A stretch of 64,000 bases of DNA from an uncultured Acidobacteriota bacterium (GTDB lineage: Bacteria > Acidobacteriota > UBA6911 > RPQK01 > JAPXNP01): NCBI GenBank assembly GCA_963777605.1, contig CAVZRV010000027.1:1-64000 (forward strand), read 5' to 3'. The position numbers and the translations under genes are program-made. Positions 1 through 64,000 of this stretch are shown piece by piece (position 1 is the first letter of the stretch; each line of letters begins with the position of its first letter). The notes beneath the pieces are model-generated. The model was not told the origin of the DNA. It did no database searches and saw only the letters and a list, made by a program, of their open reading frames with translations.

Positions 1-173
1 ACGTTCCGATCCATCTGAGAACTGAATTTTTCCAGTGGCTTTCCCATGTGCCAATCCTATCATGAAAGATCCAGAACTATCTTGATAACAGGGCTTTTCG
101 AAATTTCACGGCTTTCCCTATAATGGCGTGCGACCCTCTTGTAACTGCAACGTTGGACTTGGGAGCAGGGACA

Positions 174-745
174 TTGAACAGACCATTCGCGGTCCTAATC
201 ACAGTTTGCATTGCATGCATTTCCGCAGCATCCATCTTCGGTGAAGATGTTGTCAGGGACTACGACCGGAACTTCGACTTCTCTCAACTCTAGACCTATC
301 GCTGGATGGACGCAGAAAAGAGGCTCATTGCCCGGGCAGATCCTCAAACGGCCTCCGTCATGAGTGACGAGGAACTCGACAAGACCATTCGCGCAGCGGT
401 CGACGAGGAATTGAAAAAGCGTGGGTTTAGGCTGACGACAGACGCTTCAGCGGATTTTCTCACCTCCTATTTCGCGGTCGGTCAGCTCGATTTTCCGGTT
501 CCTTCTACGACGCGGCTCCCTCCGGCAACCTTCCGTACAACCACTGGCGCCCCTTCTATCAACCCTCCACACACACCCGCATGAACACCAAGGGTGAATT
601 GACCATCGATATCGTCAATCCGGAGAACAACCAGCTGATCTGGCGGGGTCAGGCGAGCGATACGATCAAGAAGACCAAGGACATTGCCAAGACCGTCAAG
701 AAGGTAACCAAGAAGATTCTGTCGAAGTTTCCGCCCAAATCCTGA
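174..745 (+). pseudogene. DUF4136-like secreted protein, disrupted by an in-frame TAG at 291-293 and a frameshift at ~490-496
   Basis: TTG start at 174 gives a signal peptide and DYDRNFDFSQL*TYRW. A shifted frame continues to KGELTIDIVNPENNQLIWRGQA...KILSKFPPKS*, the typical DUF4136 C-terminus. Confidence 0.75.
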
Positions 746-816
746 CGGTCATCGGGAAGACGGCCCTGAATCGCGCGCTGCTCCTCCAATACACTCGGCT
801 GGTTGATGCCGTTCAA

Positions 817-1086
817 ATGGGAGACCCGGTGCTGATGGCGACCCAGCATCAGCACATGGTGTTGCCTTTCATCCTGTTGATCTTCCTCTACGCCCTGTTC
901 GTCCCGGCCTCCTGGAAGCGCGCCGCCACCGTCATCGGGGCGATCGCGCTCTCAGTCGTCGGACTTCGGATCGCCCTGGTTATGACCTACCCCGAACTCC
1001 GGGATGCATTGAACGTCGAACAGGCCACCCAGGCGGGCGCATTTCTGATTCTCGGTGCGGTCAGCGCAATCATCGGCAGCAACTGA
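817..1086 (+). pseudogene. Fragment of a multi-pass membrane protein, truncated next to an IS remnant
   Basis: Three hydrophobic segments (LIFLYALFVPASWKRAATVIG...). It resembles the membrane sensor region of some Ser/Thr kinases but has no catalytic domain and ends at the IS boundary. Confidence 0.4.
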
Positions 1087-1507
1087 AAATGATCCGTCGT
1101 ATCCGTGCTCACCCCCTCGGCCACGATCATCCCACTCTGCTCATCCACGACCGTCTGTGCGTTGTACGCCAGCCGCTTGCCTCCTTACAAGCGGTTTCCA
1201 GCCGCCGCGGACTGCGCAGGTGGTTCAGGTACCCATACAGCCACGCCTTCAGCAGCAACTCCGCACCGTAATGCGGTCGCCCTGTCCCTCGCTTCGCTTC
1301 GGCTTTCGCTTCTGTCGCAGTCCCAGTTCTTCCAGGTCCAGTTCATCCACCACCCCGCGAATAAACCGGGCCGGGTGATCCGCTCCGACCCAGTCTTCCA
1401 ACGCCGGGGGAAACAGGTAGGTCTCGCTGTAGTCCGCTCTGATTTGTCGGGTCACAGCGCTATTTTAAAAGTTGAGTCTGCGATTCTTCTCTTTTTGAGA
1501 CACCCTC
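1080..1507 (-). mobile_element. IS1182-family transposase remnant (internally deleted, frameshifted)
   Basis: YLFPPALEDWVGADHPARFI N-terminus; shifted frame GRPHYGAELLLKAWLYGY..RSPRRLE; then LAYNAQTVVD (DDE-domain start). Terminal-IR-like GAGGGTGTCTCAAAAAG at 1491-1507. Confidence 0.75.
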
Positions 1508-1550
1508 TCGGGACGGTTATCCTACTATGAAATGAAGGAGAACGCGACCG

Positions 1551-2522
1551 ATGACTGAGCAACTGGGATGGGGTCTTGTGGGGTGCGGAGACATTTCGAA
1601 AAAGCGGGTTGCACCGGCACTCCGCGACCTTGCCAATGTCAGATTTGTGGGAGTAAGCCGAAAGCAGCCGGACCTGGCAGCCGACTTTGCAGCCGAGTTC
1701 GACGCGGAAAAATCCTACCCGGACTGGACGGAGATGCTAGCGGATCCGGCCATCGAGGCGGTCTATGTCGCGACGCCGGTTCATCTCCACGAGCCGATCA
1801 CCGTCGCGGCAGCCGAAGCCGGACGCCACGTCTTATGCGAGAAGCCGATGGCCCTCACCCTGGGCGAATGTGATCGGATGATCGAGGCGGCGGCAGATGC
1901 GGGAGTTCACCTCGGCATCGCCTACTACCGCCGATTCTACCCGGTGCTGAAGCGCATCGAAGAGATCCTCGAATCGCGCCTGATCGGAGATCCAGTTCAG
2001 GTTCGGATGGACGCATTTGAATTCTACGATCCGCCTCCCTCTGATCCCCGCCACTGGTTTCTGGAGAAGAAGTACGCCGGGGGCGGCCCCATGTTTGATT
2101 TCGGCTGCCACCGTATAGAGGTCCTGTTGCGCCTCTTCGGGGCGCCCGATGAAGTGAGAGGAGGCACCTGGAATGTTCGACTGGAACGGGAGGTAGAGGA
2201 CACCGCCGTGGCCGTCATGCACTTTCCCACGGGTCCGCTCGCTCTTCTCTCGGTTACCCACGCGGCCTTCGAGTCCCGCGACACCCTGTCGATTTACTGC
2301 ACGAAAGGTTCCATCCACGTTCCCGTTCTGAACCAGGGCCAGTTGAGGTTGGTCACTCCGGCAGGAGAGGTGAGGGAGGACCACCCACCCGAACCCAACC
2401 TTCACCTGCCTCTTATCGACGACTTTACGCGGGCCGTCCAGGCCGGACGCCCGCCCCTGGTTGACGGCACGGCGGGCAGGATGGTCAACCAGGTTCTGGA
2501 TCGAATCTACGACGGGTTCTGA
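1551..2522 (+). CDS. Gfo/Idh/MocA family oxidoreductase
   Basis: GLVGCGDI Rossmann motif, HVLCEKPMA, GGGPMFDFGCH; GAAGGAG RBS upstream. Confidence 0.92.
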   Translation: MTEQLGWGLVGCGDISKKRVAPALRDLANVRFVGVSRKQPDLAADFAAEFDAEKSYPDWTEMLADPAIEAVYVATPVHLHEPITVAAAEAGRHVLCEKPMALTLGECDRMIEAAADAGVHLGIAYYRRFYPVLKRIEEILESRLIGDPVQVRMDAFEFYDPPPSDPRHWFLEKKYAGGGPMFDFGCHRIEVLLRLFGAPDEVRGGTWNVRLEREVEDTAVAVMHFPTGPLALLSVTHAAFESRDTLSIYCTKGSIHVPVLNQGQLRLVTPAGEVREDHPPEPNLHLPLIDDFTRAVQAGRPPLVDGTAGRMVNQVLDRIYDGF

Positions 2523-2583
2523 CACCGGCCGGCTCACGAGAGCCTCCCCGGAGACATACGATGCCCGATTACCTTTCCCAGAC

Positions 2584-2715
2584 GTAGGAGGCGAACGGAT
2601 CATTCGCTACATCGGGCAGGGTGGCGTCAAAGTGGTCACTCGCTTCATGGGCCTGATCCTGGCCGTAATCGGCACCCAGATGCTGATCGAAGGAATCAAG
2701 GGCGTCTGGGGGTAG
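2584..2715 (+). pseudogene. C-terminal fragment of a MarC-family membrane protein
   Basis: RYIGQGGVKVVTRFMGLILAVIGTQMLIEGI matches the MarC C-terminus; no N-terminal part is present. Confidence 0.65.
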
Positions 2716-2845
2716 GATAAGCTTCCAGATTGTCTTCGAGACCGGAGCCTCCACTCGAAGGCCCCGAAAATCGGCGGGCCCAAGCCAGGTCTCACGCCAA
2801 TTTCTGACTGGGAGCCTTGCCCTGTCCCGCCTGGAGGCGGGCAAC

Positions 2846-4258
2846 TCAACGAGGAATCTGCAGCGAGAAGATGCTGCCCCCCCGGGGCAGATTTCGCGCT
2901 GTCGCCGAACCATCATGCAAATCCATGATCGTCTTCACGATCGCGAGGCCCAGGCCGAGTCCCTCGTCCGCCCTACCGTTCCCGGGCTGGCGTTGACCGC
3001 GGTAGAAGCGGTCGAACAAGTGCGGGAGTTCGTCATCCCTGATCCCTTCCCCCGAGTCGGCCACTTCGAGGGAGACAACTTCGCCGGACTCACTGACACG
3101 CAACGACACGCATCCTCCCCTGGGAGTATGCCTGATAGCGTTGGCAACAAGGTTCGTCACGGCTCGGCGCATCAGACGAGAGTCAGCCAGCACACCGACT
3201 TCGCCGCCGAATTTCCAGTCCAGTACGACCTCTTTCTTGTGAGCCACCGGGAAGAGTGCCCGGCAGGTGTCGTCAATGATTTCCATCAAATCCAGGGGCT
3301 TTTTCCGGAGCGGAATCTGGGATCCGTCGGCCCGCGCCATGAAAAAAAGGTCATCCACAATCTGCGAAAGATACTCGGTCTGGCCCAGGATGGACCGGAT
3401 CGCGGCCTCGTATTCCTCGGGCGATCGGGCGCGCTGAAGGGTCACATCGGCCTGGGCTCGAACCGCTGCCACCGGGGTCCGCAACTCGTGAGCGGCGTCG
3501 GCCAGGAACTGCTTCTGCTGTTCGAAGGCCTTTTCGAGGCGGGAGAGCAGGTCGTTGAGAACCATTGTCAGCCGGCCGAACTCGTCGCCCGGGTTCTCCA
3601 CTTCCAACCGGGCCTCGAGTCCGGAGGCCTGAACCCTCCGGGTTCGGTCGGCAATCCGGTCGACCGGCGACAGGACCCGGCCTGCGAGAAGATATCCTGC
3701 AACGGCCGAGAGCAGGATCAAGGGAAACAGGGCCAGCAGCAAGGACCGCCGCATCGTCTGCAACTGGCCGTTGACCCGATCGAGTTCCCGAAACAAGGCG
3801 AGGCGGTAACCGGGCCCTCCAGGTTCCTTCCGCTCCGCTCCCACAACCCGCCAGGACCTTCCTCCGAAGGTGAAGGTCGACAATTCGGCCGGGAAAGCAA
3901 ACCTGGAGAGACTTTCATCATCCAGAGCCGGGGGTGGGCCCTTCCATCCCAGGGCCAGGACCGGTCGGCCCGGAACCAATAGCAGCAGCGCCATGTCTGG
4001 TGGAACCCCGACCTCTTCAATTTCTTCCTTTAGGGCACCCTCGCTCGGAGATCCGGCTTCCAGGTAGGCTCCGTGAAGAACTCTCATGAGGGCCGTTAAG
4101 GTCTCCGTCAGAGACGAGTCGAACTCGGCCATCAAGCTTCGGCTCACCAACCGGTCTACCGCGACACCGAGCAGCAGGGAAGAGCAGAAGAGGACCGCCA
4201 CGTAGAGCCCGGAGAGTCTCAACCTGACACTCGAGAAGGGACGCACTGCTCTTTTCAA
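2846..4258 (-). CDS. HAMP-domain sensor histidine kinase (CusS/CzcS-like)
   Basis: Two TM segments, HAMP, H-box FLADAAHELRTP, N-box NLVANAIRHT, G boxes DSGEGI and GLGLGLAI. Confidence 0.93.
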   Translation of the reverse strand: MKRAVRPFSSVRLRLSGLYVAVLFCSSLLLGVAVDRLVSRSLMAEFDSSLTETLTALMRVLHGAYLEAGSPSEGALKEEIEEVGVPPDMALLLLVPGRPVLALGWKGPPPALDDESLSRFAFPAELSTFTFGGRSWRVVGAERKEPGGPGYRLALFRELDRVNGQLQTMRRSLLLALFPLILLSAVAGYLLAGRVLSPVDRIADRTRRVQASGLEARLEVENPGDEFGRLTMVLNDLLSRLEKAFEQQKQFLADAAHELRTPVAAVRAQADVTLQRARSPEEYEAAIRSILGQTEYLSQIVDDLFFMARADGSQIPLRKKPLDLMEIIDDTCRALFPVAHKKEVVLDWKFGGEVGVLADSRLMRRAVTNLVANAIRHTPRGGCVSLRVSESGEVVSLEVADSGEGIRDDELPHLFDRFYRGQRQPGNGRADEGLGLGLAIVKTIMDLHDGSATARNLPRGGSIFSLQIPR

Positions 4259-4983
4259 GTGCTTTCATCTCCAGCTTTCGGGGGTCCCGCATCCGGCGGC
4301 TCCGGGTCCGCCCCGGGAGCCGTCAGCACGTAGCCGGCACCGCGCCGCGTGTGGATGAGTTTGCACCCGAACCGTTCGTCGATCTTGCGGCGAAGCCTCT
4401 GGACGTAGACTTCGATCAAGTTCGAGAACGGATCATAGCTGTCGTCCCAAACGTGCTCGGAGATCCGCTCCCGGGAAACAACCTCACCAGCATGGAGCAT
4501 CAGAAACTCCAGCAGCGCGTATTCTTTGAGCGTCAGCCGGATTGGCTGTCCCGAGAACGACGCAGACTGGTTTCCGGTATCGAGCACCAGCTCTCCGACC
4601 ACAAGCTGCAACGGCCGGGGTTCCCTGGAGCGGCGCATCAGGGCGCGAAGCCTCGCCAGCAGCTCGGCGAAAGCGAACGGTTTAACGAGGTAGTCGTCGG
4701 CACCCGCGTCCAGCCCGGCCACGCGATCTTCCACTGAATCCCGTGCTGTCAGCATCAAAATCGGGGCCTTCGAAAGGTCTCCGTGAAGTCGCCGGCTCAC
4801 TTCGAAGCCGTCGATACCGGGCAGCATCACGTCCAGCACGATCACGTCGTACGGGTTGATCTCGGCGAGTTCGAGAGCGGCGGTGCCGTCGACAGCGAGG
4901 TCGACGGCATACCCGTTCTCGCGCAAGCCCTTCAGGAGGGCCTCCGCCATGGGTTCGGAATCTTCAGCAACCAGGATTCGCAT
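4255..4983 (-). CDS. OmpR-family response regulator
   Basis: MRILVAED, LDVMLPG, GADDYLVKPF, winged helix IHTRRGAGY; overlaps the kinase start by 4 nt. Confidence 0.95.
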   Translation of the reverse strand: MRILVAEDSEPMAEALLKGLRENGYAVDLAVDGTAALELAEINPYDVIVLDVMLPGIDGFEVSRRLHGDLSKAPILMLTARDSVEDRVAGLDAGADDYLVKPFAFAELLARLRALMRRSREPRPLQLVVGELVLDTGNQSASFSGQPIRLTLKEYALLEFLMLHAGEVVSRERISEHVWDDSYDPFSNLIEVYVQRLRRKIDERFGCKLIHTRRGAGYVLTAPGADPEPPDAGPPKAGDEST

Positions 4984-5078
4984 CGATCCTGACGAGCCCC
5001 CTCATCGGCGAGAGATAGAGATCAAATCATCGCGGCCAACCTGCCGGATTTCGCCGGAGGCCGTCCCGCTCCCAGCGT

Positions 5079-5543
5079 TTATCGCAGGACTTTGCCCTGC
5101 GGGTCGACCTGGACTTCCGAACGCTTGCCAGAAGTGTCGATTTGCGCTTCGTAGGCGGTAATCTTACCACCCTTGGTGATCGATTCAACGACTCGGATCT
5201 TTCCGTTTCCCGCCTCCTTCTCGATAGCAGCCCTGACGGGAGCAGGAAGGGACGCGAGATCGACCTGTTGCTCGACCTCGAGAACGCGACCGGACTGGTC
5301 AATGATCATGTCCCGGCTGCGTCCATCGACCAGGAGTTCCAGTTCGTATACCGTCTTTCCTCCCTCTTCTTCCGCGGAAAAGCCTCGAATCGTCGCGTTC
5401 TTACTCTGTTCTGCTACCGTATTTCGGACTGCCGCGGGTGCGTCCTTCAGTTGGATGTCCTTTTCCCCCTCTTCCCGGGCGAATCCGAATCCGCCCAGCG
5501 CTATCGCCGCGACGGAAATCAACAAGAATCGTTTTGAGTTCAT
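5079..5543 (-). CDS. Secreted PepSY-like (BLIP-like) repeat protein
   Basis: Signal peptide and two repeats of LP/APAAVR..I/V...G...YE.....G...VD..GKVL; AGGAGG RBS. Confidence 0.8.
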   Translation of the reverse strand: MNSKRFLLISVAAIALGGFGFAREEGEKDIQLKDAPAAVRNTVAEQSKNATIRGFSAEEEGGKTVYELELLVDGRSRDMIIDQSGRVLEVEQQVDLASLPAPVRAAIEKEAGNGKIRVVESITKGGKITAYEAQIDTSGKRSEVQVDPQGKVLR

Positions 5544-5703
5544 TGAAATTGATACCTCCTGGAAAAGGAGAGTACCAACCGGTTCCTAAACCGAGGATAA
5601 ATCGCTGCAATCTCAAGTGGTCCGTTTCCAGGCGGGCGCCTGCGGACTCGACTTCAGGCAATTCTTGGGCTCCAAGATGTGCGGGAGCCTGGTTCGATTC
5701 TCG

Positions 5704-6483
5704 TTACCGGTCACCATTCCACAACTGGCCGTCCGACTCGTTTAAAGATGATCCTTCGAATTCAAGGGCCGCCCTGGCAAAGTCCTGAAAAGTGCTCGTT
5801 TCAGGGTAGTCGGAGGCTTCACCGAGAATGAACAGGCAACTGCCTCCCTTGATGGCATTGATGATCTTCTTCGAAAGGCCGGAAGGCACCGCCGGGCATC
5901 CCCAACTCAACCCCAGCCTCCCGTGCTCCCGGATAAAGCCCCGTGAAACATAGTCCGCCCCATGGACAACAATCGCCCGAGCGAGGGCGTTGCTGTTGTA
6001 GCTGGGTTCCAGGCCCCTCAATTTGAGGGAAAACCCATGTTTTCCGTAGTAGGTCCGATCGGTCACGAACAGGCCGAGACTGCTCATTTTCGAGTCCTGA
6101 ACGTTGGAGAATCGGAGCGGTTTTCGCTCCCCGCTGTTCTTCCCGTGAGCCACGAGAGTCCGGAAGAGTACCTGCCGGGCTTCCAGGTCGATGACAAAGA
6201 AACGCTCTTGCGTCGAGTCTTTGCGATAGTCGACGATGGTCAGAATCGATTCCTTGACCACCATCCCCGCCTTGCGCAGGTTGAGGAAACCCACCATCGC
6301 GGTGCGAAAGGCTTCGAAATCCAGATCTTTTCCGATCCCGATATCGGAATAGAGGCTGCGCAACCTTTTCAGAAACAGCACGCCGGCTTCCGATTGCAGG
6401 GATCGATCGTTAGGTTCTCCGACAACCGAGGCTACGGTCATCAACAGTAGTACCAGCGAGAGAATTGTCCCGGATCGCCTCAT
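5704..6483 (-). CDS. Murein L,D-transpeptidase catalytic-domain family protein (YkuD_2-like)
   Basis: LVAHGKNSG, SSLG, RAIVVHGADY...SWGCPAV with catalytic His and Cys. Confidence 0.9.
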   Translation of the reverse strand: MRRSGTILSLVLLLMTVASVVGEPNDRSLQSEAGVLFLKRLRSLYSDIGIGKDLDFEAFRTAMVGFLNLRKAGMVVKESILTIVDYRKDSTQERFFVIDLEARQVLFRTLVAHGKNSGERKPLRFSNVQDSKMSSLGLFVTDRTYYGKHGFSLKLRGLEPSYNSNALARAIVVHGADYVSRGFIREHGRLGLSWGCPAVPSGLSKKIINAIKGGSCLFILGEASDYPETSTFQDFARAALEFEGSSLNESDGQLWNGDR

Positions 6484-6643
6484 TCCGCCCGATTGGTCCC
6501 AGTCCGTTTAATTTCAGATGTCATCCCTGTTGTCTCCAATGCTTCCAGATTGGTGCGCAAAGACTACAACAAGGGCCTGCGAAACGGAATCCCTCGACAA
6601 GCCGATTGCAAAAGGCGACAATCGACCTTCGGAATTGAGAACA

Positions 6644-6671
6644 GGGTTTGGGGTTTGGGGTTTGGGGTTTG
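6644..6671. repeat. Heptamer tandem repeat (GGGTTTG)x4
   Basis: Four exact copies; a degenerate C-rich inverted partner lies at ~6795-6818. Confidence 0.9.
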
Positions 6672-6843
6672 GTAGGACACACAAGAACACAGAAGGTTTC
6701 GAGTTTCGGGCTTCGGGCCTGTTTGCGTGCGCGGGTCTCATACGTCCTGAATGTCCCGTATTTCCTATCCCTATCCCGCGGGTATGGCGGCAAGCCCTCA
6801 AACCCTACCCCCCCCAAAGCAGAGAGAGAGAGCGAAAGGGATC

Positions 6844-7749
6844 ATGGCTAAAAGGTGGCTGTTTTTCACAATCTTTACCGTAGGGGCCTGGGGAGTGTGG
6901 GGCGCGCTGATGAACTCCACAGCCGAAGCCGGGTTTCCTGAAACCCTGGGTTATTGCGTCTGGGCACTGACCATGATCCCGCCGGCCCTGATCGCCCTCC
7001 ACCTCGTCGGATGGAAGCTCGAGTACGGGTTCTGGGCGATCGTCTTGGGCTCCGCCGTTGGATTCCTGGGTGCAGGGGGCCAGTTGGTCCTTTTCAAGGT
7101 GTTGAGGACGGCACCGGCCTACCTGGTTTTCCCCTTTATCGCTCTGTCCCCTGTTGTGACGATCCTGCTGGCACTGGTGATTTCGCGCGAACGCGCCCGC
7201 CTGAAGGGCTGGCTCGGGATCCTGCTGGCGCTGCTGGCCGGCGTCCTGCTTTCCTGGACGGAGGAAGGCTCAGGCGGAATCGGAGCCTGGGTTTTTCTCG
7301 CCTTCCTGGTCTTTCTGGCCTGGGGAATTCAGGGGTTCATCATTTCCTACGCTAACCGTTCGATGAAGGCCGAGAGCATCTTTTTCTACATGATGGTGAC
7401 CGGACTTCTGTTGATTCCGTTTGCCCTCTGGATGACAGACTTTTCCCAGGAGATCAACTGGGGACTGACCGGGCCCTGGATGGCAGGCGGAATTCAGATC
7501 CTGAACTCGGTTGGAGCGCTCTTCCTGGTCTTCGCCTACCGCTATGGGAAGGCGATCATCATCAGCCCGCTGATCAACGCCGGCGCGCCCGTCGTCACCA
7601 CGATCCTTTCACTGGCGATTTACTGGACTCTGCCCGCAATGCTTCACTCGCTGGGGATCATTGCCGCAATCATCGCGGCATTCTTGATGGCCCTCGAAGA
7701 AGAATCCGAAACCGAGGCGGCAGCAGAGCCAAGCCAAGTAGGCCGGTGA
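6844..7749 (+). CDS. DMT/EamA family transporter
   Basis: About 10 TM helices in two homologous halves (WGVWG / WGIQG); ATG at 6844 after AAAGGG. Confidence 0.88.
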   Translation: MAKRWLFFTIFTVGAWGVWGALMNSTAEAGFPETLGYCVWALTMIPPALIALHLVGWKLEYGFWAIVLGSAVGFLGAGGQLVLFKVLRTAPAYLVFPFIALSPVVTILLALVISRERARLKGWLGILLALLAGVLLSWTEEGSGGIGAWVFLAFLVFLAWGIQGFIISYANRSMKAESIFFYMMVTGLLLIPFALWMTDFSQEINWGLTGPWMAGGIQILNSVGALFLVFAYRYGKAIIISPLINAGAPVVTTILSLAIYWTLPAMLHSLGIIAAIIAAFLMALEEESETEAAAEPSQVGR

Positions 7750-7750
7750 C

Positions 7751-8076
7751 GGGTTTCTGGTTTCTCGTTTCTGGTAAGCGTGGCGCGGATCGTTCGGCGC
7801 GTGAAACTGGAGGGGCGCCGGCAGTCGGACGCGCCAACGGCGCAGGGTCATTTTCAGCCCGGCGGCAACGCCCCGGGAATGGGAGCCGGGACGGCAATGC
7901 AGCACTGAAAGTGCGATTCAGTCCCGGTAGCGGACGGTTTCAGAACAGACCGGAAATCAAGAATCCTGGATTGAGAAGGTTCACTTCCGCCGGGCAAGCT
8001 GCCCGGCCGCCATACCAGGCAGGGCTGCCTGGATTACTCTCCCTCCAGGAACGAGAAACCAGGAACCCGAAACCAG
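7751..8076. repeat. Composite dispersed intergenic repeat, copy 1 (REP-like palindromes with inverted heptamer arms)
   Basis: 7831-8047 is nearly identical to 23793-24009; arms 7751-7774 and 8045-8068 are inverted, 22/24 match. Confidence 0.88.
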
Positions 8077-8105
8077 TACCCACGATCCCCGGTTTCAGCT
8101 CTTCA

Positions 8106-9245
8106 TCAGCCGCGGACCAGTTCCCGGTAGGTTTCCGCGATGCGCTCGACTCCGCTGCGATTGTCCTCCGGGGCAAAGGCCGGAAACGTCAGTCGGAAGA
8201 AAACCCCTCCGTGTTTCTCGTGAGTCTTTTCCCGCCAGCCGGGGGCAAAGACCTGTGGTGACGCCAGGACGACGCCCTTAAGTTTCAAAGCCTCCACGAA
8301 GTGCTGCTCGTCATGAACGCCTGGAAGCCACAGTCCGAAAAAGAAACCTCCCGTCAGAGTGGGAAGGTCGATGTCCGGGAATGCCCGGGCAATCGACTCA
8401 TTCATCGCTTCCATCCGCGGCCGATAGAGATCCCGAAGGAAACCCAGGTGCTCATCGTAGAATCCCGACCGCATCAGCGAATGAATCGCGGCCTGGGTGG
8501 GATAGTTCGGATTCAGTCGGGTATTCGCAATCACCGGCGTCATGGCTTCGAGAACCTTGGCCGGGAAGATGCCGAATCCGCACTTCGCACCGGGTGAAAG
8601 GGTCTTCGTAAAAGACCCGACAAGGCAGGTCGTCTCGGGAAACTCCTCCAGATCAATGATCGTGTTTTCTTCTCCATCGAAGCGCAGTTCGAAATACGCA
8701 ATGTCGAGGACGTGAAGTACCCCGTGGGCGGCGCAGATTTTCGAAGCCTTCCGCATGTTCTCCAGAGTCGTGGTCACACCGGTCGGGCTCTGGTGGTAGG
8801 CCACCTGGTAAAAGAGCTGCATTCCGCTTTGGGAGACGACTTCCTCCAGGGCATCCAGGTCGACTCCATCATCCGACAGCGGCACACCGTGGATCCGGCA
8901 CCCATGCCGCGCAAGATCAATCAGGACCCGGTCGTAGGTCATCGCCTCGGTAGCCACGAGACTTCCCTCGGGGAGAGACTTCAACAGGAGCGAAACGGTT
9001 TCCATCCCCCCGTTACTGCAAACCACGCGAGCCTGCGGATCTCCCTTCACCTGAAGACGCTCGGCGAGGATCTTCTTGAGCGGAACGAACCCGTTGAAAT
9101 CGGCCAGACCAGGAGTCTGATACTGCAGAACCCCTGTCCCGTACTCAGAAAAAACTCTCGAGTATTCAGATGCAAAGGCCTCCGCCACAGGCTCCAGAGC
9201 CCGGTTGGCCGGCACGCCCCGCAGGAAATTTATCTGGTTTGACAT
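8106..9245 (-). CDS. PLP-dependent aminotransferase (class I/II, MocR/LysN-like)
   Basis: INFLRGVP, HQSPTGVT, LDIAYFEL, GSFTKTLSPG (PLP Lys); GGAGG RBS. Confidence 0.88.
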   Translation of the reverse strand: MSNQINFLRGVPANRALEPVAEAFASEYSRVFSEYGTGVLQYQTPGLADFNGFVPLKKILAERLQVKGDPQARVVCSNGGMETVSLLLKSLPEGSLVATEAMTYDRVLIDLARHGCRIHGVPLSDDGVDLDALEEVVSQSGMQLFYQVAYHQSPTGVTTTLENMRKASKICAAHGVLHVLDIAYFELRFDGEENTIIDLEEFPETTCLVGSFTKTLSPGAKCGFGIFPAKVLEAMTPVIANTRLNPNYPTQAAIHSLMRSGFYDEHLGFLRDLYRPRMEAMNESIARAFPDIDLPTLTGGFFFGLWLPGVHDEQHFVEALKLKGVVLASPQVFAPGWREKTHEKHGGVFFRLTFPAFAPEDNRSGVERIAETYRELVRG

Positions 9246-9266
9246 TGACACCTCCGTTGACAGCCA

Positions 9267-9284
9267 TTACAAGGAAAGTTGTAA
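9267..9284. promoter_or_regulatory. Palindrome TTACAA-N6-TTGTAA, possible operator between divergent genes
   Basis: Perfect 6-bp inverted repeat in an AT-rich divergent intergenic region. Confidence 0.3.
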
Positions 9285-9536
9285 GAGAATAACGAATTTA
9301 AACATTTTCGGTGAACCATCGTGGGGCGATCCAACTCTTTACGTTTTGGATGTCACCAAACCAGACAGGAATCGAGGCAATTCGCCCCTCGCGGAGTACA
9401 ATCGGACTCACGCGGACCTCTGATCCCCAACGCGACGGCAAGGAATTTCGTACAGGCCTGCCGCTTCTTCCAGTGGCACACTTGATGCCGACAGTTTTCG
9501 CATCCCATGGAAACCAAATCACCCAGGAGTCGACTA

Positions 9537-12488
9537 ATGCAAAGACACGGGTCTCGAATTTGGCTATTTTTTCTCATTCTCTCAGTCGGGTCAGCATTAT
9601 CACACGCCGCAGGCTGGAAAATAATCGGTTGGAACGATTTGGGCATGCACTGCATGGACAGTGACTACGAGGTCTTCGCGATTCTTCCCCCATACAATAC
9701 GATTCACGCCCAGTTGGTCGATTCCTCAGGGAAACTCATCCGCAGCCCGAACGGCATTACTGTAACTTACGAGGCCGTCTCCGATCCGACCGGTTCGATC
9801 AACACCACATCCGAGGGAAAGACCAATTTCTGGACCTACGTCGCCGACCTTTTCGGGGTCCAGCTGTCGGCCGACCAGGGACTGGTCGGACAGGACATGC
9901 CGGGGCCTGGAGATGTCCCCCAGCCTATGGTCTTTGACGGCACCCTGTCCCAGTTCACTGCGGAGGGGATCCCGCTGACCCCCTATGACGACCAGGGACA
10001 CAAGAACTACTACCCGATGATGCGCCTGGTGGCCCGGGACAGCACGGGAAGGGTTCTGGCGACGACCGACATCGTTCTCCCGATTTCGGACGAAATGGAC
10101 TGCCGAAAATGCCACGGCTCCGACACCCACTCTTCGGCGCAGCCAGTCGCCGGCTGGGTCCGGGATCCAAATCCCGAGAAGGATTTCCGGCTCAATATCC
10201 TTCGCCTTCACGACGAGCGGAGGGGCGGCAGCATCAACTACCGTGACGCACTTACCGCCGCCGGCTATTCGCCCAATGGCCTCTACGCGACCGTCACCGA
10301 GAATTCGACTTCAGTGCTGTGCGCGACCTGCCACGGTTCGAACGCGTTGCCCGGCACCGGCGTAAGCGGGATCCCGCCACTGACCCGTTCGATCCACGCC
10401 TATCACGCCTCGGTCACCGACCCCAGCACCGGCGATAGTCTCGACTCCAGTTCCAACCGGGGCGCCTGCTACTCCTGCCACCCGGGTTCCGAAACCCGGT
10501 GTCTGAGAGGAGCCATGGGCAACAGCGTCGCTTCCGACGGCAGCCTCGCGATCCAGTGCCAGGGCTGCCATGGCTCGATGAGCCAGGTTGGAGCCTCCGC
10601 CCGCGAAGGATGGCTTTCCGAACCGACCTGCCAGAATTGCCACACCGGTACAGCCGTGAATAACAACGGCAAAATCCGATTCGTCTCCGCCCTGGAAGTT
10701 TCGGGGAACCCCAGAAATGCGGTCAACCTGACATTCGCCACCAACGCAAACACGCCGGCACCAGGGTTTTCCCTCTACCGGTTCTCCAAGGGGCACGGAA
10801 ACCTTCAGTGTGAAGCGTGCCACGGCTCGACTCACGCCATCTTCCCCACTTCCCACGAAAACGACAACATCCAGAGTGTCCAGTTGCAGGGTCATGTCGG
10901 AACCATTGCCGAGTGCACGACCTGCCACGCGAGCAGCCCGTCCACGGTTTCCGGCGGTCCCCACGGGATACACCCGGTCGGATCTGCCTGGGTCAGTCGC
11001 CACGGGGATGCAGCCGAGGGCAACGCCTCACAGTGCCGTAATTGCCACGGCGCCGACTACCGCGGAACCGAACTCTCTCGTGCGTTCGGTGACCGCATTC
11101 TCAGCACGAAATTCGGAACGATCCGGCTCTGGCGAGGTTTCCAGGTCGGCTGCTACACCTGTCACAACGGCCCGGGCAGCGAGCAAGGAACTAACAACTC
11201 CGCGCCGTATGTACAGGACATCACGACCGGAACACCTGCCGGGGTCCCGGTCCAGGTGCTACTCCGCAGTTCCGACGCGAACAGTAACTCCCTGACCCTG
11301 CGCATCGTTTCACAGCCGCTCGGCGGAACCGTCGGTCTCGTGGGCAGCCAGGCCACCTATTACCCGCTGCCTGGTTACTCCGGCAAGGACGAATTCACCT
11401 ACGCGGCATGGGACGGATACACCGATTCAAACCTGGGCAAGGTATGGGTCCAGGTCACCGCAACCCAGACGAACCAGCCCCCGACGGCCGACGCCGGGCC
11501 AACCCAGCAGGTCGCCGGAGGGGAAATCATCACCTTGACCGGCTCGGGCAGCGATCCGGACGGCGACACCCTCTCCTACAGCTGGAGTCAAGTTTCAGGA
11601 CCCACAGCCACGATTCAGAACTCTACCCAGGCCGTGGCAACGTTCACGGCGCCCAGCGTTAACGAAGCCACCGACCTGGTCTTCAACCTCCTTGTCGACG
11701 ACGGCCAGGGAGGGACCGCCAACGCCCAGACAACCGTCACGGTCCTGGCCGCCCCGGTTTCGGACAAGGTCTTCTACTTCCCGCAGATTGGAAATGGAAC
11801 AGGCAACACCCTGATCTTATTCTCCAGCATGGTCCTGCTCAACAGCGGGGCCGACACGGTTGCTACCATCGAGTTCTTCTCGCAGGACGGCCAGCCAATG
11901 TCGCTCGGTCTGCAGGGGCAGGGAGATTCCCGGGCAATCTGGGTTTTCAACCTGGCCCGAGGAGCCTCCGTTGAACTCAAGACCACCGGAGAAGGTAATC
12001 TTCAGGTAGGATACGCCCGGATCAGCGGGGGTGTCGGCCTGGCCGGTACCGCCGTCTTTGAGCAGAAGGACGCGATCACCGGGATCACCTTGACCGAAGC
12101 CGGCGTTCCGGCGGCCCAACCGCTCACCGGTTTTACCGTGTTTGTGGACACCGTCGGGTCGAGGAATACCGGAGTTGCGCTCATCAACCCGGCTACAAGC
12201 GGCGGGACCGCTCACCTGACCCTGCGGTTGTACAGTAAGAGCTTCGTCCTCCTTCGCACTGTCCCGGTGGAACTGGCGGAAGGCGACCACCTGGCCCAGT
12301 TTGTCACCGAGCTGTTCCCGGATTACGGGCAGGCTTCCGAGATGCAGGGAGTGCTCACGGTGGAAAGTGATCGAGGCGTCGTCGCTGCGACTATTCGCCA
12401 AAGCTTCGATCCCACGCTCGCATTCCCCGATTTTGTTCCCACACTGACCCTCTTCCCGGTAGTCCCGAGCCGGGCGGACGCACAGTAG
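9537..12488 (+). CDS. Secreted multiheme (9 CxxCH) cytochrome c with Ig-like/PKD domains and a C-terminal 'YFPQI' domain
   Basis: Signal peptide; WNDLGMHCMD; CRKCH, CATCH, CYSCH, CQGCH, CQNCH, CEACH, CTTCH, CRNCH, CYTCH; NQPPTADAG..GSDPDGDTLSYSW PKD-like repeat; AGGAG RBS at 9525. Confidence 0.9.
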   Translation: MQRHGSRIWLFFLILSVGSALSHAAGWKIIGWNDLGMHCMDSDYEVFAILPPYNTIHAQLVDSSGKLIRSPNGITVTYEAVSDPTGSINTTSEGKTNFWTYVADLFGVQLSADQGLVGQDMPGPGDVPQPMVFDGTLSQFTAEGIPLTPYDDQGHKNYYPMMRLVARDSTGRVLATTDIVLPISDEMDCRKCHGSDTHSSAQPVAGWVRDPNPEKDFRLNILRLHDERRGGSINYRDALTAAGYSPNGLYATVTENSTSVLCATCHGSNALPGTGVSGIPPLTRSIHAYHASVTDPSTGDSLDSSSNRGACYSCHPGSETRCLRGAMGNSVASDGSLAIQCQGCHGSMSQVGASAREGWLSEPTCQNCHTGTAVNNNGKIRFVSALEVSGNPRNAVNLTFATNANTPAPGFSLYRFSKGHGNLQCEACHGSTHAIFPTSHENDNIQSVQLQGHVGTIAECTTCHASSPSTVSGGPHGIHPVGSAWVSRHGDAAEGNASQCRNCHGADYRGTELSRAFGDRILSTKFGTIRLWRGFQVGCYTCHNGPGSEQGTNNSAPYVQDITTGTPAGVPVQVLLRSSDANSNSLTLRIVSQPLGGTVGLVGSQATYYPLPGYSGKDEFTYAAWDGYTDSNLGKVWVQVTATQTNQPPTADAGPTQQVAGGEIITLTGSGSDPDGDTLSYSWSQVSGPTATIQNSTQAVATFTAPSVNEATDLVFNLLVDDGQGGTANAQTTVTVLAAPVSDKVFYFPQIGNGTGNTLILFSSMVLLNSGADTVATIEFFSQDGQPMSLGLQGQGDSRAIWVFNLARGASVELKTTGEGNLQVGYARISGGVGLAGTAVFEQKDAITGITLTEAGVPAAQPLTGFTVFVDTVGSRNTGVALINPATSGGTAHLTLRLYSKSFVLLRTVPVELAEGDHLAQFVTELFPDYGQASEMQGVLTVESDRGVVAATIRQSFDPTLAFPDFVPTLTLFPVVPSRADAQ

Positions 12489-12503
12489 GCGGGTCTTTCA
12501 CTC

Positions 12504-12540
12504 GGACTGGTCCGACGGGTCGAACCTGTCGGACCAGTCC
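12504..12540 (+). terminator. 13-bp perfect stem-loop after the cytochrome gene
   Basis: GGACTGGTCCGAC-N11-GTCGGACCAGTCC; no clear U tract, so it may be a REP-like stabiliser. Confidence 0.45.
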
Positions 12541-12590
12541 AAACGTCAAATCCGATCGAAATGGGGGCTGCTTCCTAATACAATCCCTCC

Positions 12591-13748
12591 ATGTTCTCGG
12601 ACAGAACCGCCTTTGACCTGCGACCAAACGAACTTTCAACCCTGACCCGCGAGTTGAAGCGGCAGGGTCAAGAGGTCCTGGATCTCACGCTCTCCAACCC
12701 AACGCGCGCCGGCCTGGATTACCCCAAAAACGAGATCCTGTCCGCTATCTCCCACCCCCAGGCAATGACTTATGCACCAGATCCCCTGGGCCTCCTGCGG
12801 GCGCGGGAGGCCATCTCCCTGTTCTACTCCGAGAGAGGGGATGAAGTCAGCCCGGACGACATCATCCTGACCTCGAGCACGAGCGAAGCTTACAGTTTCC
12901 TTTTCAAACTGCTGGCTGACCCGGGAGATTCAGTCCTGGTTCCTACTCCCAGCTATCCCCTGTTCCAGTACCTGGCCCGGTTCGAGGGCCTCGAATCGCT
13001 GTCCTACCCCCTGATCTATGCTGACGATTGGATCTGCGACGTAGATGAAGTCTCCCGGCTTGCCGATCACTGCCGGGCAAGCGCTGTGCTGTGCGTCCAC
13101 CCAAACAATCCGACGGGCTCATATTTCAAGGAGTTGCCCCAACTTCTGGAATTCTCACAAAGAAGCGGGGTTCCCCTGATCTGCGACGAAGTCTTCTTCG
13201 ACTACCGTCTAACCGCTGAGCCGGTTCCCGACCCCATCGCCTCGGACGATTCAATGACCTTCGTCCTCAACGGACTGTCGAAAAGCGTGGCTCTTCCGCA
13301 ACTCAAGCTGAGCTGGATCGTGCTGTGCGGTCCCGCTGATTTGCGGAGAACCGCAAGGGAACGCCTGGAGCTGATCTCGGACACGTACCTCTCGGTGAAC
13401 ACAGCGGTTCAGCACGCAGTTCCCGAATTGTTGGAACTGCGTCACTTGATCCAGCGTCAAATCACAGGGAGGTTGCGAAGGAACCTCGACATGCTTCGAG
13501 TTGAGTTGAGTGAGAGCCCCCTTCGCCTGTTCGAGCCGGAAGGAGGATGGTACGTGGTCATCCGCCTCCCGGCCTGGCACAACGATGAGGAATTCTCGCT
13601 CCGGGTGCTGCGCGAGAAAGGTGTCCTCCTTCACCCGGGGAGTTTCTTCGGGTTCCCATCAGGCGGCTCATTCGTGGTGGTCAGCCTTCTACCCCAGGAA
13701 TTCGATTTCAAGCTGGGTATACAGGGACTGGTAGAACTGGCGGCATAA
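12591..13748 (+). CDS. Pyridoxal-phosphate-dependent aminotransferase class I/II
   Basis: LDLTLSNPT, HPNNPTG, ICDEVF, NGLSKS. Confidence 0.9.
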   Translation: MFSDRTAFDLRPNELSTLTRELKRQGQEVLDLTLSNPTRAGLDYPKNEILSAISHPQAMTYAPDPLGLLRAREAISLFYSERGDEVSPDDIILTSSTSEAYSFLFKLLADPGDSVLVPTPSYPLFQYLARFEGLESLSYPLIYADDWICDVDEVSRLADHCRASAVLCVHPNNPTGSYFKELPQLLEFSQRSGVPLICDEVFFDYRLTAEPVPDPIASDDSMTFVLNGLSKSVALPQLKLSWIVLCGPADLRRTARERLELISDTYLSVNTAVQHAVPELLELRHLIQRQITGRLRRNLDMLRVELSESPLRLFEPEGGWYVVIRLPAWHNDEEFSLRVLREKGVLLHPGSFFGFPSGGSFVVVSLLPQEFDFKLGIQGLVELAA

Positions 13749-13814
13749 GGCGCCAGCCAAAACGGCACGTCGGACCGGTCCGACGCGTCCGACCCTTCTG
13801 ACTGCGGGAATAGC

Positions 13815-14369
13815 TCATCCGGCAAACGGGGATTCGGCGCTTTCCAGGGCCGCCATGATGGCCTCCCACTTGCCCGAAGTCTTGAGGAGAAGGTCGATGA
13901 CCTCCCGAACCGCCCCGTCGCCCCCCTTGGACCGGGTCACATAATGGACGTGGTACTTGACCGGTTCGGCGGCATTCTCAGGAGCAGCCGAGAAACCGAC
14001 GCGCTGCAGGATGGGAATGTCGGGGAGGTCGTCCCCGATGTAGGCCACCTCTTCCGCCGTCAGGTTCTTATCCTTGAGCAAAAGCTGCAGGTCGGCCATT
14101 TTCTCCCGCGAACCCTGAATGACTGTTTCGACTCCCAGCTCCTGGGCACGCTGCTGGACGACTCCGCTGGTCCGGCCGCTGATGAATCCCACCTCGATAC
14201 CGGCCTTCTGTGCGAGTCGTATGGCCAGCCCGTCGTAGATTGAGAAATACTTGATCTCTCCCCCGTCCGGAAGCAGGCCGACCCGGCCATCGGTCAGGAC
14301 TCCGTCCACATCGAGGAGGATGAATTTGATCTTCTGTACGTTTCCGGTTACTTGGTGAGGCAGGGCCAT
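13815..14369 (-). CDS. kdsC: KDO 8-phosphate phosphatase (HAD family)
   Basis: LLDVDGVLTDG, YIGDDLPD, GGDGAVRE; operon context. Confidence 0.93.
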   Translation of the reverse strand: MALPHQVTGNVQKIKFILLDVDGVLTDGRVGLLPDGGEIKYFSIYDGLAIRLAQKAGIEVGFISGRTSGVVQQRAQELGVETVIQGSREKMADLQLLLKDKNLTAEEVAYIGDDLPDIPILQRVGFSAAPENAAEPVKYHVHYVTRSKGGDGAVREVIDLLLKTSGKWEAIMAALESAESPFAG

Positions 14370-14372
14370 GGC

Positions 14373-15356
14373 TTAAAACAACTCCGTTCCCCACAAATCG
14401 TGTAAATGAATAATACCAATGATTCTCCCAGATTCGGCAGTCACCATCAACGAAGTAATCTTCCGTTTCTCGAGGATGTCGAGCGCCCTTGCAGCGAGTT
14501 CCCCGGGGGCTATCGTTACCGGGTTCGAATTCATACATTCGGCCGCCGTCTTGTCCAAAAGCGCACCTCGATGGGATTGGAGGAGCCTTCTCAGATCCCC
14601 GTCCGAAATCACCCCGGCGAGCCGCCCGTCGTCGTTGGCGACCGCGGTAATCCCGAGTCCCTTGCGGGTGATTTCAAAGATCACGTCCTCCATCCGCGAC
14701 CCGGTTTCCACCCGCGGCACCTCGTCTCCAGCGTGCATCAGGTCGGAGACCCTGGCCAACTTCTTGCCCAGCTTCCCCCCCGGGTGAAGCCGGGCAAATT
14801 CTTCGGGTCGAAATCCCTTCCGGCTCGAGAGCGCAATCGCCAACGCGTCACCCAGGGCCATGGCCGCCGTCGTCGAAGCCGTCGGCGCCAATCCGTGGGT
14901 GCAGGCCTCCCGGTCGACGCTGATGTCCAAAGCCAGGTCGGAATGTCTCGCCAGTCGAGATTCGGCGTTCCCGACCATCGAGATCAGCGGCAATCCGAGG
15001 CGCTTGATGGTGCCAAGCAACCGCAGCAGTTCCTCGGTCTCCCCGCTGTTGGAGATTAGCAGCACGGTATCTCCGTAGGCCAGCATCCCCAGGTCCCCGT
15101 GCACCGCTTCGGCAGGGTGAAGAAACAGGGACGGCGTTCCCGTACTCGAAAAGGTCGCGGCAATCTTCCGGCAAACGATTCCGGATTTGCCCATCCCGCT
15201 GGTCACCACCCGGCCCTGGCAGTTCGAAAGCATGTCCACGGCACAAATGAACTCTTCACCAATCCGTTCAACGAGGCCGCGGATTGCCTCCGACTCGATC
15301 TCAAGAACTCTGCGGCCGATCGCCAACTCTGCTCCATCCCCGGACATCGCTATCAT
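14373..15356 (-). CDS. kdsD: Arabinose-5-phosphate isomerase KpsF/GutQ
   Basis: SIS domain GMGKSG, HPAEAVHGDLG, LAPTASTT, HPGGKLG, plus a CBS pair. Confidence 0.95.
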   Translation of the reverse strand: MIAMSGDGAELAIGRRVLEIESEAIRGLVERIGEEFICAVDMLSNCQGRVVTSGMGKSGIVCRKIAATFSSTGTPSLFLHPAEAVHGDLGMLAYGDTVLLISNSGETEELLRLLGTIKRLGLPLISMVGNAESRLARHSDLALDISVDREACTHGLAPTASTTAAMALGDALAIALSSRKGFRPEEFARLHPGGKLGKKLARVSDLMHAGDEVPRVETGSRMEDVIFEITRKGLGITAVANDDGRLAGVISDGDLRRLLQSHRGALLDKTAAECMNSNPVTIAPGELAARALDILEKRKITSLMVTAESGRIIGIIHLHDLWGTELF

Positions 15357-15366
15357 TCTCCCTCAA

Positions 15367-16197
15367 TCAGGCGCGCTTCACCAAAGCGTCAATCTCCAGC
15401 AACCTCGACAGCATTTCCTCGACCCGGTCCAGGCGAAGGGCATTGGCGCCGTCACTCAGCGCCTTGGAAGGCTCCTCGTGTACCTCAAAGAAGACTCCGT
15501 CAACACCGACCGCAACCGCCGCCCGGGCGAGATGGCCGATGAACTCCGCCTGCCCAAGGCTCTTCCCGGTTCCGGCGCCGGGGAGTTGAACGCTGTGGGT
15601 GGCGTCAAAGACAACCGGGTACCCAAGTGCCCGCATCTGGGGAATGCCTTTGAAGTCAACCACCAAGTTGTTGTAGCCGAAGCTCGTCCCTCTCTCGGTA
15701 ATCAGGATGCGACGATTTCCGGACGCTTCGCCCTTTTCCAGGATGTGCCGCACGTCCCAGGGAGCAAGGAACTGGCCCTTTTTGACGTTCACCGGCCGCC
15801 CCGAAGCCGCTGCCTCACTGATGAGATCGGTCTGACGGCACAGATACGCTGGAATCTGCAGAATGTCGAGAACCCTGGCGCAAGGAGTTACCTGGACAGT
15901 CTCATGGATATCGGAGGTGACGGGAACGCCGACCCGGGAACGCACATCCGCCAGCACTTCCAGGCCCGCCTCGAGGCCAGGCCCACGATATGATCGAACC
16001 GAAGTGCGGTTGGCCTTGTCGAACGAGGCTTTGAAAACCAGCGGCACGGCCAACCGAGAAGCGATTTCAGCCAGGCTACCGGCCAGATCAAGACAATGTT
16101 GCCCGCTTTCGATCACACAGGGCCCGGCAATAACAAAGAACGACGGTCGCCGTTCGGGATCCCAAAGTTGGGGTAGAAGTTCTGAGTGACTCAGCAT
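15367..16197 (-). CDS. kdsA: KDO 8-phosphate synthase
   Basis: IAGPCVIES, KASFDKANRTS, VKKGQF, ERGTSFGY, FDATHSVQ, SDG. Confidence 0.97.
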   Translation of the reverse strand: MLSHSELLPQLWDPERRPSFFVIAGPCVIESGQHCLDLAGSLAEIASRLAVPLVFKASFDKANRTSVRSYRGPGLEAGLEVLADVRSRVGVPVTSDIHETVQVTPCARVLDILQIPAYLCRQTDLISEAAASGRPVNVKKGQFLAPWDVRHILEKGEASGNRRILITERGTSFGYNNLVVDFKGIPQMRALGYPVVFDATHSVQLPGAGTGKSLGQAEFIGHLARAAVAVGVDGVFFEVHEEPSKALSDGANALRLDRVEEMLSRLLEIDALVKRA

Positions 16198-16227
16198 CCA
16201 CCTATGCTAATCCGAAAGCTCTCGATT

Positions 16228-16593
16228 GAGTAATCCAGGCAGGCCCTGCCTGGTATGGCGGCCGGGCAGCCTGCCCGGCGATTTCTGCTCCTGGAACTGC
16301 GGTTGAGGACCTGGAACAGAAACGCGAAGTCGCAAAGGTCGCCAAGGAAAATCTTGTTGGAAAAGAAGAGGATCTTCGCGCCTTGGCGTCTTTTTTCGTA
16401 ATTAGTAAGTGGGGTTTGGCCGTCGCCGACCGCTCTGCCCGAAGGTGTCGTGTGCCCGCCTCCGGGTTGGGGTCGGCGAACCGGTCGAAAGTCAGGGTTC
16501 GTAGCGAATTCGACAACATCCCCTTCGAAATTTGAACTTCCAACTTCAAACTTCAGATTTCGAACTTTGAACTTCGCACTTCGCACTTTGAGA
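16228..16593. repeat. Mosaic intergenic repeat: double-hairpin REP-like block, 8/9-mer inverted arms, ~125-bp dispersed block, 10 degenerate heptamers (TTCGAAC-like)
   Basis: 16228-16280 is the reverse complement of 23950-24001 and 7988-8039; 16396-16523 aligns inverted to 23321-23456; heptamers at 16524-16593. Confidence 0.85.
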
Positions 16594-16713
16594 TGGGGGA
16601 GAGCGACAGGAGTTTCGCTCTCCCCGGAGCAAGGGAAGCGGCAGGGGACCGCCTCCCCGGTTCAGCAGGCGGCAGGGGTGTCCCGCCTGCTGTTGGTGGA
16701 GGATCGAGGGGCG

Positions 16714-17481
16714 TTAACGGGCCGGGAGAGGGTCCTGCGTGGTCAACTGGACGCCATCCTGGCGGAGAGGCAGCATGAAGACCGGGATACTCGAACTGAC
16801 TTCGGCAGAGCCAATGAAGTCGCTCGAACCCACGAGTTCAGGGACCAACTCGGTCCAGTTACTGGCGACACGATGGCCGGGTGCCAGCGAGATCGAGTCA
16901 CTGCCGACCCAGGTGCCGAACTGGTCGTAAACGTCGTATGAAATCACTGCATCCCCACTGCTCGTAGGCGGGTTGAGAGCCGCCAACGCGGAAACCAGAG
17001 AAGTCGGTGAATTCAGGTTGATCAACAGGGTCGCCGAACCGATGACATCCCTCGGCAGAATGCTCGTGGTCGTCACCAGCGTGCCAGAGCCGTCATAGAT
17101 GCTGAAGACCGCCTCAATCGCGATATTGTCTTCGGTGGTGAGCTTCCCCCATCCGGTCTTGAGGCTTCCGTCGGACGAGTAGGTTTCGACGGTAGCGACA
17201 CCACGGCCCTCAATCTCGCGTTCAAGGCTGGCAACCGCCTGGGTTCCGCTCAGCGAAACCTGCTTCAGCACGTTGGCCGCTGCGCCGTTTTCATCGTAAC
17301 TTTCGATCGTCACGCGGGCCGGGTTCAGAACCTCGGTCCCCAGGTTGACGATCGTGACCTTGGTCCCGATTCGGAGTTGGCTGTTTCCGCCGGCTGCGAT
17401 TTGCGGGATGTAGTAGGTATGAACCTCTGCCATCGCCGCCGAGCAGAACAGCACTGCTGTAATGAGTATTCTTGCCAACAC
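16714..17481 (-). CDS. Secreted hypothetical protein; stand-alone 'YIPQI' domain homologous to the cytochrome C-terminus
   Basis: GGAGGG RBS, GTG start, signal peptide, TYYIPQIAAGG motif. Confidence 0.8.
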   Translation of the reverse strand: MLARILITAVLFCSAAMAEVHTYYIPQIAAGGNSQLRIGTKVTIVNLGTEVLNPARVTIESYDENGAAANVLKQVSLSGTQAVASLEREIEGRGVATVETYSSDGSLKTGWGKLTTEDNIAIEAVFSIYDGSGTLVTTTSILPRDVIGSATLLINLNSPTSLVSALAALNPPTSSGDAVISYDVYDQFGTWVGSDSISLAPGHRVASNWTELVPELVGSSDFIGSAEVSSSIPVFMLPLRQDGVQLTTQDPLPAR

Positions 17482-17552
17482 TTTCGTATTCCCTCCATAT
17501 CCACCCACTGAAGCCGGCACCAAACCCGGTGAGGCTCAATCCAGGCAACAAA

Positions 17553-18146
17553 TCAGTGAGCGAAGCTGTAAATCTTGAATTTTCCGCAGGTCTCAATGAC
17601 CGACCCGAAGAGGTTCATCTCGAGTTCTTTTCCGGCTTCGTCCTTGACCCGGATTCGGCCGTCCCGATGAATCGTAAACGTTCCGTAATCCTTCGTTCCG
17701 TCTGTGAAGCGAAGTCCCACGTATTCGTACTTCCGGCCGGCGTAATCCATCGTCTTGGCCAATCCAGCCAGGTCTCTGAGATAGCTCTGATTCCAGACGA
17801 AATCGACCGAGAGGTTGCTTCCCGGCTGACTCGCGGGCAGGGCCGGGTAGACGCATTCCGCGAATTCCTCTTTCTGGACAACGAAGGACGCCAGTTCGTC
17901 CCGATCTCCCCGGGCGAGCACTTCGATGAAGTGACGACCGAGTGCGTCTAACGAGTCCTGGGTATTCGAGAGTGTGCACCCCACGAGAGCCTGCGCTTCC
18001 GACTTCCGTGCGTCCCCCGGGGCGTCTGCGGCATCCTGCACTTTCTCGTCTCCGGAGAAACCAAAGACGGGGCTACCGCAGACGACCAGGAGTATGGTGA
18101 GAAGAACGGGCGCCCAGCGCCCTTTCTCAGTTCGACTGATCTTCAT
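17553..18146 (-). CDS. Exported hypothetical protein
   Basis: Hydrophobic N-terminus; 4 nt downstream of the upstream gene, so operonic. Confidence 0.7.
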   Translation of the reverse strand: MKISRTEKGRWAPVLLTILLVVCGSPVFGFSGDEKVQDAADAPGDARKSEAQALVGCTLSNTQDSLDALGRHFIEVLARGDRDELASFVVQKEEFAECVYPALPASQPGSNLSVDFVWNQSYLRDLAGLAKTMDYAGRKYEYVGLRFTDGTKDYGTFTIHRDGRIRVKDEAGKELEMNLFGSVIETCGKFKIYSFAH

Positions 18147-18150
18147 TGGA

Positions 18151-19971
18151 TTAGAATCCAAAGTAGGTCCAACCCTGGGTCCAGTCATCGGTCGGGCTCA
18201 CGCAGCCGATGTAGGTGACGTCCGTATCGAAGAACCCGTCGTCGGGCGGAATCGCCACGAAACGAAGGTCCAGCGCCGGTGAATTCAACTCGGGACGGAA
18301 GTCGGGCGGGAACAGGCTGTACGGGTCTCGCAGCTTCGGATCCATGGTGTACCGGTTGGTCGGCTCGCCGGTGATCCACGCCTTGGTTGTGAAGGGAGCG
18401 AGGTCTTCCTTGTTGTTGATCACGGTGTCCAATTCGCTGGAGAACTGGTCAGCCGGATTCGCACCGCCAACGCAGCCGATCCCGTTTCCGGGCTGGGTAC
18501 AGTTCTGGAAGAACATCGAGTTCTTGAAGGTCAGCGTCCCACTGTTGATCCGGTTCACTGTGGCGATATCATCCACGTCCACAGCCGATTCTTTGAAACC
18601 CATCACGATGAGGTTGCGCAGGAACCCTGCGGTTCCCTCCCTCAGCAGAACGCCGATGTCGCTCTCCGAAAGGTCCGGATTGGTGCTCGGGTCGCCGATG
18701 AAGGTAGCGTTGTAAATGGTCGGGTTGGAAATCGGGGTCAGGTCGTTGCTGTTGGAGAGGTTATCCGCCTCGATGCCCTGATCCGCGTCATCTCCCGATT
18801 GCTGGGCGCAATAGAACTGGACCTTTCCCTGCCAGCCCAGAACCCAGTCCAGGCTGTCGTCGCCGTTTCGGGTCACGATGCCGTGCTTCAGGTTGGTCGT
18901 ACCGCCGAAGAACTCGATGGAGTCATCCTTGTTCATGGTGACCTGGACGTAGTCCACGAGCGTTCCCGAGCCGGTGCCCTGGAAGGCGATCCCGTTCAAC
19001 TCGTTGTCGGGGCTGAACTCGATACCTGCAAACTCAACCCGCACGTAGCGGAGTTCGCCACTGCTGTCAGTCGGGTCGTCGCCGCCGAACAGTCCGGTTC
19101 CGCCTTCACCCTCCTGCTCATTAGTGTTGATGGGAGCCCGGCCATTTAGGATCAGACCGCCCCAATCGCCCCGCGTGCGCTGGCCCACCGGGTTGGTGCT
19201 GGTCATCACGATCGGTCGCGCCTTAGTTCCCCGGGCGATGATCTTACCGCCGCGAGCCACCACCAGCGCGGAATTCTGACCGGTTCCCAGAACGAGGGTC
19301 CCGGGTTGGATGGTCAAAGTCGCGCCATTCTGGACGAAGACCGCGCGGTTGTTGATGAAGTACGCGTTGTCGGAAGACCAGGTCACGTCTCCGGTCACAT
19401 CGCTGGTAACTTCCACAATCTGGTCCACCACGTTGAAACCAAACTCACCGTGGACGATGGTGCGCTGGCCGGAACCTTCGCGGATGTCCAGAACCAGTTG
19501 GTAGTTTCCGGTATCCAGGTCTGCTATCGGCAATGCCGGTCCCACGATCCCGTCCGGTCCGAGGAGAATCAGATCCTGAACCACAGTCACGTCAATGGCG
19601 TTAAAGTTCGTCGGACCGCTGCCGTCGATGGCGTGCACCACTCCGGGATCGAGAAGCCCGGTATCGTCAACGTACCAGACCTGACCGGTTTCCTGGTTGC
19701 GCAGGTAGACGAAGAAGACCCGGGGAGCGGTGTTCCCGTTCGGGTCGATGTTGGCACGGAGTTCTACACCCGAAGGCAACTCGGAGTTGCCCGGCTGAAA
19801 GACTACGCTGTTGGCGTAGATAAATACCCTCGGGTGGGGACCGTCTGCAACCGTCCGAGTCTGCAGGTCGATCCCGTAGTGGGCGCTTCCGGACCTGTTG
19901 CTGCCCCCAAGCAACGGCAAGGTCAAAGCCATGGTAACCAGAATCAATCCAATGACTGTCTTCCTCAGCAT
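18151..19971 (-). CDS. Secreted beta-helix-like protein of the family usually found beside TonB receptors
   Basis: GDWGGLILNGRAPIN, DSSGELRYVRVEFAG, NELNG, DDSIEFFGGT, GIEADN, terminal WTQGWT. Confidence 0.8.
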   Translation of the reverse strand: MLRKTVIGLILVTMALTLPLLGGSNRSGSAHYGIDLQTRTVADGPHPRVFIYANSVVFQPGNSELPSGVELRANIDPNGNTAPRVFFVYLRNQETGQVWYVDDTGLLDPGVVHAIDGSGPTNFNAIDVTVVQDLILLGPDGIVGPALPIADLDTGNYQLVLDIREGSGQRTIVHGEFGFNVVDQIVEVTSDVTGDVTWSSDNAYFINNRAVFVQNGATLTIQPGTLVLGTGQNSALVVARGGKIIARGTKARPIVMTSTNPVGQRTRGDWGGLILNGRAPINTNEQEGEGGTGLFGGDDPTDSSGELRYVRVEFAGIEFSPDNELNGIAFQGTGSGTLVDYVQVTMNKDDSIEFFGGTTNLKHGIVTRNGDDSLDWVLGWQGKVQFYCAQQSGDDADQGIEADNLSNSNDLTPISNPTIYNATFIGDPSTNPDLSESDIGVLLREGTAGFLRNLIVMGFKESAVDVDDIATVNRINSGTLTFKNSMFFQNCTQPGNGIGCVGGANPADQFSSELDTVINNKEDLAPFTTKAWITGEPTNRYTMDPKLRDPYSLFPPDFRPELNSPALDLRFVAIPPDDGFFDTDVTYIGCVSPTDDWTQGWTYFGF

Positions 19972-20005
19972 TCAGATGCTCCTTTCGTTTGAAACGAATT
20001 GATCA

Positions 20006-22780
20006 CTAATCGAAAAATGAGTAAGCGAGGGTGACCCCAAGCGTGCGGCCGGTGTGAAAGGTCCGCTGCGGGAGCCCACCCTGGGTGAATTTCACTACTT
20101 CGTCGAGCAGATTCTCGCCAGTGAACTTGAGATTCCACTTCCGGCTTTCCCCGAGCGGCTGCATCAGGACGACGTCGAGCCGCGTGTAACCGTTCTCGAG
20201 AATGTCCGGCAATCCAAGAGCGCCGACATCGCTGATCCGTTCACCCTGGAAGTTCAGCAACCCTCGGGCGACCGTTCCGAAGCGTGGATTGGAATACTCC
20301 AGGATCCCGTTGATGATGTTCCGGGACTGACCAGCTAGAGGCCGGTCGAGGGAGGTAAGAACCACGATACTCTCGTCGGGGATTCTTACGTTGGAATCAA
20401 CGAAGGTATAGTTGAAATTTACACTGAAGTCTTCCAGCCGCGAGGCCAGAAAGCTCAGGTTGCGCCGAAAATCGACCTCAAGCCCGTAGTTCTTCGCGCT
20501 GTCGGCATTCCGGAAGGAGGTCCTCAACTGGGCGGTCATTTCAACAACCCGCTCGATCGGCTTGTTAAACCGCTTGTAGAAGAAACTGCCCGAAATTAAG
20601 TCAACCGGGCCCGGAAACCACTCCCAGCGGACGTCGTAGTTCTGAATCGTAGCCCGGTCCAGCCCGGGATACCCGATGATCGACCGTCCGCCGATCACGT
20701 CCGTGAAATCGAACGGTGCCAGTTCACGAAACTCCGGCCGATTAAGGGTCTTACTGGCCGAACCGCGCAGGTTCATCTGCGGATTCAACTGGTAAACCAC
20801 ATTGAGGGCCGGGAGGATATCCGAGTTGTCCAACTGCGTCGAAACCGTCGCCTTCTCCGGCACAAACGGATCAAACGTGTTCACCCGCTGCATGTCCGAT
20901 TCAACTCGGGCGCCGCCGATGAACCGCCACCGGCTGACCGAGATATCCGCCATTCCGTAAAACGCACGGTTGATCTGCTTGGCCCCGTAGGCGTCGGTAT
21001 TGCGGGTCTCTTCGCGAATCTCGTAACCGGTGGGCCGAATGTTATGGAGGGTGAGGATGTCCTCGGGCCGCTGGGTCAGGTCGATTCCCGAAGTGCTAAT
21101 CGGGATGAACCGGAAGCGCCGGGCATAGAAATCGCGGTTTCGATCCCGGTAACTCGCTCCAACCTTGAAACTCCCGATCAGGCCGCCCCCGTGAAAGAAG
21201 GTGGTCAGGTTCACGTCGGGATCCCAGATCTTCTCATTCAGATCCGAGTACTGTCGAAAACCACTCTGGCTTTCGTCGGCAAAGACGAATGCACCCTGCG
21301 ATGCGCTGTACTCGTACAGGGACTCACGGAGATCGGGCTCATTCAGTGACGAAAGCGCCCGGTTCAACTTCCACTCGAGAAGGCTGTTGCCGAAGAGAGG
21401 CAGATAGTGCTCTCCCGAGATTTGTCCCGAGTAGATCGACTCTTCTGAGAACCGCAGGCGGTAGTCTCGAAGCTCCTGCCCAAAATCCCGGTTGGGCCCC
21501 TGGAAGAACCGCGATTCATCACTGGAATCGTGGGTGAAAAAGTTCCGAAACAATATTTTGTGGCTATTGCTCAGCCGGTAGGCGATGTTCCCGGTAGCTC
21601 CGGTTCTTGCCGACTGGGTGCTCAGGCTGAAGCGGTAATCGTTGAAGGGCTGGAGTTCTTCGCCAGCCGACAGCTTGTAGTAGGTCTGCTGCTCGGTCCG
21701 GGAACGGTACTCGGTCCCGTGGTTGAAAGCCATCACTACGCCGAGATTCCCCCAGGTGTTGCCTCCCACCACACTGAACTTCTGACCGGGGATCGCGTCG
21801 TGGTTGGAGTTGAAAGTCCACTGGTCGGCAAAAGCCTGCCCGAAAGCCTGCATCTGGTCTCTGGTGAAACCAGGCGAAAACGGCGTTTTTCGAATCAGCT
21901 TCTCATCGGGAATGATATTCGGAAGCGAACGACTCCCATCGTCATAACCCCAGAAGTCGTACTTCCCGCCGCGGTAGGACTGGAACGGCTTGAACGTGCT
22001 AATCGAATTGAAATCGGTCCCATACGAAAGACGGAACGTCGCACCTGTCGGGAAATCGAGAGTGTTCACCTTGACCAGCCCACCCGCGAATTCGCCCGGC
22101 TGATCAGGGGTGTATGACTTTTCCGTCTGAATGTTCTCCAGAAGGCTCGACGGAAAGAGGTCCATAGCCACGACCTTTTTGTCGGGCTGAGTCGAAGGGA
22201 TGGTGCTCCCATTCAACTGGGTCGCACTGTAACGTTCCCCGAGACCCCGGACAAAAACGTATTTGTTATCGACAATCGAGACGCCGGTGACGCGCTGCAT
22301 AACCTCGGCTCCGTCACCGCCCGGAATGAGAGACATTTCCTGACGTCCAATACTGTCGGTCAGGGCCGCCATTCCTTTGCGCTCGCTCAGCAGAGCTTCG
22401 ACGCTTGCCTTTTCGGTCGTTGCTACGACTTCGACAGTCTCCTGGATGACCCCGCCCTCAGGAGTCAGCGCCACTTCCTGCCACGTCTCTTCTCCCGCCT
22501 TCACGTTGACCCCGGCGACCTCCTTGTCCATATATCCGGGCTTGCGGGCAACGACTGAGTACTCGCCGGGCGGCATTTGAATGGAAAACATCCCGTCGAT
22601 ATCCGTCTGGACAGTCACGCCCGCAGGCTTTACGTCGATAGTGACGCCATGAAGCGTGCTCCCCGTCCCCAAATCCAGAACATAACCCCTTAAAGTCCCC
22701 TGCTTGTCCGATGCCTGCGCCCAGAGTCCACCGCTCAAGGCAGCCAGGAGCAGCATCGCCGAAATCGCTCTTCGCATCAT
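20006..22780 (-). CDS. TonB-dependent receptor with N-terminal carboxypeptidase-regulatory-like domain
   Basis: Plug motif VRGLGERYS..LNG..IPS..P, GEFAGG; beta-barrel with aromatic C-terminus; CAGGAG RBS. Confidence 0.93.
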   Translation of the reverse strand: MMRRAISAMLLLAALSGGLWAQASDKQGTLRGYVLDLGTGSTLHGVTIDVKPAGVTVQTDIDGMFSIQMPPGEYSVVARKPGYMDKEVAGVNVKAGEETWQEVALTPEGGVIQETVEVVATTEKASVEALLSERKGMAALTDSIGRQEMSLIPGGDGAEVMQRVTGVSIVDNKYVFVRGLGERYSATQLNGSTIPSTQPDKKVVAMDLFPSSLLENIQTEKSYTPDQPGEFAGGLVKVNTLDFPTGATFRLSYGTDFNSISTFKPFQSYRGGKYDFWGYDDGSRSLPNIIPDEKLIRKTPFSPGFTRDQMQAFGQAFADQWTFNSNHDAIPGQKFSVVGGNTWGNLGVVMAFNHGTEYRSRTEQQTYYKLSAGEELQPFNDYRFSLSTQSARTGATGNIAYRLSNSHKILFRNFFTHDSSDESRFFQGPNRDFGQELRDYRLRFSEESIYSGQISGEHYLPLFGNSLLEWKLNRALSSLNEPDLRESLYEYSASQGAFVFADESQSGFRQYSDLNEKIWDPDVNLTTFFHGGGLIGSFKVGASYRDRNRDFYARRFRFIPISTSGIDLTQRPEDILTLHNIRPTGYEIREETRNTDAYGAKQINRAFYGMADISVSRWRFIGGARVESDMQRVNTFDPFVPEKATVSTQLDNSDILPALNVVYQLNPQMNLRGSASKTLNRPEFRELAPFDFTDVIGGRSIIGYPGLDRATIQNYDVRWEWFPGPVDLISGSFFYKRFNKPIERVVEMTAQLRTSFRNADSAKNYGLEVDFRRNLSFLASRLEDFSVNFNYTFVDSNVRIPDESIVVLTSLDRPLAGQSRNIINGILEYSNPRFGTVARGLLNFQGERISDVGALGLPDILENGYTRLDVVLMQPLGESRKWNLKFTGENLLDEVVKFTQGGLPQRTFHTGRTLGVTLAYSFFD

Positions 22781-22898
22781 GAACCGTTACTCCTGTTCCA
22801 AAACCGTTTGTATCCGAGAGGGGACATACGCACCCCTGCCCCTCTCCAACTGTGACGAGAGCAGTCTAAGGGTCGAATGTCAGAGGAAGATCACCGCA

Positions 22899-22940
22899 GT
22901 GTTAAGATTTGATTAATTCTCTTGAAGATGCGGTGAAGAT
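22899..22940 (-). promoter_or_regulatory. Putative Pho-box-like direct repeats upstream of the TonB operon
   Basis: Minus strand TTCACC, TTCAAG, TTAATC, TTAACA spaced 11/10/11 bp, typical of OmpR/PhoB-family sites. Confidence 0.4.
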
Positions 22941-23110
22941 CCAACAAACTATTTATTTACAGCGAGTTATAAAGTCTATAGAAGGGCATGGTCAGCCCGG
23001 GAAAGAGCAATTTGGGGATTGTTACTCTTGACATGATTCCGTGCAGACACAGTCTGCCGCTGATTTGTCGGTGGTTGGAAGATCTGGATGAGTTGGTTGC
23101 GTCTGAACCG

Positions 23111-24050
23111 AGGTTAGCCCCGCCCCCGGCCGCCGACCGGATCATTCAAAGTGTGAAACTGACTATCTTCCTATTCGATCGCGTGTCTGAGTCAGCCCGG
23201 AGGGCGGCATGGCGTTGCCTAGGACAAACCGAAGGTGCAGTCCTGGTCCACGTGCGGGTCGCGGACCTTGTGAGCCCCGCTTGGTGGGGCGATATGACCG
23301 GGGGACATTTTCGATCTCTGGGGAGCGTTGCCGAATTGGCTATTGAACCCGACCCTGGCTTGTCTCGACGTCCCCAACCCGGCGGTAGGCGCACGACACC
23401 CCCGGGCAAAGCCGGCGGCGGCGACCAAACCCCAAACCCCATTTACTAATAACGAATGGTGTCGAAAAAAGTGCGAAAAGATCCCGCGAAATTTGATTGG
23501 GTCGGGCAACCGAATGTGCGCCGCGGGATCCGGGGAATTGCTGAGACCACGATCATGTCGTCCCGCGGGCGGGACTTGCATTTGGTGGCGCGTCGGACGC
23601 CCGTCGGGCTAGTCCCGCCTCTTCCATCCACGTCGCGGAACCTGGAGTTCTTGCGGAAGCGCGAAATTCCGTGCCAGGCGGCCTCCGCTGCTCGACTCAC
23701 CACTCCCCTTCGCACAATGCAGGTCAGCCCCCCCCCCCGGCCGCACGCCGGACCATTCGAAGAGGAAACGGGTGAAGCATCGCCAGATGAGCGCGCCAAC
23801 GGCGCAGGGTCAATTTCAGCCCGGCGGCAACGCCCCGGGAATGGTAACCGGGCCGGCAATGCAGCACTGAAAATGCGATTCAGTCCCGGTGGCGGACGGT
23901 TTCAGAAGAAGCCGGAAATCAAGAATCCTGGATTGAGAATGGTCACTTCCGCCGGGCAAGCTGCCCGGCCGCCATACCAGGCAGGGCTGCCTGGATTACT
24001 CTCCCTCCAAAAACGAAAAACCAGGAACCAGGAACCAGGAACCAGGAACT
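23111..24050. repeat. Mosaic intergenic repeat region, including copy 2 of the composite element and an (AACCAGG)n array
   Basis: Motif copies at 23111-23162 and 23721-23773; block 23321-23456; 23793-24009 matches 7831-8047. Confidence 0.85.
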
Positions 24051-24080
24051 CATCCTGAATTGAAGTTTCTGGTCGGCCCA

Positions 24081-25796
<1,716 letters not shown>

Positions 25797-25989
25797 CTAC
25801 TTTTCCTCCCCAGGTAGGCCGACACCGAACGCCGGGGCTTCGCCACGGATCTGTGCAGTAAGGCCACAGGGGGCACTCACCGCCCAGTCGGAAGCATTCT
25901 ATCCGACTGAGCCCGATCGAGGAAACCAAGAAAAAAACAGCCCGATTTGACTCGTGGCGGCAATATAGCTTTCTTGAAGGAGAAAAACG

Positions 25990-26102
25990 ATGCAGACCTT
26001 CTACATGCTGGGGCGCTACTCAGGAAACGGCGTAAAGCATATCTCAGCCGCCCGAACCGAGGAATGCAGGCGGGTGACTGAGGAACTGGGCGGAGAGACT
26101 AT
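25990..26102 (+). pseudogene. N-terminal fragment of a GYD-domain protein
   Basis: MQTFYMLGRYS..GVKHISAARTE...EELGGE with GAAGGAG RBS; similarity is lost before the G.YD motif. Confidence 0.5.
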
Positions 26103-26202
26103 AACGAGTCGGCGAAACGCCCAAACATCGTCTTCGTCCCAGAAGATCCTGCAGGCTTTCCAGTCCGTCCAAATCGCAGTTTCAAGCCTCGAGATTCCGC
26201 AC

Positions 26203-28488
26203 TTACTTCCCCAGTTCCTGGGTGGCCGTTTCGATCTGGCTGCTGTAAGCATCCAGGACTTTGGCAACAACTCCGACCTGCTGGTCCGCGTCGATCCACT
26301 GCTCCTGCTCGATCGATTCCCGGATTCCGGGAAGTGTCTTCACACCGTAACCAGTGTAAAAACCGGGCGCATAGATTTGATGGCGATACCAGGGCCGCCC
26401 TTTGAGCCCGGCGTCGAGGGTGAGGAACCGTTCCGAACGATAAAGAGTTCGATTCAACTCGTCGAGCCGTCCCCCGGTGGGCTGGAAACCAGTAGAGCCG
26501 TACCTGCCCGCTGCCTTCTCGTACTCGGAAGCCGCCTCGACCAGTCGGGCCACCGCATTCTGTAACGGAGCAAAATTCAGGAAAGGGACCTCCGGCTTTG
26601 CTTCGGGCAGCACGTAGGGTTTGGTCGGGTCGAAAGCGTCCCGGTAGTAGCCCTTCTCAAGCAGTTCGTCCTGCCCGCGGGCCTTCTTGCGGGAGGCGTC
26701 CGCCAGCTCCCGGACCTCGTCCGAGTAACGGCTGACTGTTTCCGCCATATTGTTGAAATTCCAGGGCAACAGGTCCGCGTCAGCCATTCGGAGTGTGATC
26801 ATTCCTGCGAATTCGGCCAGTGTCTTTCCGTATTGGAAGCCGGGATCACCAAACCGGAGATAGTGGTCAAACGAGTCGTAGATCGAATGGTACGAACCTC
26901 CCTCCGACTCTCCTCCAAAGCCCAGGTTGAGTGCGGATATCCCTAAATGCTGAATGAAGGGAGTGTAGTCCGAGCCCGAGCCAAGTGCCCCCAGGTGGAT
27001 CGATTTGGCGGAAAGCGCTTTTTCGAGATTGGCCGGTGAAGCATCAACCGCATCCCGAGCCAGTCGGCGCTCCAGCACACTGACCCCTTTCTGAGGGTCA
27101 ACCACGCTGGAGGCCACCGAGTTCACGACTGTCTCCAGAACGTGGGAACCCGATGCAGACAGAAAGCCCCTTCCGTTTCCGTCCGAGTTGATGTAAACGA
27201 CCGCGTTTTCGAGTAGCTCCTCCTGGTGAGCCTCGACCCATTCCGTCGATCCGATCAGTCCCGGCTCCTCGGCGTCCCAGGCTGCATAAACGATCGTTCT
27301 CCTCGGATGCCACCCGGTCTTGACCAGTTCCGAGACCACCCGGGCCTCTTCCATCAAGGCCACCAGTCCCGAGATCGGGTCGGCGGCGCCATTCACCCAC
27401 GCGTCGTGGTGGTTCCCCCGAATCACCCACTCGTCCGGCAATTCACTCCCCTGCAGGCGGGCGATAACGTCATGAGCAGGGACCAGGCCCCAGTCCGATT
27501 CGACCTTCAGCCGCACTTTCGCCGGCCCGGGTCCCACGTGATAGGTGATCGGCAGGGCCCCTCTCCAACCCTCGGGCGCAACTGGGCCTGCCAATGAACG
27601 GAGGATGGGCAGGGCATCGTCATAGGAAATCGGCAATACCGGAATCTTCGTGATTGTGGGCGCTTCTTTGCGAGGAAGCCTATCGGCATCGGCATAGGCC
27701 GGTTTGAAGGGGGTCAGGGGATCCCCGGGGTAAAGCGGCATATCCATGACCGAGCCCCGTTGAACTCCCTCGCCGCTGCGGAACGGGCCCTTCGGGTAAA
27801 CATCTCCCTGGAAGTAACCGTCGTCCCGGGGATCCGAATAGATGATGCAGCCGATCGCACCCTTCTCGGCAGCCAGCTTCGGCTTGATCCCTCGCCAGGA
27901 CGCTCCGTAGCGGGCGATGACGATCTTCCCATTCACACTGATTCCCATGCGGTCGAGCAGGTCGTAGTCCGCAGGGATGCCGTAATTCACGTAGACCACG
28001 TCCCCGGTAACATCTCCATCCCGGGAGTAAAAGTGGAAGGTCGGCAACTGCTGGTCGAGTTGACCTGAAGTTCGGTCCTCGGGAAGAGACGACTCCTGAA
28101 GTTTGGCTTCGAAATGTTCCGGAGCGAGGAGTGTCAATTCGCGGGTCTTGGGAGTCGGGAAAAGGATCTGAAAGGTTTCGATCTCAGTCTGGTAACCCCA
28201 CTCCCGGAACTTGCCGGCAATGAACTCGGCCGCCTCTCGGCCAAAGGGCGATCCCACATGGTGAGGCTTCGAAGAGAGAAATTCCATCCAATCCCGAAGG
28301 TTCTCCGGGTTGATCTGGTCCCGGAATCGACCTTCCAGGGCAAGCTCCGCCTGCCCGTTCCCGGGAAGGAACCCTTCCACCGCGGACTCCTCACCCACCC
28401 ACGCGATCGCGGTGGAGATCAAAATCGTCGAAATGACAAAGGAGATTGCTGCCAGCGTGGCTCTTCGATTCAAGTTGGTCATCATCAC
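26203..28488 (-). CDS. M28 peptidase (glutamate carboxypeptidase II-like; PA and TfR-dimerisation domains)
   Basis: PHHVGS, VYVNYG, GNHHDAW, GAADP, WDAEE, GSGSDY, YHSIYD, YAPG. Confidence 0.93.
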   Translation of the reverse strand: MMMTNLNRRATLAAISFVISTILISTAIAWVGEESAVEGFLPGNGQAELALEGRFRDQINPENLRDWMEFLSSKPHHVGSPFGREAAEFIAGKFREWGYQTEIETFQILFPTPKTRELTLLAPEHFEAKLQESSLPEDRTSGQLDQQLPTFHFYSRDGDVTGDVVYVNYGIPADYDLLDRMGISVNGKIVIARYGASWRGIKPKLAAEKGAIGCIIYSDPRDDGYFQGDVYPKGPFRSGEGVQRGSVMDMPLYPGDPLTPFKPAYADADRLPRKEAPTITKIPVLPISYDDALPILRSLAGPVAPEGWRGALPITYHVGPGPAKVRLKVESDWGLVPAHDVIARLQGSELPDEWVIRGNHHDAWVNGAADPISGLVALMEEARVVSELVKTGWHPRRTIVYAAWDAEEPGLIGSTEWVEAHQEELLENAVVYINSDGNGRGFLSASGSHVLETVVNSVASSVVDPQKGVSVLERRLARDAVDASPANLEKALSAKSIHLGALGSGSDYTPFIQHLGISALNLGFGGESEGGSYHSIYDSFDHYLRFGDPGFQYGKTLAEFAGMITLRMADADLLPWNFNNMAETVSRYSDEVRELADASRKKARGQDELLEKGYYRDAFDPTKPYVLPEAKPEVPFLNFAPLQNAVARLVEAASEYEKAAGRYGSTGFQPTGGRLDELNRTLYRSERFLTLDAGLKGRPWYRHQIYAPGFYTGYGVKTLPGIRESIEQEQWIDADQQVGVVAKVLDAYSSQIETATQELGK

Positions 28489-28588
28489 TCTTCCTAGCTT
28501 GCGTAAAACCGGGGAACGTGGCCCGATTCTAGGGGGAGGGGTCAGGCCAGGTCAAGAAACCCTCCGACAAGACGGGTCCCGTTGCGGT

Positions 28589-30109
28589 TCATCGTCCGGA
28601 GGCGGGCCGTTCCTGGAGCGCCCGGCCGTCCCAGACGAGGAAATGGACCGCTGTAGCTGCACGGATCAGAGCGGGAAGTCGGGAGTCATCCTCGGGCTTA
28701 CGCGCAATCCGGATGTCGGGACCGTATTTCAACGAGACCAGGAAATAGAGGCACCAGCGCTCGTGGCTTTCATCGTCGAATGGAGGATTGGTGAAGACCA
28801 GCAAGGTTCCGTCCGGCAGGGCGGAATACGTTGCGTAGAGTTGCTCTGCGAAGCTGCGCCAGGAAGGGTTTCGTTCGTGGTAGAAGGCTCGTCTCGCCCG
28901 GTCGATGTCGGGAGACATCGCGCCCAGCAGCCGGAACATGTACATCGACGCAAGAACCAGGACCACCAGTTTTCCGGGCTTCCAGTTGTTCACCTTCTCA
29001 GGCAGGCAGAGCGCTGACAGGCGACGACCCAGGTCGGCAATCAGGGCCGCCGCTGCCAAGGAAAAGCCGGCCAGGGGGACGTACAGAAACAACCCCCAGT
29101 AACGTGGGAGCGGAAGAACCGGCAGGAGACTCAGTATCGCCCAGGACAACCCGAAAAGAACCGTCCCGTTGCGAAGCAGCCATCCGAGCCCGGCAAGGGC
29201 CACAAGCAGCCCAACCGCTCCCGCCGCCGAAAAGACCACCTCCCGGTTGGAGAGAAGTTCGAGGTAGTGGGCGAGGTTGGTCAGAATCGACGCATCAAAA
29301 TGATAGGCATATTGAGGGTTTTCTCTCCAGTAGGCTTCGGCGCCGAACATCTTTACCAGCGTGTAGGGCACTACGACCAGGAAGAAGGGTGCAACTTGAA
29401 GGGCCACTCGCTTCACGCCGGCCCAACCGGAACGAAAATCCCGGGTGTAGAAAAGATGGAGGGAGACCAGAATTACCGGGTAAGCAGCCGCGGTCTCCTT
29501 GGCGTTCAAAGCCGCCAGGAAGCCGAGCAGGCTTAGAACATACCGAGCCCTGGGTCGCGGTTCAGTCCCCTCCAGGAACCCAAGATATGCAATGGCCGAG
29601 ACCAGCAGACAGAGCAGGCAAAGCAGTTCGAAGACCGCGCCAAAATTGAACAGAACGTTGTGCACTTCTGGGTGAAGGGCCAACAGCGAAGCGGCTACGA
29701 ACGCAGTGAACCGGTTCCTGGCAAGGCGCAGGAAAAGTCGGAATGCCAGGATGATGTTGACCGAATAGAGGATGACTCCAGCCAGGTAGTAGGGCTCCGG
29801 ATTGAGGCCCGCGATGCCAAACAGGGGCAGGTAGGCAAGCGCTCCAAGCGGGCGCCGAAACGACGTAAAGACGAGCAGGTTCGAACCGATAGCGGTCCAG
29901 GGGCGCCGGAGATAGTAGTTGAGATTCATCAGGTCGTCGAACGTGAAGTAGGACTGCAGCGCCTTCAGGGAAACCGGGAGGGTAAACAGGACGATCAGCA
30001 CCGGCAGGAAGAATTCGGGTCGTCCGAAAATACGCCGCCACCGGCCGGGCCCAACTGGGGCGGCAGGAGGAACAGCAATTCGGCCAGAAGCTACCTCACG
30101 AGGGTTCAT
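28589..30109 (-). CDS. Integral membrane protein, GT-C/PMT-like glycosyltransferase candidate
   Basis: About 11 TM segments; FTFDD, FRRPL, LALHP and NAKETA motifs typical of GT-C-like proteins. Confidence 0.65.
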   Translation of the reverse strand: MNPREVASGRIAVPPAAPVGPGRWRRIFGRPEFFLPVLIVLFTLPVSLKALQSYFTFDDLMNLNYYLRRPWTAIGSNLLVFTSFRRPLGALAYLPLFGIAGLNPEPYYLAGVILYSVNIILAFRLFLRLARNRFTAFVAASLLALHPEVHNVLFNFGAVFELLCLLCLLVSAIAYLGFLEGTEPRPRARYVLSLLGFLAALNAKETAAAYPVILVSLHLFYTRDFRSGWAGVKRVALQVAPFFLVVVPYTLVKMFGAEAYWRENPQYAYHFDASILTNLAHYLELLSNREVVFSAAGAVGLLVALAGLGWLLRNGTVLFGLSWAILSLLPVLPLPRYWGLFLYVPLAGFSLAAAALIADLGRRLSALCLPEKVNNWKPGKLVVLVLASMYMFRLLGAMSPDIDRARRAFYHERNPSWRSFAEQLYATYSALPDGTLLVFTNPPFDDESHERWCLYFLVSLKYGPDIRIARKPEDDSRLPALIRAATAVHFLVWDGRALQERPASGR

Positions 30110-30249
30110 CGGTGACTTGCCCGGGTTTCGCCGGGAACTGCAAGTCTATCTCAATCAGCCTGACGGCAGTGCCTTGAACCGGTCCCGGGAACTAACTGAG
30201 CGGAGAAATACTGCCAGCCAGGCAATTTGAGACCGGAGGGGTCGGATCG

Positions 30250-30335
30250 TTTCAGCCCTGGGTGAAGCACAGCGCCACCCAGGGGACCCGACCGCCTACC
30301 GCCTGGTGAATTGGGCGCCCTGGAAGGGCGCGCCC
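30250..30335. repeat. REP-like palindromes (CAGCCCTGGG...CCCAGGG; GCCCTGGAAGGGC)
   Basis: Same hairpin family as ~7855, ~46485 and ~52715. Confidence 0.6.
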
Positions 30336-30613
30336 CTTCGTTGTAGAGACAGGATCGTGTATCTGTTTGGTTCGTGAATACTTACGACAATTGCGTCGAT
30401 TAAGTTTCTCGGGGCTTGATTCCGCAGGCATTGTCATACGTCGATCCGACTCGGCTCATCAAAACCCGGAACATCCCGCGAATCTCCGGGTCGAGATCCT
30501 GGACCAGTCGAAACCTAAAGCCGATCGCCCCTCTTGCGCAATGCCCGCAATTGCTGTAGGTAAGAATGGTTGGAATTTGCCAACAGCTTCTTGAAATTGG
30601 GGAAAGGATCGTA

Positions 30614-32056
30614 ATGAGCGAGCAAGAACAGAGAAGTCGATCGTCTTCAAGGCGGGAGTTCCTCAGTACTGCGGCAGGTGCCATGGCAACAGCGTCCGTG
30701 GTCTCGGGTGCTGCGGCCACGTCAGCAAAAGGAAGCCCGTCAGCGTTGTCCAGCCAGCGGGTATTGGGGGCTAATGACCGCGTCAACCTGGGGTTCATTG
30801 GGAACGGAATGCAGTTTCACGGGCTTCTGGGACGGGCCTTCAATCGCAGGAAGAAAGAAGAGAACGATTTCGAGTACACCGCAATGTGCGACGTATGGGA
30901 ACCCAGGGTCAAATACGCGCAGGAACAGACCGGCGCTCTGAAAACCTACAGGGACTATCGCGAAGTCATTAACCGGCCCGATATCGACGCCGTCGTCGTG
31001 GCGGTGCCCGATCACTGGCACTTCCAGATCGCCAAGGAAGCCTGCGAGGCCGGCAAAGACGTCTACCTCGAAAAGCCGATGACCTACACGGTCGAGGAAG
31101 CCGCCGAACTCAACGACATCGTCAGAAAGACCGGGAAAATCCTTCAGGTCGGAGGTTCCGGTCCGGCGGATCGTCTCAACTGGCAGATTCGGGACTACAT
31201 CCAGGCCGGCAAGATGGGCAAGATTGTCTGGGGCCTGATCAGTTACAACCGGAACACCCGAGAGGGCATGTGGGACTACCCGATTCCGGGTGTCGGCAGC
31301 ACGTCCTGGCCGGATGCCAAAGTGAACCCGGGGCCGAGCGGAAACCTCGATTGGAAGATGTGGCTGGGATCGGCTCCGAGCCGGCCGTTCAGCGCAGATC
31401 GTTACTTCCGATGGAGAAAGTACTGGGACTACTCCGGAGGAAATGCCACTGATCTCCTCTATCACCGACTGGGAACCATGTCGACCATGATCGGATTCGA
31501 CTTCCCGACTCGCGTGACGGGAGCCGGCGGCATATACATCCAGAAGGACCGCGAAGTCCCCGATACCTACATGACGATGGTCGAGTATCCGGGCGACTAC
31601 TCCATCAACATGATTTCCTGCATGGCCAATTCCACGTCGGCTCCGCTGACCGTCTACGGCAACTGGGGGACGCTCGAGGTTCTGATGAGCCGGGCCCCCG
31701 TGGGCGATTCCATGGGGGACCTGTCGAAGGGAGACCGCCCGAGGGGGCGGCCGCGAATCTATGCCCAGATCAAGGCGGAAAGAACTTTCATGGACGAGTT
31801 CAAGGACGCCAACGACGGCAAGGAAGAGGTCACCATCGAGGCGGAACCGAGCACGGATCTGGTGGACAACTGGATTGAATGCCTGCGGACCCGGCAGGAC
31901 CCGGTCTACAACGTACTTCGCGGGTACCAGGTAATGGTTGCCATCAAACTGGGTGTCGAGTCCTATCGCCAAGGCCGAGTCATGGCTTTTGACTCGGAAA
32001 CGCGGCAGATGATCTATCCTCCCAAGCGGAAGGAATACCCTCCCGCAGACGCGTAG
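30614..32056 (+). CDS. Tat-exported Gfo/Idh/MocA oxidoreductase
   Basis: SSRREFL twin-arginine signal, LGANDRV, PDHWH, YLEKPM, WRKYWDYSGG. Confidence 0.92.
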   Translation: MSEQEQRSRSSSRREFLSTAAGAMATASVVSGAAATSAKGSPSALSSQRVLGANDRVNLGFIGNGMQFHGLLGRAFNRRKKEENDFEYTAMCDVWEPRVKYAQEQTGALKTYRDYREVINRPDIDAVVVAVPDHWHFQIAKEACEAGKDVYLEKPMTYTVEEAAELNDIVRKTGKILQVGGSGPADRLNWQIRDYIQAGKMGKIVWGLISYNRNTREGMWDYPIPGVGSTSWPDAKVNPGPSGNLDWKMWLGSAPSRPFSADRYFRWRKYWDYSGGNATDLLYHRLGTMSTMIGFDFPTRVTGAGGIYIQKDREVPDTYMTMVEYPGDYSINMISCMANSTSAPLTVYGNWGTLEVLMSRAPVGDSMGDLSKGDRPRGRPRIYAQIKAERTFMDEFKDANDGKEEVTIEAEPSTDLVDNWIECLRTRQDPVYNVLRGYQVMVAIKLGVESYRQGRVMAFDSETRQMIYPPKRKEYPPADA

Positions 32057-32145
32057 GGTCCACGAAACCAGGCCAGCCGCGCCCTGCCCGAGACGGAACG
32101 GGTGCGGCTGGCCTCGAGCAACCTGTTTAGTGATAGGATCTTGGC

Positions 32146-32442
32146 GTGACGTTGAACAGCTCTGATCGCCGCCAACTTCGATCCCTCGCCCACCCGCTGG
32201 AAGCCTCCGTCCAGATCGGCCAGCGAGGTCTCACCGATCCCGTTCTTGCGGAAATCGATCTGGCCTTGAATGCCCACGAGTTGATCAAGATCAGGTTCCG
32301 GGACTACAAGGATCAAAAGTCGTCTCTATGTGACCAGATCTCGGAGCGGCTGGCCTCTGAAACGGTCGGGATAGTCGGTCATATCGCCATCCTCTACCGT
32401 CAAAACCCCGACCCCGAAAAGCAGAAAATTCGCATCCGCTGA
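32146..32442 (+). CDS. yhbY: YhbY/CRS1 RNA-binding protein
   Basis: LRSLAHPL..VQIG..GLT, HELIKI, VGHIAILYR. Confidence 0.92.
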   Translation: MTLNSSDRRQLRSLAHPLEASVQIGQRGLTDPVLAEIDLALNAHELIKIRFRDYKDQKSSLCDQISERLASETVGIVGHIAILYRQNPDPEKQKIRIR

Positions 32443-32544
32443 GACTCGGGGCACCCTTCCGTCACACCGGTCGTCTAATCTGGATTCACCATTTGCCGAT
32501 ATTTGTCATCTGGGGGGGCAGGCCCGGTCAGGTGGGGGTGTAAG

Positions 32545-33777
32545 ATGACGCACGGCGATATATTTGTCGCTCGTCAGCCCATTTTTGATCGGGGGCGGCG
32601 AGTCACAGGGTACGAGCTTCTCTTCCGAAGTAGTCGGGAGAATGCGGCGGAGTTTGCCTGCCACCGAACGGCCACAAGCCGCGTGATTTCGGCCAGCTAC
32701 CTGGACATTGGTATCCACGAGTTGACGGCCGGTCTGCCCGCCTACATCAATTTCAGCAGGGATCTTCTGCTGGACGGGACAGCGGAAGTCCTGGAACCTC
32801 AGCAGGTCGTCATCGAGGTCCTCGAGGACGTCACCCCAGATCCGGAAGTAGTCAGCAGTATCCTGGAATTGAAGAACCGGGGTTTCCGAATTGCCCTGGA
32901 TGACTTCACCGGCCGGAATGCCTCGAGCGGACTGCTTCCCCTGGCCGACATTTTGAAGATCGATCTGCTCGAGGTCCCGGCTACTGAGGTAGGTCCCCTT
33001 GTGGAACGAATCCGATCCCGTGCCTCGCCGGGCGTGGTCCTGCTTGCAGAGAAAGTGGAAACCTATGCTCAGCTTTCGGACGCCAAGTTCCAGGATTTCG
33101 ACCTTTTCCAGGGGTATTTCTTCAGCAAACCGGAGGTGATTCAGGGTCCAAGGATCCCCGAGTCGAAGATCTCCCACCTCAAGCTCCTTCAGACTCTTCA
33201 AGCCCCTTCGATCACGGTCTCGGAAATGGAAGACATCATTAAGAGCGATGTTGCTCTCACCACGAAGCTCCTGAAGTACATCAACGCGGCCGCCTTTCCT
33301 TGGGCAAAGCGAATCCAGTCGGTCCGCCACGCACTGGTTCTCCTCGGCGAGTTGAATATTCGCAAGTGGACGGCAATCGTCGCGCTCTCGGAACTCTGTG
33401 CTGAGAAGCCGCGAGAGCTTGCATTGGCTTCAAGTTTCCGGGGCCGATTCTGCGAACTGGCCGGCCATTTGACCAAGTCCTCTCCTTACAACGAGTTGGA
33501 GCATTTTCTCCTCGGGGCGCTTTCAAATCTCGAGGCCATGCTGGACGTTCCCATGGAGCACGTTATCCGTCCACTGCCTATTTCGGATGCAGTAAAGGGA
33601 GCCTTGTGCGGAGAGAAGAGCATCCTGAAAGATCTCCTGGACACGGCCGCGTCCTACGAGAGGGGCGACTGGAACAGCCTCGGCGAATTGTGTCGCCGGA
33701 TCAACCTGCGAGAAAACGCCCTCCCCGAGATCTATCGGGATGCCCTGGTCTGGAGCGACCGGGTGCTCCGGATCTGA
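32545..33777 (+). CDS. EAL and HDOD domain protein (YuxH-like)
   Basis: VARQPI, GYELLFR, IALDDF, AEKVET, FQGYFF, KLLKYIN. Confidence 0.9.
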   Translation: MTHGDIFVARQPIFDRGRRVTGYELLFRSSRENAAEFACHRTATSRVISASYLDIGIHELTAGLPAYINFSRDLLLDGTAEVLEPQQVVIEVLEDVTPDPEVVSSILELKNRGFRIALDDFTGRNASSGLLPLADILKIDLLEVPATEVGPLVERIRSRASPGVVLLAEKVETYAQLSDAKFQDFDLFQGYFFSKPEVIQGPRIPESKISHLKLLQTLQAPSITVSEMEDIIKSDVALTTKLLKYINAAAFPWAKRIQSVRHALVLLGELNIRKWTAIVALSELCAEKPRELALASSFRGRFCELAGHLTKSSPYNELEHFLLGALSNLEAMLDVPMEHVIRPLPISDAVKGALCGEKSILKDLLDTAASYERGDWNSLGELCRRINLRENALPEIYRDALVWSDRVLRI

Positions 33778-33827
33778 ACCGGGTGGATTGCGCTATACTG
33801 CTCCATTCTTGAATTCTAGTGCACGGG

Positions 33828-35000
33828 ATGCAGCAGGACCCAGTGATTGAACAAGAGGTCGTCAAAGAGCGACTGCAGTCCATCAAGCGGATCGTAGTCA
33901 AAGTCGGAACCAACCTCCTCCGGGGAACCGACGAGGGACTGAACCTGAATTTCATGGACTGCCTGGCCCGCCAGGTCGGCGCCGTCCGGTCCAGGGGCGT
34001 TGACGTAATCCTGGTTTCGTCGGGCGCTGTCGGCGCCGGTGCTTACGAACTGGGTTTTGACCAGCCGCCCTCCGAAACCAATGTCCGCCAGGCATTGGCG
34101 GCTGTCGGGCAGTCGCGGCTGATGCACCATTACAAGCAGGTCTTCTCGCGCCATGACATCAAGGTCGCCCAAGTTCTCCTCACTCGCGACAGCCTCGACC
34201 ACAGGAAGCGTTACCTCAACGCCCGCAACGCTTTTGAGACACTGCTCTCCTGGGATGTCCTGCCCATCGTCAATGAAAACGACACCATCGCAATCGAGGA
34301 ACTCAAGTTCGGGGACAACGATCAACTGGCTGCATTGATTGCCGGAAAGATTGATGCCGACCTGCTGATCATCCTGACCGACGTGCAGGGCATCTTCGAT
34401 CGCCCCCCGTCCCTGCCAGACGCCCAGCGAATCCCCTTTCTTCAACTCGATCAGCAGGCAACGATCGAAATCGGTGAGGGAGGCGCCAGCGCCTTCGGCT
34501 TGGGAGGCATGCGAAGCAAGCTGGAAGCAGCTCGATTGGCGACAACAGCCGGGATCCTGACCTTTATTGGTCCCGGCCGAACCGACGAAATTCTCCTCCG
34601 CATCCTCGACGGCGAGAATCTCGGCACCTGGTGTGAACCCTATCGGAAGCGGATTTCGGCCCGCAAGCGGTGGCTCGCCCTCGGAAAACGCAGGGGAGAG
34701 GGGCGAATCTACATCGATGCCGGTGCCGAGAAGGCCCTCCGAACAGGGGGCAAAAGCCTGCTCCCCTCAGGCGTCTCCCGGGTTGAGGGTGACTTCCATC
34801 AGGGAGACCTGATAAGGGTCTACGGTGCTCCGCTCAAGGAAATCGCCGTCGGGCTCTCACAGTACTCGGCGGAGGAATTGCAGGCCGTGCTGGGGCTGAA
34901 GACTCCCGAGGTCCAGCGCCTGCTTGGCGAGAGGCAAAACCTTGAAGTGATCCACCGGGACGACATGGTCGTCTTCGACGAAGGACTGGATAATGGCTGA
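33828..35000 (+). CDS. proB: Glutamate 5-kinase
   Basis: RIVVKVGT, VSSGAVGAG, NENDT, FGDND, GGMRSK, PUA domain. Confidence 0.97.
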   Translation: MQQDPVIEQEVVKERLQSIKRIVVKVGTNLLRGTDEGLNLNFMDCLARQVGAVRSRGVDVILVSSGAVGAGAYELGFDQPPSETNVRQALAAVGQSRLMHHYKQVFSRHDIKVAQVLLTRDSLDHRKRYLNARNAFETLLSWDVLPIVNENDTIAIEELKFGDNDQLAALIAGKIDADLLIILTDVQGIFDRPPSLPDAQRIPFLQLDQQATIEIGEGGASAFGLGGMRSKLEAARLATTAGILTFIGPGRTDEILLRILDGENLGTWCEPYRKRISARKRWLALGKRRGEGRIYIDAGAEKALRTGGKSLLPSGVSRVEGDFHQGDLIRVYGAPLKEIAVGLSQYSAEELQAVLGLKTPEVQRLLGERQNLEVIHRDDMVVFDEGLDNG

Positions 35001-36261
35001 CGAATTCTCCATCGAAGCGATGATCCGCAACGTCTGCCGGGCTGCCCGCAAGGCGTGGCATGATATGGCCGAACTCCAACCGGATGCCAAAGAGCAGGCC
35101 CTCAGGAAGATGGCGACAGTGATTCGGGATCATCGGTTAAAGATCCAGCGGGCAAATCAGCGTGATCTCGAGGCGGGCCGCGAACGGGACTTGAGCGCTG
35201 CGATGCTCGATCGCCTCGAACTGACCGACTCCCGAATTGAAGGAATGGCTGCTGGACTCGAAGAGATTGCGGCCATGCCCGATCCGGTCGGCGAGGTAGT
35301 CTCCCAGACTCGGCGGCCCGGTGGCCTGGAAGTCGGTCGAGTCCGTATTCCCCTGGGAGTCGTGACCATCATCTACGAATCCCGTCCCAACGTTACGGCT
35401 GATGCCGCCGGACTCTGCTTCAAGGCGGGCAACGCCACGATTCTGAGGGGAGGCTCCGAGGCGATTCACTCCAACCTCGAAATTGCCCGCTCCGTTCGAA
35501 AGGCGCTGTCCGACTGCAGGATCAATCCCGACGCCGTCCAGGTTATCGATACGCCGTCCCGGGACGCGGTGGGCTGTCTCCTACGCCAGAGTGACATGAT
35601 CGACGTGGTGATTCCGCGCGGGGGAAAGAGCCTGATCCAGCGAGTCGTGGAAGAATCGACGGTTCCCGTGATCAAGCACTACGAGGGGATCTGCCATCTC
35701 TACGTTCACTCCGAGGCCGACCTGGACATGGCCCTGCGGATCGTCGTGAATGCGAAGGCCCAGCGACCCGGGACCTGCAATGCAATGGAGACTTTGCTGG
35801 TTGACCGGGCCGTTGCGGGCGTATTCCTTCCCCTCCTGGGAGCTGAATTCGAGCGCCTCGGGATCGGGGTGTACGGCTGCCCCGAAACAGCTACCCTCAT
35901 GACGGTAACGGCGGAGGCATCCGAGGAGAATTACCGGACTGAGTACCTGTCGATGACCTGTAACGTCCGCATTGTCTCCGGATTGGACCAGGCCGTCGAA
36001 CACATTGAGCAGTTTGGTTCGAACCACACCGAATCGATCGTCACGCGCTCCTATGCGGCCGCCCGCAAATTTGTCCGGGTGGTGGACTCTTCTTCAGTTA
36101 TGGTGAATGCGAGCACCCGGCTGGCAGATGGCGGAGTGTACGGCCTCGGAGCGGAGATCGGGATCAGCACGGACAAGCTCCACGCCTACGGCCCGATGGG
36201 GGTCAAGGAACTGACGGCGTGTAAATTCGTCGTTTTCGGAGACGGACACCTTCGCGAATGA
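34993..36261 (+). CDS. proA: Glutamate-5-semialdehyde dehydrogenase
   Basis: IYESRPNVT, LRGGSEA, CNAMETLL, GAEIGISTDKLHAYGPMG. Confidence 0.97.
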   Translation: MADEFSIEAMIRNVCRAARKAWHDMAELQPDAKEQALRKMATVIRDHRLKIQRANQRDLEAGRERDLSAAMLDRLELTDSRIEGMAAGLEEIAAMPDPVGEVVSQTRRPGGLEVGRVRIPLGVVTIIYESRPNVTADAAGLCFKAGNATILRGGSEAIHSNLEIARSVRKALSDCRINPDAVQVIDTPSRDAVGCLLRQSDMIDVVIPRGGKSLIQRVVEESTVPVIKHYEGICHLYVHSEADLDMALRIVVNAKAQRPGTCNAMETLLVDRAVAGVFLPLLGAEFERLGIGVYGCPETATLMTVTAEASEENYRTEYLSMTCNVRIVSGLDQAVEHIEQFGSNHTESIVTRSYAAARKFVRVVDSSSVMVNASTRLADGGVYGLGAEIGISTDKLHAYGPMGVKELTACKFVVFGDGHLRE

Positions 36262-36268
36262 GCTTGCA

Positions 36269-38931
36269 TTATAGAGGCAGCCAGTAGTTCAGTTTGACCA
36301 GGAATACGTTCTCAGGCGGTGTCGAGAAGAGATTCCCGAGGTTGTGCCCGAGAGATTCATTGGTCACTCCTTCGAACAGGGACCTTCCCTGGGTCCAGAC
36401 GACGTAGACTACCGATCCCGGCGTGTATTCCCAGCGCGCCACGAGATTGGAGCGAAATTCCCGGAAATTGAAGTCGGGGTTCGCAATCGAATAGTCGAAG
36501 TTCCCGTCCCCAGTCTCGTCGAAGTAGTATCTGCGGTCGGCCTGGTCGTAGGAGATTCGGTCGCCCTGAAAAACTTCGAATCGCTGGTTGAAGTCGTTGG
36601 CCCGCGGATCGGTGAACCTTTTGAACCGAGAGTAAATGCCGGTAGAAACGTACGGGTTGCCGAAGTACTGGATCGTAAACTCCGGGGTGACGGCGAAGTC
36701 GAGGCGGAATGTCAATCCCAGTGTCCTCTGATCGATATTCGCCACCAGGTCCCGTCGATCCCCCTCGAAGTCTGTGCGCTCCACATATTGAAAAATGTCG
36801 TGGTTTAACGAGTACTCGGCCGAAGTTGAAAAGAGGAGGGGGTTCCGAATCCGAAAGCTCACTCCCGGAGAGAACCGCTTGAAGCTCGATTCCCGGTTGT
36901 CGTAACGGTGAGCGTGATAATTGAACTGAAAGCTGACTCTGCGGGAGTTGTCGGTCTCAAGCGTGGTATTGGATGACCAGAATCCGAGCAGTTTGACCCC
37001 AGGCCCTCCCCGCAGCAGCCGGGTGTCGAGCGAATCGCCGATCCGTGCGAGTTGGGCTGTAGCGGCCCACTTGTTCTTGAAGACGACCTCGACAGCACCG
37101 GAAACCGTCGGCCTCAGGAAGTCACCGGAGAAATCCCACTGCGCCTCCTGCTGGAATTCCAGGGTATACTCCCGGAAGATCCCCTTCGGTTCGGTGTAAA
37201 CGTAGGCCACTGAGGTCTCCTGGTCTACCGTGTCGGCGATCCGCAGGTAGCCAAGGTCGTTCAACTCCAGTCCGGGGGACCGCCAGCTCACCGTCTCGTG
37301 GAACCGCCAGGGGCCATTAGCTCCTTTCCGACCTCGATCTCACCGCCATGACCCTGAAGGCTCGTCCGGTTCGGGTCGAGTCGAACGTGTTCGGCATCCG
37401 GCCGCTGGAAGTAGCGGGCCGAAGCCTCCTGAAGCTGCAAGATCGATTCACGGCTTCCTCGAACGTCACTGAAGAGGACCTTGGCATCGAAGAAGTAGGT
37501 CTTGTCTTTCCAATGATGGCGAAAATCGAGGCCGCCCGCGTTGGCGTCGGCGGGAAGAAACTCGAGTTGCGGGTCATCAATACCCCGATGGGTTGACGTG
37601 AACATCCCGCCGAAGATCGTGTTGCTGCCGTTGAAATCCTTCTGGACTCTTCCAACAGCGTAATTGGACAAGGGAGCCACGTTTTCAGTTCTCGAAGTCC
37701 CCCCCGGAGAGAGAATGTCGGCCGACTCCTTGGAAGTGATGCCATCGATCACTCCGACGGAGAGACCACCTGCGGTCTTTCCGGTCAGTTTCACAGCCCC
37801 CAGTATGGAGGTGCTGGCGGGGGCTCTCACGAATTCCGAGTTCGGATCCACCACGGGTTCGTACCGCGGGGCTTCTCCGATTCTCCGGGAATAGAAAAGA
37901 AGGTCATCCCCTAAATCGAAATCGAAGATGGTCTTCCCCTCAAGAAAGAACGGTCGCTTCTCTTCATAGAAAGTCTCGAACGCGGTGATATTCAGCACCG
38001 ACGGATCGACTTCAACCTGCCCGAAGTCAGGGTTGACGGTAAAGTCGAGGGTGAACGCACTGTTCAACCCCAGCTTCCCGTCGAGCCCGGCCGATCCGGT
38101 CCAGTCGGTACGGTTCCGCGTGGAGGTGAAGAAATCGGGAGCAGACTTCACCTCGCCCAATACGTACGGAAGGAGCTCAATTCGCCGGCTTTTCGGAATC
38201 CCGTGAATTCCGTGCAACTCCCCAATGGAATACAAGTGCCCCGGGTTGTCCCTCCCGATCAGGTTCCACTGGTCCTCCTCACGGTTGCGATTGATCCATC
38301 GCCAGGAATGAAGCCCCCAGACCTGGACGTCCCTGTCGGAGTATCGCAACTGGCTCAAGGGTATTCTCATCTCTGCAGTCCAGGCCCCCGGCTCGCTTCC
38401 AACCGCTCCGTACCAGACCGGATCCCAACTCGTGTCCCAACCATCGTTCCTCAGGATGAGATCAACCTTTGCGCCGGCTGCCGTGAGATCAAACTCGAAC
38501 CCCGTGCGATGATCAAAATAGCTGTCGAAACAGACGCCGATGACATCACCCTCGATGGCGTCCCGCCGGCCGAGCTTACGATCAATTTTGTCAGGTTCAG
38601 TGTCGAAGGCCCGGAAGGCAACGTAGACGTTCTGGTCGTCGTAAAGGATCTTGATCTCGGTCTCCTGCGAGGGGGGACCACCGTCTACTGGCATGAACTG
38701 CTGGTACCCACGCGACCAGATTCCCTCTTCCCAGCAGGGATCGGTCAGCGTGCCATCGATCTTGGGAGGCTCACCAACCAGGCGCTGGGTATAGTAGATC
38801 CGCTTTCCCTCCGGGGTTCGCGGATCCTTTTCGTTGCCCGAAGCCACATCCTGGAAACCAAACGCCGGAGAAGCGGACAGAACCGTCACGCCCACCGACC
38901 AGACAACAGCTCGAAACCAGCTCAAATTCAT
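36269..38931 (-). pseudogene. DUF5916 / CBM9-like outer-membrane protein split by one frameshift (~37322)
   Basis: PKIDG, NPDFGQVEVD, FYEEKRPFF, LFYSRRIG. Adding one base at GGAAAGGAG joins the two ORFs (GKGANGPWRFHETVSWRSPG..NDLGY). Possibly an assembly indel. Confidence 0.75.
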
Positions 38932-39210
38932 CTTTCAGCATCCACTCGAGCACCAGACCAGGCAACGATCGACCACTTGCTCAATGACCTGCTCTCGCTG
39001 ATCGTTTCCGAAAGGAGTCGTCCCAACCGCCACCCTCACATCGTCCGAACCTGAACCGAATGTCAACTTCATCGGTCATGGGATTCTACCAATTGAATCA
39101 AGGTCGCACCTGCATTTTTCGGAAGATTTCCCAGGGTCCAGCCAGCCCGACCGGCGGCGGTGTGGAGATCATTCACCGGCTGACCGATGCAAGCCAACGC
39201 CCCCGAACGA

Positions 39211-40857
39211 TCATCTCCGTTCGAGCTTGAACCAGAGAAACGCGTGCGGTCCTGGAGTCAGAAAGTACGGGAGCTCGCCGATTCGCGGAAACTCGTTCCG
39301 CCCAATCATCTCAACCGGAGTCATCCCTTCGTAACGCGACAGGTCGAGCTCCACCGGCTGGGCGAACCTGGACAGGTTGGAAATAACCAGAATGATCTCG
39401 TCGTCCAGTCGGCGGATAAAGACGAGGACACGACGGTTTGACGGTTTGAGAAACTCCATGGTCCCGCGGGAGAATGCCCGATAGCGCCGTCGCAACCCGA
39501 TCAGTCTCCGCATGAACTGGAGGAGCGAGGAAGAATTTCGCTCCTGGGCTTCCACGTTGACGGCCTGAAAGCCGTAAACCGGGTCCATGATCACCGGCAG
39601 GTAGAGCCGCGCCGGATCCGCCTTCGAAAAGCCGGCATTGCGGTCCCCGGTCCACTGCATCGGAGTTCGAACGCCGTCCCGGTCGCCCAGGAATATATTG
39701 TCCCCCATGCCGATCTCATCCCCGTAGTAGATCACCGGTGTCCCAGGCAGTGAAAGCAGCAGGCTGCTGAGCAGTTCGGCCCGTCGTCGGCTCTTGTCCA
39801 GCAGGGGAGCCAGACGCCTCCGGATCCCGACATTCAGCCTCATCCGGCTGTCGCCAGCAAATTCGGAATACATGTAGTCCCGCTCTTCGTCAGTGACCAT
39901 TTCGAGCGTGAGTTCATCGTGGTTTCGCAGGAAAAGCGCCCACTGGCAAGTCTCTGGAATTTCCGGAGTTCGTTCCAGAATCTCCGTGATCGGTCTGCGA
40001 TCTTCCTGGCGGAGCGCCATGAAGATCCGCGGCATGAGCGGAAAATGAAACGCCATATGGCACTCATCTCCGTCTCCAAAATAGGGGCGGACGTCCTCAG
40101 GCCACTGGTTGGCTTCGGCAAGCAGCATCCGGTTCGAGTAATTGGCGTCGATTTCACGACGCAATCGCTTGATCACCTCGTGCGTCTCGGGAAGGTTCTC
40201 GCAATTAGTCCCATCCCGTTCCACCAGGTACGGCACGGCATCCAGCCGGAGCCCGTCCACGCCCATATCGAGCCAGTAACGAAGGGCCTTGATAATCGAC
40301 CGGATCACCGCCGGGTTGTCGAAGTTCAAGTCGGGTTGATGGGCGAAGAACCGATGCCAGTAGTAAGCTTCGGCCTCGGAATCCCAGGTCCAATTTGACT
40401 TCTCCGTGTCGGTGAAGATGATTCGGGCATCCCGGTATCGGGTATCGGTGTCACTCCAGACGTAGTAATTTCGGTACGACGTGCCCGGCCCCGACCGGCG
40501 GGCCCGCTGGAACCAGGGGTGCTGGTCGGAGGTGTGGTTGATCACGAGTTCGGTGATCACCCTGAGGTTTCTGCGGTGCGCCTCGCGAACGAAACGCCTG
40601 AAATCCTGCAATGTCCCGTAATCGGGATGAACCCCCCGGTAGTCGGCAATATCGTAGCCGTCATCTTTCAGCGGTGAAGGATAGAACGGCAGCAGCCAGA
40701 TTGTATTGATTCCCAGACTTTCGATGTAATCGAGCTTCTGGATCAGCCCGCGGAAGTCTCCACGACCGTCGTTGCTGGCGTCAAAGAACGCCTTCACGTG
40801 AAGCTCGTAGATGATGGCATCCTTGTACCAGAGCGGGTCCTCTCCAAATTTGTCCAT
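39211..40857 (-). CDS. treS: Trehalose synthase (maltose alpha-D-glucosyltransferase)
   Basis: [48 protein letters not shown]; no maltokinase fusion. Confidence 0.95.
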
Positions 40858-41209
40858 TACGCCCTCACGATCGGCCAGCCTCCCCGCGCAAGGCTGGGTA
40901 GCCTGCCACGAACACTCATTTCAAGCCCAAGCTGCTATGGTCCTGGAAAATCTCGCAAAACACGAGAAAGGTAGGACTTAAACCTATAATTTACAATATT
41001 TTATAGAAATTCTAGCGCTTGAACCCTCGGTTCGTCAAGTCAAGGTCTGATTTGCCGAAGGTCCGAGCGGATCAAGGATAAAGACTGAGTTTACCCGATA
41101 ATCCGACTTGAATGGGCAAAGGATTAGTTCACTCGGCGGCCGAAGCCGTTGATGAACGCCCGATGTTGATAGCTGCCTCAAAACGTTCGATAACCGAGAG
41201 CACAGCTCG

Positions 41210-41915
41210 TCAGAACCTCAACTGCGTATCGATCCGAGAGCCTGAGCGCCGACTCAGCAGAACATGGCTAAAAGCCATTCCAATGAACACTGGAACAACT
41301 ACCCAGCTTAGCACTCTCAGAGCAGGCAAAGAAGGAGCATAGTCGGCTCCAAAGACCAACAACAGCAGCGGTTTTCCAAACACGAACAGGAAGCCGGCGA
41401 TCGGAATTGAAACCGAAATCATGAGCAACAGCGACCGGCGGAAGAGCCGCTTAAATCGGAGACTGGCTCCGGGTAATGCTGCAAAAGAAGGGAGCACAGC
41501 ACTGAAGATGCCAAGCGGTATGTTGTTAAGTGCTTGGGGAATCCGAGCGACGGCCGCATAGATCCCGGCGTCGTAGGGCGCAGCCAGAAACGTCAAGAAG
41601 GAGACCGCAATGCGACTTGACACACTTTGGAACAGGGTCGCCAACCCAAACAGCGCCAAGGGCCACCTTCAACCCCATCAAAAGCGAGAGAATCTCACTT
41701 GACCGGCCAGGTTCTGACGAAATCAACCTCAGTGCCGTGTTGTGAATGCCCAAATCCCCACCGATGAGCAGCATCTGCACGATACTCCATCCAAATGAAT
41801 AGAGTCCAAAATCATGGGGACCCAACGCTCTGGCAAGAACGACCATAAAGATCGTCGGGATCACCAACGTGATCCCGAAAGCCGTCATTTGAGCAACCGC
41901 ATTTACAGCTATCAT
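41210..41915 (-). pseudogene. Wzx-like flippase remnant (internal deletion)
   Basis: N-terminus LARALGPHDFGLYSF..GDLGI is joined out of frame to a late segment AGIYAAVARI..FSAVLP..VFGADY; far shorter than a full flippase. Confidence 0.7.
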
Positions 41916-41943
41916 CAGCGCTAAATTACGAGAATAGCCTAAG

Positions 41944-43974
41944 ATGCCGACGCCCGATAATCCTTTTTCTAAATTCGGCTTTCAAGTTAAAGAGTGCTAT
42001 CCTTTTCAGGTGATTCGGAAGTGTCTGTGGGCGATCGTCTTTGCCTCTTCGATCGCTCTGCTGACTTTGTTTTTCACTTTTCCGTTTCATAGACTGCTAT
42101 TCGGGCTGGTTTGTGTTGTAGTCGGAGCAGCCACGCTTCGGAGCGCGTCTCTTGGACTCTTTGTATTCCTTCTCTTCACGCTCCCGACACTCCAGATTCC
42201 AGCACTAAGCGGCTTGCCTTACTTCTTCGGACCCGAACCACCGATGCTGGCGTTCATTGCAGTCGTCTCGCTGAAGAATCTGCTCGTTCCTCGCCCACTC
42301 GAGTTTGGCGATATCCCGGCTGCTTTTCTTATCCTTTTCGTCACTGCTGTCTGCGCGTCGGCGTTTCTGGTTTGGCTTTCGCTTTGGCAATTTCCCGGGC
42401 CTTGGCCGATACTCCTGACGCTCGACGGAATCAGGCAGGTCTTCTTTTGGAGATGGGGAAATCCACTGAATTTCCTTCGGGTTGGGCTACTATTTCTGGA
42501 AGGCCCTGTCATCCTGTTCTGTGTGCTCAGTACCTTTCGACAACGCCCGGGGCAAACGGTCCGTGCAATCATCTCAGCACTGTTCATTTTGGCAACTTTG
42601 TTGATGGCCTATTCGGCAGCCGAACTTCTCATTCGCGGGAAGACACTGAGTTTGCATCCGGGCTTCGGGCCTGTTTTCATGGACCGCAATGCCTATGCGG
42701 CATTTTGGGTTGCGATCGTTCCTCTTGGGCTGGCCTCAACCGCCCAGACTCGTGGCCGTCTTCGGATGGCCCTCGTTCTCTTCACGGCTGCTGCAGCAGT
42801 GTTTTGTCTTATCTCCTTGTCTGTCACGGGGGTCTTCTCACTGATCGTCGCAACTTTTCTCTACTTTCTGCTGGCCACGCCCAAACCGACCCCATTGCTG
42901 ATTGCCCGGCGGTTCATTCCGGCACTGGTGATTTTCCTCCTGGTGTCACCAGCCATCGTATGGTTGGTTTCGATGAGTCCTAAGCTGCAGCAGAATCTGC
43001 AGGCTCGAATGGGGGAACGAATCGCTTTCTGGCTCCCTGCCGTGACAATGGCGGAGGAAAAGCCGTTTCTTGGACTTGGCCCCGGGGAGTTCTATCGTCT
43101 TCTCCCTCTGTACCGTGAGAGGAACGATGACCTGCCCGCATCAGCCTTCAAACAGGAAAATGCCCATAACTATTACCTTCAACTAGGGGCCGAGATCGGA
43201 ATCCTGGGAGTGCTCGGGTTCCTAGGCCTCAACATCTCTCTGATCTTTGGTTCTCTACAGGGCCTCGCCGAGGGCGCTTCGTACGATTTTCCCGAGCCGA
43301 GATCAAAGATCTCGACGGATCCGGGAACTTCCACGAACCCCAACGGGCACTCTGTGTCAGAACAGTTAAGAACCATTCGAAACAACTTCCCAAATGGACG
43401 AAGCGTGCTGGCAGGCCTGCTCGCCGCGCTTATCGGGCTATTGGTTTTTTCGGTGGCACAGCACCCCTTGCTACGGCTCGATTTTCAAATCTTCTTTTGG
43501 ACACTGGCCGCCGTTATCGCCGGATCCGCTCCCCAGAAGAACTCTCGTGCCCGCCAAAAATTCAAGACCGCAGCGCTGTTGCTCGTACTCCTGGCCACAC
43601 TGGGGCAATATGCATTCAATCCTCTCACAGACCGTACCAATTTCAGCTACGGTCTGCACGCCGATCCGTCGCACCCTGGATCCTCCAATTTCCGAACGGA
43701 GTCCCTCGTCTTTAGAAGGATTACCGGAAACGCCAGGGAGACCAACTTTCAAATCCGAAGTTGGCAAGGGACAGGAAATCAGAAGGTCCGTCTGTACGTC
43801 AACGGATCCTGGAACGAGGAAGAACTGAGTGGACGCAAATGGGTTCCTGTCCCCGTGGTTGGCCGAATGGGTCACTCAACGGACCTGGGCATCCAGGTAA
43901 TCGACTCCTTGCCTATCGGCTTCGCCGACAGCTGGGGCGCAGGAGTGCTCCTGTCGGAGGCACCAGGTCCGTAG
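41944..43974 (+). CDS. O-antigen ligase family membrane protein
   Basis: Many TM segments; R..FW...PFLGLGPG, NAHNYYLQLGAEIGILG. Confidence 0.88.
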   Translation: MPTPDNPFSKFGFQVKECYPFQVIRKCLWAIVFASSIALLTLFFTFPFHRLLFGLVCVVVGAATLRSASLGLFVFLLFTLPTLQIPALSGLPYFFGPEPPMLAFIAVVSLKNLLVPRPLEFGDIPAAFLILFVTAVCASAFLVWLSLWQFPGPWPILLTLDGIRQVFFWRWGNPLNFLRVGLLFLEGPVILFCVLSTFRQRPGQTVRAIISALFILATLLMAYSAAELLIRGKTLSLHPGFGPVFMDRNAYAAFWVAIVPLGLASTAQTRGRLRMALVLFTAAAAVFCLISLSVTGVFSLIVATFLYFLLATPKPTPLLIARRFIPALVIFLLVSPAIVWLVSMSPKLQQNLQARMGERIAFWLPAVTMAEEKPFLGLGPGEFYRLLPLYRERNDDLPASAFKQENAHNYYLQLGAEIGILGVLGFLGLNISLIFGSLQGLAEGASYDFPEPRSKISTDPGTSTNPNGHSVSEQLRTIRNNFPNGRSVLAGLLAALIGLLVFSVAQHPLLRLDFQIFFWTLAAVIAGSAPQKNSRARQKFKTAALLLVLLATLGQYAFNPLTDRTNFSYGLHADPSHPGSSNFRTESLVFRRITGNARETNFQIRSWQGTGNQKVRLYVNGSWNEEELSGRKWVPVPVVGRMGHSTDLGIQVIDSLPIGFADSWGAGVLLSEAPGP

Positions 43975-44009
43975 TCCTTCGTCACTGCTGGTGTCGTATC
44001 ACAGAGCAC

Positions 44010-44834
44010 CTAAACAAAGATGCCTGCCAGTAGCACGAGCACGAGGGTGGCCAGCGCGAAGATTACCGAAACCCATGCCTCAGGTACCCCTTTTCGAAGA
44101 AGGCGATGGGACAGGTGATCTTTTCCTCCCTGGAAGGGCGAAACGCCTCGGAAGATTCGAGTCAGAGATACGAAAAGTGTATCGACCAACGGCACACCGA
44201 GAACGAGCACCGGAATCCACCAGCGGTTCAAAGGCATACCATACAGGGGCAAAACAGCCAGAGCGAAGCCTACCAAATGGCTACCGCTATCCCCTAAATA
44301 AAGGCCGGCAGGTGGGCGATTGAAACACAGGAATGCCGCGAGCGCCCCGGCAAGCGGAACAAGTGCCCAGTCAGCACCTTGACCTAACCAGGTGAATCCA
44401 AGCGCAGCAACCAGGCCAACACTTGGCGCCAGACCATCCATGTTGTCGAGGAGGTTAAGTGAATTGGTCGTCCCAACTATCCAGAAATACCAGACCGGAA
44501 GAGCCCACCAGCCGATGACGAGGTAAAGGTCTCCTCCCCATGTACTGGTGGAAACAAAGGCGATAAAGAGCACTGCTGCCACAGACTGACCAGCGAACTT
44601 GGCGAGTGGGCTGAGTTTGACCAAATCATCAACTGCGCCCACCAGGAAGACCAGGGCCAAGGTGAACCAGAAAAGGCGGAGCGTGAATAGCGCACTCGGC
44701 CCATGGCCCCAAAAGACGCCCGCAAGCATGGCAATCAGAACAGCGTATCCCCCCAACCGAGGTGGGTTGGAGGGGTCTCTTCTCAAAAAAAAAGCCAGCA
44801 CGAGGCTGGCCCCAAAAGCGATCAAGAAGGCCAC
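44010..44834 (-). CDS. MraY/WecA-family undecaprenyl-phosphate HexNAc-1-phosphate transferase
   Basis: PRLGG, GAVDD, NSLNLLDNMDGL, YLGDSGS, DHLSHRL; start uncertain. Confidence 0.88.
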   Translation of the reverse strand: MAFLIAFGASLVLAFFLRRDPSNPPRLGGYAVLIAMLAGVFWGHGPSALFTLRLFWFTLALVFLVGAVDDLVKLSPLAKFAGQSVAAVLFIAFVSTSTWGGDLYLVIGWWALPVWYFWIVGTTNSLNLLDNMDGLAPSVGLVAALGFTWLGQGADWALVPLAGALAAFLCFNRPPAGLYLGDSGSHLVGFALAVLPLYGMPLNRWWIPVLVLGVPLVDTLFVSLTRIFRGVSPFQGGKDHLSHRLLRKGVPEAWVSVIFALATLVLVLLAGIFV

Positions 44835-44879
44835 GGGCCGTCATTATCAGGCCCCCGGCGCTTGCTAAGCAAGTATGGT

Positions 44880-45899
44880 CTACTTCACCGCCGTCGTCTT
44901 CGAGTGATCCGGGTCTTCCCTGTTCACCAGGCGTCGCCCGTTCGGTATCGATAACCCCGCTGCAAAGCCCGCCAGAAATGCCAGGTTGCCTCCCAGAATG
45001 AAGATTGGGGATCGCAATCCCAGCCATACCGAGCGGCGGAATGCCTCAATCAGGGTCACCCGGGAGAAGGATAGTGAAAGAAGTAAAAGGATAACGCCCA
45101 CCCACCATTTCAACAGCAAGCCCAAGGGTGCCAGCCCAAGTGCGACCAACTGGAGCCTGCGCGACGGGGGAGTGCTCGAGTCCGAGAGGGCCTTTCCCGA
45201 GTAGCGGCGGTAGAGGCGAGGCGCAAATCGGCCGTATAGGAATCGCCGCTTCAGGTGATGGGACAGTGACTCAGGATGGCGATGCTCCACGACTGCATCT
45301 GAAACGTAGCGCATCCGGATCCCTTCCGATGCGAGCCGGAACGAGAGTTCCAGGTCCTCCAGTTTCCCGAATCCTTCATCAAAGGGGTCCTCGGGAAGGG
45401 CGTCCTTCCGGAAGGCACAGGTCGCGGTATTGACGAAGTCCGTGTCCGGGAACCGCTCCATCCGCTCGTAGCGACGGTCCAGTTCGATCTGGATCATCCG
45501 GGCGACCCAGTTCCCCTGCCCCGACACAAACCGGCCCACCGTTCCCTGGCAGTCGGAGTCGTCGCTGCCGGTTTGCCGATGCCGGACAGCCAGGGGCAGG
45601 GCCATCTGCTCGATCCAGCCCGGCCCCGGTACACAGTCCGCGTCGAGAAAGAGGATCCTCCCTCCGGATGACTCCCTCAATCCCCGGTTTCGAGCCGCCG
45701 ACGCACCTCGCCCGTCGATCTGAACCAGGCGGACCGGAAACCGACGCGCGATCGCGGCAGTGTCGTCCGACGAGCCGTCATCGACAACGATGACCTCGAA
45801 ACGGGTCGTGTCGACGGTCTGCCGAGACAGTCCGTCCAGGCACGCACCCAGCGTCCTCGCCCCGTTCCGAACCGGGATGATAACCGAGAAGTCGATCAA
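44880..45899 (-). CDS. GT2 glycosyltransferase
   Basis: SVIIPVRN, VVDDGSSD, ARNRG, FLDADC, EDLELSFR; real start judged to be the TTG downstream of the repeat tract. Confidence 0.88.
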   Translation of the reverse strand: MIDFSVIIPVRNGARTLGACLDGLSRQTVDTTRFEVIVVDDGSSDDTAAIARRFPVRLVQIDGRGASAARNRGLRESSGGRILFLDADCVPGPGWIEQMALPLAVRHRQTGSDDSDCQGTVGRFVSGQGNWVARMIQIELDRRYERMERFPDTDFVNTATCAFRKDALPEDPFDEGFGKLEDLELSFRLASEGIRMRYVSDAVVEHRHPESLSHHLKRRFLYGRFAPRLYRRYSGKALSDSSTPPSRRLQLVALGLAPLGLLLKWWVGVILLLLSLSFSRVTLIEAFRRSVWLGLRSPIFILGGNLAFLAGFAAGLSIPNGRRLVNREDPDHSKTTAVK

Positions 45900-45932
45900 C
45901 AGGTTAGCCTTTGCATACTTTAGGGGCCTCAC

Positions 45933-46072
45933 GGGGTTCCAGGTTCCAAGGTTCCGGGGTTCCGAGGTTCCAAGGTTCCGGGGTTCCGAGGTTCCGAGTT
46001 CCGAGGTTTCGGGTTCCGAGGTTTCGGGTTCCGAGGTTTCGAGGTTCCAAGGTTCCGGGGTTCCGAGGTTTC
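45933..46072. repeat. Degenerate 7/8-mer tandem array (AGGTTCCG-like)
   Basis: About 18 units of (A/G)GGTT(C/T)C(G/A). Confidence 0.9.
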
Positions 46073-46156
46073 GGCGGTGGCGCGGTTTGGTGCCGGACAC
46101 AGAGCCGGGGGTAAGGCGAAGCCGCGGCCCCGGGTTCCCGGCACGGTGCCCAGCGC

Positions 46157-46254
46157 GGAATCGGGAATCGGGAATCGGGAATCGGGAATCGGGAATCGGG
46201 AATCGGGAATCGGGAATCGGGAATCGGGAATCGGGAATCGGGAATCGGGAATCG
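46157..46254. repeat. Perfect heptamer tandem repeat (GGAATCG)x14
   Basis: Counted directly: 98 bp. Confidence 0.97.
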
Positions 46255-46683
46255 GGTAGGAAGTGTCCCCGTTCCACGTTCATTGTTCAAGGGGAAAACC
46301 GCACAAATGGCGAAAACCCCCGCGCCGCCCCCGCAAAAACCTTCTGCCAGTGCGACAAGGGGCTCAAGGTTCCCAGTTCCATGTTCAAGCGGGGCACCGC
46401 ACAAAACCCGACCAACCCACGCGCCGAACGCAAACCCATTTCCTGCCCCGGCCAGCCACAAAACCCAAAGGCGCAACGTCATTTCCAGCCCTGGGCAGCG
46501 CCCAGGGAAACCCCGACACACCAAGAAGTCCCTGCGCTGAAAGCGCGACTCAACCCCTCCGCGCATCCTCCGCGTCGTCGCGCCATCACGGCTTGCCCAA
46601 CGGGTTCCGAGGTTTCTGGTTTCTGGTTTCTGGTTCCTTTGAGAGATGATCGCTGATTTTGGAGATCGGACGTTCTTTCGGTG

Positions 46684-46822
46684 TTCAGAACGCGAGTGAA
46701 GCGAGCGCGTCTCCAGGCCTCCATCCGCCGCCGATCCTGGATCTTGCCGCCCGCAGCCTCCGGCAGAACTCCCGGCGGTTAGAGCACGTCTGCAGCAGCG
46801 CTCGCTTCACTCGCGTTCTGAA
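46684..46822. repeat. 139-bp element with perfect 25-bp terminal inverted repeats
   Basis: TTCAGAACGCGAGTGAAGCGAGCGC at 46684-46708 and its exact reverse complement at 46798-46822. Confidence 0.9.
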
Positions 46823-46904
46823 ATCCGCCTCCCCAGGATCCAGCCGGCCACTCCTTGCGGCGCACCAGGCCGGAACCCCGCGAACACAGCCCGCCTCAGG
46901 CGGG

Positions 46905-47192
46905 CGGAATCGAGTAGCCCAGGACGAAGCAAAGCGGAGTCCTGGGTGCGCGCGGCCTGTCGCCAACCCAAGCCCCGCTCGCGGGGCGGAATGGAGTAGC
47001 CCAGGACAAAGCGAAGCGACGTCCTGGGTCTCCCGGCCGACCCCCAACCCAAGTCCCGCCCCGGCGGGACGACAGGGCTAGGGTCAGGAGGCAGGAGACA
47101 GGAGACAGGAGACCGAGCTCCACTTACTCGAACCCCGGAACCTTACTGGTCGATCGCCCTGGCCCAAAGACAGGCGGGGACGCCTGTCCCAC
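46905..47192. repeat. GTAG/GTGG-type REP cluster plus (AGGAGAC)n
   Basis: Two GTAG-CCCAGGAC-loop-GTCCTGGG units; minus-strand GTGG-GACAGGCG..CGCCTGTC at 47169-47192. Confidence 0.8.
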
Positions 47193-47207
47193 ATCGAGAC
47201 GCGCGCC

Positions 47208-48512
47208 CTAGAGTTTCACCACGTTCTCATGCCGCCCCTTGAACGCATCCCGGCTGTCGAAGATCAACTGGGCCGAGCGCTGGATCATGCCGTAATCGAC
47301 CCTGGAGTGATCGGTCACCAGCACCACGATGTCATACCCGGCAACGGCCTCCGCCGTCAGATCAATCGAGCGTTTCTGGATATCGACCGTCCCGTGATCC
47401 GAGCGCAGATTCGGGACATACGGATCGTGGTAGTCCACCTCCGCCCCGTCCGCCTCCAGCAGCCGAATGATGTCCATCGCCGGCGATTCCCTGGTGTCGC
47501 TGACATCGCGCTTATAGGCCACGCCCAGTACCAGGACCCTGGCCCCGTTGACCGCCTTGCGCTGCCGGTTCAAGGCTTTGGCTACCTTCCCTACACAGTA
47601 CTCCGGCATCTCCGTGTTGATCTCGCTCGCCAGTTCAATGAACCGGGCGTTGTAGTTCAGTGACTTCAGCTTCCACGACAGGTAGAGCGGATCGATCGGG
47701 ATGCAGTGTCCGCCCAGTCCCGGCCCCGGATAGAAGGGCATGAAGCCGAACGGTTTCGTCGAGGCCGCCCCGATCACTTCCCAGACCGAGATCCCCAGCT
47801 TGTCGCACATCACCGCCACTTCGTTGACCAGCCCGATGTTGACCACCCGGAACGTGTTCTCGAGCAACTTCACCATCTCGGCCGCCTGCGTACAGGAGAC
47901 CGGGACCACCCGGTCGATCACCTGTTCGTAGAGAAACTGCACGATCGCCGTGCACTCGGGCGTTACGCCCCCGATCACCTTCGGCGTGTTCTTGGTGTTG
48001 AAAACGGCGTTTCCGGGATCGACCCGCTCGGGGGAGAAGGCGATGAAGACGTCCTTGCCGACCTCGAAACCGGCCGCCTCGATCTCGGTCCGCACGATCT
48101 CGTCGGTGGTCCCGGGATAGGTGGTGCTTTCGAGCACGACCAGCATGTCCTTGTGGAGGTGGGGCAGGACTCCCTGGACGGCCTGGGTGACGTAGCTGAT
48201 GTCCGGGTCGCGGGTCTTCTTCAACGGCGTGGGGACACAGATGCTCACGCAATCGACCGAGGACATGAAGTCATAAGTGGTGTAGGCTTTGAACTTGCCG
48301 GTCGCCACCCCGCCGGCGACCGCCGAGTCGGGCACGTCGAGGACGTGCGAGCGTCCGGCGTTTAACCCATCCACCTTCTCTTTCAACACGTCAACGCCGT
48401 GCACCTCGAACCCGGCCCGAATGAACTCCATGGCCAGCGGCAACCCAACGTAGCCGAGCCCGACAATCCCGATCTTCGCTTCCCGTTTTGCAATCTTCTG
48501 TTTCAGTGACAT
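47208..48512 (-). CDS. Nucleotide-sugar dehydrogenase (UDP-GlcNAc 6-dehydrogenase, WbpA-like)
   Basis: GLGYVGLP, CVPTP, ESTTYPGTT, SPERVDPG, KLLENTFR, GGHCIPIDP. Confidence 0.93.
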   Translation of the reverse strand: MSLKQKIAKREAKIGIVGLGYVGLPLAMEFIRAGFEVHGVDVLKEKVDGLNAGRSHVLDVPDSAVAGGVATGKFKAYTTYDFMSSVDCVSICVPTPLKKTRDPDISYVTQAVQGVLPHLHKDMLVVLESTTYPGTTDEIVRTEIEAAGFEVGKDVFIAFSPERVDPGNAVFNTKNTPKVIGGVTPECTAIVQFLYEQVIDRVVPVSCTQAAEMVKLLENTFRVVNIGLVNEVAVMCDKLGISVWEVIGAASTKPFGFMPFYPGPGLGGHCIPIDPLYLSWKLKSLNYNARFIELASEINTEMPEYCVGKVAKALNRQRKAVNGARVLVLGVAYKRDVSDTRESPAMDIIRLLEADGAEVDYHDPYVPNLRSDHGTVDIQKRSIDLTAEAVAGYDIVVLVTDHSRVDYGMIQRSAQLIFDSRDAFKGRHENVVKL

Positions 48513-48701
48513 GTCCTGTTTCGTTCCTGGTTTCTGGTTCCTGGTTGAACGTGACCAACGACCTCAGCGAAACCCCCGCGCCACCGCGCCTCTGCGGTTG
48601 ATCCACCTGAAATGTTAAGGGTTTCGGGTTTCCGGTGGAAGGAATCGGGGAAAGGGAATCCGGAACCCGATATCCCAGCACTTAAAAACCTCGAAACTCG
48701 C

Positions 48702-49649
48702 CTAAACTCTCTCTCTCAAGTCGAGGAAATGCTGCACCGTCCGAGCAAGCCCGTCCCGAAAGCCGGTCTGAGCCCGAAAACCCATCACTTCCTCCGCCCG
48801 TGATACGTCGGCCAGGCTGTGCCGCACGTCCCCGCTCCGGGCTTCACGATACTCCGGGCGAAAATCCGTCTTCAAAACCACATTTAAGATCGACACCAAC
48901 TCATTCAGACTGTAGCATTTCCCAAGGCCAATGTTCAGTACGCTTCCAGCCGGGGCGCAATCGGCGGCTGTAAGGTTGGCATGGACGATATTCCCCACGT
49001 AGACGAAGTCTCTCGTCTGCTCTCCATCCCCGAAAATGATCGGGGCGCGCCCGTCGATCATTCGGGTGATGAACTTGGGAATCACGGCGGCGTAGTCCGA
49101 CGCCGGGTCCTGTCGCGGACCAAAGACATTGAAGTACCGCAGGGCCACGACCGGGAATGAATACAGGTCCCGGAAAAGCCGCGCGTAGACTTCGTCCATG
49201 TACTTGGAAGCGGCGTAAGGGGACTTGGGAGCGGGCACCATCGACTCCCGCTTCGGCAATTCAGGATCATCTCCGTAGATGGCGCAAGTCGAAGCGAAAA
49301 CCACCTTCTCGACACCGGCCCGACGAGCCGCCTCGAGCACGTTCAGAGTACCGGTGACGTTGATGTCATGGCACAACTGCGGTTCCTCCACCGACTTCTG
49401 AACCGAAACCATCGCCGCCTGATGGAAGACTCTCCTCGCGCCTTCGAAGGCCGGGACAAGCGCAGCACGATCCCGGATGTCCGCCTGGACGAACTCGAAC
49501 CGTCCGCCATGATCACGATCCAATCCCTCGAGGTTCTCCAGTTTTCCAGTGCTCAGGTTGTCAATCACCCGGACGCTCCGCCCCGCCTCCAGCAACCCCC
49601 GCACCAGATGCCCCCCAATAAACCCAGCCCCCCCAGTAACTATATCCAC
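48702..49649 (-). CDS. NAD-dependent epimerase (WbpP/GalE-like extended SDR)
   Basis: TGGAGFIG, YAASK, LRYFNVFGPRQDP, GDGEQTRDF. Confidence 0.92.
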   Translation of the reverse strand: MDIVTGGAGFIGGHLVRGLLEAGRSVRVIDNLSTGKLENLEGLDRDHGGRFEFVQADIRDRAALVPAFEGARRVFHQAAMVSVQKSVEEPQLCHDINVTGTLNVLEAARRAGVEKVVFASTCAIYGDDPELPKRESMVPAPKSPYAASKYMDEVYARLFRDLYSFPVVALRYFNVFGPRQDPASDYAAVIPKFITRMIDGRAPIIFGDGEQTRDFVYVGNIVHANLTAADCAPAGSVLNIGLGKCYSLNELVSILNVVLKTDFRPEYREARSGDVRHSLADVSRAEEVMGFRAQTGFRDGLARTVQHFLDLRERV

Positions 49650-49679
49650 GACTATTCCTAGGTTGTGTGGTTGAGGGAT

Positions 49680-50230
49680 CTCAACGCAAAGGCGCTAAGA
49701 TCGCTAAGATTTCCTTTGTTTCTTTCTCTCGACGCAAGTTCCCTCGACAATTTCACAAGCTCGCACGTTATTAGATAACGATGAGCAAAGCACAACAAAT
49801 CGAATCTATTGCAGCCGAAATTGTCGATGCAGCCGTTAAAGTCCATCGCCAACTCGGACCAGGTCTCCTGGAGTCAGCTTACCGGAGATGCCATTCGTAC
49901 GAGTTGCGGAAGAGAGGACTGAAGCTTCGTCCAGAAATCAGACTGCCTATAAAGTACGATGGAATCACACTGGATGCGGGTTACCGGATAGATGCCTGGG
50001 TCGAAGGACTGGTAATCATCGAACACAAGACTGTCAGGCGCCTCCTGCCTATTCACGAAGCTCAGTTGCTGACCTACCTCCGCCTCACGGGATGTACGCT
50101 TGGCTTTCTGCTCAACTGGTACACCGTCCGAATGAAACAAGGCATCAAGCGGATGGTACTGAACCACCCAGAAGATACCCATTTCAAACAAACTATAGAA
50201 CCTTAGCGTCCTTCGCGCCTTCGCGTTGAG
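49680..50230. mobile_element. Putative cassette: GxxExxY gene bounded by 29-bp imperfect inverted repeats
   Basis: Arms at 49680-49708 and 50202-50230 match at 25/29; mobility is inferred, not shown. Confidence 0.55.
49781..50206 (+). CDS. GxxExxY protein (PD-(D/E)XK nuclease-like)
   Basis: VHRQLGPGLLESAY, YRID..VE..VIIEHK, HEAQLLTYL, GFLLN. Confidence 0.92.
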   Translation: MSKAQQIESIAAEIVDAAVKVHRQLGPGLLESAYRRCHSYELRKRGLKLRPEIRLPIKYDGITLDAGYRIDAWVEGLVIIEHKTVRRLLPIHEAQLLTYLRLTGCTLGFLLNWYTVRMKQGIKRMVLNHPEDTHFKQTIEP

Positions 50231-51647
50231 AATCCACGCTGGGGACGGAGAGGAATCCGAGGTAGACTCCGCCCACCAGGGCGATGGCGAGGCTCGGGTA
50301 GGGGTAGTCACCGACGAAGGAGATTGCGACGAGCGAGAGCAGCACCCAGGTGAGCATCACTTCGAAGACCCGCCAGCGACCGAGATCGACTTCTCCGAAC
50401 TCCAGTCTGAACGTTGCCACAGCCAGGGTCACTGCCGCCCACCAGAAACTGCCGAGTTTGGCTCCCAGGGGAATGGCATCGGTCATCATATAGGTCAACT
50501 GAGCCAGCAGGCCGGCTCCCACTCCCAGTGCGAGGGCCCGCCGAAACGACGAACCCGTCCGGCGCCCCGAAAGCCAGAGCATCCGACCGATGGCGGTCAG
50601 GATCCCCGCATAGGCCACCAGCCCCGGAATCCCGAGGTCCAGGGCGGTTTGCAGGAACTGGTTGTGCGCGCTCGCAATATCCGTATCCGGGGAGATGAGG
50701 AAGAGGGGATAAAGGACGTGGACCACCTTCCGGAAGGCATTCATCCCCATCCCGGTAAAGGGAAAATCCTGAATCCCGTAAACCGCCCGGTTCCAGATCT
50801 CCATCCGCGCCGCCAGTCCGATCTCACCGGCGCCCGATTCCACCACCTCGCCGACGGCCTCCTGGTTCCAGGGCGCCCACACCAGCAACCCGACGACGGC
50901 GAGCACCACTACTCCGAGGGCGGCCCATCGAAGCCAGCGGTACCGGATAACCAGCAGCAACCCGATCGACACCATAAAGCCGGCCCAGGCACTGCGGGAC
51001 TGGGTCAGGACCAGAACCCCCAAAGCCCCCGAGCCACCCGCGAGCAGGACCCACCCGAGGGCGCGGCCCCACCGCTCCCCGACGATCTGCCTCGTCAACA
51101 TCCAGCCCAGCACTCCGATCAGGGGCAGAAACAGGACCAGGGAGCCACCCACCGGGTTGGCATTGAGTGCGCCTTCGGGCACAGGAACCGGAAGCCGGGG
51201 CGGCAGATACGGGATAACCGCCCGCACCAGCGGCAATTTCGCGGAGAAGGGGGTGATCAGAAAGCCGAGCAGCGCAAAACCGAGTCCGCCAAGACAGAAG
51301 AGCCCGGTCGCAATCCAGAGTCGACGGTCCCGATCCAGCCACTGAATGGCGGCCAGGAGCGCAAATACCCCCAGCAGCGTCCCCGCAATCTTCCCCAGGC
51401 TGAACGAGACATCGAACGTCGCCCAGACACTGACCCCAACCATGATCAGCAGGGCCAGCAACAACGGATTCAGGAGATTCGGCTCAACAAAGTGCCGCCG
51501 GACCACAAACCCGGCGACCCAAACCAGCGGCACAGCCAAAACCACGGGCATCCAGGGCAACCGCGGGAAAAGCAACAGCGGCGCGAGAATCGCCACTACT
51601 CCCAGGTGTACCCAACTGTGTAAACTCGCTGCCCGACCCAGGTTCAT
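50193..51647 (-). CDS. O-antigen ligase family protein
   Basis: LTQSRSAW, ARMEIW, PFTGMG, SAHNQFLQTALDLGIPG. Confidence 0.9.
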   Translation of the reverse strand: MNLGRAASLHSWVHLGVVAILAPLLLFPRLPWMPVVLAVPLVWVAGFVVRRHFVEPNLLNPLLLALLIMVGVSVWATFDVSFSLGKIAGTLLGVFALLAAIQWLDRDRRLWIATGLFCLGGLGFALLGFLITPFSAKLPLVRAVIPYLPPRLPVPVPEGALNANPVGGSLVLFLPLIGVLGWMLTRQIVGERWGRALGWVLLAGGSGALGVLVLTQSRSAWAGFMVSIGLLLVIRYRWLRWAALGVVVLAVVGLLVWAPWNQEAVGEVVESGAGEIGLAARMEIWNRAVYGIQDFPFTGMGMNAFRKVVHVLYPLFLISPDTDIASAHNQFLQTALDLGIPGLVAYAGILTAIGRMLWLSGRRTGSSFRRALALGVGAGLLAQLTYMMTDAIPLGAKLGSFWWAAVTLAVATFRLEFGEVDLGRWRVFEVMLTWVLLSLVAISFVGDYPYPSLAIALVGGVYLGFLSVPSVDSQREGAKDAKVL

Positions 51648-51804
51648 TTTCGATTTACGAGGTTCGATTTACGATTGATCAGGAAGGAATCGGGGAGCGA
51701 GAAGCGGGAATCGAGAACAGGCTCAGGACCCATGGAGTCCCAATCTGCCCCACAACTGCGTCTGTCGCCCCCAATTCCAAATCACCAATCGAAAATCGTA
51801 AATC

Positions 51805-52161
51805 TCAAGCCCCGAGCCCCAGTTTCCCGGCCACATCGTCAAGGCGACGGTCCAGGCTCCAGATCCCCAGGGTGCAAATTAGCGCTGAGGCAAGCAGGTG
51901 CATATCCACCCAGCCCAACCCTTGCCCCATCAACCGCCGACGTTCGATCATTTCGAGCACCTCGGCATCCCCGACCCGCGCTGCTTCGGGCAACGCCGTC
52001 AGAAGATGCAGGATCTCATCCCGATTCTTCAGGTTCCCGCAAGCCAGTTCGCCGATCACAAAGGAATGGACGGCCACCCGCTCTTCATCGAGCAACAAAG
52101 CCAGCTTCGGCAGGCCCGAGCGCAGGTGCTCGACCCAGACCGAGGTATCCACGAGAATCAC
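51805..52161 (-). CDS. vapC: PIN-domain toxin VapC
   Basis: ILVDTSVW, IGELACG, GWVDMHLLASA, WSLDRRL. Confidence 0.9.
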   Translation of the reverse strand: MILVDTSVWVEHLRSGLPKLALLLDEERVAVHSFVIGELACGNLKNRDEILHLLTALPEAARVGDAEVLEMIERRRLMGQGLGWVDMHLLASALICTLGIWSLDRRLDDVAGKLGLGA

Positions 52162-52165
52162 GCCT

Positions 52166-52354
52166 TCAAGATCTCCGTCGTGGGATAGCCTCGAGTCCCG
52201 GTTCGCTCCCGCCAAGCCGTCTCAGTCGCCGCCCGCTCTCCCGGGCAATCAGAGCCTTCAAGCCCTCATGAATGAGCTTCGTCTTCTCTTCTATCCCACT
52301 CAACCGCGCCGCCTCGCTGATCAGTCGATCATCCAGATTCAACGTCGTCCGCAT
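52166..52354 (-). CDS. vapB: VapB antitoxin (RHH type)
   Basis: MRTTLNLDD.LI.EA.RL.G..EKT; directly upstream of vapC; TGCAT-N4-ATGCA palindrome at its start. Confidence 0.88.
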   Translation of the reverse strand: MRTTLNLDDRLISEAARLSGIEEKTKLIHEGLKALIARESGRRLRRLGGSEPGLEAIPRRRS

Positions 52355-52419
52355 CTGCATCAGTATGCACTCTACATGCAGACTCAGTCAACATGCGCAT
52401 CCCCGGCAAGCCGATCCCC

Positions 52420-53085
52420 CTCCGCGTCTTGGCGTTGCAATTCGAAGTCTCCAGATTGAAGGTTCAGGTTAGCTGGGCCCCCGGCGGCGCCGGACCATTC
52501 AAAGAGTGAAACTGGGTCCGCGAACCCGGGGGCGCGGCTTCGCCTTACCCCCGGCTCTGTGTCCGTGCCATTCCACGTTTCAAATGGACCCAGGGTCCAA
52601 GCTTCAGGTGAAGGTTCAAGTCAGCCTGGCCGCCGCGCTCCCCGCGGATCATTCAGAACGTGAAAATGGACCTGGCAGAGCGTGAAAATGGACCTGGCGC
52701 AAGGCGCCTTGGTTTCAGCCCAGGGCTTGCCCTGGGTCTGTGGTGGCCGGGCACTTCGATTGCGGCCTGTAAGGTCGCACCCCGGATTCACTTCGTCCGA
52801 AGCGGTGTTCAGCCCCTTCAGGGCTGGATTCTTGATGGGTGGACCGTGAACCCAGGCAAATGCCTGGGCTGGAAACAGGCCCCCTTCAGGGGCCCGCCCG
52901 GCGCCGATCCCGTGATCATCACTCATCCACGTCTGGCACCGGACCAGGAACCAGGATCCAGCCGAGAGCCACGGCTTCTGAGTTCTGCCGATAGCCCGAA
53001 TCTCCGTCCAGACGCGTCCAAATCATCCAGGATTTCCAGTTCATCCAGATTGAAGGTTCAAGCTTAGCCGGGCAATCGGCTTCGG
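52420..53085. repeat. Mosaic intergenic repeat region (REP-like hairpins, recurrent motif, 44-bp block)
   Basis: Motif copies at 52450-52516, 52605-52671 and a partial copy at 53044-53066; 52522-52565 is an inverted copy of 46094-46137; CCCAGGG/CCCTGGG and GCCCCTTCAGGG hairpins. Confidence 0.8.
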
Positions 53086-53111
53086 CCACGAGACAAGCAG
53101 AGATGCTTATC

Positions 53112-55436
53112 CTACTCGCCGACGGTCTTCCGACTCTTCCCCATGGCCACGACACGCCGGCGGTATCCGAAGTCCAACGACTCGAAGACTTCGTAGACGG
53201 CGGCCGGATCCCCATCCGCCACCGCGGACTCGAGTCGATTCAGCGCCTCGCGCACCTGCGCCGTTTCCCGGTTGACGGGCTGGGCCACAAAGATCTTCGA
53301 ATAGCGAGTGTCCCGCACGCCGTGCTCCCGCCCGGTCAAGAGTTCCTCGAACATCTTTTCGCCGGGGCGCAATCCAGTGTACTCAATGTCGATGTCTTCT
53401 CCGAGCACAAGCCCGGACTGCTCGATCAGGTCTCGGGCCAGGTCGGCGATCTTGACCGGATCCCCCATATCGAGAACGAACGTCTCTCCGCAGCCGGCCA
53501 GTGAGCCGGCCTGCAGCACCAACTGGACGGCCTCGGGAATGGTCATAAAGTAGCGCTTGATCTCGGGGTGGGTCACCTGGATGTTGCGTCCCTGAGAGAT
53601 CCGCTTCTGGAAGGTCGGCACGACGCTGGCCCTGCTGCCGAGCACGTTTCCAAAGCGCACGCAGCAAAGGCGCGTCCGTTCGGTTTTCTTTGCCGCGCCG
53701 CGCATCACCATCTCCGCAACCCGCTTCGACGCACCCATGACGCTGGTCGGATTGACCGCCTTGTCGGTCGAGATCATCAGGAACCGCTCCGCCCCCGTTT
53801 CCACCGCGAGCTCAACGACGTTCCGCGTCCCGAAAATGTTGTTGGCAACGGCCTCCGTGGGGTTGTGCTCCATCATGGGAACATGCTTGTAGGCAGCCGC
53901 GTGCAGGATCACTTCGGGACGATAATCGGCAAAGACCTGCGCCAGGCGACGGCGGTCCCGGACGTCGGCCATGATCTCAACCAGCGGCGTGGGCGAGTTT
54001 TCACGAAGGTCGATTGCGACCTCGAAAAGTCCATTCTCGTCCTTGTCCAACAGCAGAAGGCTCTGCGGGCTGTAGTCCCGCAACTGGCGAACGATTTCCG
54101 AGCCGATCGACCCGGCGGCCCCGGTCACCAGGATCCGCTTTCCGGCGTAGGCCGAAATCAACTGGGCATCGCCCTCCGGAAACTCGACACTGTCCCGACC
54201 CAGCAAGTCCTCGATCCGCACGGGTCTGCAATCGGCTCACCCGGACGCGGCCAAGCAGGATCTCCGACAGCGCGGGCACGCTGCTGACCTTGATCCCTTC
54301 AGCTTCACAGTCCGCCACGATTCGCCGTGCGGCAACCTTGGGAACGCTCGGCATCGCCAGGATGACCTCGTCCACCGAGGTCGCCTCGACGATTTCCCGG
54401 ATCTGGCGGGTCGTTCCCAGAACCCGCACTCCGTGGATCTCCCGCTTGCGTTTCCGCGGGTCGTCGTCCAGGAATCCGACGATCTCGAAATCTCTCCGCC
54501 GCCCCAGTTCATCGATCAGCTGAACCCCGGCATCGCCGGCGCCGACCAGAAGCACCCGGCGTCGATTGACCCGTTCCGGATGGCGGCCCCCGCGCCAGAC
54601 GGAGTGACGGAACTGGACCCGGCGCAACCCTCGAACCGAGAGAAGCCCTACGAAGGCCAGCGGCGCATGGACCATCAGGATGCCAAAGGGTATCCGCAGC
54701 AGCGGGTACTGTTCCAGTAACAGAATCCGCGCAACAATCAGCGTCAGCGCCGCAGTCGAAACCGCCAATCCGATCACGATCGCTTCCCGAATACTCGTGA
54801 ACCGCCAGACAAAGCGCCCGACACCCCAGAACTGGGTAACCAGGATGTAGAGAAGAATCACGTAAGGGGCGACGACGATGAACTGTTTCTGGTAATTGAT
54901 CGGGGGCATCCCGTCAAACCGGATCAGGTAACTGAATGCCAGGGTCCCCCCAACCGCCACTGCGTCAATAAAGAGCTGGGCCCCGCGGCTGAAGGGAACC
55001 TTATCCTGAATCCCCAGCCCGATGTTCCGGCTCATCGCATACGCCGCAAATCCGACCAGCGCACAGATCCAGGCCAACGCCCAGGTGACTCGCGGAAACA
55101 CGTGATCCTGGGGCAGAAGCACGCTGATGAGGCCCATCAGGGCAAAGAAGGAAGTCAAGGCAGCCAGGTCAGTGACCGGAGACTGCTGCAGGCGGGGAAT
55201 CGCAGCCAGCAGCACCCGGTAGCCCAGATAGCAGCCGAACCCGAGAAGAAACCCAGGGAACAGGGCGTGGCGAAAAGCCTCGACAGAATAGCTCACGTAG
55301 GCCCAGTAACGCCGACGAGCTCTCGCCGGAAGCCGCCGGCCCAAAAAGGAGAAACCGGACGCTCAAAGCCGCCATCAACGACGCCGACACCAAGCCCGAC
55401 AACGCCGCGAAAGCGCAACGGATCCTTCCAAGTCAT
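53112..55436 (-). pseudogene. CapD/PglF/WbpM-like nucleotide-sugar 4,6-dehydratase split by frameshifts
   Basis: TM N-terminus, VGAGDAG, IEDLLGR, TGAAGSIGSE, HAAAYKHVP, STDKAV, RFGNVLGS, RPGEK. Indels at ~54229, ~55345 (T5 run) and probably ~55410. Confidence 0.8.
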
Positions 55437-55632
55437 TCCCAACAGTCCTGTCCCCGGCTCACGAAACAATGGTCGTCCCCCCCAGAAACGATTTACGACC
55501 GTCGGCGGCGGTCAACCTTCATCGAGAGCTCGACCGCTTACCTTGGGTTTCGGGTAGAAAAAGCATCCCCACCTGCTCCCTGATCGAAGCCACCAACCCA
55601 CCCAACCGGTAGGAAATCGGGAAACCACGACG

Positions 55633-55851
55633 CTACCCGGTCTTCTCCAGAATCAGGTTCTCCGTCGAGAGATTGAAAATGTCACGAAGCGAATAATTCC
55701 TGGCAGCATCCAGTACTTCGAACCCGATGACCAAACCCTGCTCGTCCAGATCAAGGATCACACCGTCCGACACTTCCCTGGATTCAGCAATCTCCTTCTC
55801 CTGAATTCGGATGTAGAGGGCATCGACATCACGATCATATTCGATTCTCAT
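55633..55851 (-). CDS. DUF2283 domain protein (putative antitoxin)
   Basis: MRIEYDRDVDALYIR...GVILDLD..G.VIGFEVLDA. Confidence 0.9.
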   Translation of the reverse strand: MRIEYDRDVDALYIRIQEKEIAESREVSDGVILDLDEQGLVIGFEVLDAARNYSLRDIFNLSTENLILEKTG

Positions 55852-56030
55852 GAAAGATCCTTCCAGACAACCGTGATCACGACTGTCTCCTGATCGGTCT
55901 CCTTATAGGTTACTCTCAGAATGCGTTCACCGAATAACTTTGCTGCATTCTTCCTCCCGAAAGCCGACTCCTCCACGCGACTCGGCCCTTTCAGGACATC
56001 GAGTACTTCCGATTCAGAAACCTGCCGGCC
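55848..56030 (-). pseudogene. DUF4258-like putative toxin lacking its N-terminus
   Basis: SESEVLDVL..P..GRKNA.K....LRVTY...VVITV; ATGA overlap with DUF2283; the 5' end is replaced by repeat DNA. Confidence 0.65.
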
Positions 56031-56048
56031 TCCCTGGCCGGCCCTCCC

Positions 56049-56099
56049 CCTCCGCGTCACCGCGGTGATCAGCTTATCGAGTTCGTTTCGAGTAACGGG
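56049..56099. repeat. Left ~50-bp direct repeat flanking AbrB-VapC
   Basis: CCTCCGCG(T/C)CACCGCGGTGA...CGAG(T/A)TCGTTTCGAGTAACGGG, shared with 56975-57024. Confidence 0.85.
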
Positions 56100-56238
56100 T
56101 TTCGGGCGCACAACATCCGGGAATCGGGAAAAACACAACAGCCCCGCAACCTGAACCAGAACCGTAGAACTTGGCACGTTGACCACTAAACGTAGAACTT
56201 ATTGATTTTCGGGGTAACATAGTCGCAAGAGGTGTAAC

Positions 56239-56475
56239 ATGGCGACATCCCGGGTAACTGAAAAGGGTCAGGTTGTCATTCCCGCCGAAATCAGGCGTAA
56301 ATACAACATCAAGAAGGGTACCCGCGTCGTGGTTACGGAGACCGAGGGCCGGGCGATCCTGGTCAAGCCGATCCCCGATGACCCGATCGAGGCGTCTAAA
56401 GGCGCACTGAAAGGGAAGATATCCCTGGCAAACGCCCTGATCGAGGATCGACGCGAGGAAGCCGCGCGTGGATGA
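56239..56475 (+). CDS. AbrB/MazE/SpoVT-family antitoxin
   Basis: SRVTEKGQVVIPAEIRRKYNI..G; GAGGTG RBS. Confidence 0.92.
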   Translation: MATSRVTEKGQVVIPAEIRRKYNIKKGTRVVVTETEGRAILVKPIPDDPIEASKGALKGKISLANALIEDRREEAARG

Positions 56476-56872
56476 AACCTACGTTCTGGACAGCTACGCT
56501 TTACTGGCTCATCTCGAGGGAGAGGCCGGCGCCGGCCGGGTCGAGTCCATCCTGAGAGCAGCTCAAGAGGGGAAAACAAGACTATTCCTGTCGGTAATCA
56601 ATCTGGACGAGATCTTCCACATCACGCTTCGAGAATTGGGTCACAGAAAAGCCGAAGAGGCCCTTTTCCTCGTCGAGCAGCTTCCGCTGGAAATTGTCGA
56701 TGCCGACCGGGAACTGACTCTCCAAGCCGCGCGGCTCAAAGCCGCCTACCCGGTCGCCTACGCCGACTGTTTCGCCGCGGCACTGGCCAGACGGGAACAG
56801 GCAAAGGTCGTCACCGGCGACCCGGAATTCGACCGTTTCGGCCAGGAAGTCCCCATCGAACGCCTTCCCTGA
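56468..56872 (+). CDS. vapC: PIN-domain toxin VapC
   Basis: YVLDSYALLA, SVINL.E, AYADCFAAALA, VVTGDPEF; overlaps the antitoxin. Confidence 0.92.
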   Translation: MDETYVLDSYALLAHLEGEAGAGRVESILRAAQEGKTRLFLSVINLDEIFHITLRELGHRKAEEALFLVEQLPLEIVDADRELTLQAARLKAAYPVAYADCFAAALARREQAKVVTGDPEFDRFGQEVPIERLP

Positions 56873-56974
56873 CGGAAGCATTTTCGGTTTACGATTTCAG
56901 ATTTTCGATTTGATCGGCCCCTCGTACGCGGGCATCAACTCAGAAGCGCCCAACCCCTCCGCGAAACCTCAGCG

Positions 56975-57024
56975 CCTCCGCGCCACCGCGGTGAACAACG
57001 GCCGAGATCGTTTCGAGTAACGGG
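56975..57024. repeat. Right ~50-bp direct repeat flanking AbrB-VapC
   Basis: Matches 56049-56099. Confidence 0.85.
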
Positions 57025-57082
57025 CTTCTGGTTTCGAGTGGGAATAGCGGGCAAGCCAGAAAGACCAGAAACCCCTAAAACC

Positions 57083-57420
57083 CTAAACCCCAGTCCCCAG
57101 CACTCCCACGATCCGGTCCGCCGCCCGCCCATCCCAAAGCGGAATCTCCCGAGCCCGCTTCGGCGCCTTCAGCTGCGCCATCGCCGCCCGATACACCGCC
57201 TCCGGATCACTCCCCGCCAAAACATTCGACCCCAACTCAACGGTAATCGGCCGCTCCGTATTGTCCCGAGCGGTCACGCAGGGGACATCCAGAAAGGACG
57301 TCTCCTCCTGGATTCCCCCGCTGTCGGTCACCACCAGCCGGGCATGCTTCATCACCCCAAGAAACTCCAGGTACCCCATCGGCTCGACCAGTTCGAGCCC
57401 TTTCAACGGCGGCCCGCCGT
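57083..57420 (-). pseudogene. wecB: C-terminal fragment of UDP-GlcNAc 2-epimerase
   Basis: EPMGYLEF, VTDSGGIQEET, RDNTERP, LWDGRAADRI; the N-terminal ~2/3 is absent. Confidence 0.85.
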
Positions 57421-57604
57421 TTTCCGAGAACCGTTTCCCAACCACGTTAAGAATGCGAATCACATTAACTCCCCGATCAAGGGACTCCAAGCCCGCTTTG
57501 GAGTGCTGAAGCGGAGCAAGGTAAAAACAGCTTATTCCCGACGCGGAGATCGGCGAGGTCAAGAAGAAGTCCCGAACCTTCAATCTTGAGGCACACCAAT
57601 AGTA

Positions 57605-58663
57605 TCAAGCACCGAAACCACCTCTTCTCATAAACACTCGCCTCTCGGCACGATGTGTAAACGCGAGAAGCGCCAGGAACAGAACTGGCACGATCACAAT
57701 CGAAGCCAATCCGGCAGAAGAGTACCCGGCGGCTAAAAGCACAGCAAGACCTGACCCAGTCAAAGCCAGCCCACCATAAAGGACCGTAACGAACTGGTGA
57801 GAGTACCCGGCAATCACCAGGCGCTGGTAGAGATGAGACCGGTGGGCTTTGAAAACGTTCTCCCCCCGCAGCACACGCCGACATAACGTGAAGGAAGAAT
57901 CCGCTAAAAACGGCCACAGTAAAAGAGCACTACTGAGAAGAAATACGGGATCCATGACGCCACTTACAATCGTCATGATCGCAAAGGCGAAGCCCAGGAA
58001 GGAACTGCCGACGTCCCCCATGAAGATTCGGGCAGGAGACCAGTTATGCACTAAGAAGCCAACCGATGCCCCCAGAACAAGGGCTCCAAGAACCAACAAG
58101 AAAGCGCTACCGCTGTAAACCCCAATTCCGAGCCACCCCAAGGATGCAGTGACCGACTGTACACCAGCAATGCCATCGATCCCATCCATGAAATTGTAGA
58201 TATTCGTCACTCCCACGATCCAGACGACAGCGACTCCCAATACCAGAAAAGCCACCGACGGATCTGGAACACTGGTTAAGTTCGGTTGATCAAAGATCCG
58301 AAATGCCCAAACCCACCCGACAGCTATACACACTTGAACGACAAGGCGAAGTAACGCGGACAGAGGGCGGACATCATCAATGAAGCCAAGGATGGCAACT
58401 GCAAACGATGACGCGGCAAATGCCAGAACCGATCGCCAACCGATTCCCGGAAAGAACAGTCTCCCTAAGAAAAGGCCGCCTATAGTGACAACAACGATCG
58501 CCGCCCCTCCTCCTCGCGGCGTCGGATTCTGATGCGAACTGCGTTGGTTGGGAACATCCAGAACCTGATTCCTGGCGGCCCAAACAACAAGACGAGCAAC
58601 CAGACCCGCCGAAATGAACCCGGACACGAAGACCACAACGGCGAGAAAAAGACCGGTCCTCAT
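57605..58663 (-). CDS. MraY-like initiating transferase (WbpL-like)
   Basis: DVPNQRSSH..PTPRGGG, GFIDD, NIYNFMDGIDG, FMGDVGS, AHRSHLYQRL. Confidence 0.92.
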   Translation of the reverse strand: MRTGLFLAVVVFVSGFISAGLVARLVVWAARNQVLDVPNQRSSHQNPTPRGGGAAIVVVTIGGLFLGRLFFPGIGWRSVLAFAASSFAVAILGFIDDVRPLSALLRLVVQVCIAVGWVWAFRIFDQPNLTSVPDPSVAFLVLGVAVVWIVGVTNIYNFMDGIDGIAGVQSVTASLGWLGIGVYSGSAFLLVLGALVLGASVGFLVHNWSPARIFMGDVGSSFLGFAFAIMTIVSGVMDPVFLLSSALLLWPFLADSSFTLCRRVLRGENVFKAHRSHLYQRLVIAGYSHQFVTVLYGGLALTGSGLAVLLAAGYSSAGLASIVIVPVLFLALLAFTHRAERRVFMRRGGFGA

Positions 58664-58684
58664 CGAGTAATTGAATCCTGAAAA

Positions 58685-59275
58685 TGTGAGCCGCTCAAAG
58701 CGGTCAAAACGTCGCCGCCTGCGCGGCAACTTGCGCCACCTGAAGGTGGCTACTGATCAAACAGTTTAGGCTGATCCCGACGTCGATCCTCCGCTTCCTG
58801 TTGTTGGATGTACTCACGGATGACGGCCTCTTCGCGGCCCACCGTCGAAACGAAGTACCCACAGGCCCAGAAGTGCTGGCCCACGAAATTCCGCCGCCTC
58901 TCGCTGAAGTTCCGGGCGATGTGGATCGCACTCTTCCCCTTGATGTAACCCACGACCCAGGCCTACCGAGTCTTTCGGCGGAATCGAGATCATCATGTGT
59001 ACGTGATCCGGTCTCACTTTCCTGGTGTTGAGCCAACTGCCGAAACAGCGGACCCAGTTCCCCGCGCAACGTCCCAAAAATCACTTTCCTCCGGTATTTC
59101 GGGATAAACAGCACGTGATACTTACACTCCCACTTCGTGTGCGTTAGACTTCTGTAGTTCGTCATTGAACTCCCTTTCGTGCAGCTTTGGTCGGCTCACG
59201 AAGGGGAGTTCTCATTCAGATTTCCGCAAATGTCAAACTTCGGCTGCCTCCCCGGCAGAGCCGGGGGGACTCTCG
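58685..59275 (-). mobile_element. tnpA: IS200/IS605-family element with frameshifted tnpA
   Basis: HTKWECKYH..FIPKYRRK; DHVH (HUH) and GKSA..FWA.GYFVSTVG..IREYIQQQ lie in three frames; subterminal hairpins CCCCGGCAGAGCCGGGG and CCGCTCAAAGCGG. Confidence 0.88.
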
Positions 59276-59292
59276 ATTTGGTCTAGAATCCG

Positions 59293-60291
59293 TCAGTCGG
59301 CCGAGGCCATCTGCCGGACAGTCTCCTGCCAGCCCGTTCGAAGGTCGAACCGAGGTCTAAAACCCAAGCGAGCAGCGATCTTCCGCCCACTAACGGCAAC
59401 ATCTTCAACCATCTTATCTACCGTATTTACGGTTATCGGAGAATCCCGGTGAAGGTGGGCGAAGACAAACTCACACGATTGCGCCAATGATCGGGCCAAC
59501 GGGACCGGGATATGAAACCTCGGAGGACTCTTCCCTAGGGCCGCGGAGATTTCACCAACGATTTCGCTGAAGGTATGAATCGAACCGTCGGTAACATTAA
59601 ATGTTTCACCGGATGCAAGCGGATGCTCGGCCGCAAGAATGGCAGCAGAGGATACATCTTCCACATGAACGAGCGTTCGCCGATTCCTTCCTTTCCCTAT
59701 CGGAACGAACCAACCTCGCTTCAGAGCGTTTACCAGGCGAGGATAGTTGCCCTTCATTCGAGGCCCATAGACCGCCCCAAGCCTCAAGATCACGGCATTG
59801 CTGTCCTGCCGCACCAACTCCTCAGCCCTCGCTTTGGTTTCTGCGTACAGCGAGTCCGGAGAAACGGAAGAAGTTTCATCCCAAACGAGCCCGGCTCGGC
59901 TTGGACCGTAGACATTGACTGTACTGAAAAAAACAAAACGGCTAACCCCTGCCCGCCTCGCAGCGTCGAGCACAATTTCCGTTCCATGAACATTTACTAA
60001 CTCGTACTCCGAACGCATCTCTTCGGTCTGTCGATTAATGTGCAGCTTTGCCGCCAAATGGAAAACCACGTCCGCCCCAGAGGCAGCCCGGTCAACCGCA
60101 CCCGGCTCGGTAATATCAGCAAGCATCGGTGTCACTTTTTCGCTGTACGGGAGACCAACCCCCGATCGATCCAGTGCCCGTACAGGATAGCCACGAAGTA
60201 ACAACTGTCGAATCAGCCCCGGCCCAATTGCTCCAGAAGAACCCGTAACAAGTGCGACAGGCCGACTACCTTGGTTCTGGCGTGCCGACAT
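59293..60291 (-). CDS. NAD-dependent epimerase/dehydratase
   Basis: VTGSSGAIG, VFHLAA, YAETK, VYGPRMKGN. Confidence 0.9.
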   Translation of the reverse strand: MSARQNQGSRPVALVTGSSGAIGPGLIRQLLLRGYPVRALDRSGVGLPYSEKVTPMLADITEPGAVDRAASGADVVFHLAAKLHINRQTEEMRSEYELVNVHGTEIVLDAARRAGVSRFVFFSTVNVYGPSRAGLVWDETSSVSPDSLYAETKARAEELVRQDSNAVILRLGAVYGPRMKGNYPRLVNALKRGWFVPIGKGRNRRTLVHVEDVSSAAILAAEHPLASGETFNVTDGSIHTFSEIVGEISAALGKSPPRFHIPVPLARSLAQSCEFVFAHLHRDSPITVNTVDKMVEDVAVSGRKIAARLGFRPRFDLRTGWQETVRQMASAD

Positions 60292-61543
60292 CGGACTCTC
60301 GCTCCGTCAATTCCCGAATCAAAGCATCATACTGGAGGGCAACCGTACGCTTCGAATGGCGCTCAACGACGTACCGTCGACCACTTTCCCCCTTTGCAAG
60401 GCCTTCCTTCCGGTTCTCATAAGCGTGTCGGACAGCTTCAGACATCGCCTTTGCATCGTCAGGGGGAACGGTCCAGCCACAATCGGCCTCCTTCACGACC
60501 CACGTCAACTCCGAGTCCGTGTCCGCCGACACCAGAACCGGGCGCCCAGCAGCCATTATTGTGTAAATCTTCGATGGAAATGTCCCCTGCGCAGTACCTT
60601 GCTTAAGTGGAACAACACACAAGTCGCACGCCGCATAGATATCTGGAACGACCGACGACGGTTGGTATGGCAACATGAGCAGGTTTTCTAAGCCCTTCCT
60701 CGTAACTTCACTCTTAAGCCAATCTCGCCGCGACCCATCGCCAATCAAGACAAATTTAAGTTCAGATAAATCTCGCAATCCTTCCGCTGCACCCAAGATG
60801 CTCTCAAAACTTTGAGTCAATCCTAAATTACCCGCGTACAGAACAACAAAGCTGTCGTCAAATCCATGGTGACTTGAGAACGCATTCTTTCGATCAAGAG
60901 GCCTGATGAATTCCGTATCGACAAAATTCGGGATGACTCGAAGTTTCGATTCTGGAACTCCCTTCGAAATAAGCCTTTTTCTGAAGAATTCCGAAATAAC
61001 AACGACCGTCCTTGCCCTACGGTAGACGAACATCTCTAATTTAAAAAGAATCCGAATTAGAAATCGATTCCGGATAACGCCCAGACTAACTGCAATATCC
61101 GGGTAAATTTCTTGAACATTGTAGATGAAGCCACCACCGCCCCTCATTGAAAGCAGCCAGGCCACGAGGCCAATACTCAGGGGAGGAGAAGGCGCAAAGA
61201 TAATGTCCCATCGCGGAGCCTTGATAAGACTGGCGCAAAGACTCAAGAAATGAAAACTTGCATAGTCGAACAATCGACCTATGATTCGACTACCCTTTGC
61301 CTTTACACGAGCGTGGTACACGGTTATTCCATCGCAGTTGCTTTCATCGAGAAGCCCCGCCCAACAACGTTTGAGCGGTTGGACCCTCCTGGCGTCGACA
61401 TCACAGTTATAATGTGGCGTTGTTGTCGCCACAGTCAACTTATGCCCCAATCCCTGCAACTCAAGCCCCAATTGAGTAAGCAGAACGGATGTAGAAACTG
61501 CGTCAGGTGAAAAGACGAGTGTCGTAAAGAGAATCTCAGCCAC
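60266..61543 (-). CDS. GT4 glycosyltransferase (WbuB/WcaI-like)
   Basis: VQEIYPD, YAGNLG, FPSKIYTIMAAGRPV. Confidence 0.9.
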   Translation of the reverse strand: MAEILFTTLVFSPDAVSTSVLLTQLGLELQGLGHKLTVATTTPHYNCDVDARRVQPLKRCWAGLLDESNCDGITVYHARVKAKGSRIIGRLFDYASFHFLSLCASLIKAPRWDIIFAPSPPLSIGLVAWLLSMRGGGGFIYNVQEIYPDIAVSLGVIRNRFLIRILFKLEMFVYRRARTVVVISEFFRKRLISKGVPESKLRVIPNFVDTEFIRPLDRKNAFSSHHGFDDSFVVLYAGNLGLTQSFESILGAAEGLRDLSELKFVLIGDGSRRDWLKSEVTRKGLENLLMLPYQPSSVVPDIYAACDLCVVPLKQGTAQGTFPSKIYTIMAAGRPVLVSADTDSELTWVVKEADCGWTVPPDDAKAMSEAVRHAYENRKEGLAKGESGRRYVVERHSKRTVALQYDALIRELTERESDVGTPEPR

Positions 61544-61624
61544 TTACCACCAAAATCCCTGAGCTCTTATGCCCAAAGCTCCGTGGGCACAAATACAACC
61601 ATTCGTATACCGGCCCCTGCGACA

Positions 61625-62542
61625 TCAGTTGTCTGTGGCCCTACGATCTGAACGATCACTTCCAAACTTCCCAAGGCCGTAGTCCAATGTAGTTGAATAC
61701 CTCGCCTCATAAACACAAGCATCCACGTAGAATCGGAACCAAAATCCATGAAGAACATGATAGATCAAACCTGGTGTTCCGTCGAGGAAACCGCCGCGCA
61801 CAACATACCGAAGCAGGAAGTACAGAAGGCTGCGGATGAACATGGGGCTGCGTGCGTAAATCGAAGTTCGCAACCACCTCCGCCTCTCGATCGCGGAACC
61901 AGTTATGTTCGCTTGCACCTGTCCAACCGCGGAACCAAGGGTCTTTGACCGCAATTCAGCTGCTTCCATTTGTGCCCACCGATTGTGGCGAGCGGTCCAC
62001 GAGAACAGTGATGAGGCCGTCTCTTCTATGAGATCACTTTCTAGCCTGTTTGTCCCACCGATAACCAGAAAATGCTGATCGTATCTTCGGCTCTCACACC
62101 TGCCACAACTTCTCCTAAAAACTCGGCAATGATATGTCGGGTAGATTCCTCCATGCTTAATGTAACTTCCCAGAAACCTTATCTTTCGACGTACCAGGAA
62201 GCCATTGACTCTTTCAAATTGACCCTCACTAAATGCGTTTCTGATCTGTTCAGTCAGATCAGGACTCACCCGTTCATCGGCATCGATGTGAAAAACCCAA
62301 TCATGTGAAAGTGGAAGGTTGTCTTGTGCCCAGTTCCGCTGAGACGCGTAGTCGAGAAAAGGGTGTTCAAAGATATTCCTAGTATATTGTGAAGCGATCT
62401 CTAAAGTTCTGTCGGAGCTCCCTGAGTCAACAATGAAAATTTCGTCAGCCCATCCCTCGATTGTGTCCAGGCAAGACTTGATATTCTTCTCTTCATCTTT
62501 GGTAAGCACAACAGCAGACAAAGGAATTCTACAATTCTTCAT
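61625..62542 (-). CDS. GT2 glycosyltransferase
   Basis: VLTKDEE, VDSGSSDRT, QRNWA, IDADE, GFLDG. Confidence 0.9.
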   Translation of the reverse strand: MKNCRIPLSAVVLTKDEEKNIKSCLDTIEGWADEIFIVDSGSSDRTLEIASQYTRNIFEHPFLDYASQRNWAQDNLPLSHDWVFHIDADERVSPDLTEQIRNAFSEGQFERVNGFLVRRKIRFLGSYIKHGGIYPTYHCRVFRRSCGRCESRRYDQHFLVIGGTNRLESDLIEETASSLFSWTARHNRWAQMEAAELRSKTLGSAVGQVQANITGSAIERRRWLRTSIYARSPMFIRSLLYFLLRYVVRGGFLDGTPGLIYHVLHGFWFRFYVDACVYEARYSTTLDYGLGKFGSDRSDRRATDN

Positions 62543-62551
62543 CTTAGAAAA

Positions 62552-63223
62552 CTATCCGACAATATCTGTGGACAAGGTTTGCGGAGCAGACTTCTTGAGT
62601 GCTACTATAAATTGGCACATCCAAACGGGCCAATACCGACCTATTCCTTTCCAGAAGACAGGCTCAAAACCAGCGGTCCATAAACACCGTTCTAGAGAGG
62701 CCCGAGTAAAGAACCTGATATGAGACAAATATGGGCTGTAATGTGTCTCAAAAGAAGTCAGCGCAATTAGGACATTCTTTACAAACCCATGATACGGAAC
62801 CGTTAATATCAGCGCCCCTCCAGGATCCAGTAACCGATTAAACTCTACAAGTGTGATGTGGACATCCAGGAGATGCTCCAAAACTTCTGTACACCAAATG
62901 GCACCGAACCTCCGATGACGTGAAAATGGTAGTGAAGTTTGCAGCGATGCCACCGCAAATCTACCGTGGGGAAAGCTCTTCCGTGCTTTGCCGATCGCAA
63001 ACGGCGAGAGATCGATGCTCGTCACCCTGTGGCCAAAATCGGCCATGAATTTACTGAACTCCCCACTTCCACAACCCGCATCCAGAATCGAGCACCGCTC
63101 TCCCAGATTACCCAAGATAGATTTCAGAGTGGCCTTTCGCTCCGCGACCAGAAGCCCTCCCTCGGCCGGAGATCCTCCCTCTCGCTGCCAATACCGGTCG
63201 TAGAACTCTCTACTTTCCTTCAC
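62552..63223 (-). CDS. Class I SAM-dependent methyltransferase
   Basis: ILDAGCGSG, EVLEHL, L.PGG.LILTVP; GTGA overlap with the upstream gene. Confidence 0.88.
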   Translation of the reverse strand: MKESREFYDRYWQREGGSPAEGGLLVAERKATLKSILGNLGERCSILDAGCGSGEFSKFMADFGHRVTSIDLSPFAIGKARKSFPHGRFAVASLQTSLPFSRHRRFGAIWCTEVLEHLLDVHITLVEFNRLLDPGGALILTVPYHGFVKNVLIALTSFETHYSPYLSHIRFFTRASLERCLWTAGFEPVFWKGIGRYWPVWMCQFIVALKKSAPQTLSTDIVG

Positions 63224-64000
63224 TTGGCGCCTCCCTGTAGATCCAAGTGTGCGGCCCGGTAGGCCTCTAGCGTGACTTCCGCCGTCCTCTTCCACGAGAA
63301 CCGCTGTAAGTGCGTTCTGGAACGATTCACTAGGTCTTCTCTAAAATCTCTGTCGCTAACGACTCTTTTGATAGCTGATGCCAAACCGTCCACATCGCCA
63401 AGTGCAACGATAACTCCTGCATCACCGACCACTTCTGGAAGCGAGCAACGATCCGACGCCACAACGGGGGTCTCACATGCCATTGCTTCCAGCACGGTCA
63501 ACCCAAAGCCTTCGAATCTGGAAACTGTCACGTAGACAGCCGCGGCACGGTAGAGGGCGGACAAATCCTCGTCATGAACGAATCCCAACAGCTGAACACG
63601 GTTAGCTATCCCAAGAGATTCGGCTTCTCTTTCAATCTCTATTCGAGCGCCGTAATCATTTCCAACGATAACCAAGCTCAGATCTGTACTCATCGCACCC
63701 TGGTGAAGCCGCCCCAACGCCCGAACCAGCATCAATGGGTTCTTGTGGGGCCCTACGGCCCCCACACTTAGAATGAAAGGATCTTTGACACCATACTTTG
63801 CGCAAACTCGCTTCACATCGTCATCGGTTCCAGAATAGCGCCGGCGCTCGTGCACAGCCAACGGAGTGACCACAACTTTTTCCGGAGGAATGTCCAAGTA
63901 TTGCACGATGTCACGCTTAGAGTATTCAGAGATTGTCAATACCCGTCTCGCGCGTTTCGCTGAAAGGGGGACAAACAGTCGCCAGTACGCCAGCTTCGCA
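63220..64000 (-). CDS. GT4 glycosyltransferase (MtfB/WbpY-like), 5' end beyond the window
   Basis: SVG...PHKN, EGFGLTVLEAMAC, SLPEVVGDA, FSW. Confidence 0.9.
   Translation of the reverse strand, partial: AKLAYWRLFVPLSAKRARRVLTISEYSKRDIVQYLDIPPEKVVVTPLAVHERRRYSGTDDDVKRVCAKYGVKDPFILSVGAVGPHKNPLMLVRALGRLHQGAMSTDLSLVIVGNDYGARIEIEREAESLGIANRVQLLGFVHDEDLSALYRAAAVYVTVSRFEGFGLTVLEAMACETPVVASDRCSLPEVVGDAGVIVALGDVDGLASAIKRVVSDRDFREDLVNRSRTHLQRFSWKRTAEVTLEAYRAAHLDLQGGAK

Follow-up and report, generated by a model that had tools for sequence, protein, structure and literature searches.

Array-armed hairpin elements and toxin–antitoxin modules in the spacers of an acidobacterial polysaccharide operon

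The window, a stretch of 64,000 nucleotides from an uncultured Acidobacteriota bacterium, carries at 45.9–57.1 kb an ordinary O-antigen/exopolysaccharide-type operon, the gaps of which hold short tandem repeats, hairpins and small genes; this observation, made in an earlier sequence-only reading, is real and is confirmed here. The explanation that fits best, at a probability of roughly 0.55, is that a loosely constrained sugar locus was colonised by intervening-sequence-like hairpin elements with array-built arms and by toxin–antitoxin modules. Under it, three kinds of lodgers would have secondarily inflated the gaps in the lineage of the genome carrying the window (G000, whose contigs are numbered C7, C35 and so on) and in a sister genus. 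The first would be palindromic elements with both arms made of inverted tandem runs of 7–9-nt units, either empty, with a loop of 22–33 nt or of about 100 nt, or carrying a single small gene, namely GxxExxY in the window and PF05635 in heptamer-armed copies of this genome and of many phyla. The second would be REP-like hairpins, together with satellite units, akin to those around a Y1 transposase gene elsewhere in the genome, and the third ordinary type II toxin–antitoxin modules without repeat boundaries of their own, mostly in the gap between Wzy and CapD.

The operon genes, whose start codons and calls come from a crude in-house caller, lie on the minus strand. They comprise a GT2 glycosyltransferase (44880..45902; PF00535, E=1e-27; orthologues 54–61% identical in relatives), with its true start at about 45902 and a longer ORF up to 46283 that enters the arrays; a UDP-sugar dehydrogenase (47208..48512; PF03721, PF00984, PF03720; 74–83% identical in relatives); an NAD-dependent sugar epimerase (48702..49649; PF01370, E=3e-61); a Wzy-type O-antigen polymerase/ligase-family membrane protein (50193..51647; PF04932, E=3e-24); and a CapD/WbpM-like polysaccharide biosynthesis gene (53112..55344; PF13727 and PF02719). 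The last is split by a single frameshift near 54222 into ORFs 54001–55344 and 53112–54221 and forms one unbroken frame in the related genomes G014, G002 and G010; the split may mark a pseudogene or an assembly error. Only the C-terminal third of a UDP-GlcNAc 2-epimerase gene is present (57083..57583, minus strand; PF02350 profile positions 229–346 of 347), and just beyond the region lies a Y1 (IS200-like) transposase fragment (58704..59165, minus strand; PF01797, E=7e-6, profile positions 2–42 of 121). The broken capD and the two fragments favour an alternative that is unlikely on the whole, in which the locus is decaying or recently acquired, selection on spacer length is weak, and products of slippage accumulate along with dead repeats and selfish genes, with hairpins that have no processing role.

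The anatomy of a loaded array-armed element is seen between the epimerase and Wzy. Here a GxxExxY gene (49781..50206, plus strand, opposite to the operon; PF13366, E=1e-35; TIGR04256, 126.6 bits), encoding a small PD-(D/E)XK-fold protein and present as a single copy in the genome, is bounded by a 33-nt inverted repeat of 85% complementarity (pair I3). The left arm (49679–49711) reads TCTCAA and then (CGCNAAGNN) x3, and the right arm (50199–50231) overlaps the GxxExxY stop codon and the last Wzy codons; the arms are built of 8–9-nt tandem units, with the gene in the loop. The element belongs to a dispersed family: at least two successive units of the pattern (CGCNRAGN1-2) occur as 79 runs in the genome, 61 of them intergenic, as against 10 in a shuffled genome. 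Among the 19 forward–reverse pairs of such runs, 18 are empty with loops of 22–33 nt, and the sole loaded copy, with a 489-nt loop, is that of GxxExxY. Copies are alignable over about 150 nt, and at both ends of the loaded copy the fit to the consensus spans the arms and extends some 10 nt further, into the loop. In predicted folds, the arm stem closes the unit in minimum-energy and centroid structures of both strands (z=-3.3 on the operon strand). GxxExxY is a genuine unit bounded by repeats, and the predicted pairing of its arms, with the gene in the loop, supports for this gene the earlier suggestion that folding loops cargo out. An empty hairpin (51648..51804; pair I8), with arms of (ATTTACG)n and its complement and a loop of about 100 nt, takes up all of the space from the VapC stop to the Wzy start; the minus-strand fold of 51640–51815 reaches -71 kcal/mol (z=-3.8), with 0 of 200 shuffles as stable. 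One empty dispersed copy was no stabler than shuffles when folded (z=-0.6 for one strand and -1.4 for the other), which counts against the favoured explanation and suits the neutral alternative.

The association of inverted arrays with GxxExxY recurs in relatives. When the upstream flank was scored against the reverse-complemented downstream flank, the threshold of at least 27 was reached at 9 of the family's 19 testable GxxExxY genes and at 18 of 29 in a phylum sample, flank counts in which related genomes are non-independent samples, and at 2 of 400 small genes taken from G000 as controls; the cross-locus null in the phylum is high (16%) because the arms of different loci are alike. At family loci without inverted flanks, a complete periodic-arm hairpin or array, as judged by eye, adjoins the gene at L106, L107, L116, L118, L121, L122 and L123. 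The arms vary in sequence by locus and keep the 8–9-nt period; at the same operon position in G002, GxxExxY stands beside a complete hairpin and not within it. The match between array type and GxxExxY presence across genomes is imperfect: G004 (completeness 85%) has 26 CGCNAAG runs yet no GxxExxY match, and G001 and G014 have 3–4 GxxExxY genes, yet carry the CGCNAAG-type unit at background counts.

A comparable arrangement surrounds the PF05635 four-helix-bundle genes, which have inverted array flanks at 15 of 22 loci in the family and at 47 of 75 loci from many phyla, as against 2% of 600 cross-paired flanks. Both copies in G000 are array-flanked, one intact (C10:396262) and one decayed (C7:1120238-1120935). 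Under an alternative stop rule, by which 51 loci pass, the arm period is 7 in 36, and the upstream arm is rich in purines in 37 and in pyrimidines in none. This recurrence of a gene between inverted arrays, with differing arms and in both gene families, argues against neutral debris, from which the polarity of the upstream arm would also be hard to obtain. Arm mismatches that are wobble-compatible on the sense versus the antisense strand number 55:55 at PF05635 loci (with 122 transversions) and 37:21 at GxxExxY loci (p=0.048); overall the mismatch types give no clear sign of selection for an RNA stem, which suits the neutral alternative, and palindromes at the DNA level fit as well.

The loaded GxxExxY element may be likened to ORF-bearing 23S rRNA intervening sequences, in which the gene sits in a loop and the arms pair as a stem. 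One report describes such a sequence that carries an S23p (PF05635-type) ORF preceded by heptameric repeats in variable number, has a 28-bp stem formed by terminal inverted repeats and is cleaved by RNase III in vitro (PMC4990558), the last being a further point against hairpins devoid of a processing role; another places 23S_rRNA_IVP genes inside cas operons (PMC3936711). If array-armed elements did colonise the locus, their arms would be expected to pair in any transcript crossing them and to close the insert off as a stem-loop, with RNase III processing or nuclease-driven mobility as candidate mechanisms and with a host benefit conceivable. Since periodic arms can pair in several registers, gain or loss of a unit would leave the stem in place. 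For their spread, the elements probably rely on the protein they encode or on recombination by the host.

Variability of the cargo among genera is evident when the operon (GT4-like, GT2, dehydrogenase, epimerase, Wzy and CapD) is compared between them. It is compact and cargo-free, with spacers of 30–137 nt, in G001 (L022), in the metagenome loci L025/L026 and partly in G006. Compact forms in three related lineages mark the long spacers as secondary. Long spacers with cargo are confined to G000 and genus g3, which differ from each other in the cargo or in where it lies: a DUF2283/DUF4258-like pair in G010 and an AbrB–PIN orthologue in G014 (68–71% identical) each lie on the other side of CapD from their place in G000, and PIN genes occur in the Wzy|CapD gap of 4/4 expanded genomes (one in G000, one in G002, two in G010 and five in G014). 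The sequence-only reading had accordingly been right that cargo is not fixed. Its larger model was a non-integron cassette array, in which short-period repeats mediate gain or loss of four cargo units, toxin–antitoxin modules included, that stabilise a variable surface-antigen locus; the variable cargo and the recurrent PIN genes are in its favour.

The four small units are present by Pfam. In addition to GxxExxY, there is a VapBC-type pair (51805..52360, minus strand; PIN at 51805–52215 and VapB at 52166–52360; PF01850, PF09957), with a VapB remnant at the same place in G014; a DUF2283 gene (55633–55851; PF10049, E=5e-19) with a DUF4258-like partner (55848–56186), together 55633..56186 on the minus strand, the latter label reflecting a weak PF14076 match (E=0.035; 14.8 bits, where the cut-off is 25); and an AbrB/MazE-type antitoxin (56239–56475) with a PIN toxin (56468–56872), together 56239..56872 on the plus strand (PF04014, PF01850). 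Paired boundaries were likewise correctly seen at two of them, the inverted repeat at GxxExxY and a direct repeat, about 58 nt long, around AbrB–PIN (56049–56106 / 56975–57031; families D8 and D11 for the left copy, direct-repeat score 64). That direct repeat would suit a cassette, as would the ATTT(A/T)CG heptamers found downstream of both PIN genes on the sense strand (inverted pairs I9, I10). However, this repeat of about 58 nt is a half-element with further occurrences ahead of the dehydrogenase gene and in the C7 polysaccharide locus, and among 28 PIN modules of the family one has inverted flanks and one direct flanks, the latter being the window's own pair. The enrichment of arrays predicted next to cargo is found at GxxExxY and four-helix-bundle genes and fails at toxin–antitoxin modules, which are ordinary lodgers and not repeat-bounded. 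Cassette orientation is mixed, and no integrase or intact transposase appears among the window ORFs scanned with Pfam (sets of 20, 32 and 9 ORFs), a lack that the reading had itself reported. The cassette model is therefore judged very unlikely.

The arrays themselves, detected with Tandem Repeats Finder, lie at 45935–46070, 46157–46256, 46611–46635, 47085–47113, 48523–48546, 50201–50226, 51646–51676, 56880–56911, 56967–56990 and 57069–57091. They occur, as had been claimed of the gaps, in 5/5 sugar-gene spacers longer than 100 nt; none was detected in two short ones (45 and 21 nt). The two biggest stand in a 1.3-kb spacer without a recognisable gene. One is an 8-mer array (GGTTCCGA) x17.5 (45935..46070), with a paralogous copy of other unit variants and length at C35:322954-323562, and the other a perfect heptamer array (GGAATCG) x14.3 with 100% matches (46157..46256). 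The latter and its C35 paralogue are about 99% identical in their unique core, and the paralogue's unit number of 12.6 shows recent slippage. At 46094..46141 lies a 48-nt dispersed repeat, 96% complementary to 52518–52565 (inverted pair I1), with more copies on C29, C35 and C8. Further along are a half-element at 46551..46635 (CCTCCGCG-type 8-mer run, then (GGTTTCT) x3.6; families D4, D5); a heptamer array (CAGGAGA) x4.1 at 47085..47113, of the unit type that forms the arms around four-helix-bundle genes elsewhere; heptamers GTTCCTG x3.4 from 48523 with a half-element at 48557–48640, in the cargo-free spacer stretch 48523..48640; and heptamers ATTTTCG x4.6 followed by a right half-element copy (56951–57035) at 56880..57035. 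In G001, 9-mer arrays are present even in the short spacers of the compact cargo-free operon, and the operon of L025/L026 is without 7-mer arrays.

A census of the 6.73-Mb genome for arrays with a 7- or 8-nt period and at least 3 copies gives 210, 56 of them concentrated in three zones of about 70 kb in total, all polysaccharide/exosortase loci at contig ends; the 11.2 kb of the region hold 9 as against about 0.35 expected, a roughly 26-fold excess. An inverted partner within 1.5 kb is found for 56 of 296 arrays versus 2 of 296 random places, and arms of hairpins thus directly cover a minority. Most arrays of the region are solo; under the favoured explanation, such solo arrays are half-elements or slippage products of the same material. 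The enrichment in polysaccharide loci might also be read as that of contingency loci, where slipped-strand gain or loss of units tunes or switches polysaccharide gene expression and the small genes are unrelated lodgers. The differing GGAATCG counts and the arrays at start codons (48523–48546, 10 nt upstream of the dehydrogenase ATG; 51646–51676 at the Wzy ATG) fit this, and regulatory heptamer repeats have been reported from other bacteria (PMC4679880, PMC12721329). Yet, by the crude gene calls, arrays are twice as common in convergent as in divergent spacers (46 vs 24, with 89 in tandem ones), a bias that the neutral alternative would accommodate; they show no strand polarity (37 vs 44) and no preference for gene starts over stops (45 vs 44), and 14 of the 89 tandem-spacer arrays lie within 30 nt of a start. 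Many adjoin housekeeping genes, including metH, dapA, lysC and pyrG. A role as contingency loci is thus distinctly unlikely, and arrays behave as tolerated repeats. The same distribution, with the largest arrays in a cargo-free spacer and others beside housekeeping genes, unties them from cargo in general, a circumstance that the sequence-only reading had itself listed as contrary to its model.

The REP-like hairpins noted in that reading are borne out by two GC-rich hairpins at 46902..47059 (82-nt unit x1.9). With up to 1 mismatch allowed, their motif GGCGGAATNGAGTAGCC occurs 12 times in the genome versus 0 for a backwards-pattern control, and with up to 2, 20 times versus 4; the 115 matches at up to 3 are mostly chance, because the control yields 59. 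A dispersed or satellite repeat of about 640 nt at 52427..53073 is made of such hairpins and has copies of 82–96% identity on C8, C11, C24 (in tandem), C29 and C35, and the same hairpins stand on either side of a Y1 transposase gene (C7:1122670-1123122).

Gene placement across 44.8-58.8 kb, based on an ORF listing with Pfam and NCBIfam matches, gives a minus-strand sugar operon comprising a GT4-like transferase (44010-44834), a GT2 (44880-45902), a UDP-sugar dehydrogenase (47208-48512), an epimerase (48702-49649), a Wzy-family protein (50193-51647), a CapD-like gene (53112-55344) split by one frameshift near 54222, the last third only of a UDP-GlcNAc 2-epimerase gene (57083-57583) and a GT4 transferase (57605-58729). 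The four small cargo units named in the sequence-only reading are all present between these sugar genes: GxxExxY (49781-50206, plus strand; PF13366 E=1e-35, TIGR04256 126.6 bits), VapB with a PIN protein (51805-52360, minus strand; PF09957 with PF01850), DUF2283 with a partner whose DUF4258 match is weak (55633-56186, minus strand; E=0.035, below cut-off), and AbrB/MazE with a PIN protein at an overlapping stop and start (56239-56872, plus strand; PF04014 with PF01850). In both PIN pairs the small antitoxin gene lies directly before the gene for the PIN-domain toxin, i.e., the predicted build is that of type II toxin-antitoxin (VapBC) modules. The same reading had noted the lack of an integrase or whole transposase, and none occurs among the 61 window ORFs scanned with Pfam (20 + 32 + 9), a hand-selected set from which a very small or broken gene could escape; the sole mobile-element match among the ORFs scanned is a Y1 transposase fragment at 58704-59165. 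The cargo-free spacer ORFs at 45904-46566, 46263-46649, 46659-47081, 46685-47047, 52621-52926, 52660-53067 and 52919-53215 have no Pfam match. Rfam returned nothing at gathering scores for the whole window, including no rRNA, and for 44-59 kb only sub-threshold noise (mir-425 and Acido-Lenti-1 at 20.5 bits, the gathering score being 37).

The GxxExxY gene is bracketed by a 33-nt inverted repeat, 85% complementary, with arms of the form TCTCAA(CGCNAAGNN)x3 and its complement; this repeat and a ~58-nt direct repeat around the AbrB-PIN pair confirm the two paired boundaries that had been noticed earlier. Runs of the CGCNAAGNN-type unit number 79 in the source genome against 10 in the shuffled genome, and there are 19 forward...reverse pairs, 18 of them with loops of 22-33 nt and one with a loop of 489 nt that is the GxxExxY gene itself. 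The genome has one GxxExxY gene and, besides it, a family of 18 empty copies, which can be aligned over ~150 nt with their conserved outer flanks included. The consensus of the empty copies fits both ends of the loaded copy along the arms and for ~10 nt of the loop, as expected either for a coding element with internally deleted derivatives or for a gene inserted mid-loop. As judged from sequence, the GxxExxY unit is the loaded member of a dispersed family of hairpin elements, i.e., of palindromes whose arms are inverted tandem runs of short units, and the empty copies look like internal-deletion derivatives of the coding copy. Measured against a backwards-pattern control, the CGCNAAGNN-type unit is abundant in some related genomes and at background level in others (G010 179/12, G009 324/3, G013 227/1, G006 49/11, G002 33/10).

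One empty CGCNAAGNN-armed hairpin is found elsewhere in the window, at 16323-16388, just upstream of a kdsA-like gene (start 16197) in the spacer to the next gene, and is followed by a (CTTCGAA)x9.4 array at 16523-16588; Rfam over 16230-16620 gave SorX at 13 bits and no other match. GxxExxY genes of different genera also have in common a short motif just before the start codon, TTCGCAGATTC ... CG.GCGTTAT... (loci L105-L123; window 49740-49780), and this shared promoter-like stretch suggests that the unit probably has expression signals of its own, a promoter or leader.

The association of array arms with particular gene families was scored by locally aligning the 200 nt before each gene with the reverse-complemented 200 nt after it and taking the best match, with a threshold of 27; scores of at least 27 occur at 2 of 400 random small genes of the source genome. 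In its bacterial family GxxExxY has 21 matches in 11 of 16 genomes, and leaving out one 40-residue partial match and one locus without an upstream flank, 9 of 19 testable loci reach the threshold. At seven of the family loci without inverted flanks (L106, L107, L116, L118, L121, L122, L123) a complete periodic-arm hairpin or an array can be seen by eye beside the gene. In a phylum sample 18 of 29 GxxExxY loci pass against a cross-locus null of 16%, which is this high because the arms across the phylum share a CACAGAGG-like unit of 8-9 nt; this tally and the repeat-copy tally include an unpublished genome, G018, on which no claim rests. The four-helix-bundle family PF05635 shows the same pattern: 15 of 22 loci pass in the bacterial family (six loci being left out as partial or sub-threshold and two more for short flanks), and 47 of 75 pass in many phyla against 2% of 600 cross-paired flanks, the 75 being what remained of 79 loci, retrieved with a narrow alignment of 5 four-helix-bundle proteins, after four loci with short flanks were dropped. 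Under a second stop rule 51 of these loci pass, with an arm period of 7 in 36 and an upstream arm that is purine-rich in 37 and pyrimidine-rich in 0.

An HMM of 15 four-helix-bundle family proteins, run against all six-frame ORFs of the source genome, found no remnant in 45.9-57.1 kb and only two copies genome-wide, one intact on contig C10 and one decayed on contig C7, both flanked by arrays. The intact gene (C10:396262-396564, within C10:395900-396800, L137) lies directly after what appears by eye to be a tRNA gene; a hairpin of (GAAGTGC)n / (GCACTTC)n arrays precedes it, and a ~45-nt repeat, GTTCGCACTTCGCACTTCGGTTTCG..., is copied on both sides with a direct-repeat score of 87. The decayed, frame-broken gene (C7:1120238-1120935, L001) is matched in two pieces (E=2e-7 and 0.08) between metH and dapD and is bracketed by the arrays (AGAAGAC)x4.3 and (CTCCTGT)x3.1.

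Toxin-antitoxin modules differ in this respect. Inverted flanks occur at 1 of 28 PIN modules and direct flanks at 1 of 28, the latter being the AbrB-PIN pair of the window, whose ~58-nt direct repeat is a half-element built of GAAACC-type heptamers, a spacer and CGCGGNGG-type 8-mers. The same half-element also precedes the dehydrogenase gene and recurs in the C7 polysaccharide locus. The flank counts and the nature of this repeat indicate that the toxin-antitoxin pairs are lodgers among the repeats and not the repeat-bounded cassettes that they had been taken for. Of the three gene groups beside which an enrichment of such arrays was to be tested, GxxExxY and four-helix-bundle genes show a strong link, and for the toxin-antitoxin genes repeat boundaries are not supported.

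The arrays themselves are far in excess of chance. Tandem Repeats Finder gives ten arrays of period 7-9 in the region, and 210 arrays of period 7 or 8 with at least 3 copies in the whole genome (6.73 Mb, 53 contigs); among periods not divisible by three, 7 is the most frequent by a wide margin (177 arrays genome-wide). As 9 of the 210 fall within the region's 11.2 kb, where ~0.35 would be expected, the repeat arrays first picked out from the sequence are real. A concentration of 56 of the 210 is seen in three zones totaling ~70 kb, namely that of the region, C7:1.113-1.149 Mb and C35:305-327 kb, all of which touch contig ends; by Pfam, the C7 and C35 zones contain an exosortase/PEP-CTERM polysaccharide system, with the housekeeping genes metH, dapD, dapA and aspartokinase additionally in the former. 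A role of the arrays specific to cargo finds no backing, since spacers without cargo are array-filled too: the 1.3-kb GT2-dehydrogenase spacer has the two largest arrays and no Pfam match in four ORFs tested, the dehydrogenase-epimerase spacer has arrays and no cargo, and the cargo-free operon of the related genome G001 has 9-mer arrays in its short spacers. An inverted partner within 1.5 kb is found for 56 of 296 arrays of period 7-9 as against 2 of 296 random places, and the majority of the region's arrays are solo.

By our crude gene calls, convergent spacers hold 46 arrays and divergent ones 24, strand polarity is absent (37 vs 44), and gene starts are not preferred. These patterns favor tolerated repeats over promoter-type phase variation as the general rule. 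A ~600-nt block of the GT2-dehydrogenase spacer has a second copy in the C35 polysaccharide locus with a unique core ~99% identical; the two paralogous blocks have 14.3 and 12.6 GGAATCG units, respectively, and a differently mutated 8-mer array, and such a difference in unit number between near-identical blocks indicates that slippage is real. A general role of AACCAGG-type heptamers as stacked ribosome-binding (Shine-Dalgarno) sites was discarded, since these units are found in either orientation with respect to the genes beside them. The 115 matches to a REP-like motif are mostly chance (control 59).

Comparison with relatives is at the genus level and above: two metagenome scans and a sequencing-run index yielded nothing above 75% protein identity, and no same-genus genome was in the comparison. 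For 47150-57100 the index listed no run, RNA or other. The scan with Wzy gave 83 pattern matches and 0 relatives, and that with the dehydrogenase gave 80 loci, the best being 75% identical (L025, L026). At the genus level the gene order GT4-like, GT2, dehydrogenase, epimerase, Wzy, CapD is conserved, with gene-free spacers of 30-137 nt in G001 and the metagenome loci L025/L026, and a compact operon in G006 as far as its short contigs can be read; in the source genome and the three genomes of genus g3 (G002, G010, G014), the spacers measure from hundreds to thousands of bases and are crowded with arrays and composite repeats. The contents of the expanded spacers vary. GxxExxY is in the epimerase-Wzy gap of the source genome and G002 only, and a VapB remnant adjoins Wzy in G014. 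DUF2283/DUF4258 (82% identical) is 3' of CapD in G010 and 5' in the source genome, as AbrB-PIN (68-71% identical) is 3' in G014 and 5' in the source genome. All four expanded genomes have PIN genes in the Wzy-CapD gap (1, 1, 2 and 5). The view of the cargo as variable holds at this level, the Wzy-CapD gap being a preferred lodging place, and a reading of the small units as variable lodgers in inflated spacers is supported. In genus g3, operon gaps at L018:10100-13900 (G010) and at L019:6800-7500 and 15000-15600 (G014) carry tandem units of ~515, 257 and 103 nt, themselves made up of several different 7-8-mer arrays in fixed order.

By analogy with the intervening sequences of 23S rRNA, the arms would pair in every transcript crossing an element. 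In the predicted folds of either strand, both minimum-energy and centroid, the arms pair to form the basal stem of the GxxExxY unit, and with its 33-nt arms this unit is the repeat-bounded, loop-forming cassette that had been proposed; its fold has z=-3.3 on the operon strand and an unexceptional z=-0.7 on the gene's own strand. The 160-nt gap from the VapC stop to the Wzy start is predicted to fold over its whole length into a single hairpin whose arms are heptamers (z=-3.8; none of 200 shuffles reached this stability). Tandem arms could also pair in shifted registers, and slippage may thus be tolerated by this build. Three results speak against an RNA-only reading: in PF05635 arms G-U-compatible changes are balanced between the strands (55:55, beside 122 transversions), in GxxExxY arms their excess is only borderline (37:21, p=0.048), and the single empty copy that was folded did not exceed its shuffles in stability on either strand. 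Just as plausible is a DNA-level existence as a mobile palindrome for which the PD-(D/E)XK-fold protein would be the nuclease, a build that recalls REP elements with flanked RAYT genes. The genome has its own example of the latter at C7:1122670-1123122 (L001:15670-16122), a nearly full-length Y1 (IS200-like) transposase gene (PF01797 E=5e-23) with the same GC-rich hairpin cluster on both sides, which looks like a REP/RAYT system; these hairpins also form window 52700-52900 and a tandem 414-nt satellite on contig C24.

Among known systems, ORF-bearing intervening sequences (IVS) of 23S rRNA genes, as in Leptospira, Coxiella and others, carry the gene for the four-helix-bundle protein S23p/PF05635. 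In one report the stem is a 28-bp inverted repeat that RNase III cuts in vitro; its loop contains the S23p (PF05635-type) ORF, and heptameric repeats of variable number precede this ORF (PMC4990558). Another report has 23S_rRNA_IVP genes lodged between cas genes (PMC3936711). This is the closest studied system: here too, a small ORF is in the loop of a stem closed by terminal inverted repeats (33-nt arms, predicted fold), and inverted heptamer arrays flank PF05635 genes both in this genome and at the passing loci of many phyla. However, the elements described here lie in spacers of protein-coding operons and beside tRNA genes, not in rRNA, and the loaded element of the window is between the epimerase and Wzy genes, antisense to the operon, with 8-9-nt units and a loop ORF that is PF13366/TIGR04256 of the PD-(D/E)XK fold, not S23p. 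REP elements with RAYT (Y1) transposases, also called REPINs, offer a second parallel, a single-copy gene between inverted copies of a dispersed palindrome family (18 empty, one loaded), but the flanked gene here encodes a PD-(D/E)XK-fold protein or a four-helix bundle instead of a Y1 (HUH) transposase, and the arms are tandem 7-9-nt arrays instead of one fixed palindrome. Bacterial miniature inverted-repeat elements, e.g., Correia/NEMIS and ERIC, are likewise imperfect palindromes of ~150 nt at intergenic or intercistronic positions, with non-coding copies that share terminal inverted repeats with a coding copy; they differ in that here the arms are periodic and the coding partner is no known transposase.

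STRR sequences are intergenic heptamer arrays of cyanobacteria. One study places TAACTGA repeats in Beggiatoaceae, Cyanobacteria and Bacteroidetes, mostly forward and directly upstream of start codons, suggests translational control, and describes close relatives in Bacteroidetes with shorter, repeat-less spacers (PMC4679880). The present arrays resemble these in being tandem 7-nt units only in intergenic DNA, with several unit types per spacer and shorter spacers without repeats in close relatives, but they lack polarity and start preference, and many are inverted pairs around small-gene cassettes or relics of such cassettes. Integron cassette arrays are rows of small accessory genes, often promoter-poor and with toxin-antitoxin pairs among them, that are separated by repeats, as is the case here; in contrast to them, no IntI-type integrase is found among the window ORFs scanned, the cargo is on both strands with core sugar genes in between, and tandem arrays and half-elements stand where attC-type sites would be expected.

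The elements are classed here as intervening-sequence-like or REP/RAYT-like, outside rRNA and with a second passenger family. A broader reading, tentative and given roughly a 35% chance, is that array-armed hairpins are a widespread unnamed class of IVS-like selfish elements in mRNA spacers as well as rRNA, with PF05635 (heptamer arms) and the GxxExxY PD-(D/E)XK-fold protein (8-9-mer arms) as alternative passengers; much of the heptamer and octamer array load that lacks an explanation between genes in several phyla would stem from empty copies and solo arms, and the passenger would cut or bind its own arms, either spreading the element or controlling its removal from host transcripts. We know of no agreed explanation for the intergenic heptamer arrays of several phyla, and of no function for the 'intervening sequence protein' PF05635 or for GxxExxY (PF13366), common as both families are. 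A PD-(D/E)XK survey lists PF13366 as 'Unknown' (PMC3424549), and another paper terms PF05635 functionally uncharacterised (PMC11270868). No paper tying PF13366 or non-rRNA PF05635 genes to flanking tandem arrays was found in a search that most subscription journals lay outside. The link found here is the placement of both gene families between inverted tandem arrays, together with dispersed empty hairpins of the same build, and it ties heptamer arrays, PF05635 and GxxExxY to one experimentally studied case, the RNase III-cut rRNA intervening sequences. A point for the annotation of polysaccharide clusters is that long repeat-filled spacers, toxin-antitoxin pairs and small nuclease-fold genes in such operons are genus-variable lodgers and not parts of the pathway.

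Several further features of the window may be recorded. At 46157-46256 and 57069-57091, (GGAATCG)n presents GGG-N4 on the plus strand, a textbook pattern for potential G-quadruplexes, and several G3N4 arrays rank among the longest of the genome; at 57069-57091 the TRF consensus is AAACCCCT, and this array contains a CCCTAAA-like unit, the complement of the plant-type telomere repeat. Between an EamA transporter gene and an aminotransferase gene, 7752-8076 has inverted heptamer arrays, (GGTTTCT)x3.4 and (CCAGGAA/CCAGAAA)x4.6, 270 nt apart; the loop contains pieces of the dispersed element, and the one frame translated, 7776-8044 on the plus strand, has no Pfam match. A DUF5916 protein at 36269-38931 is seemingly split into the overlapping ORFs 37288-38931 and 36269-37291, which cover profile positions 4-231 and 264-563, possibly a second frameshift or assembly error in the window. 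Finally, the glycosyltransferase/methyltransferase block at 60266-64000 drops to a G+C of 45-52% against ~59% elsewhere, which suggests a foreign origin for that part of the sugar locus.
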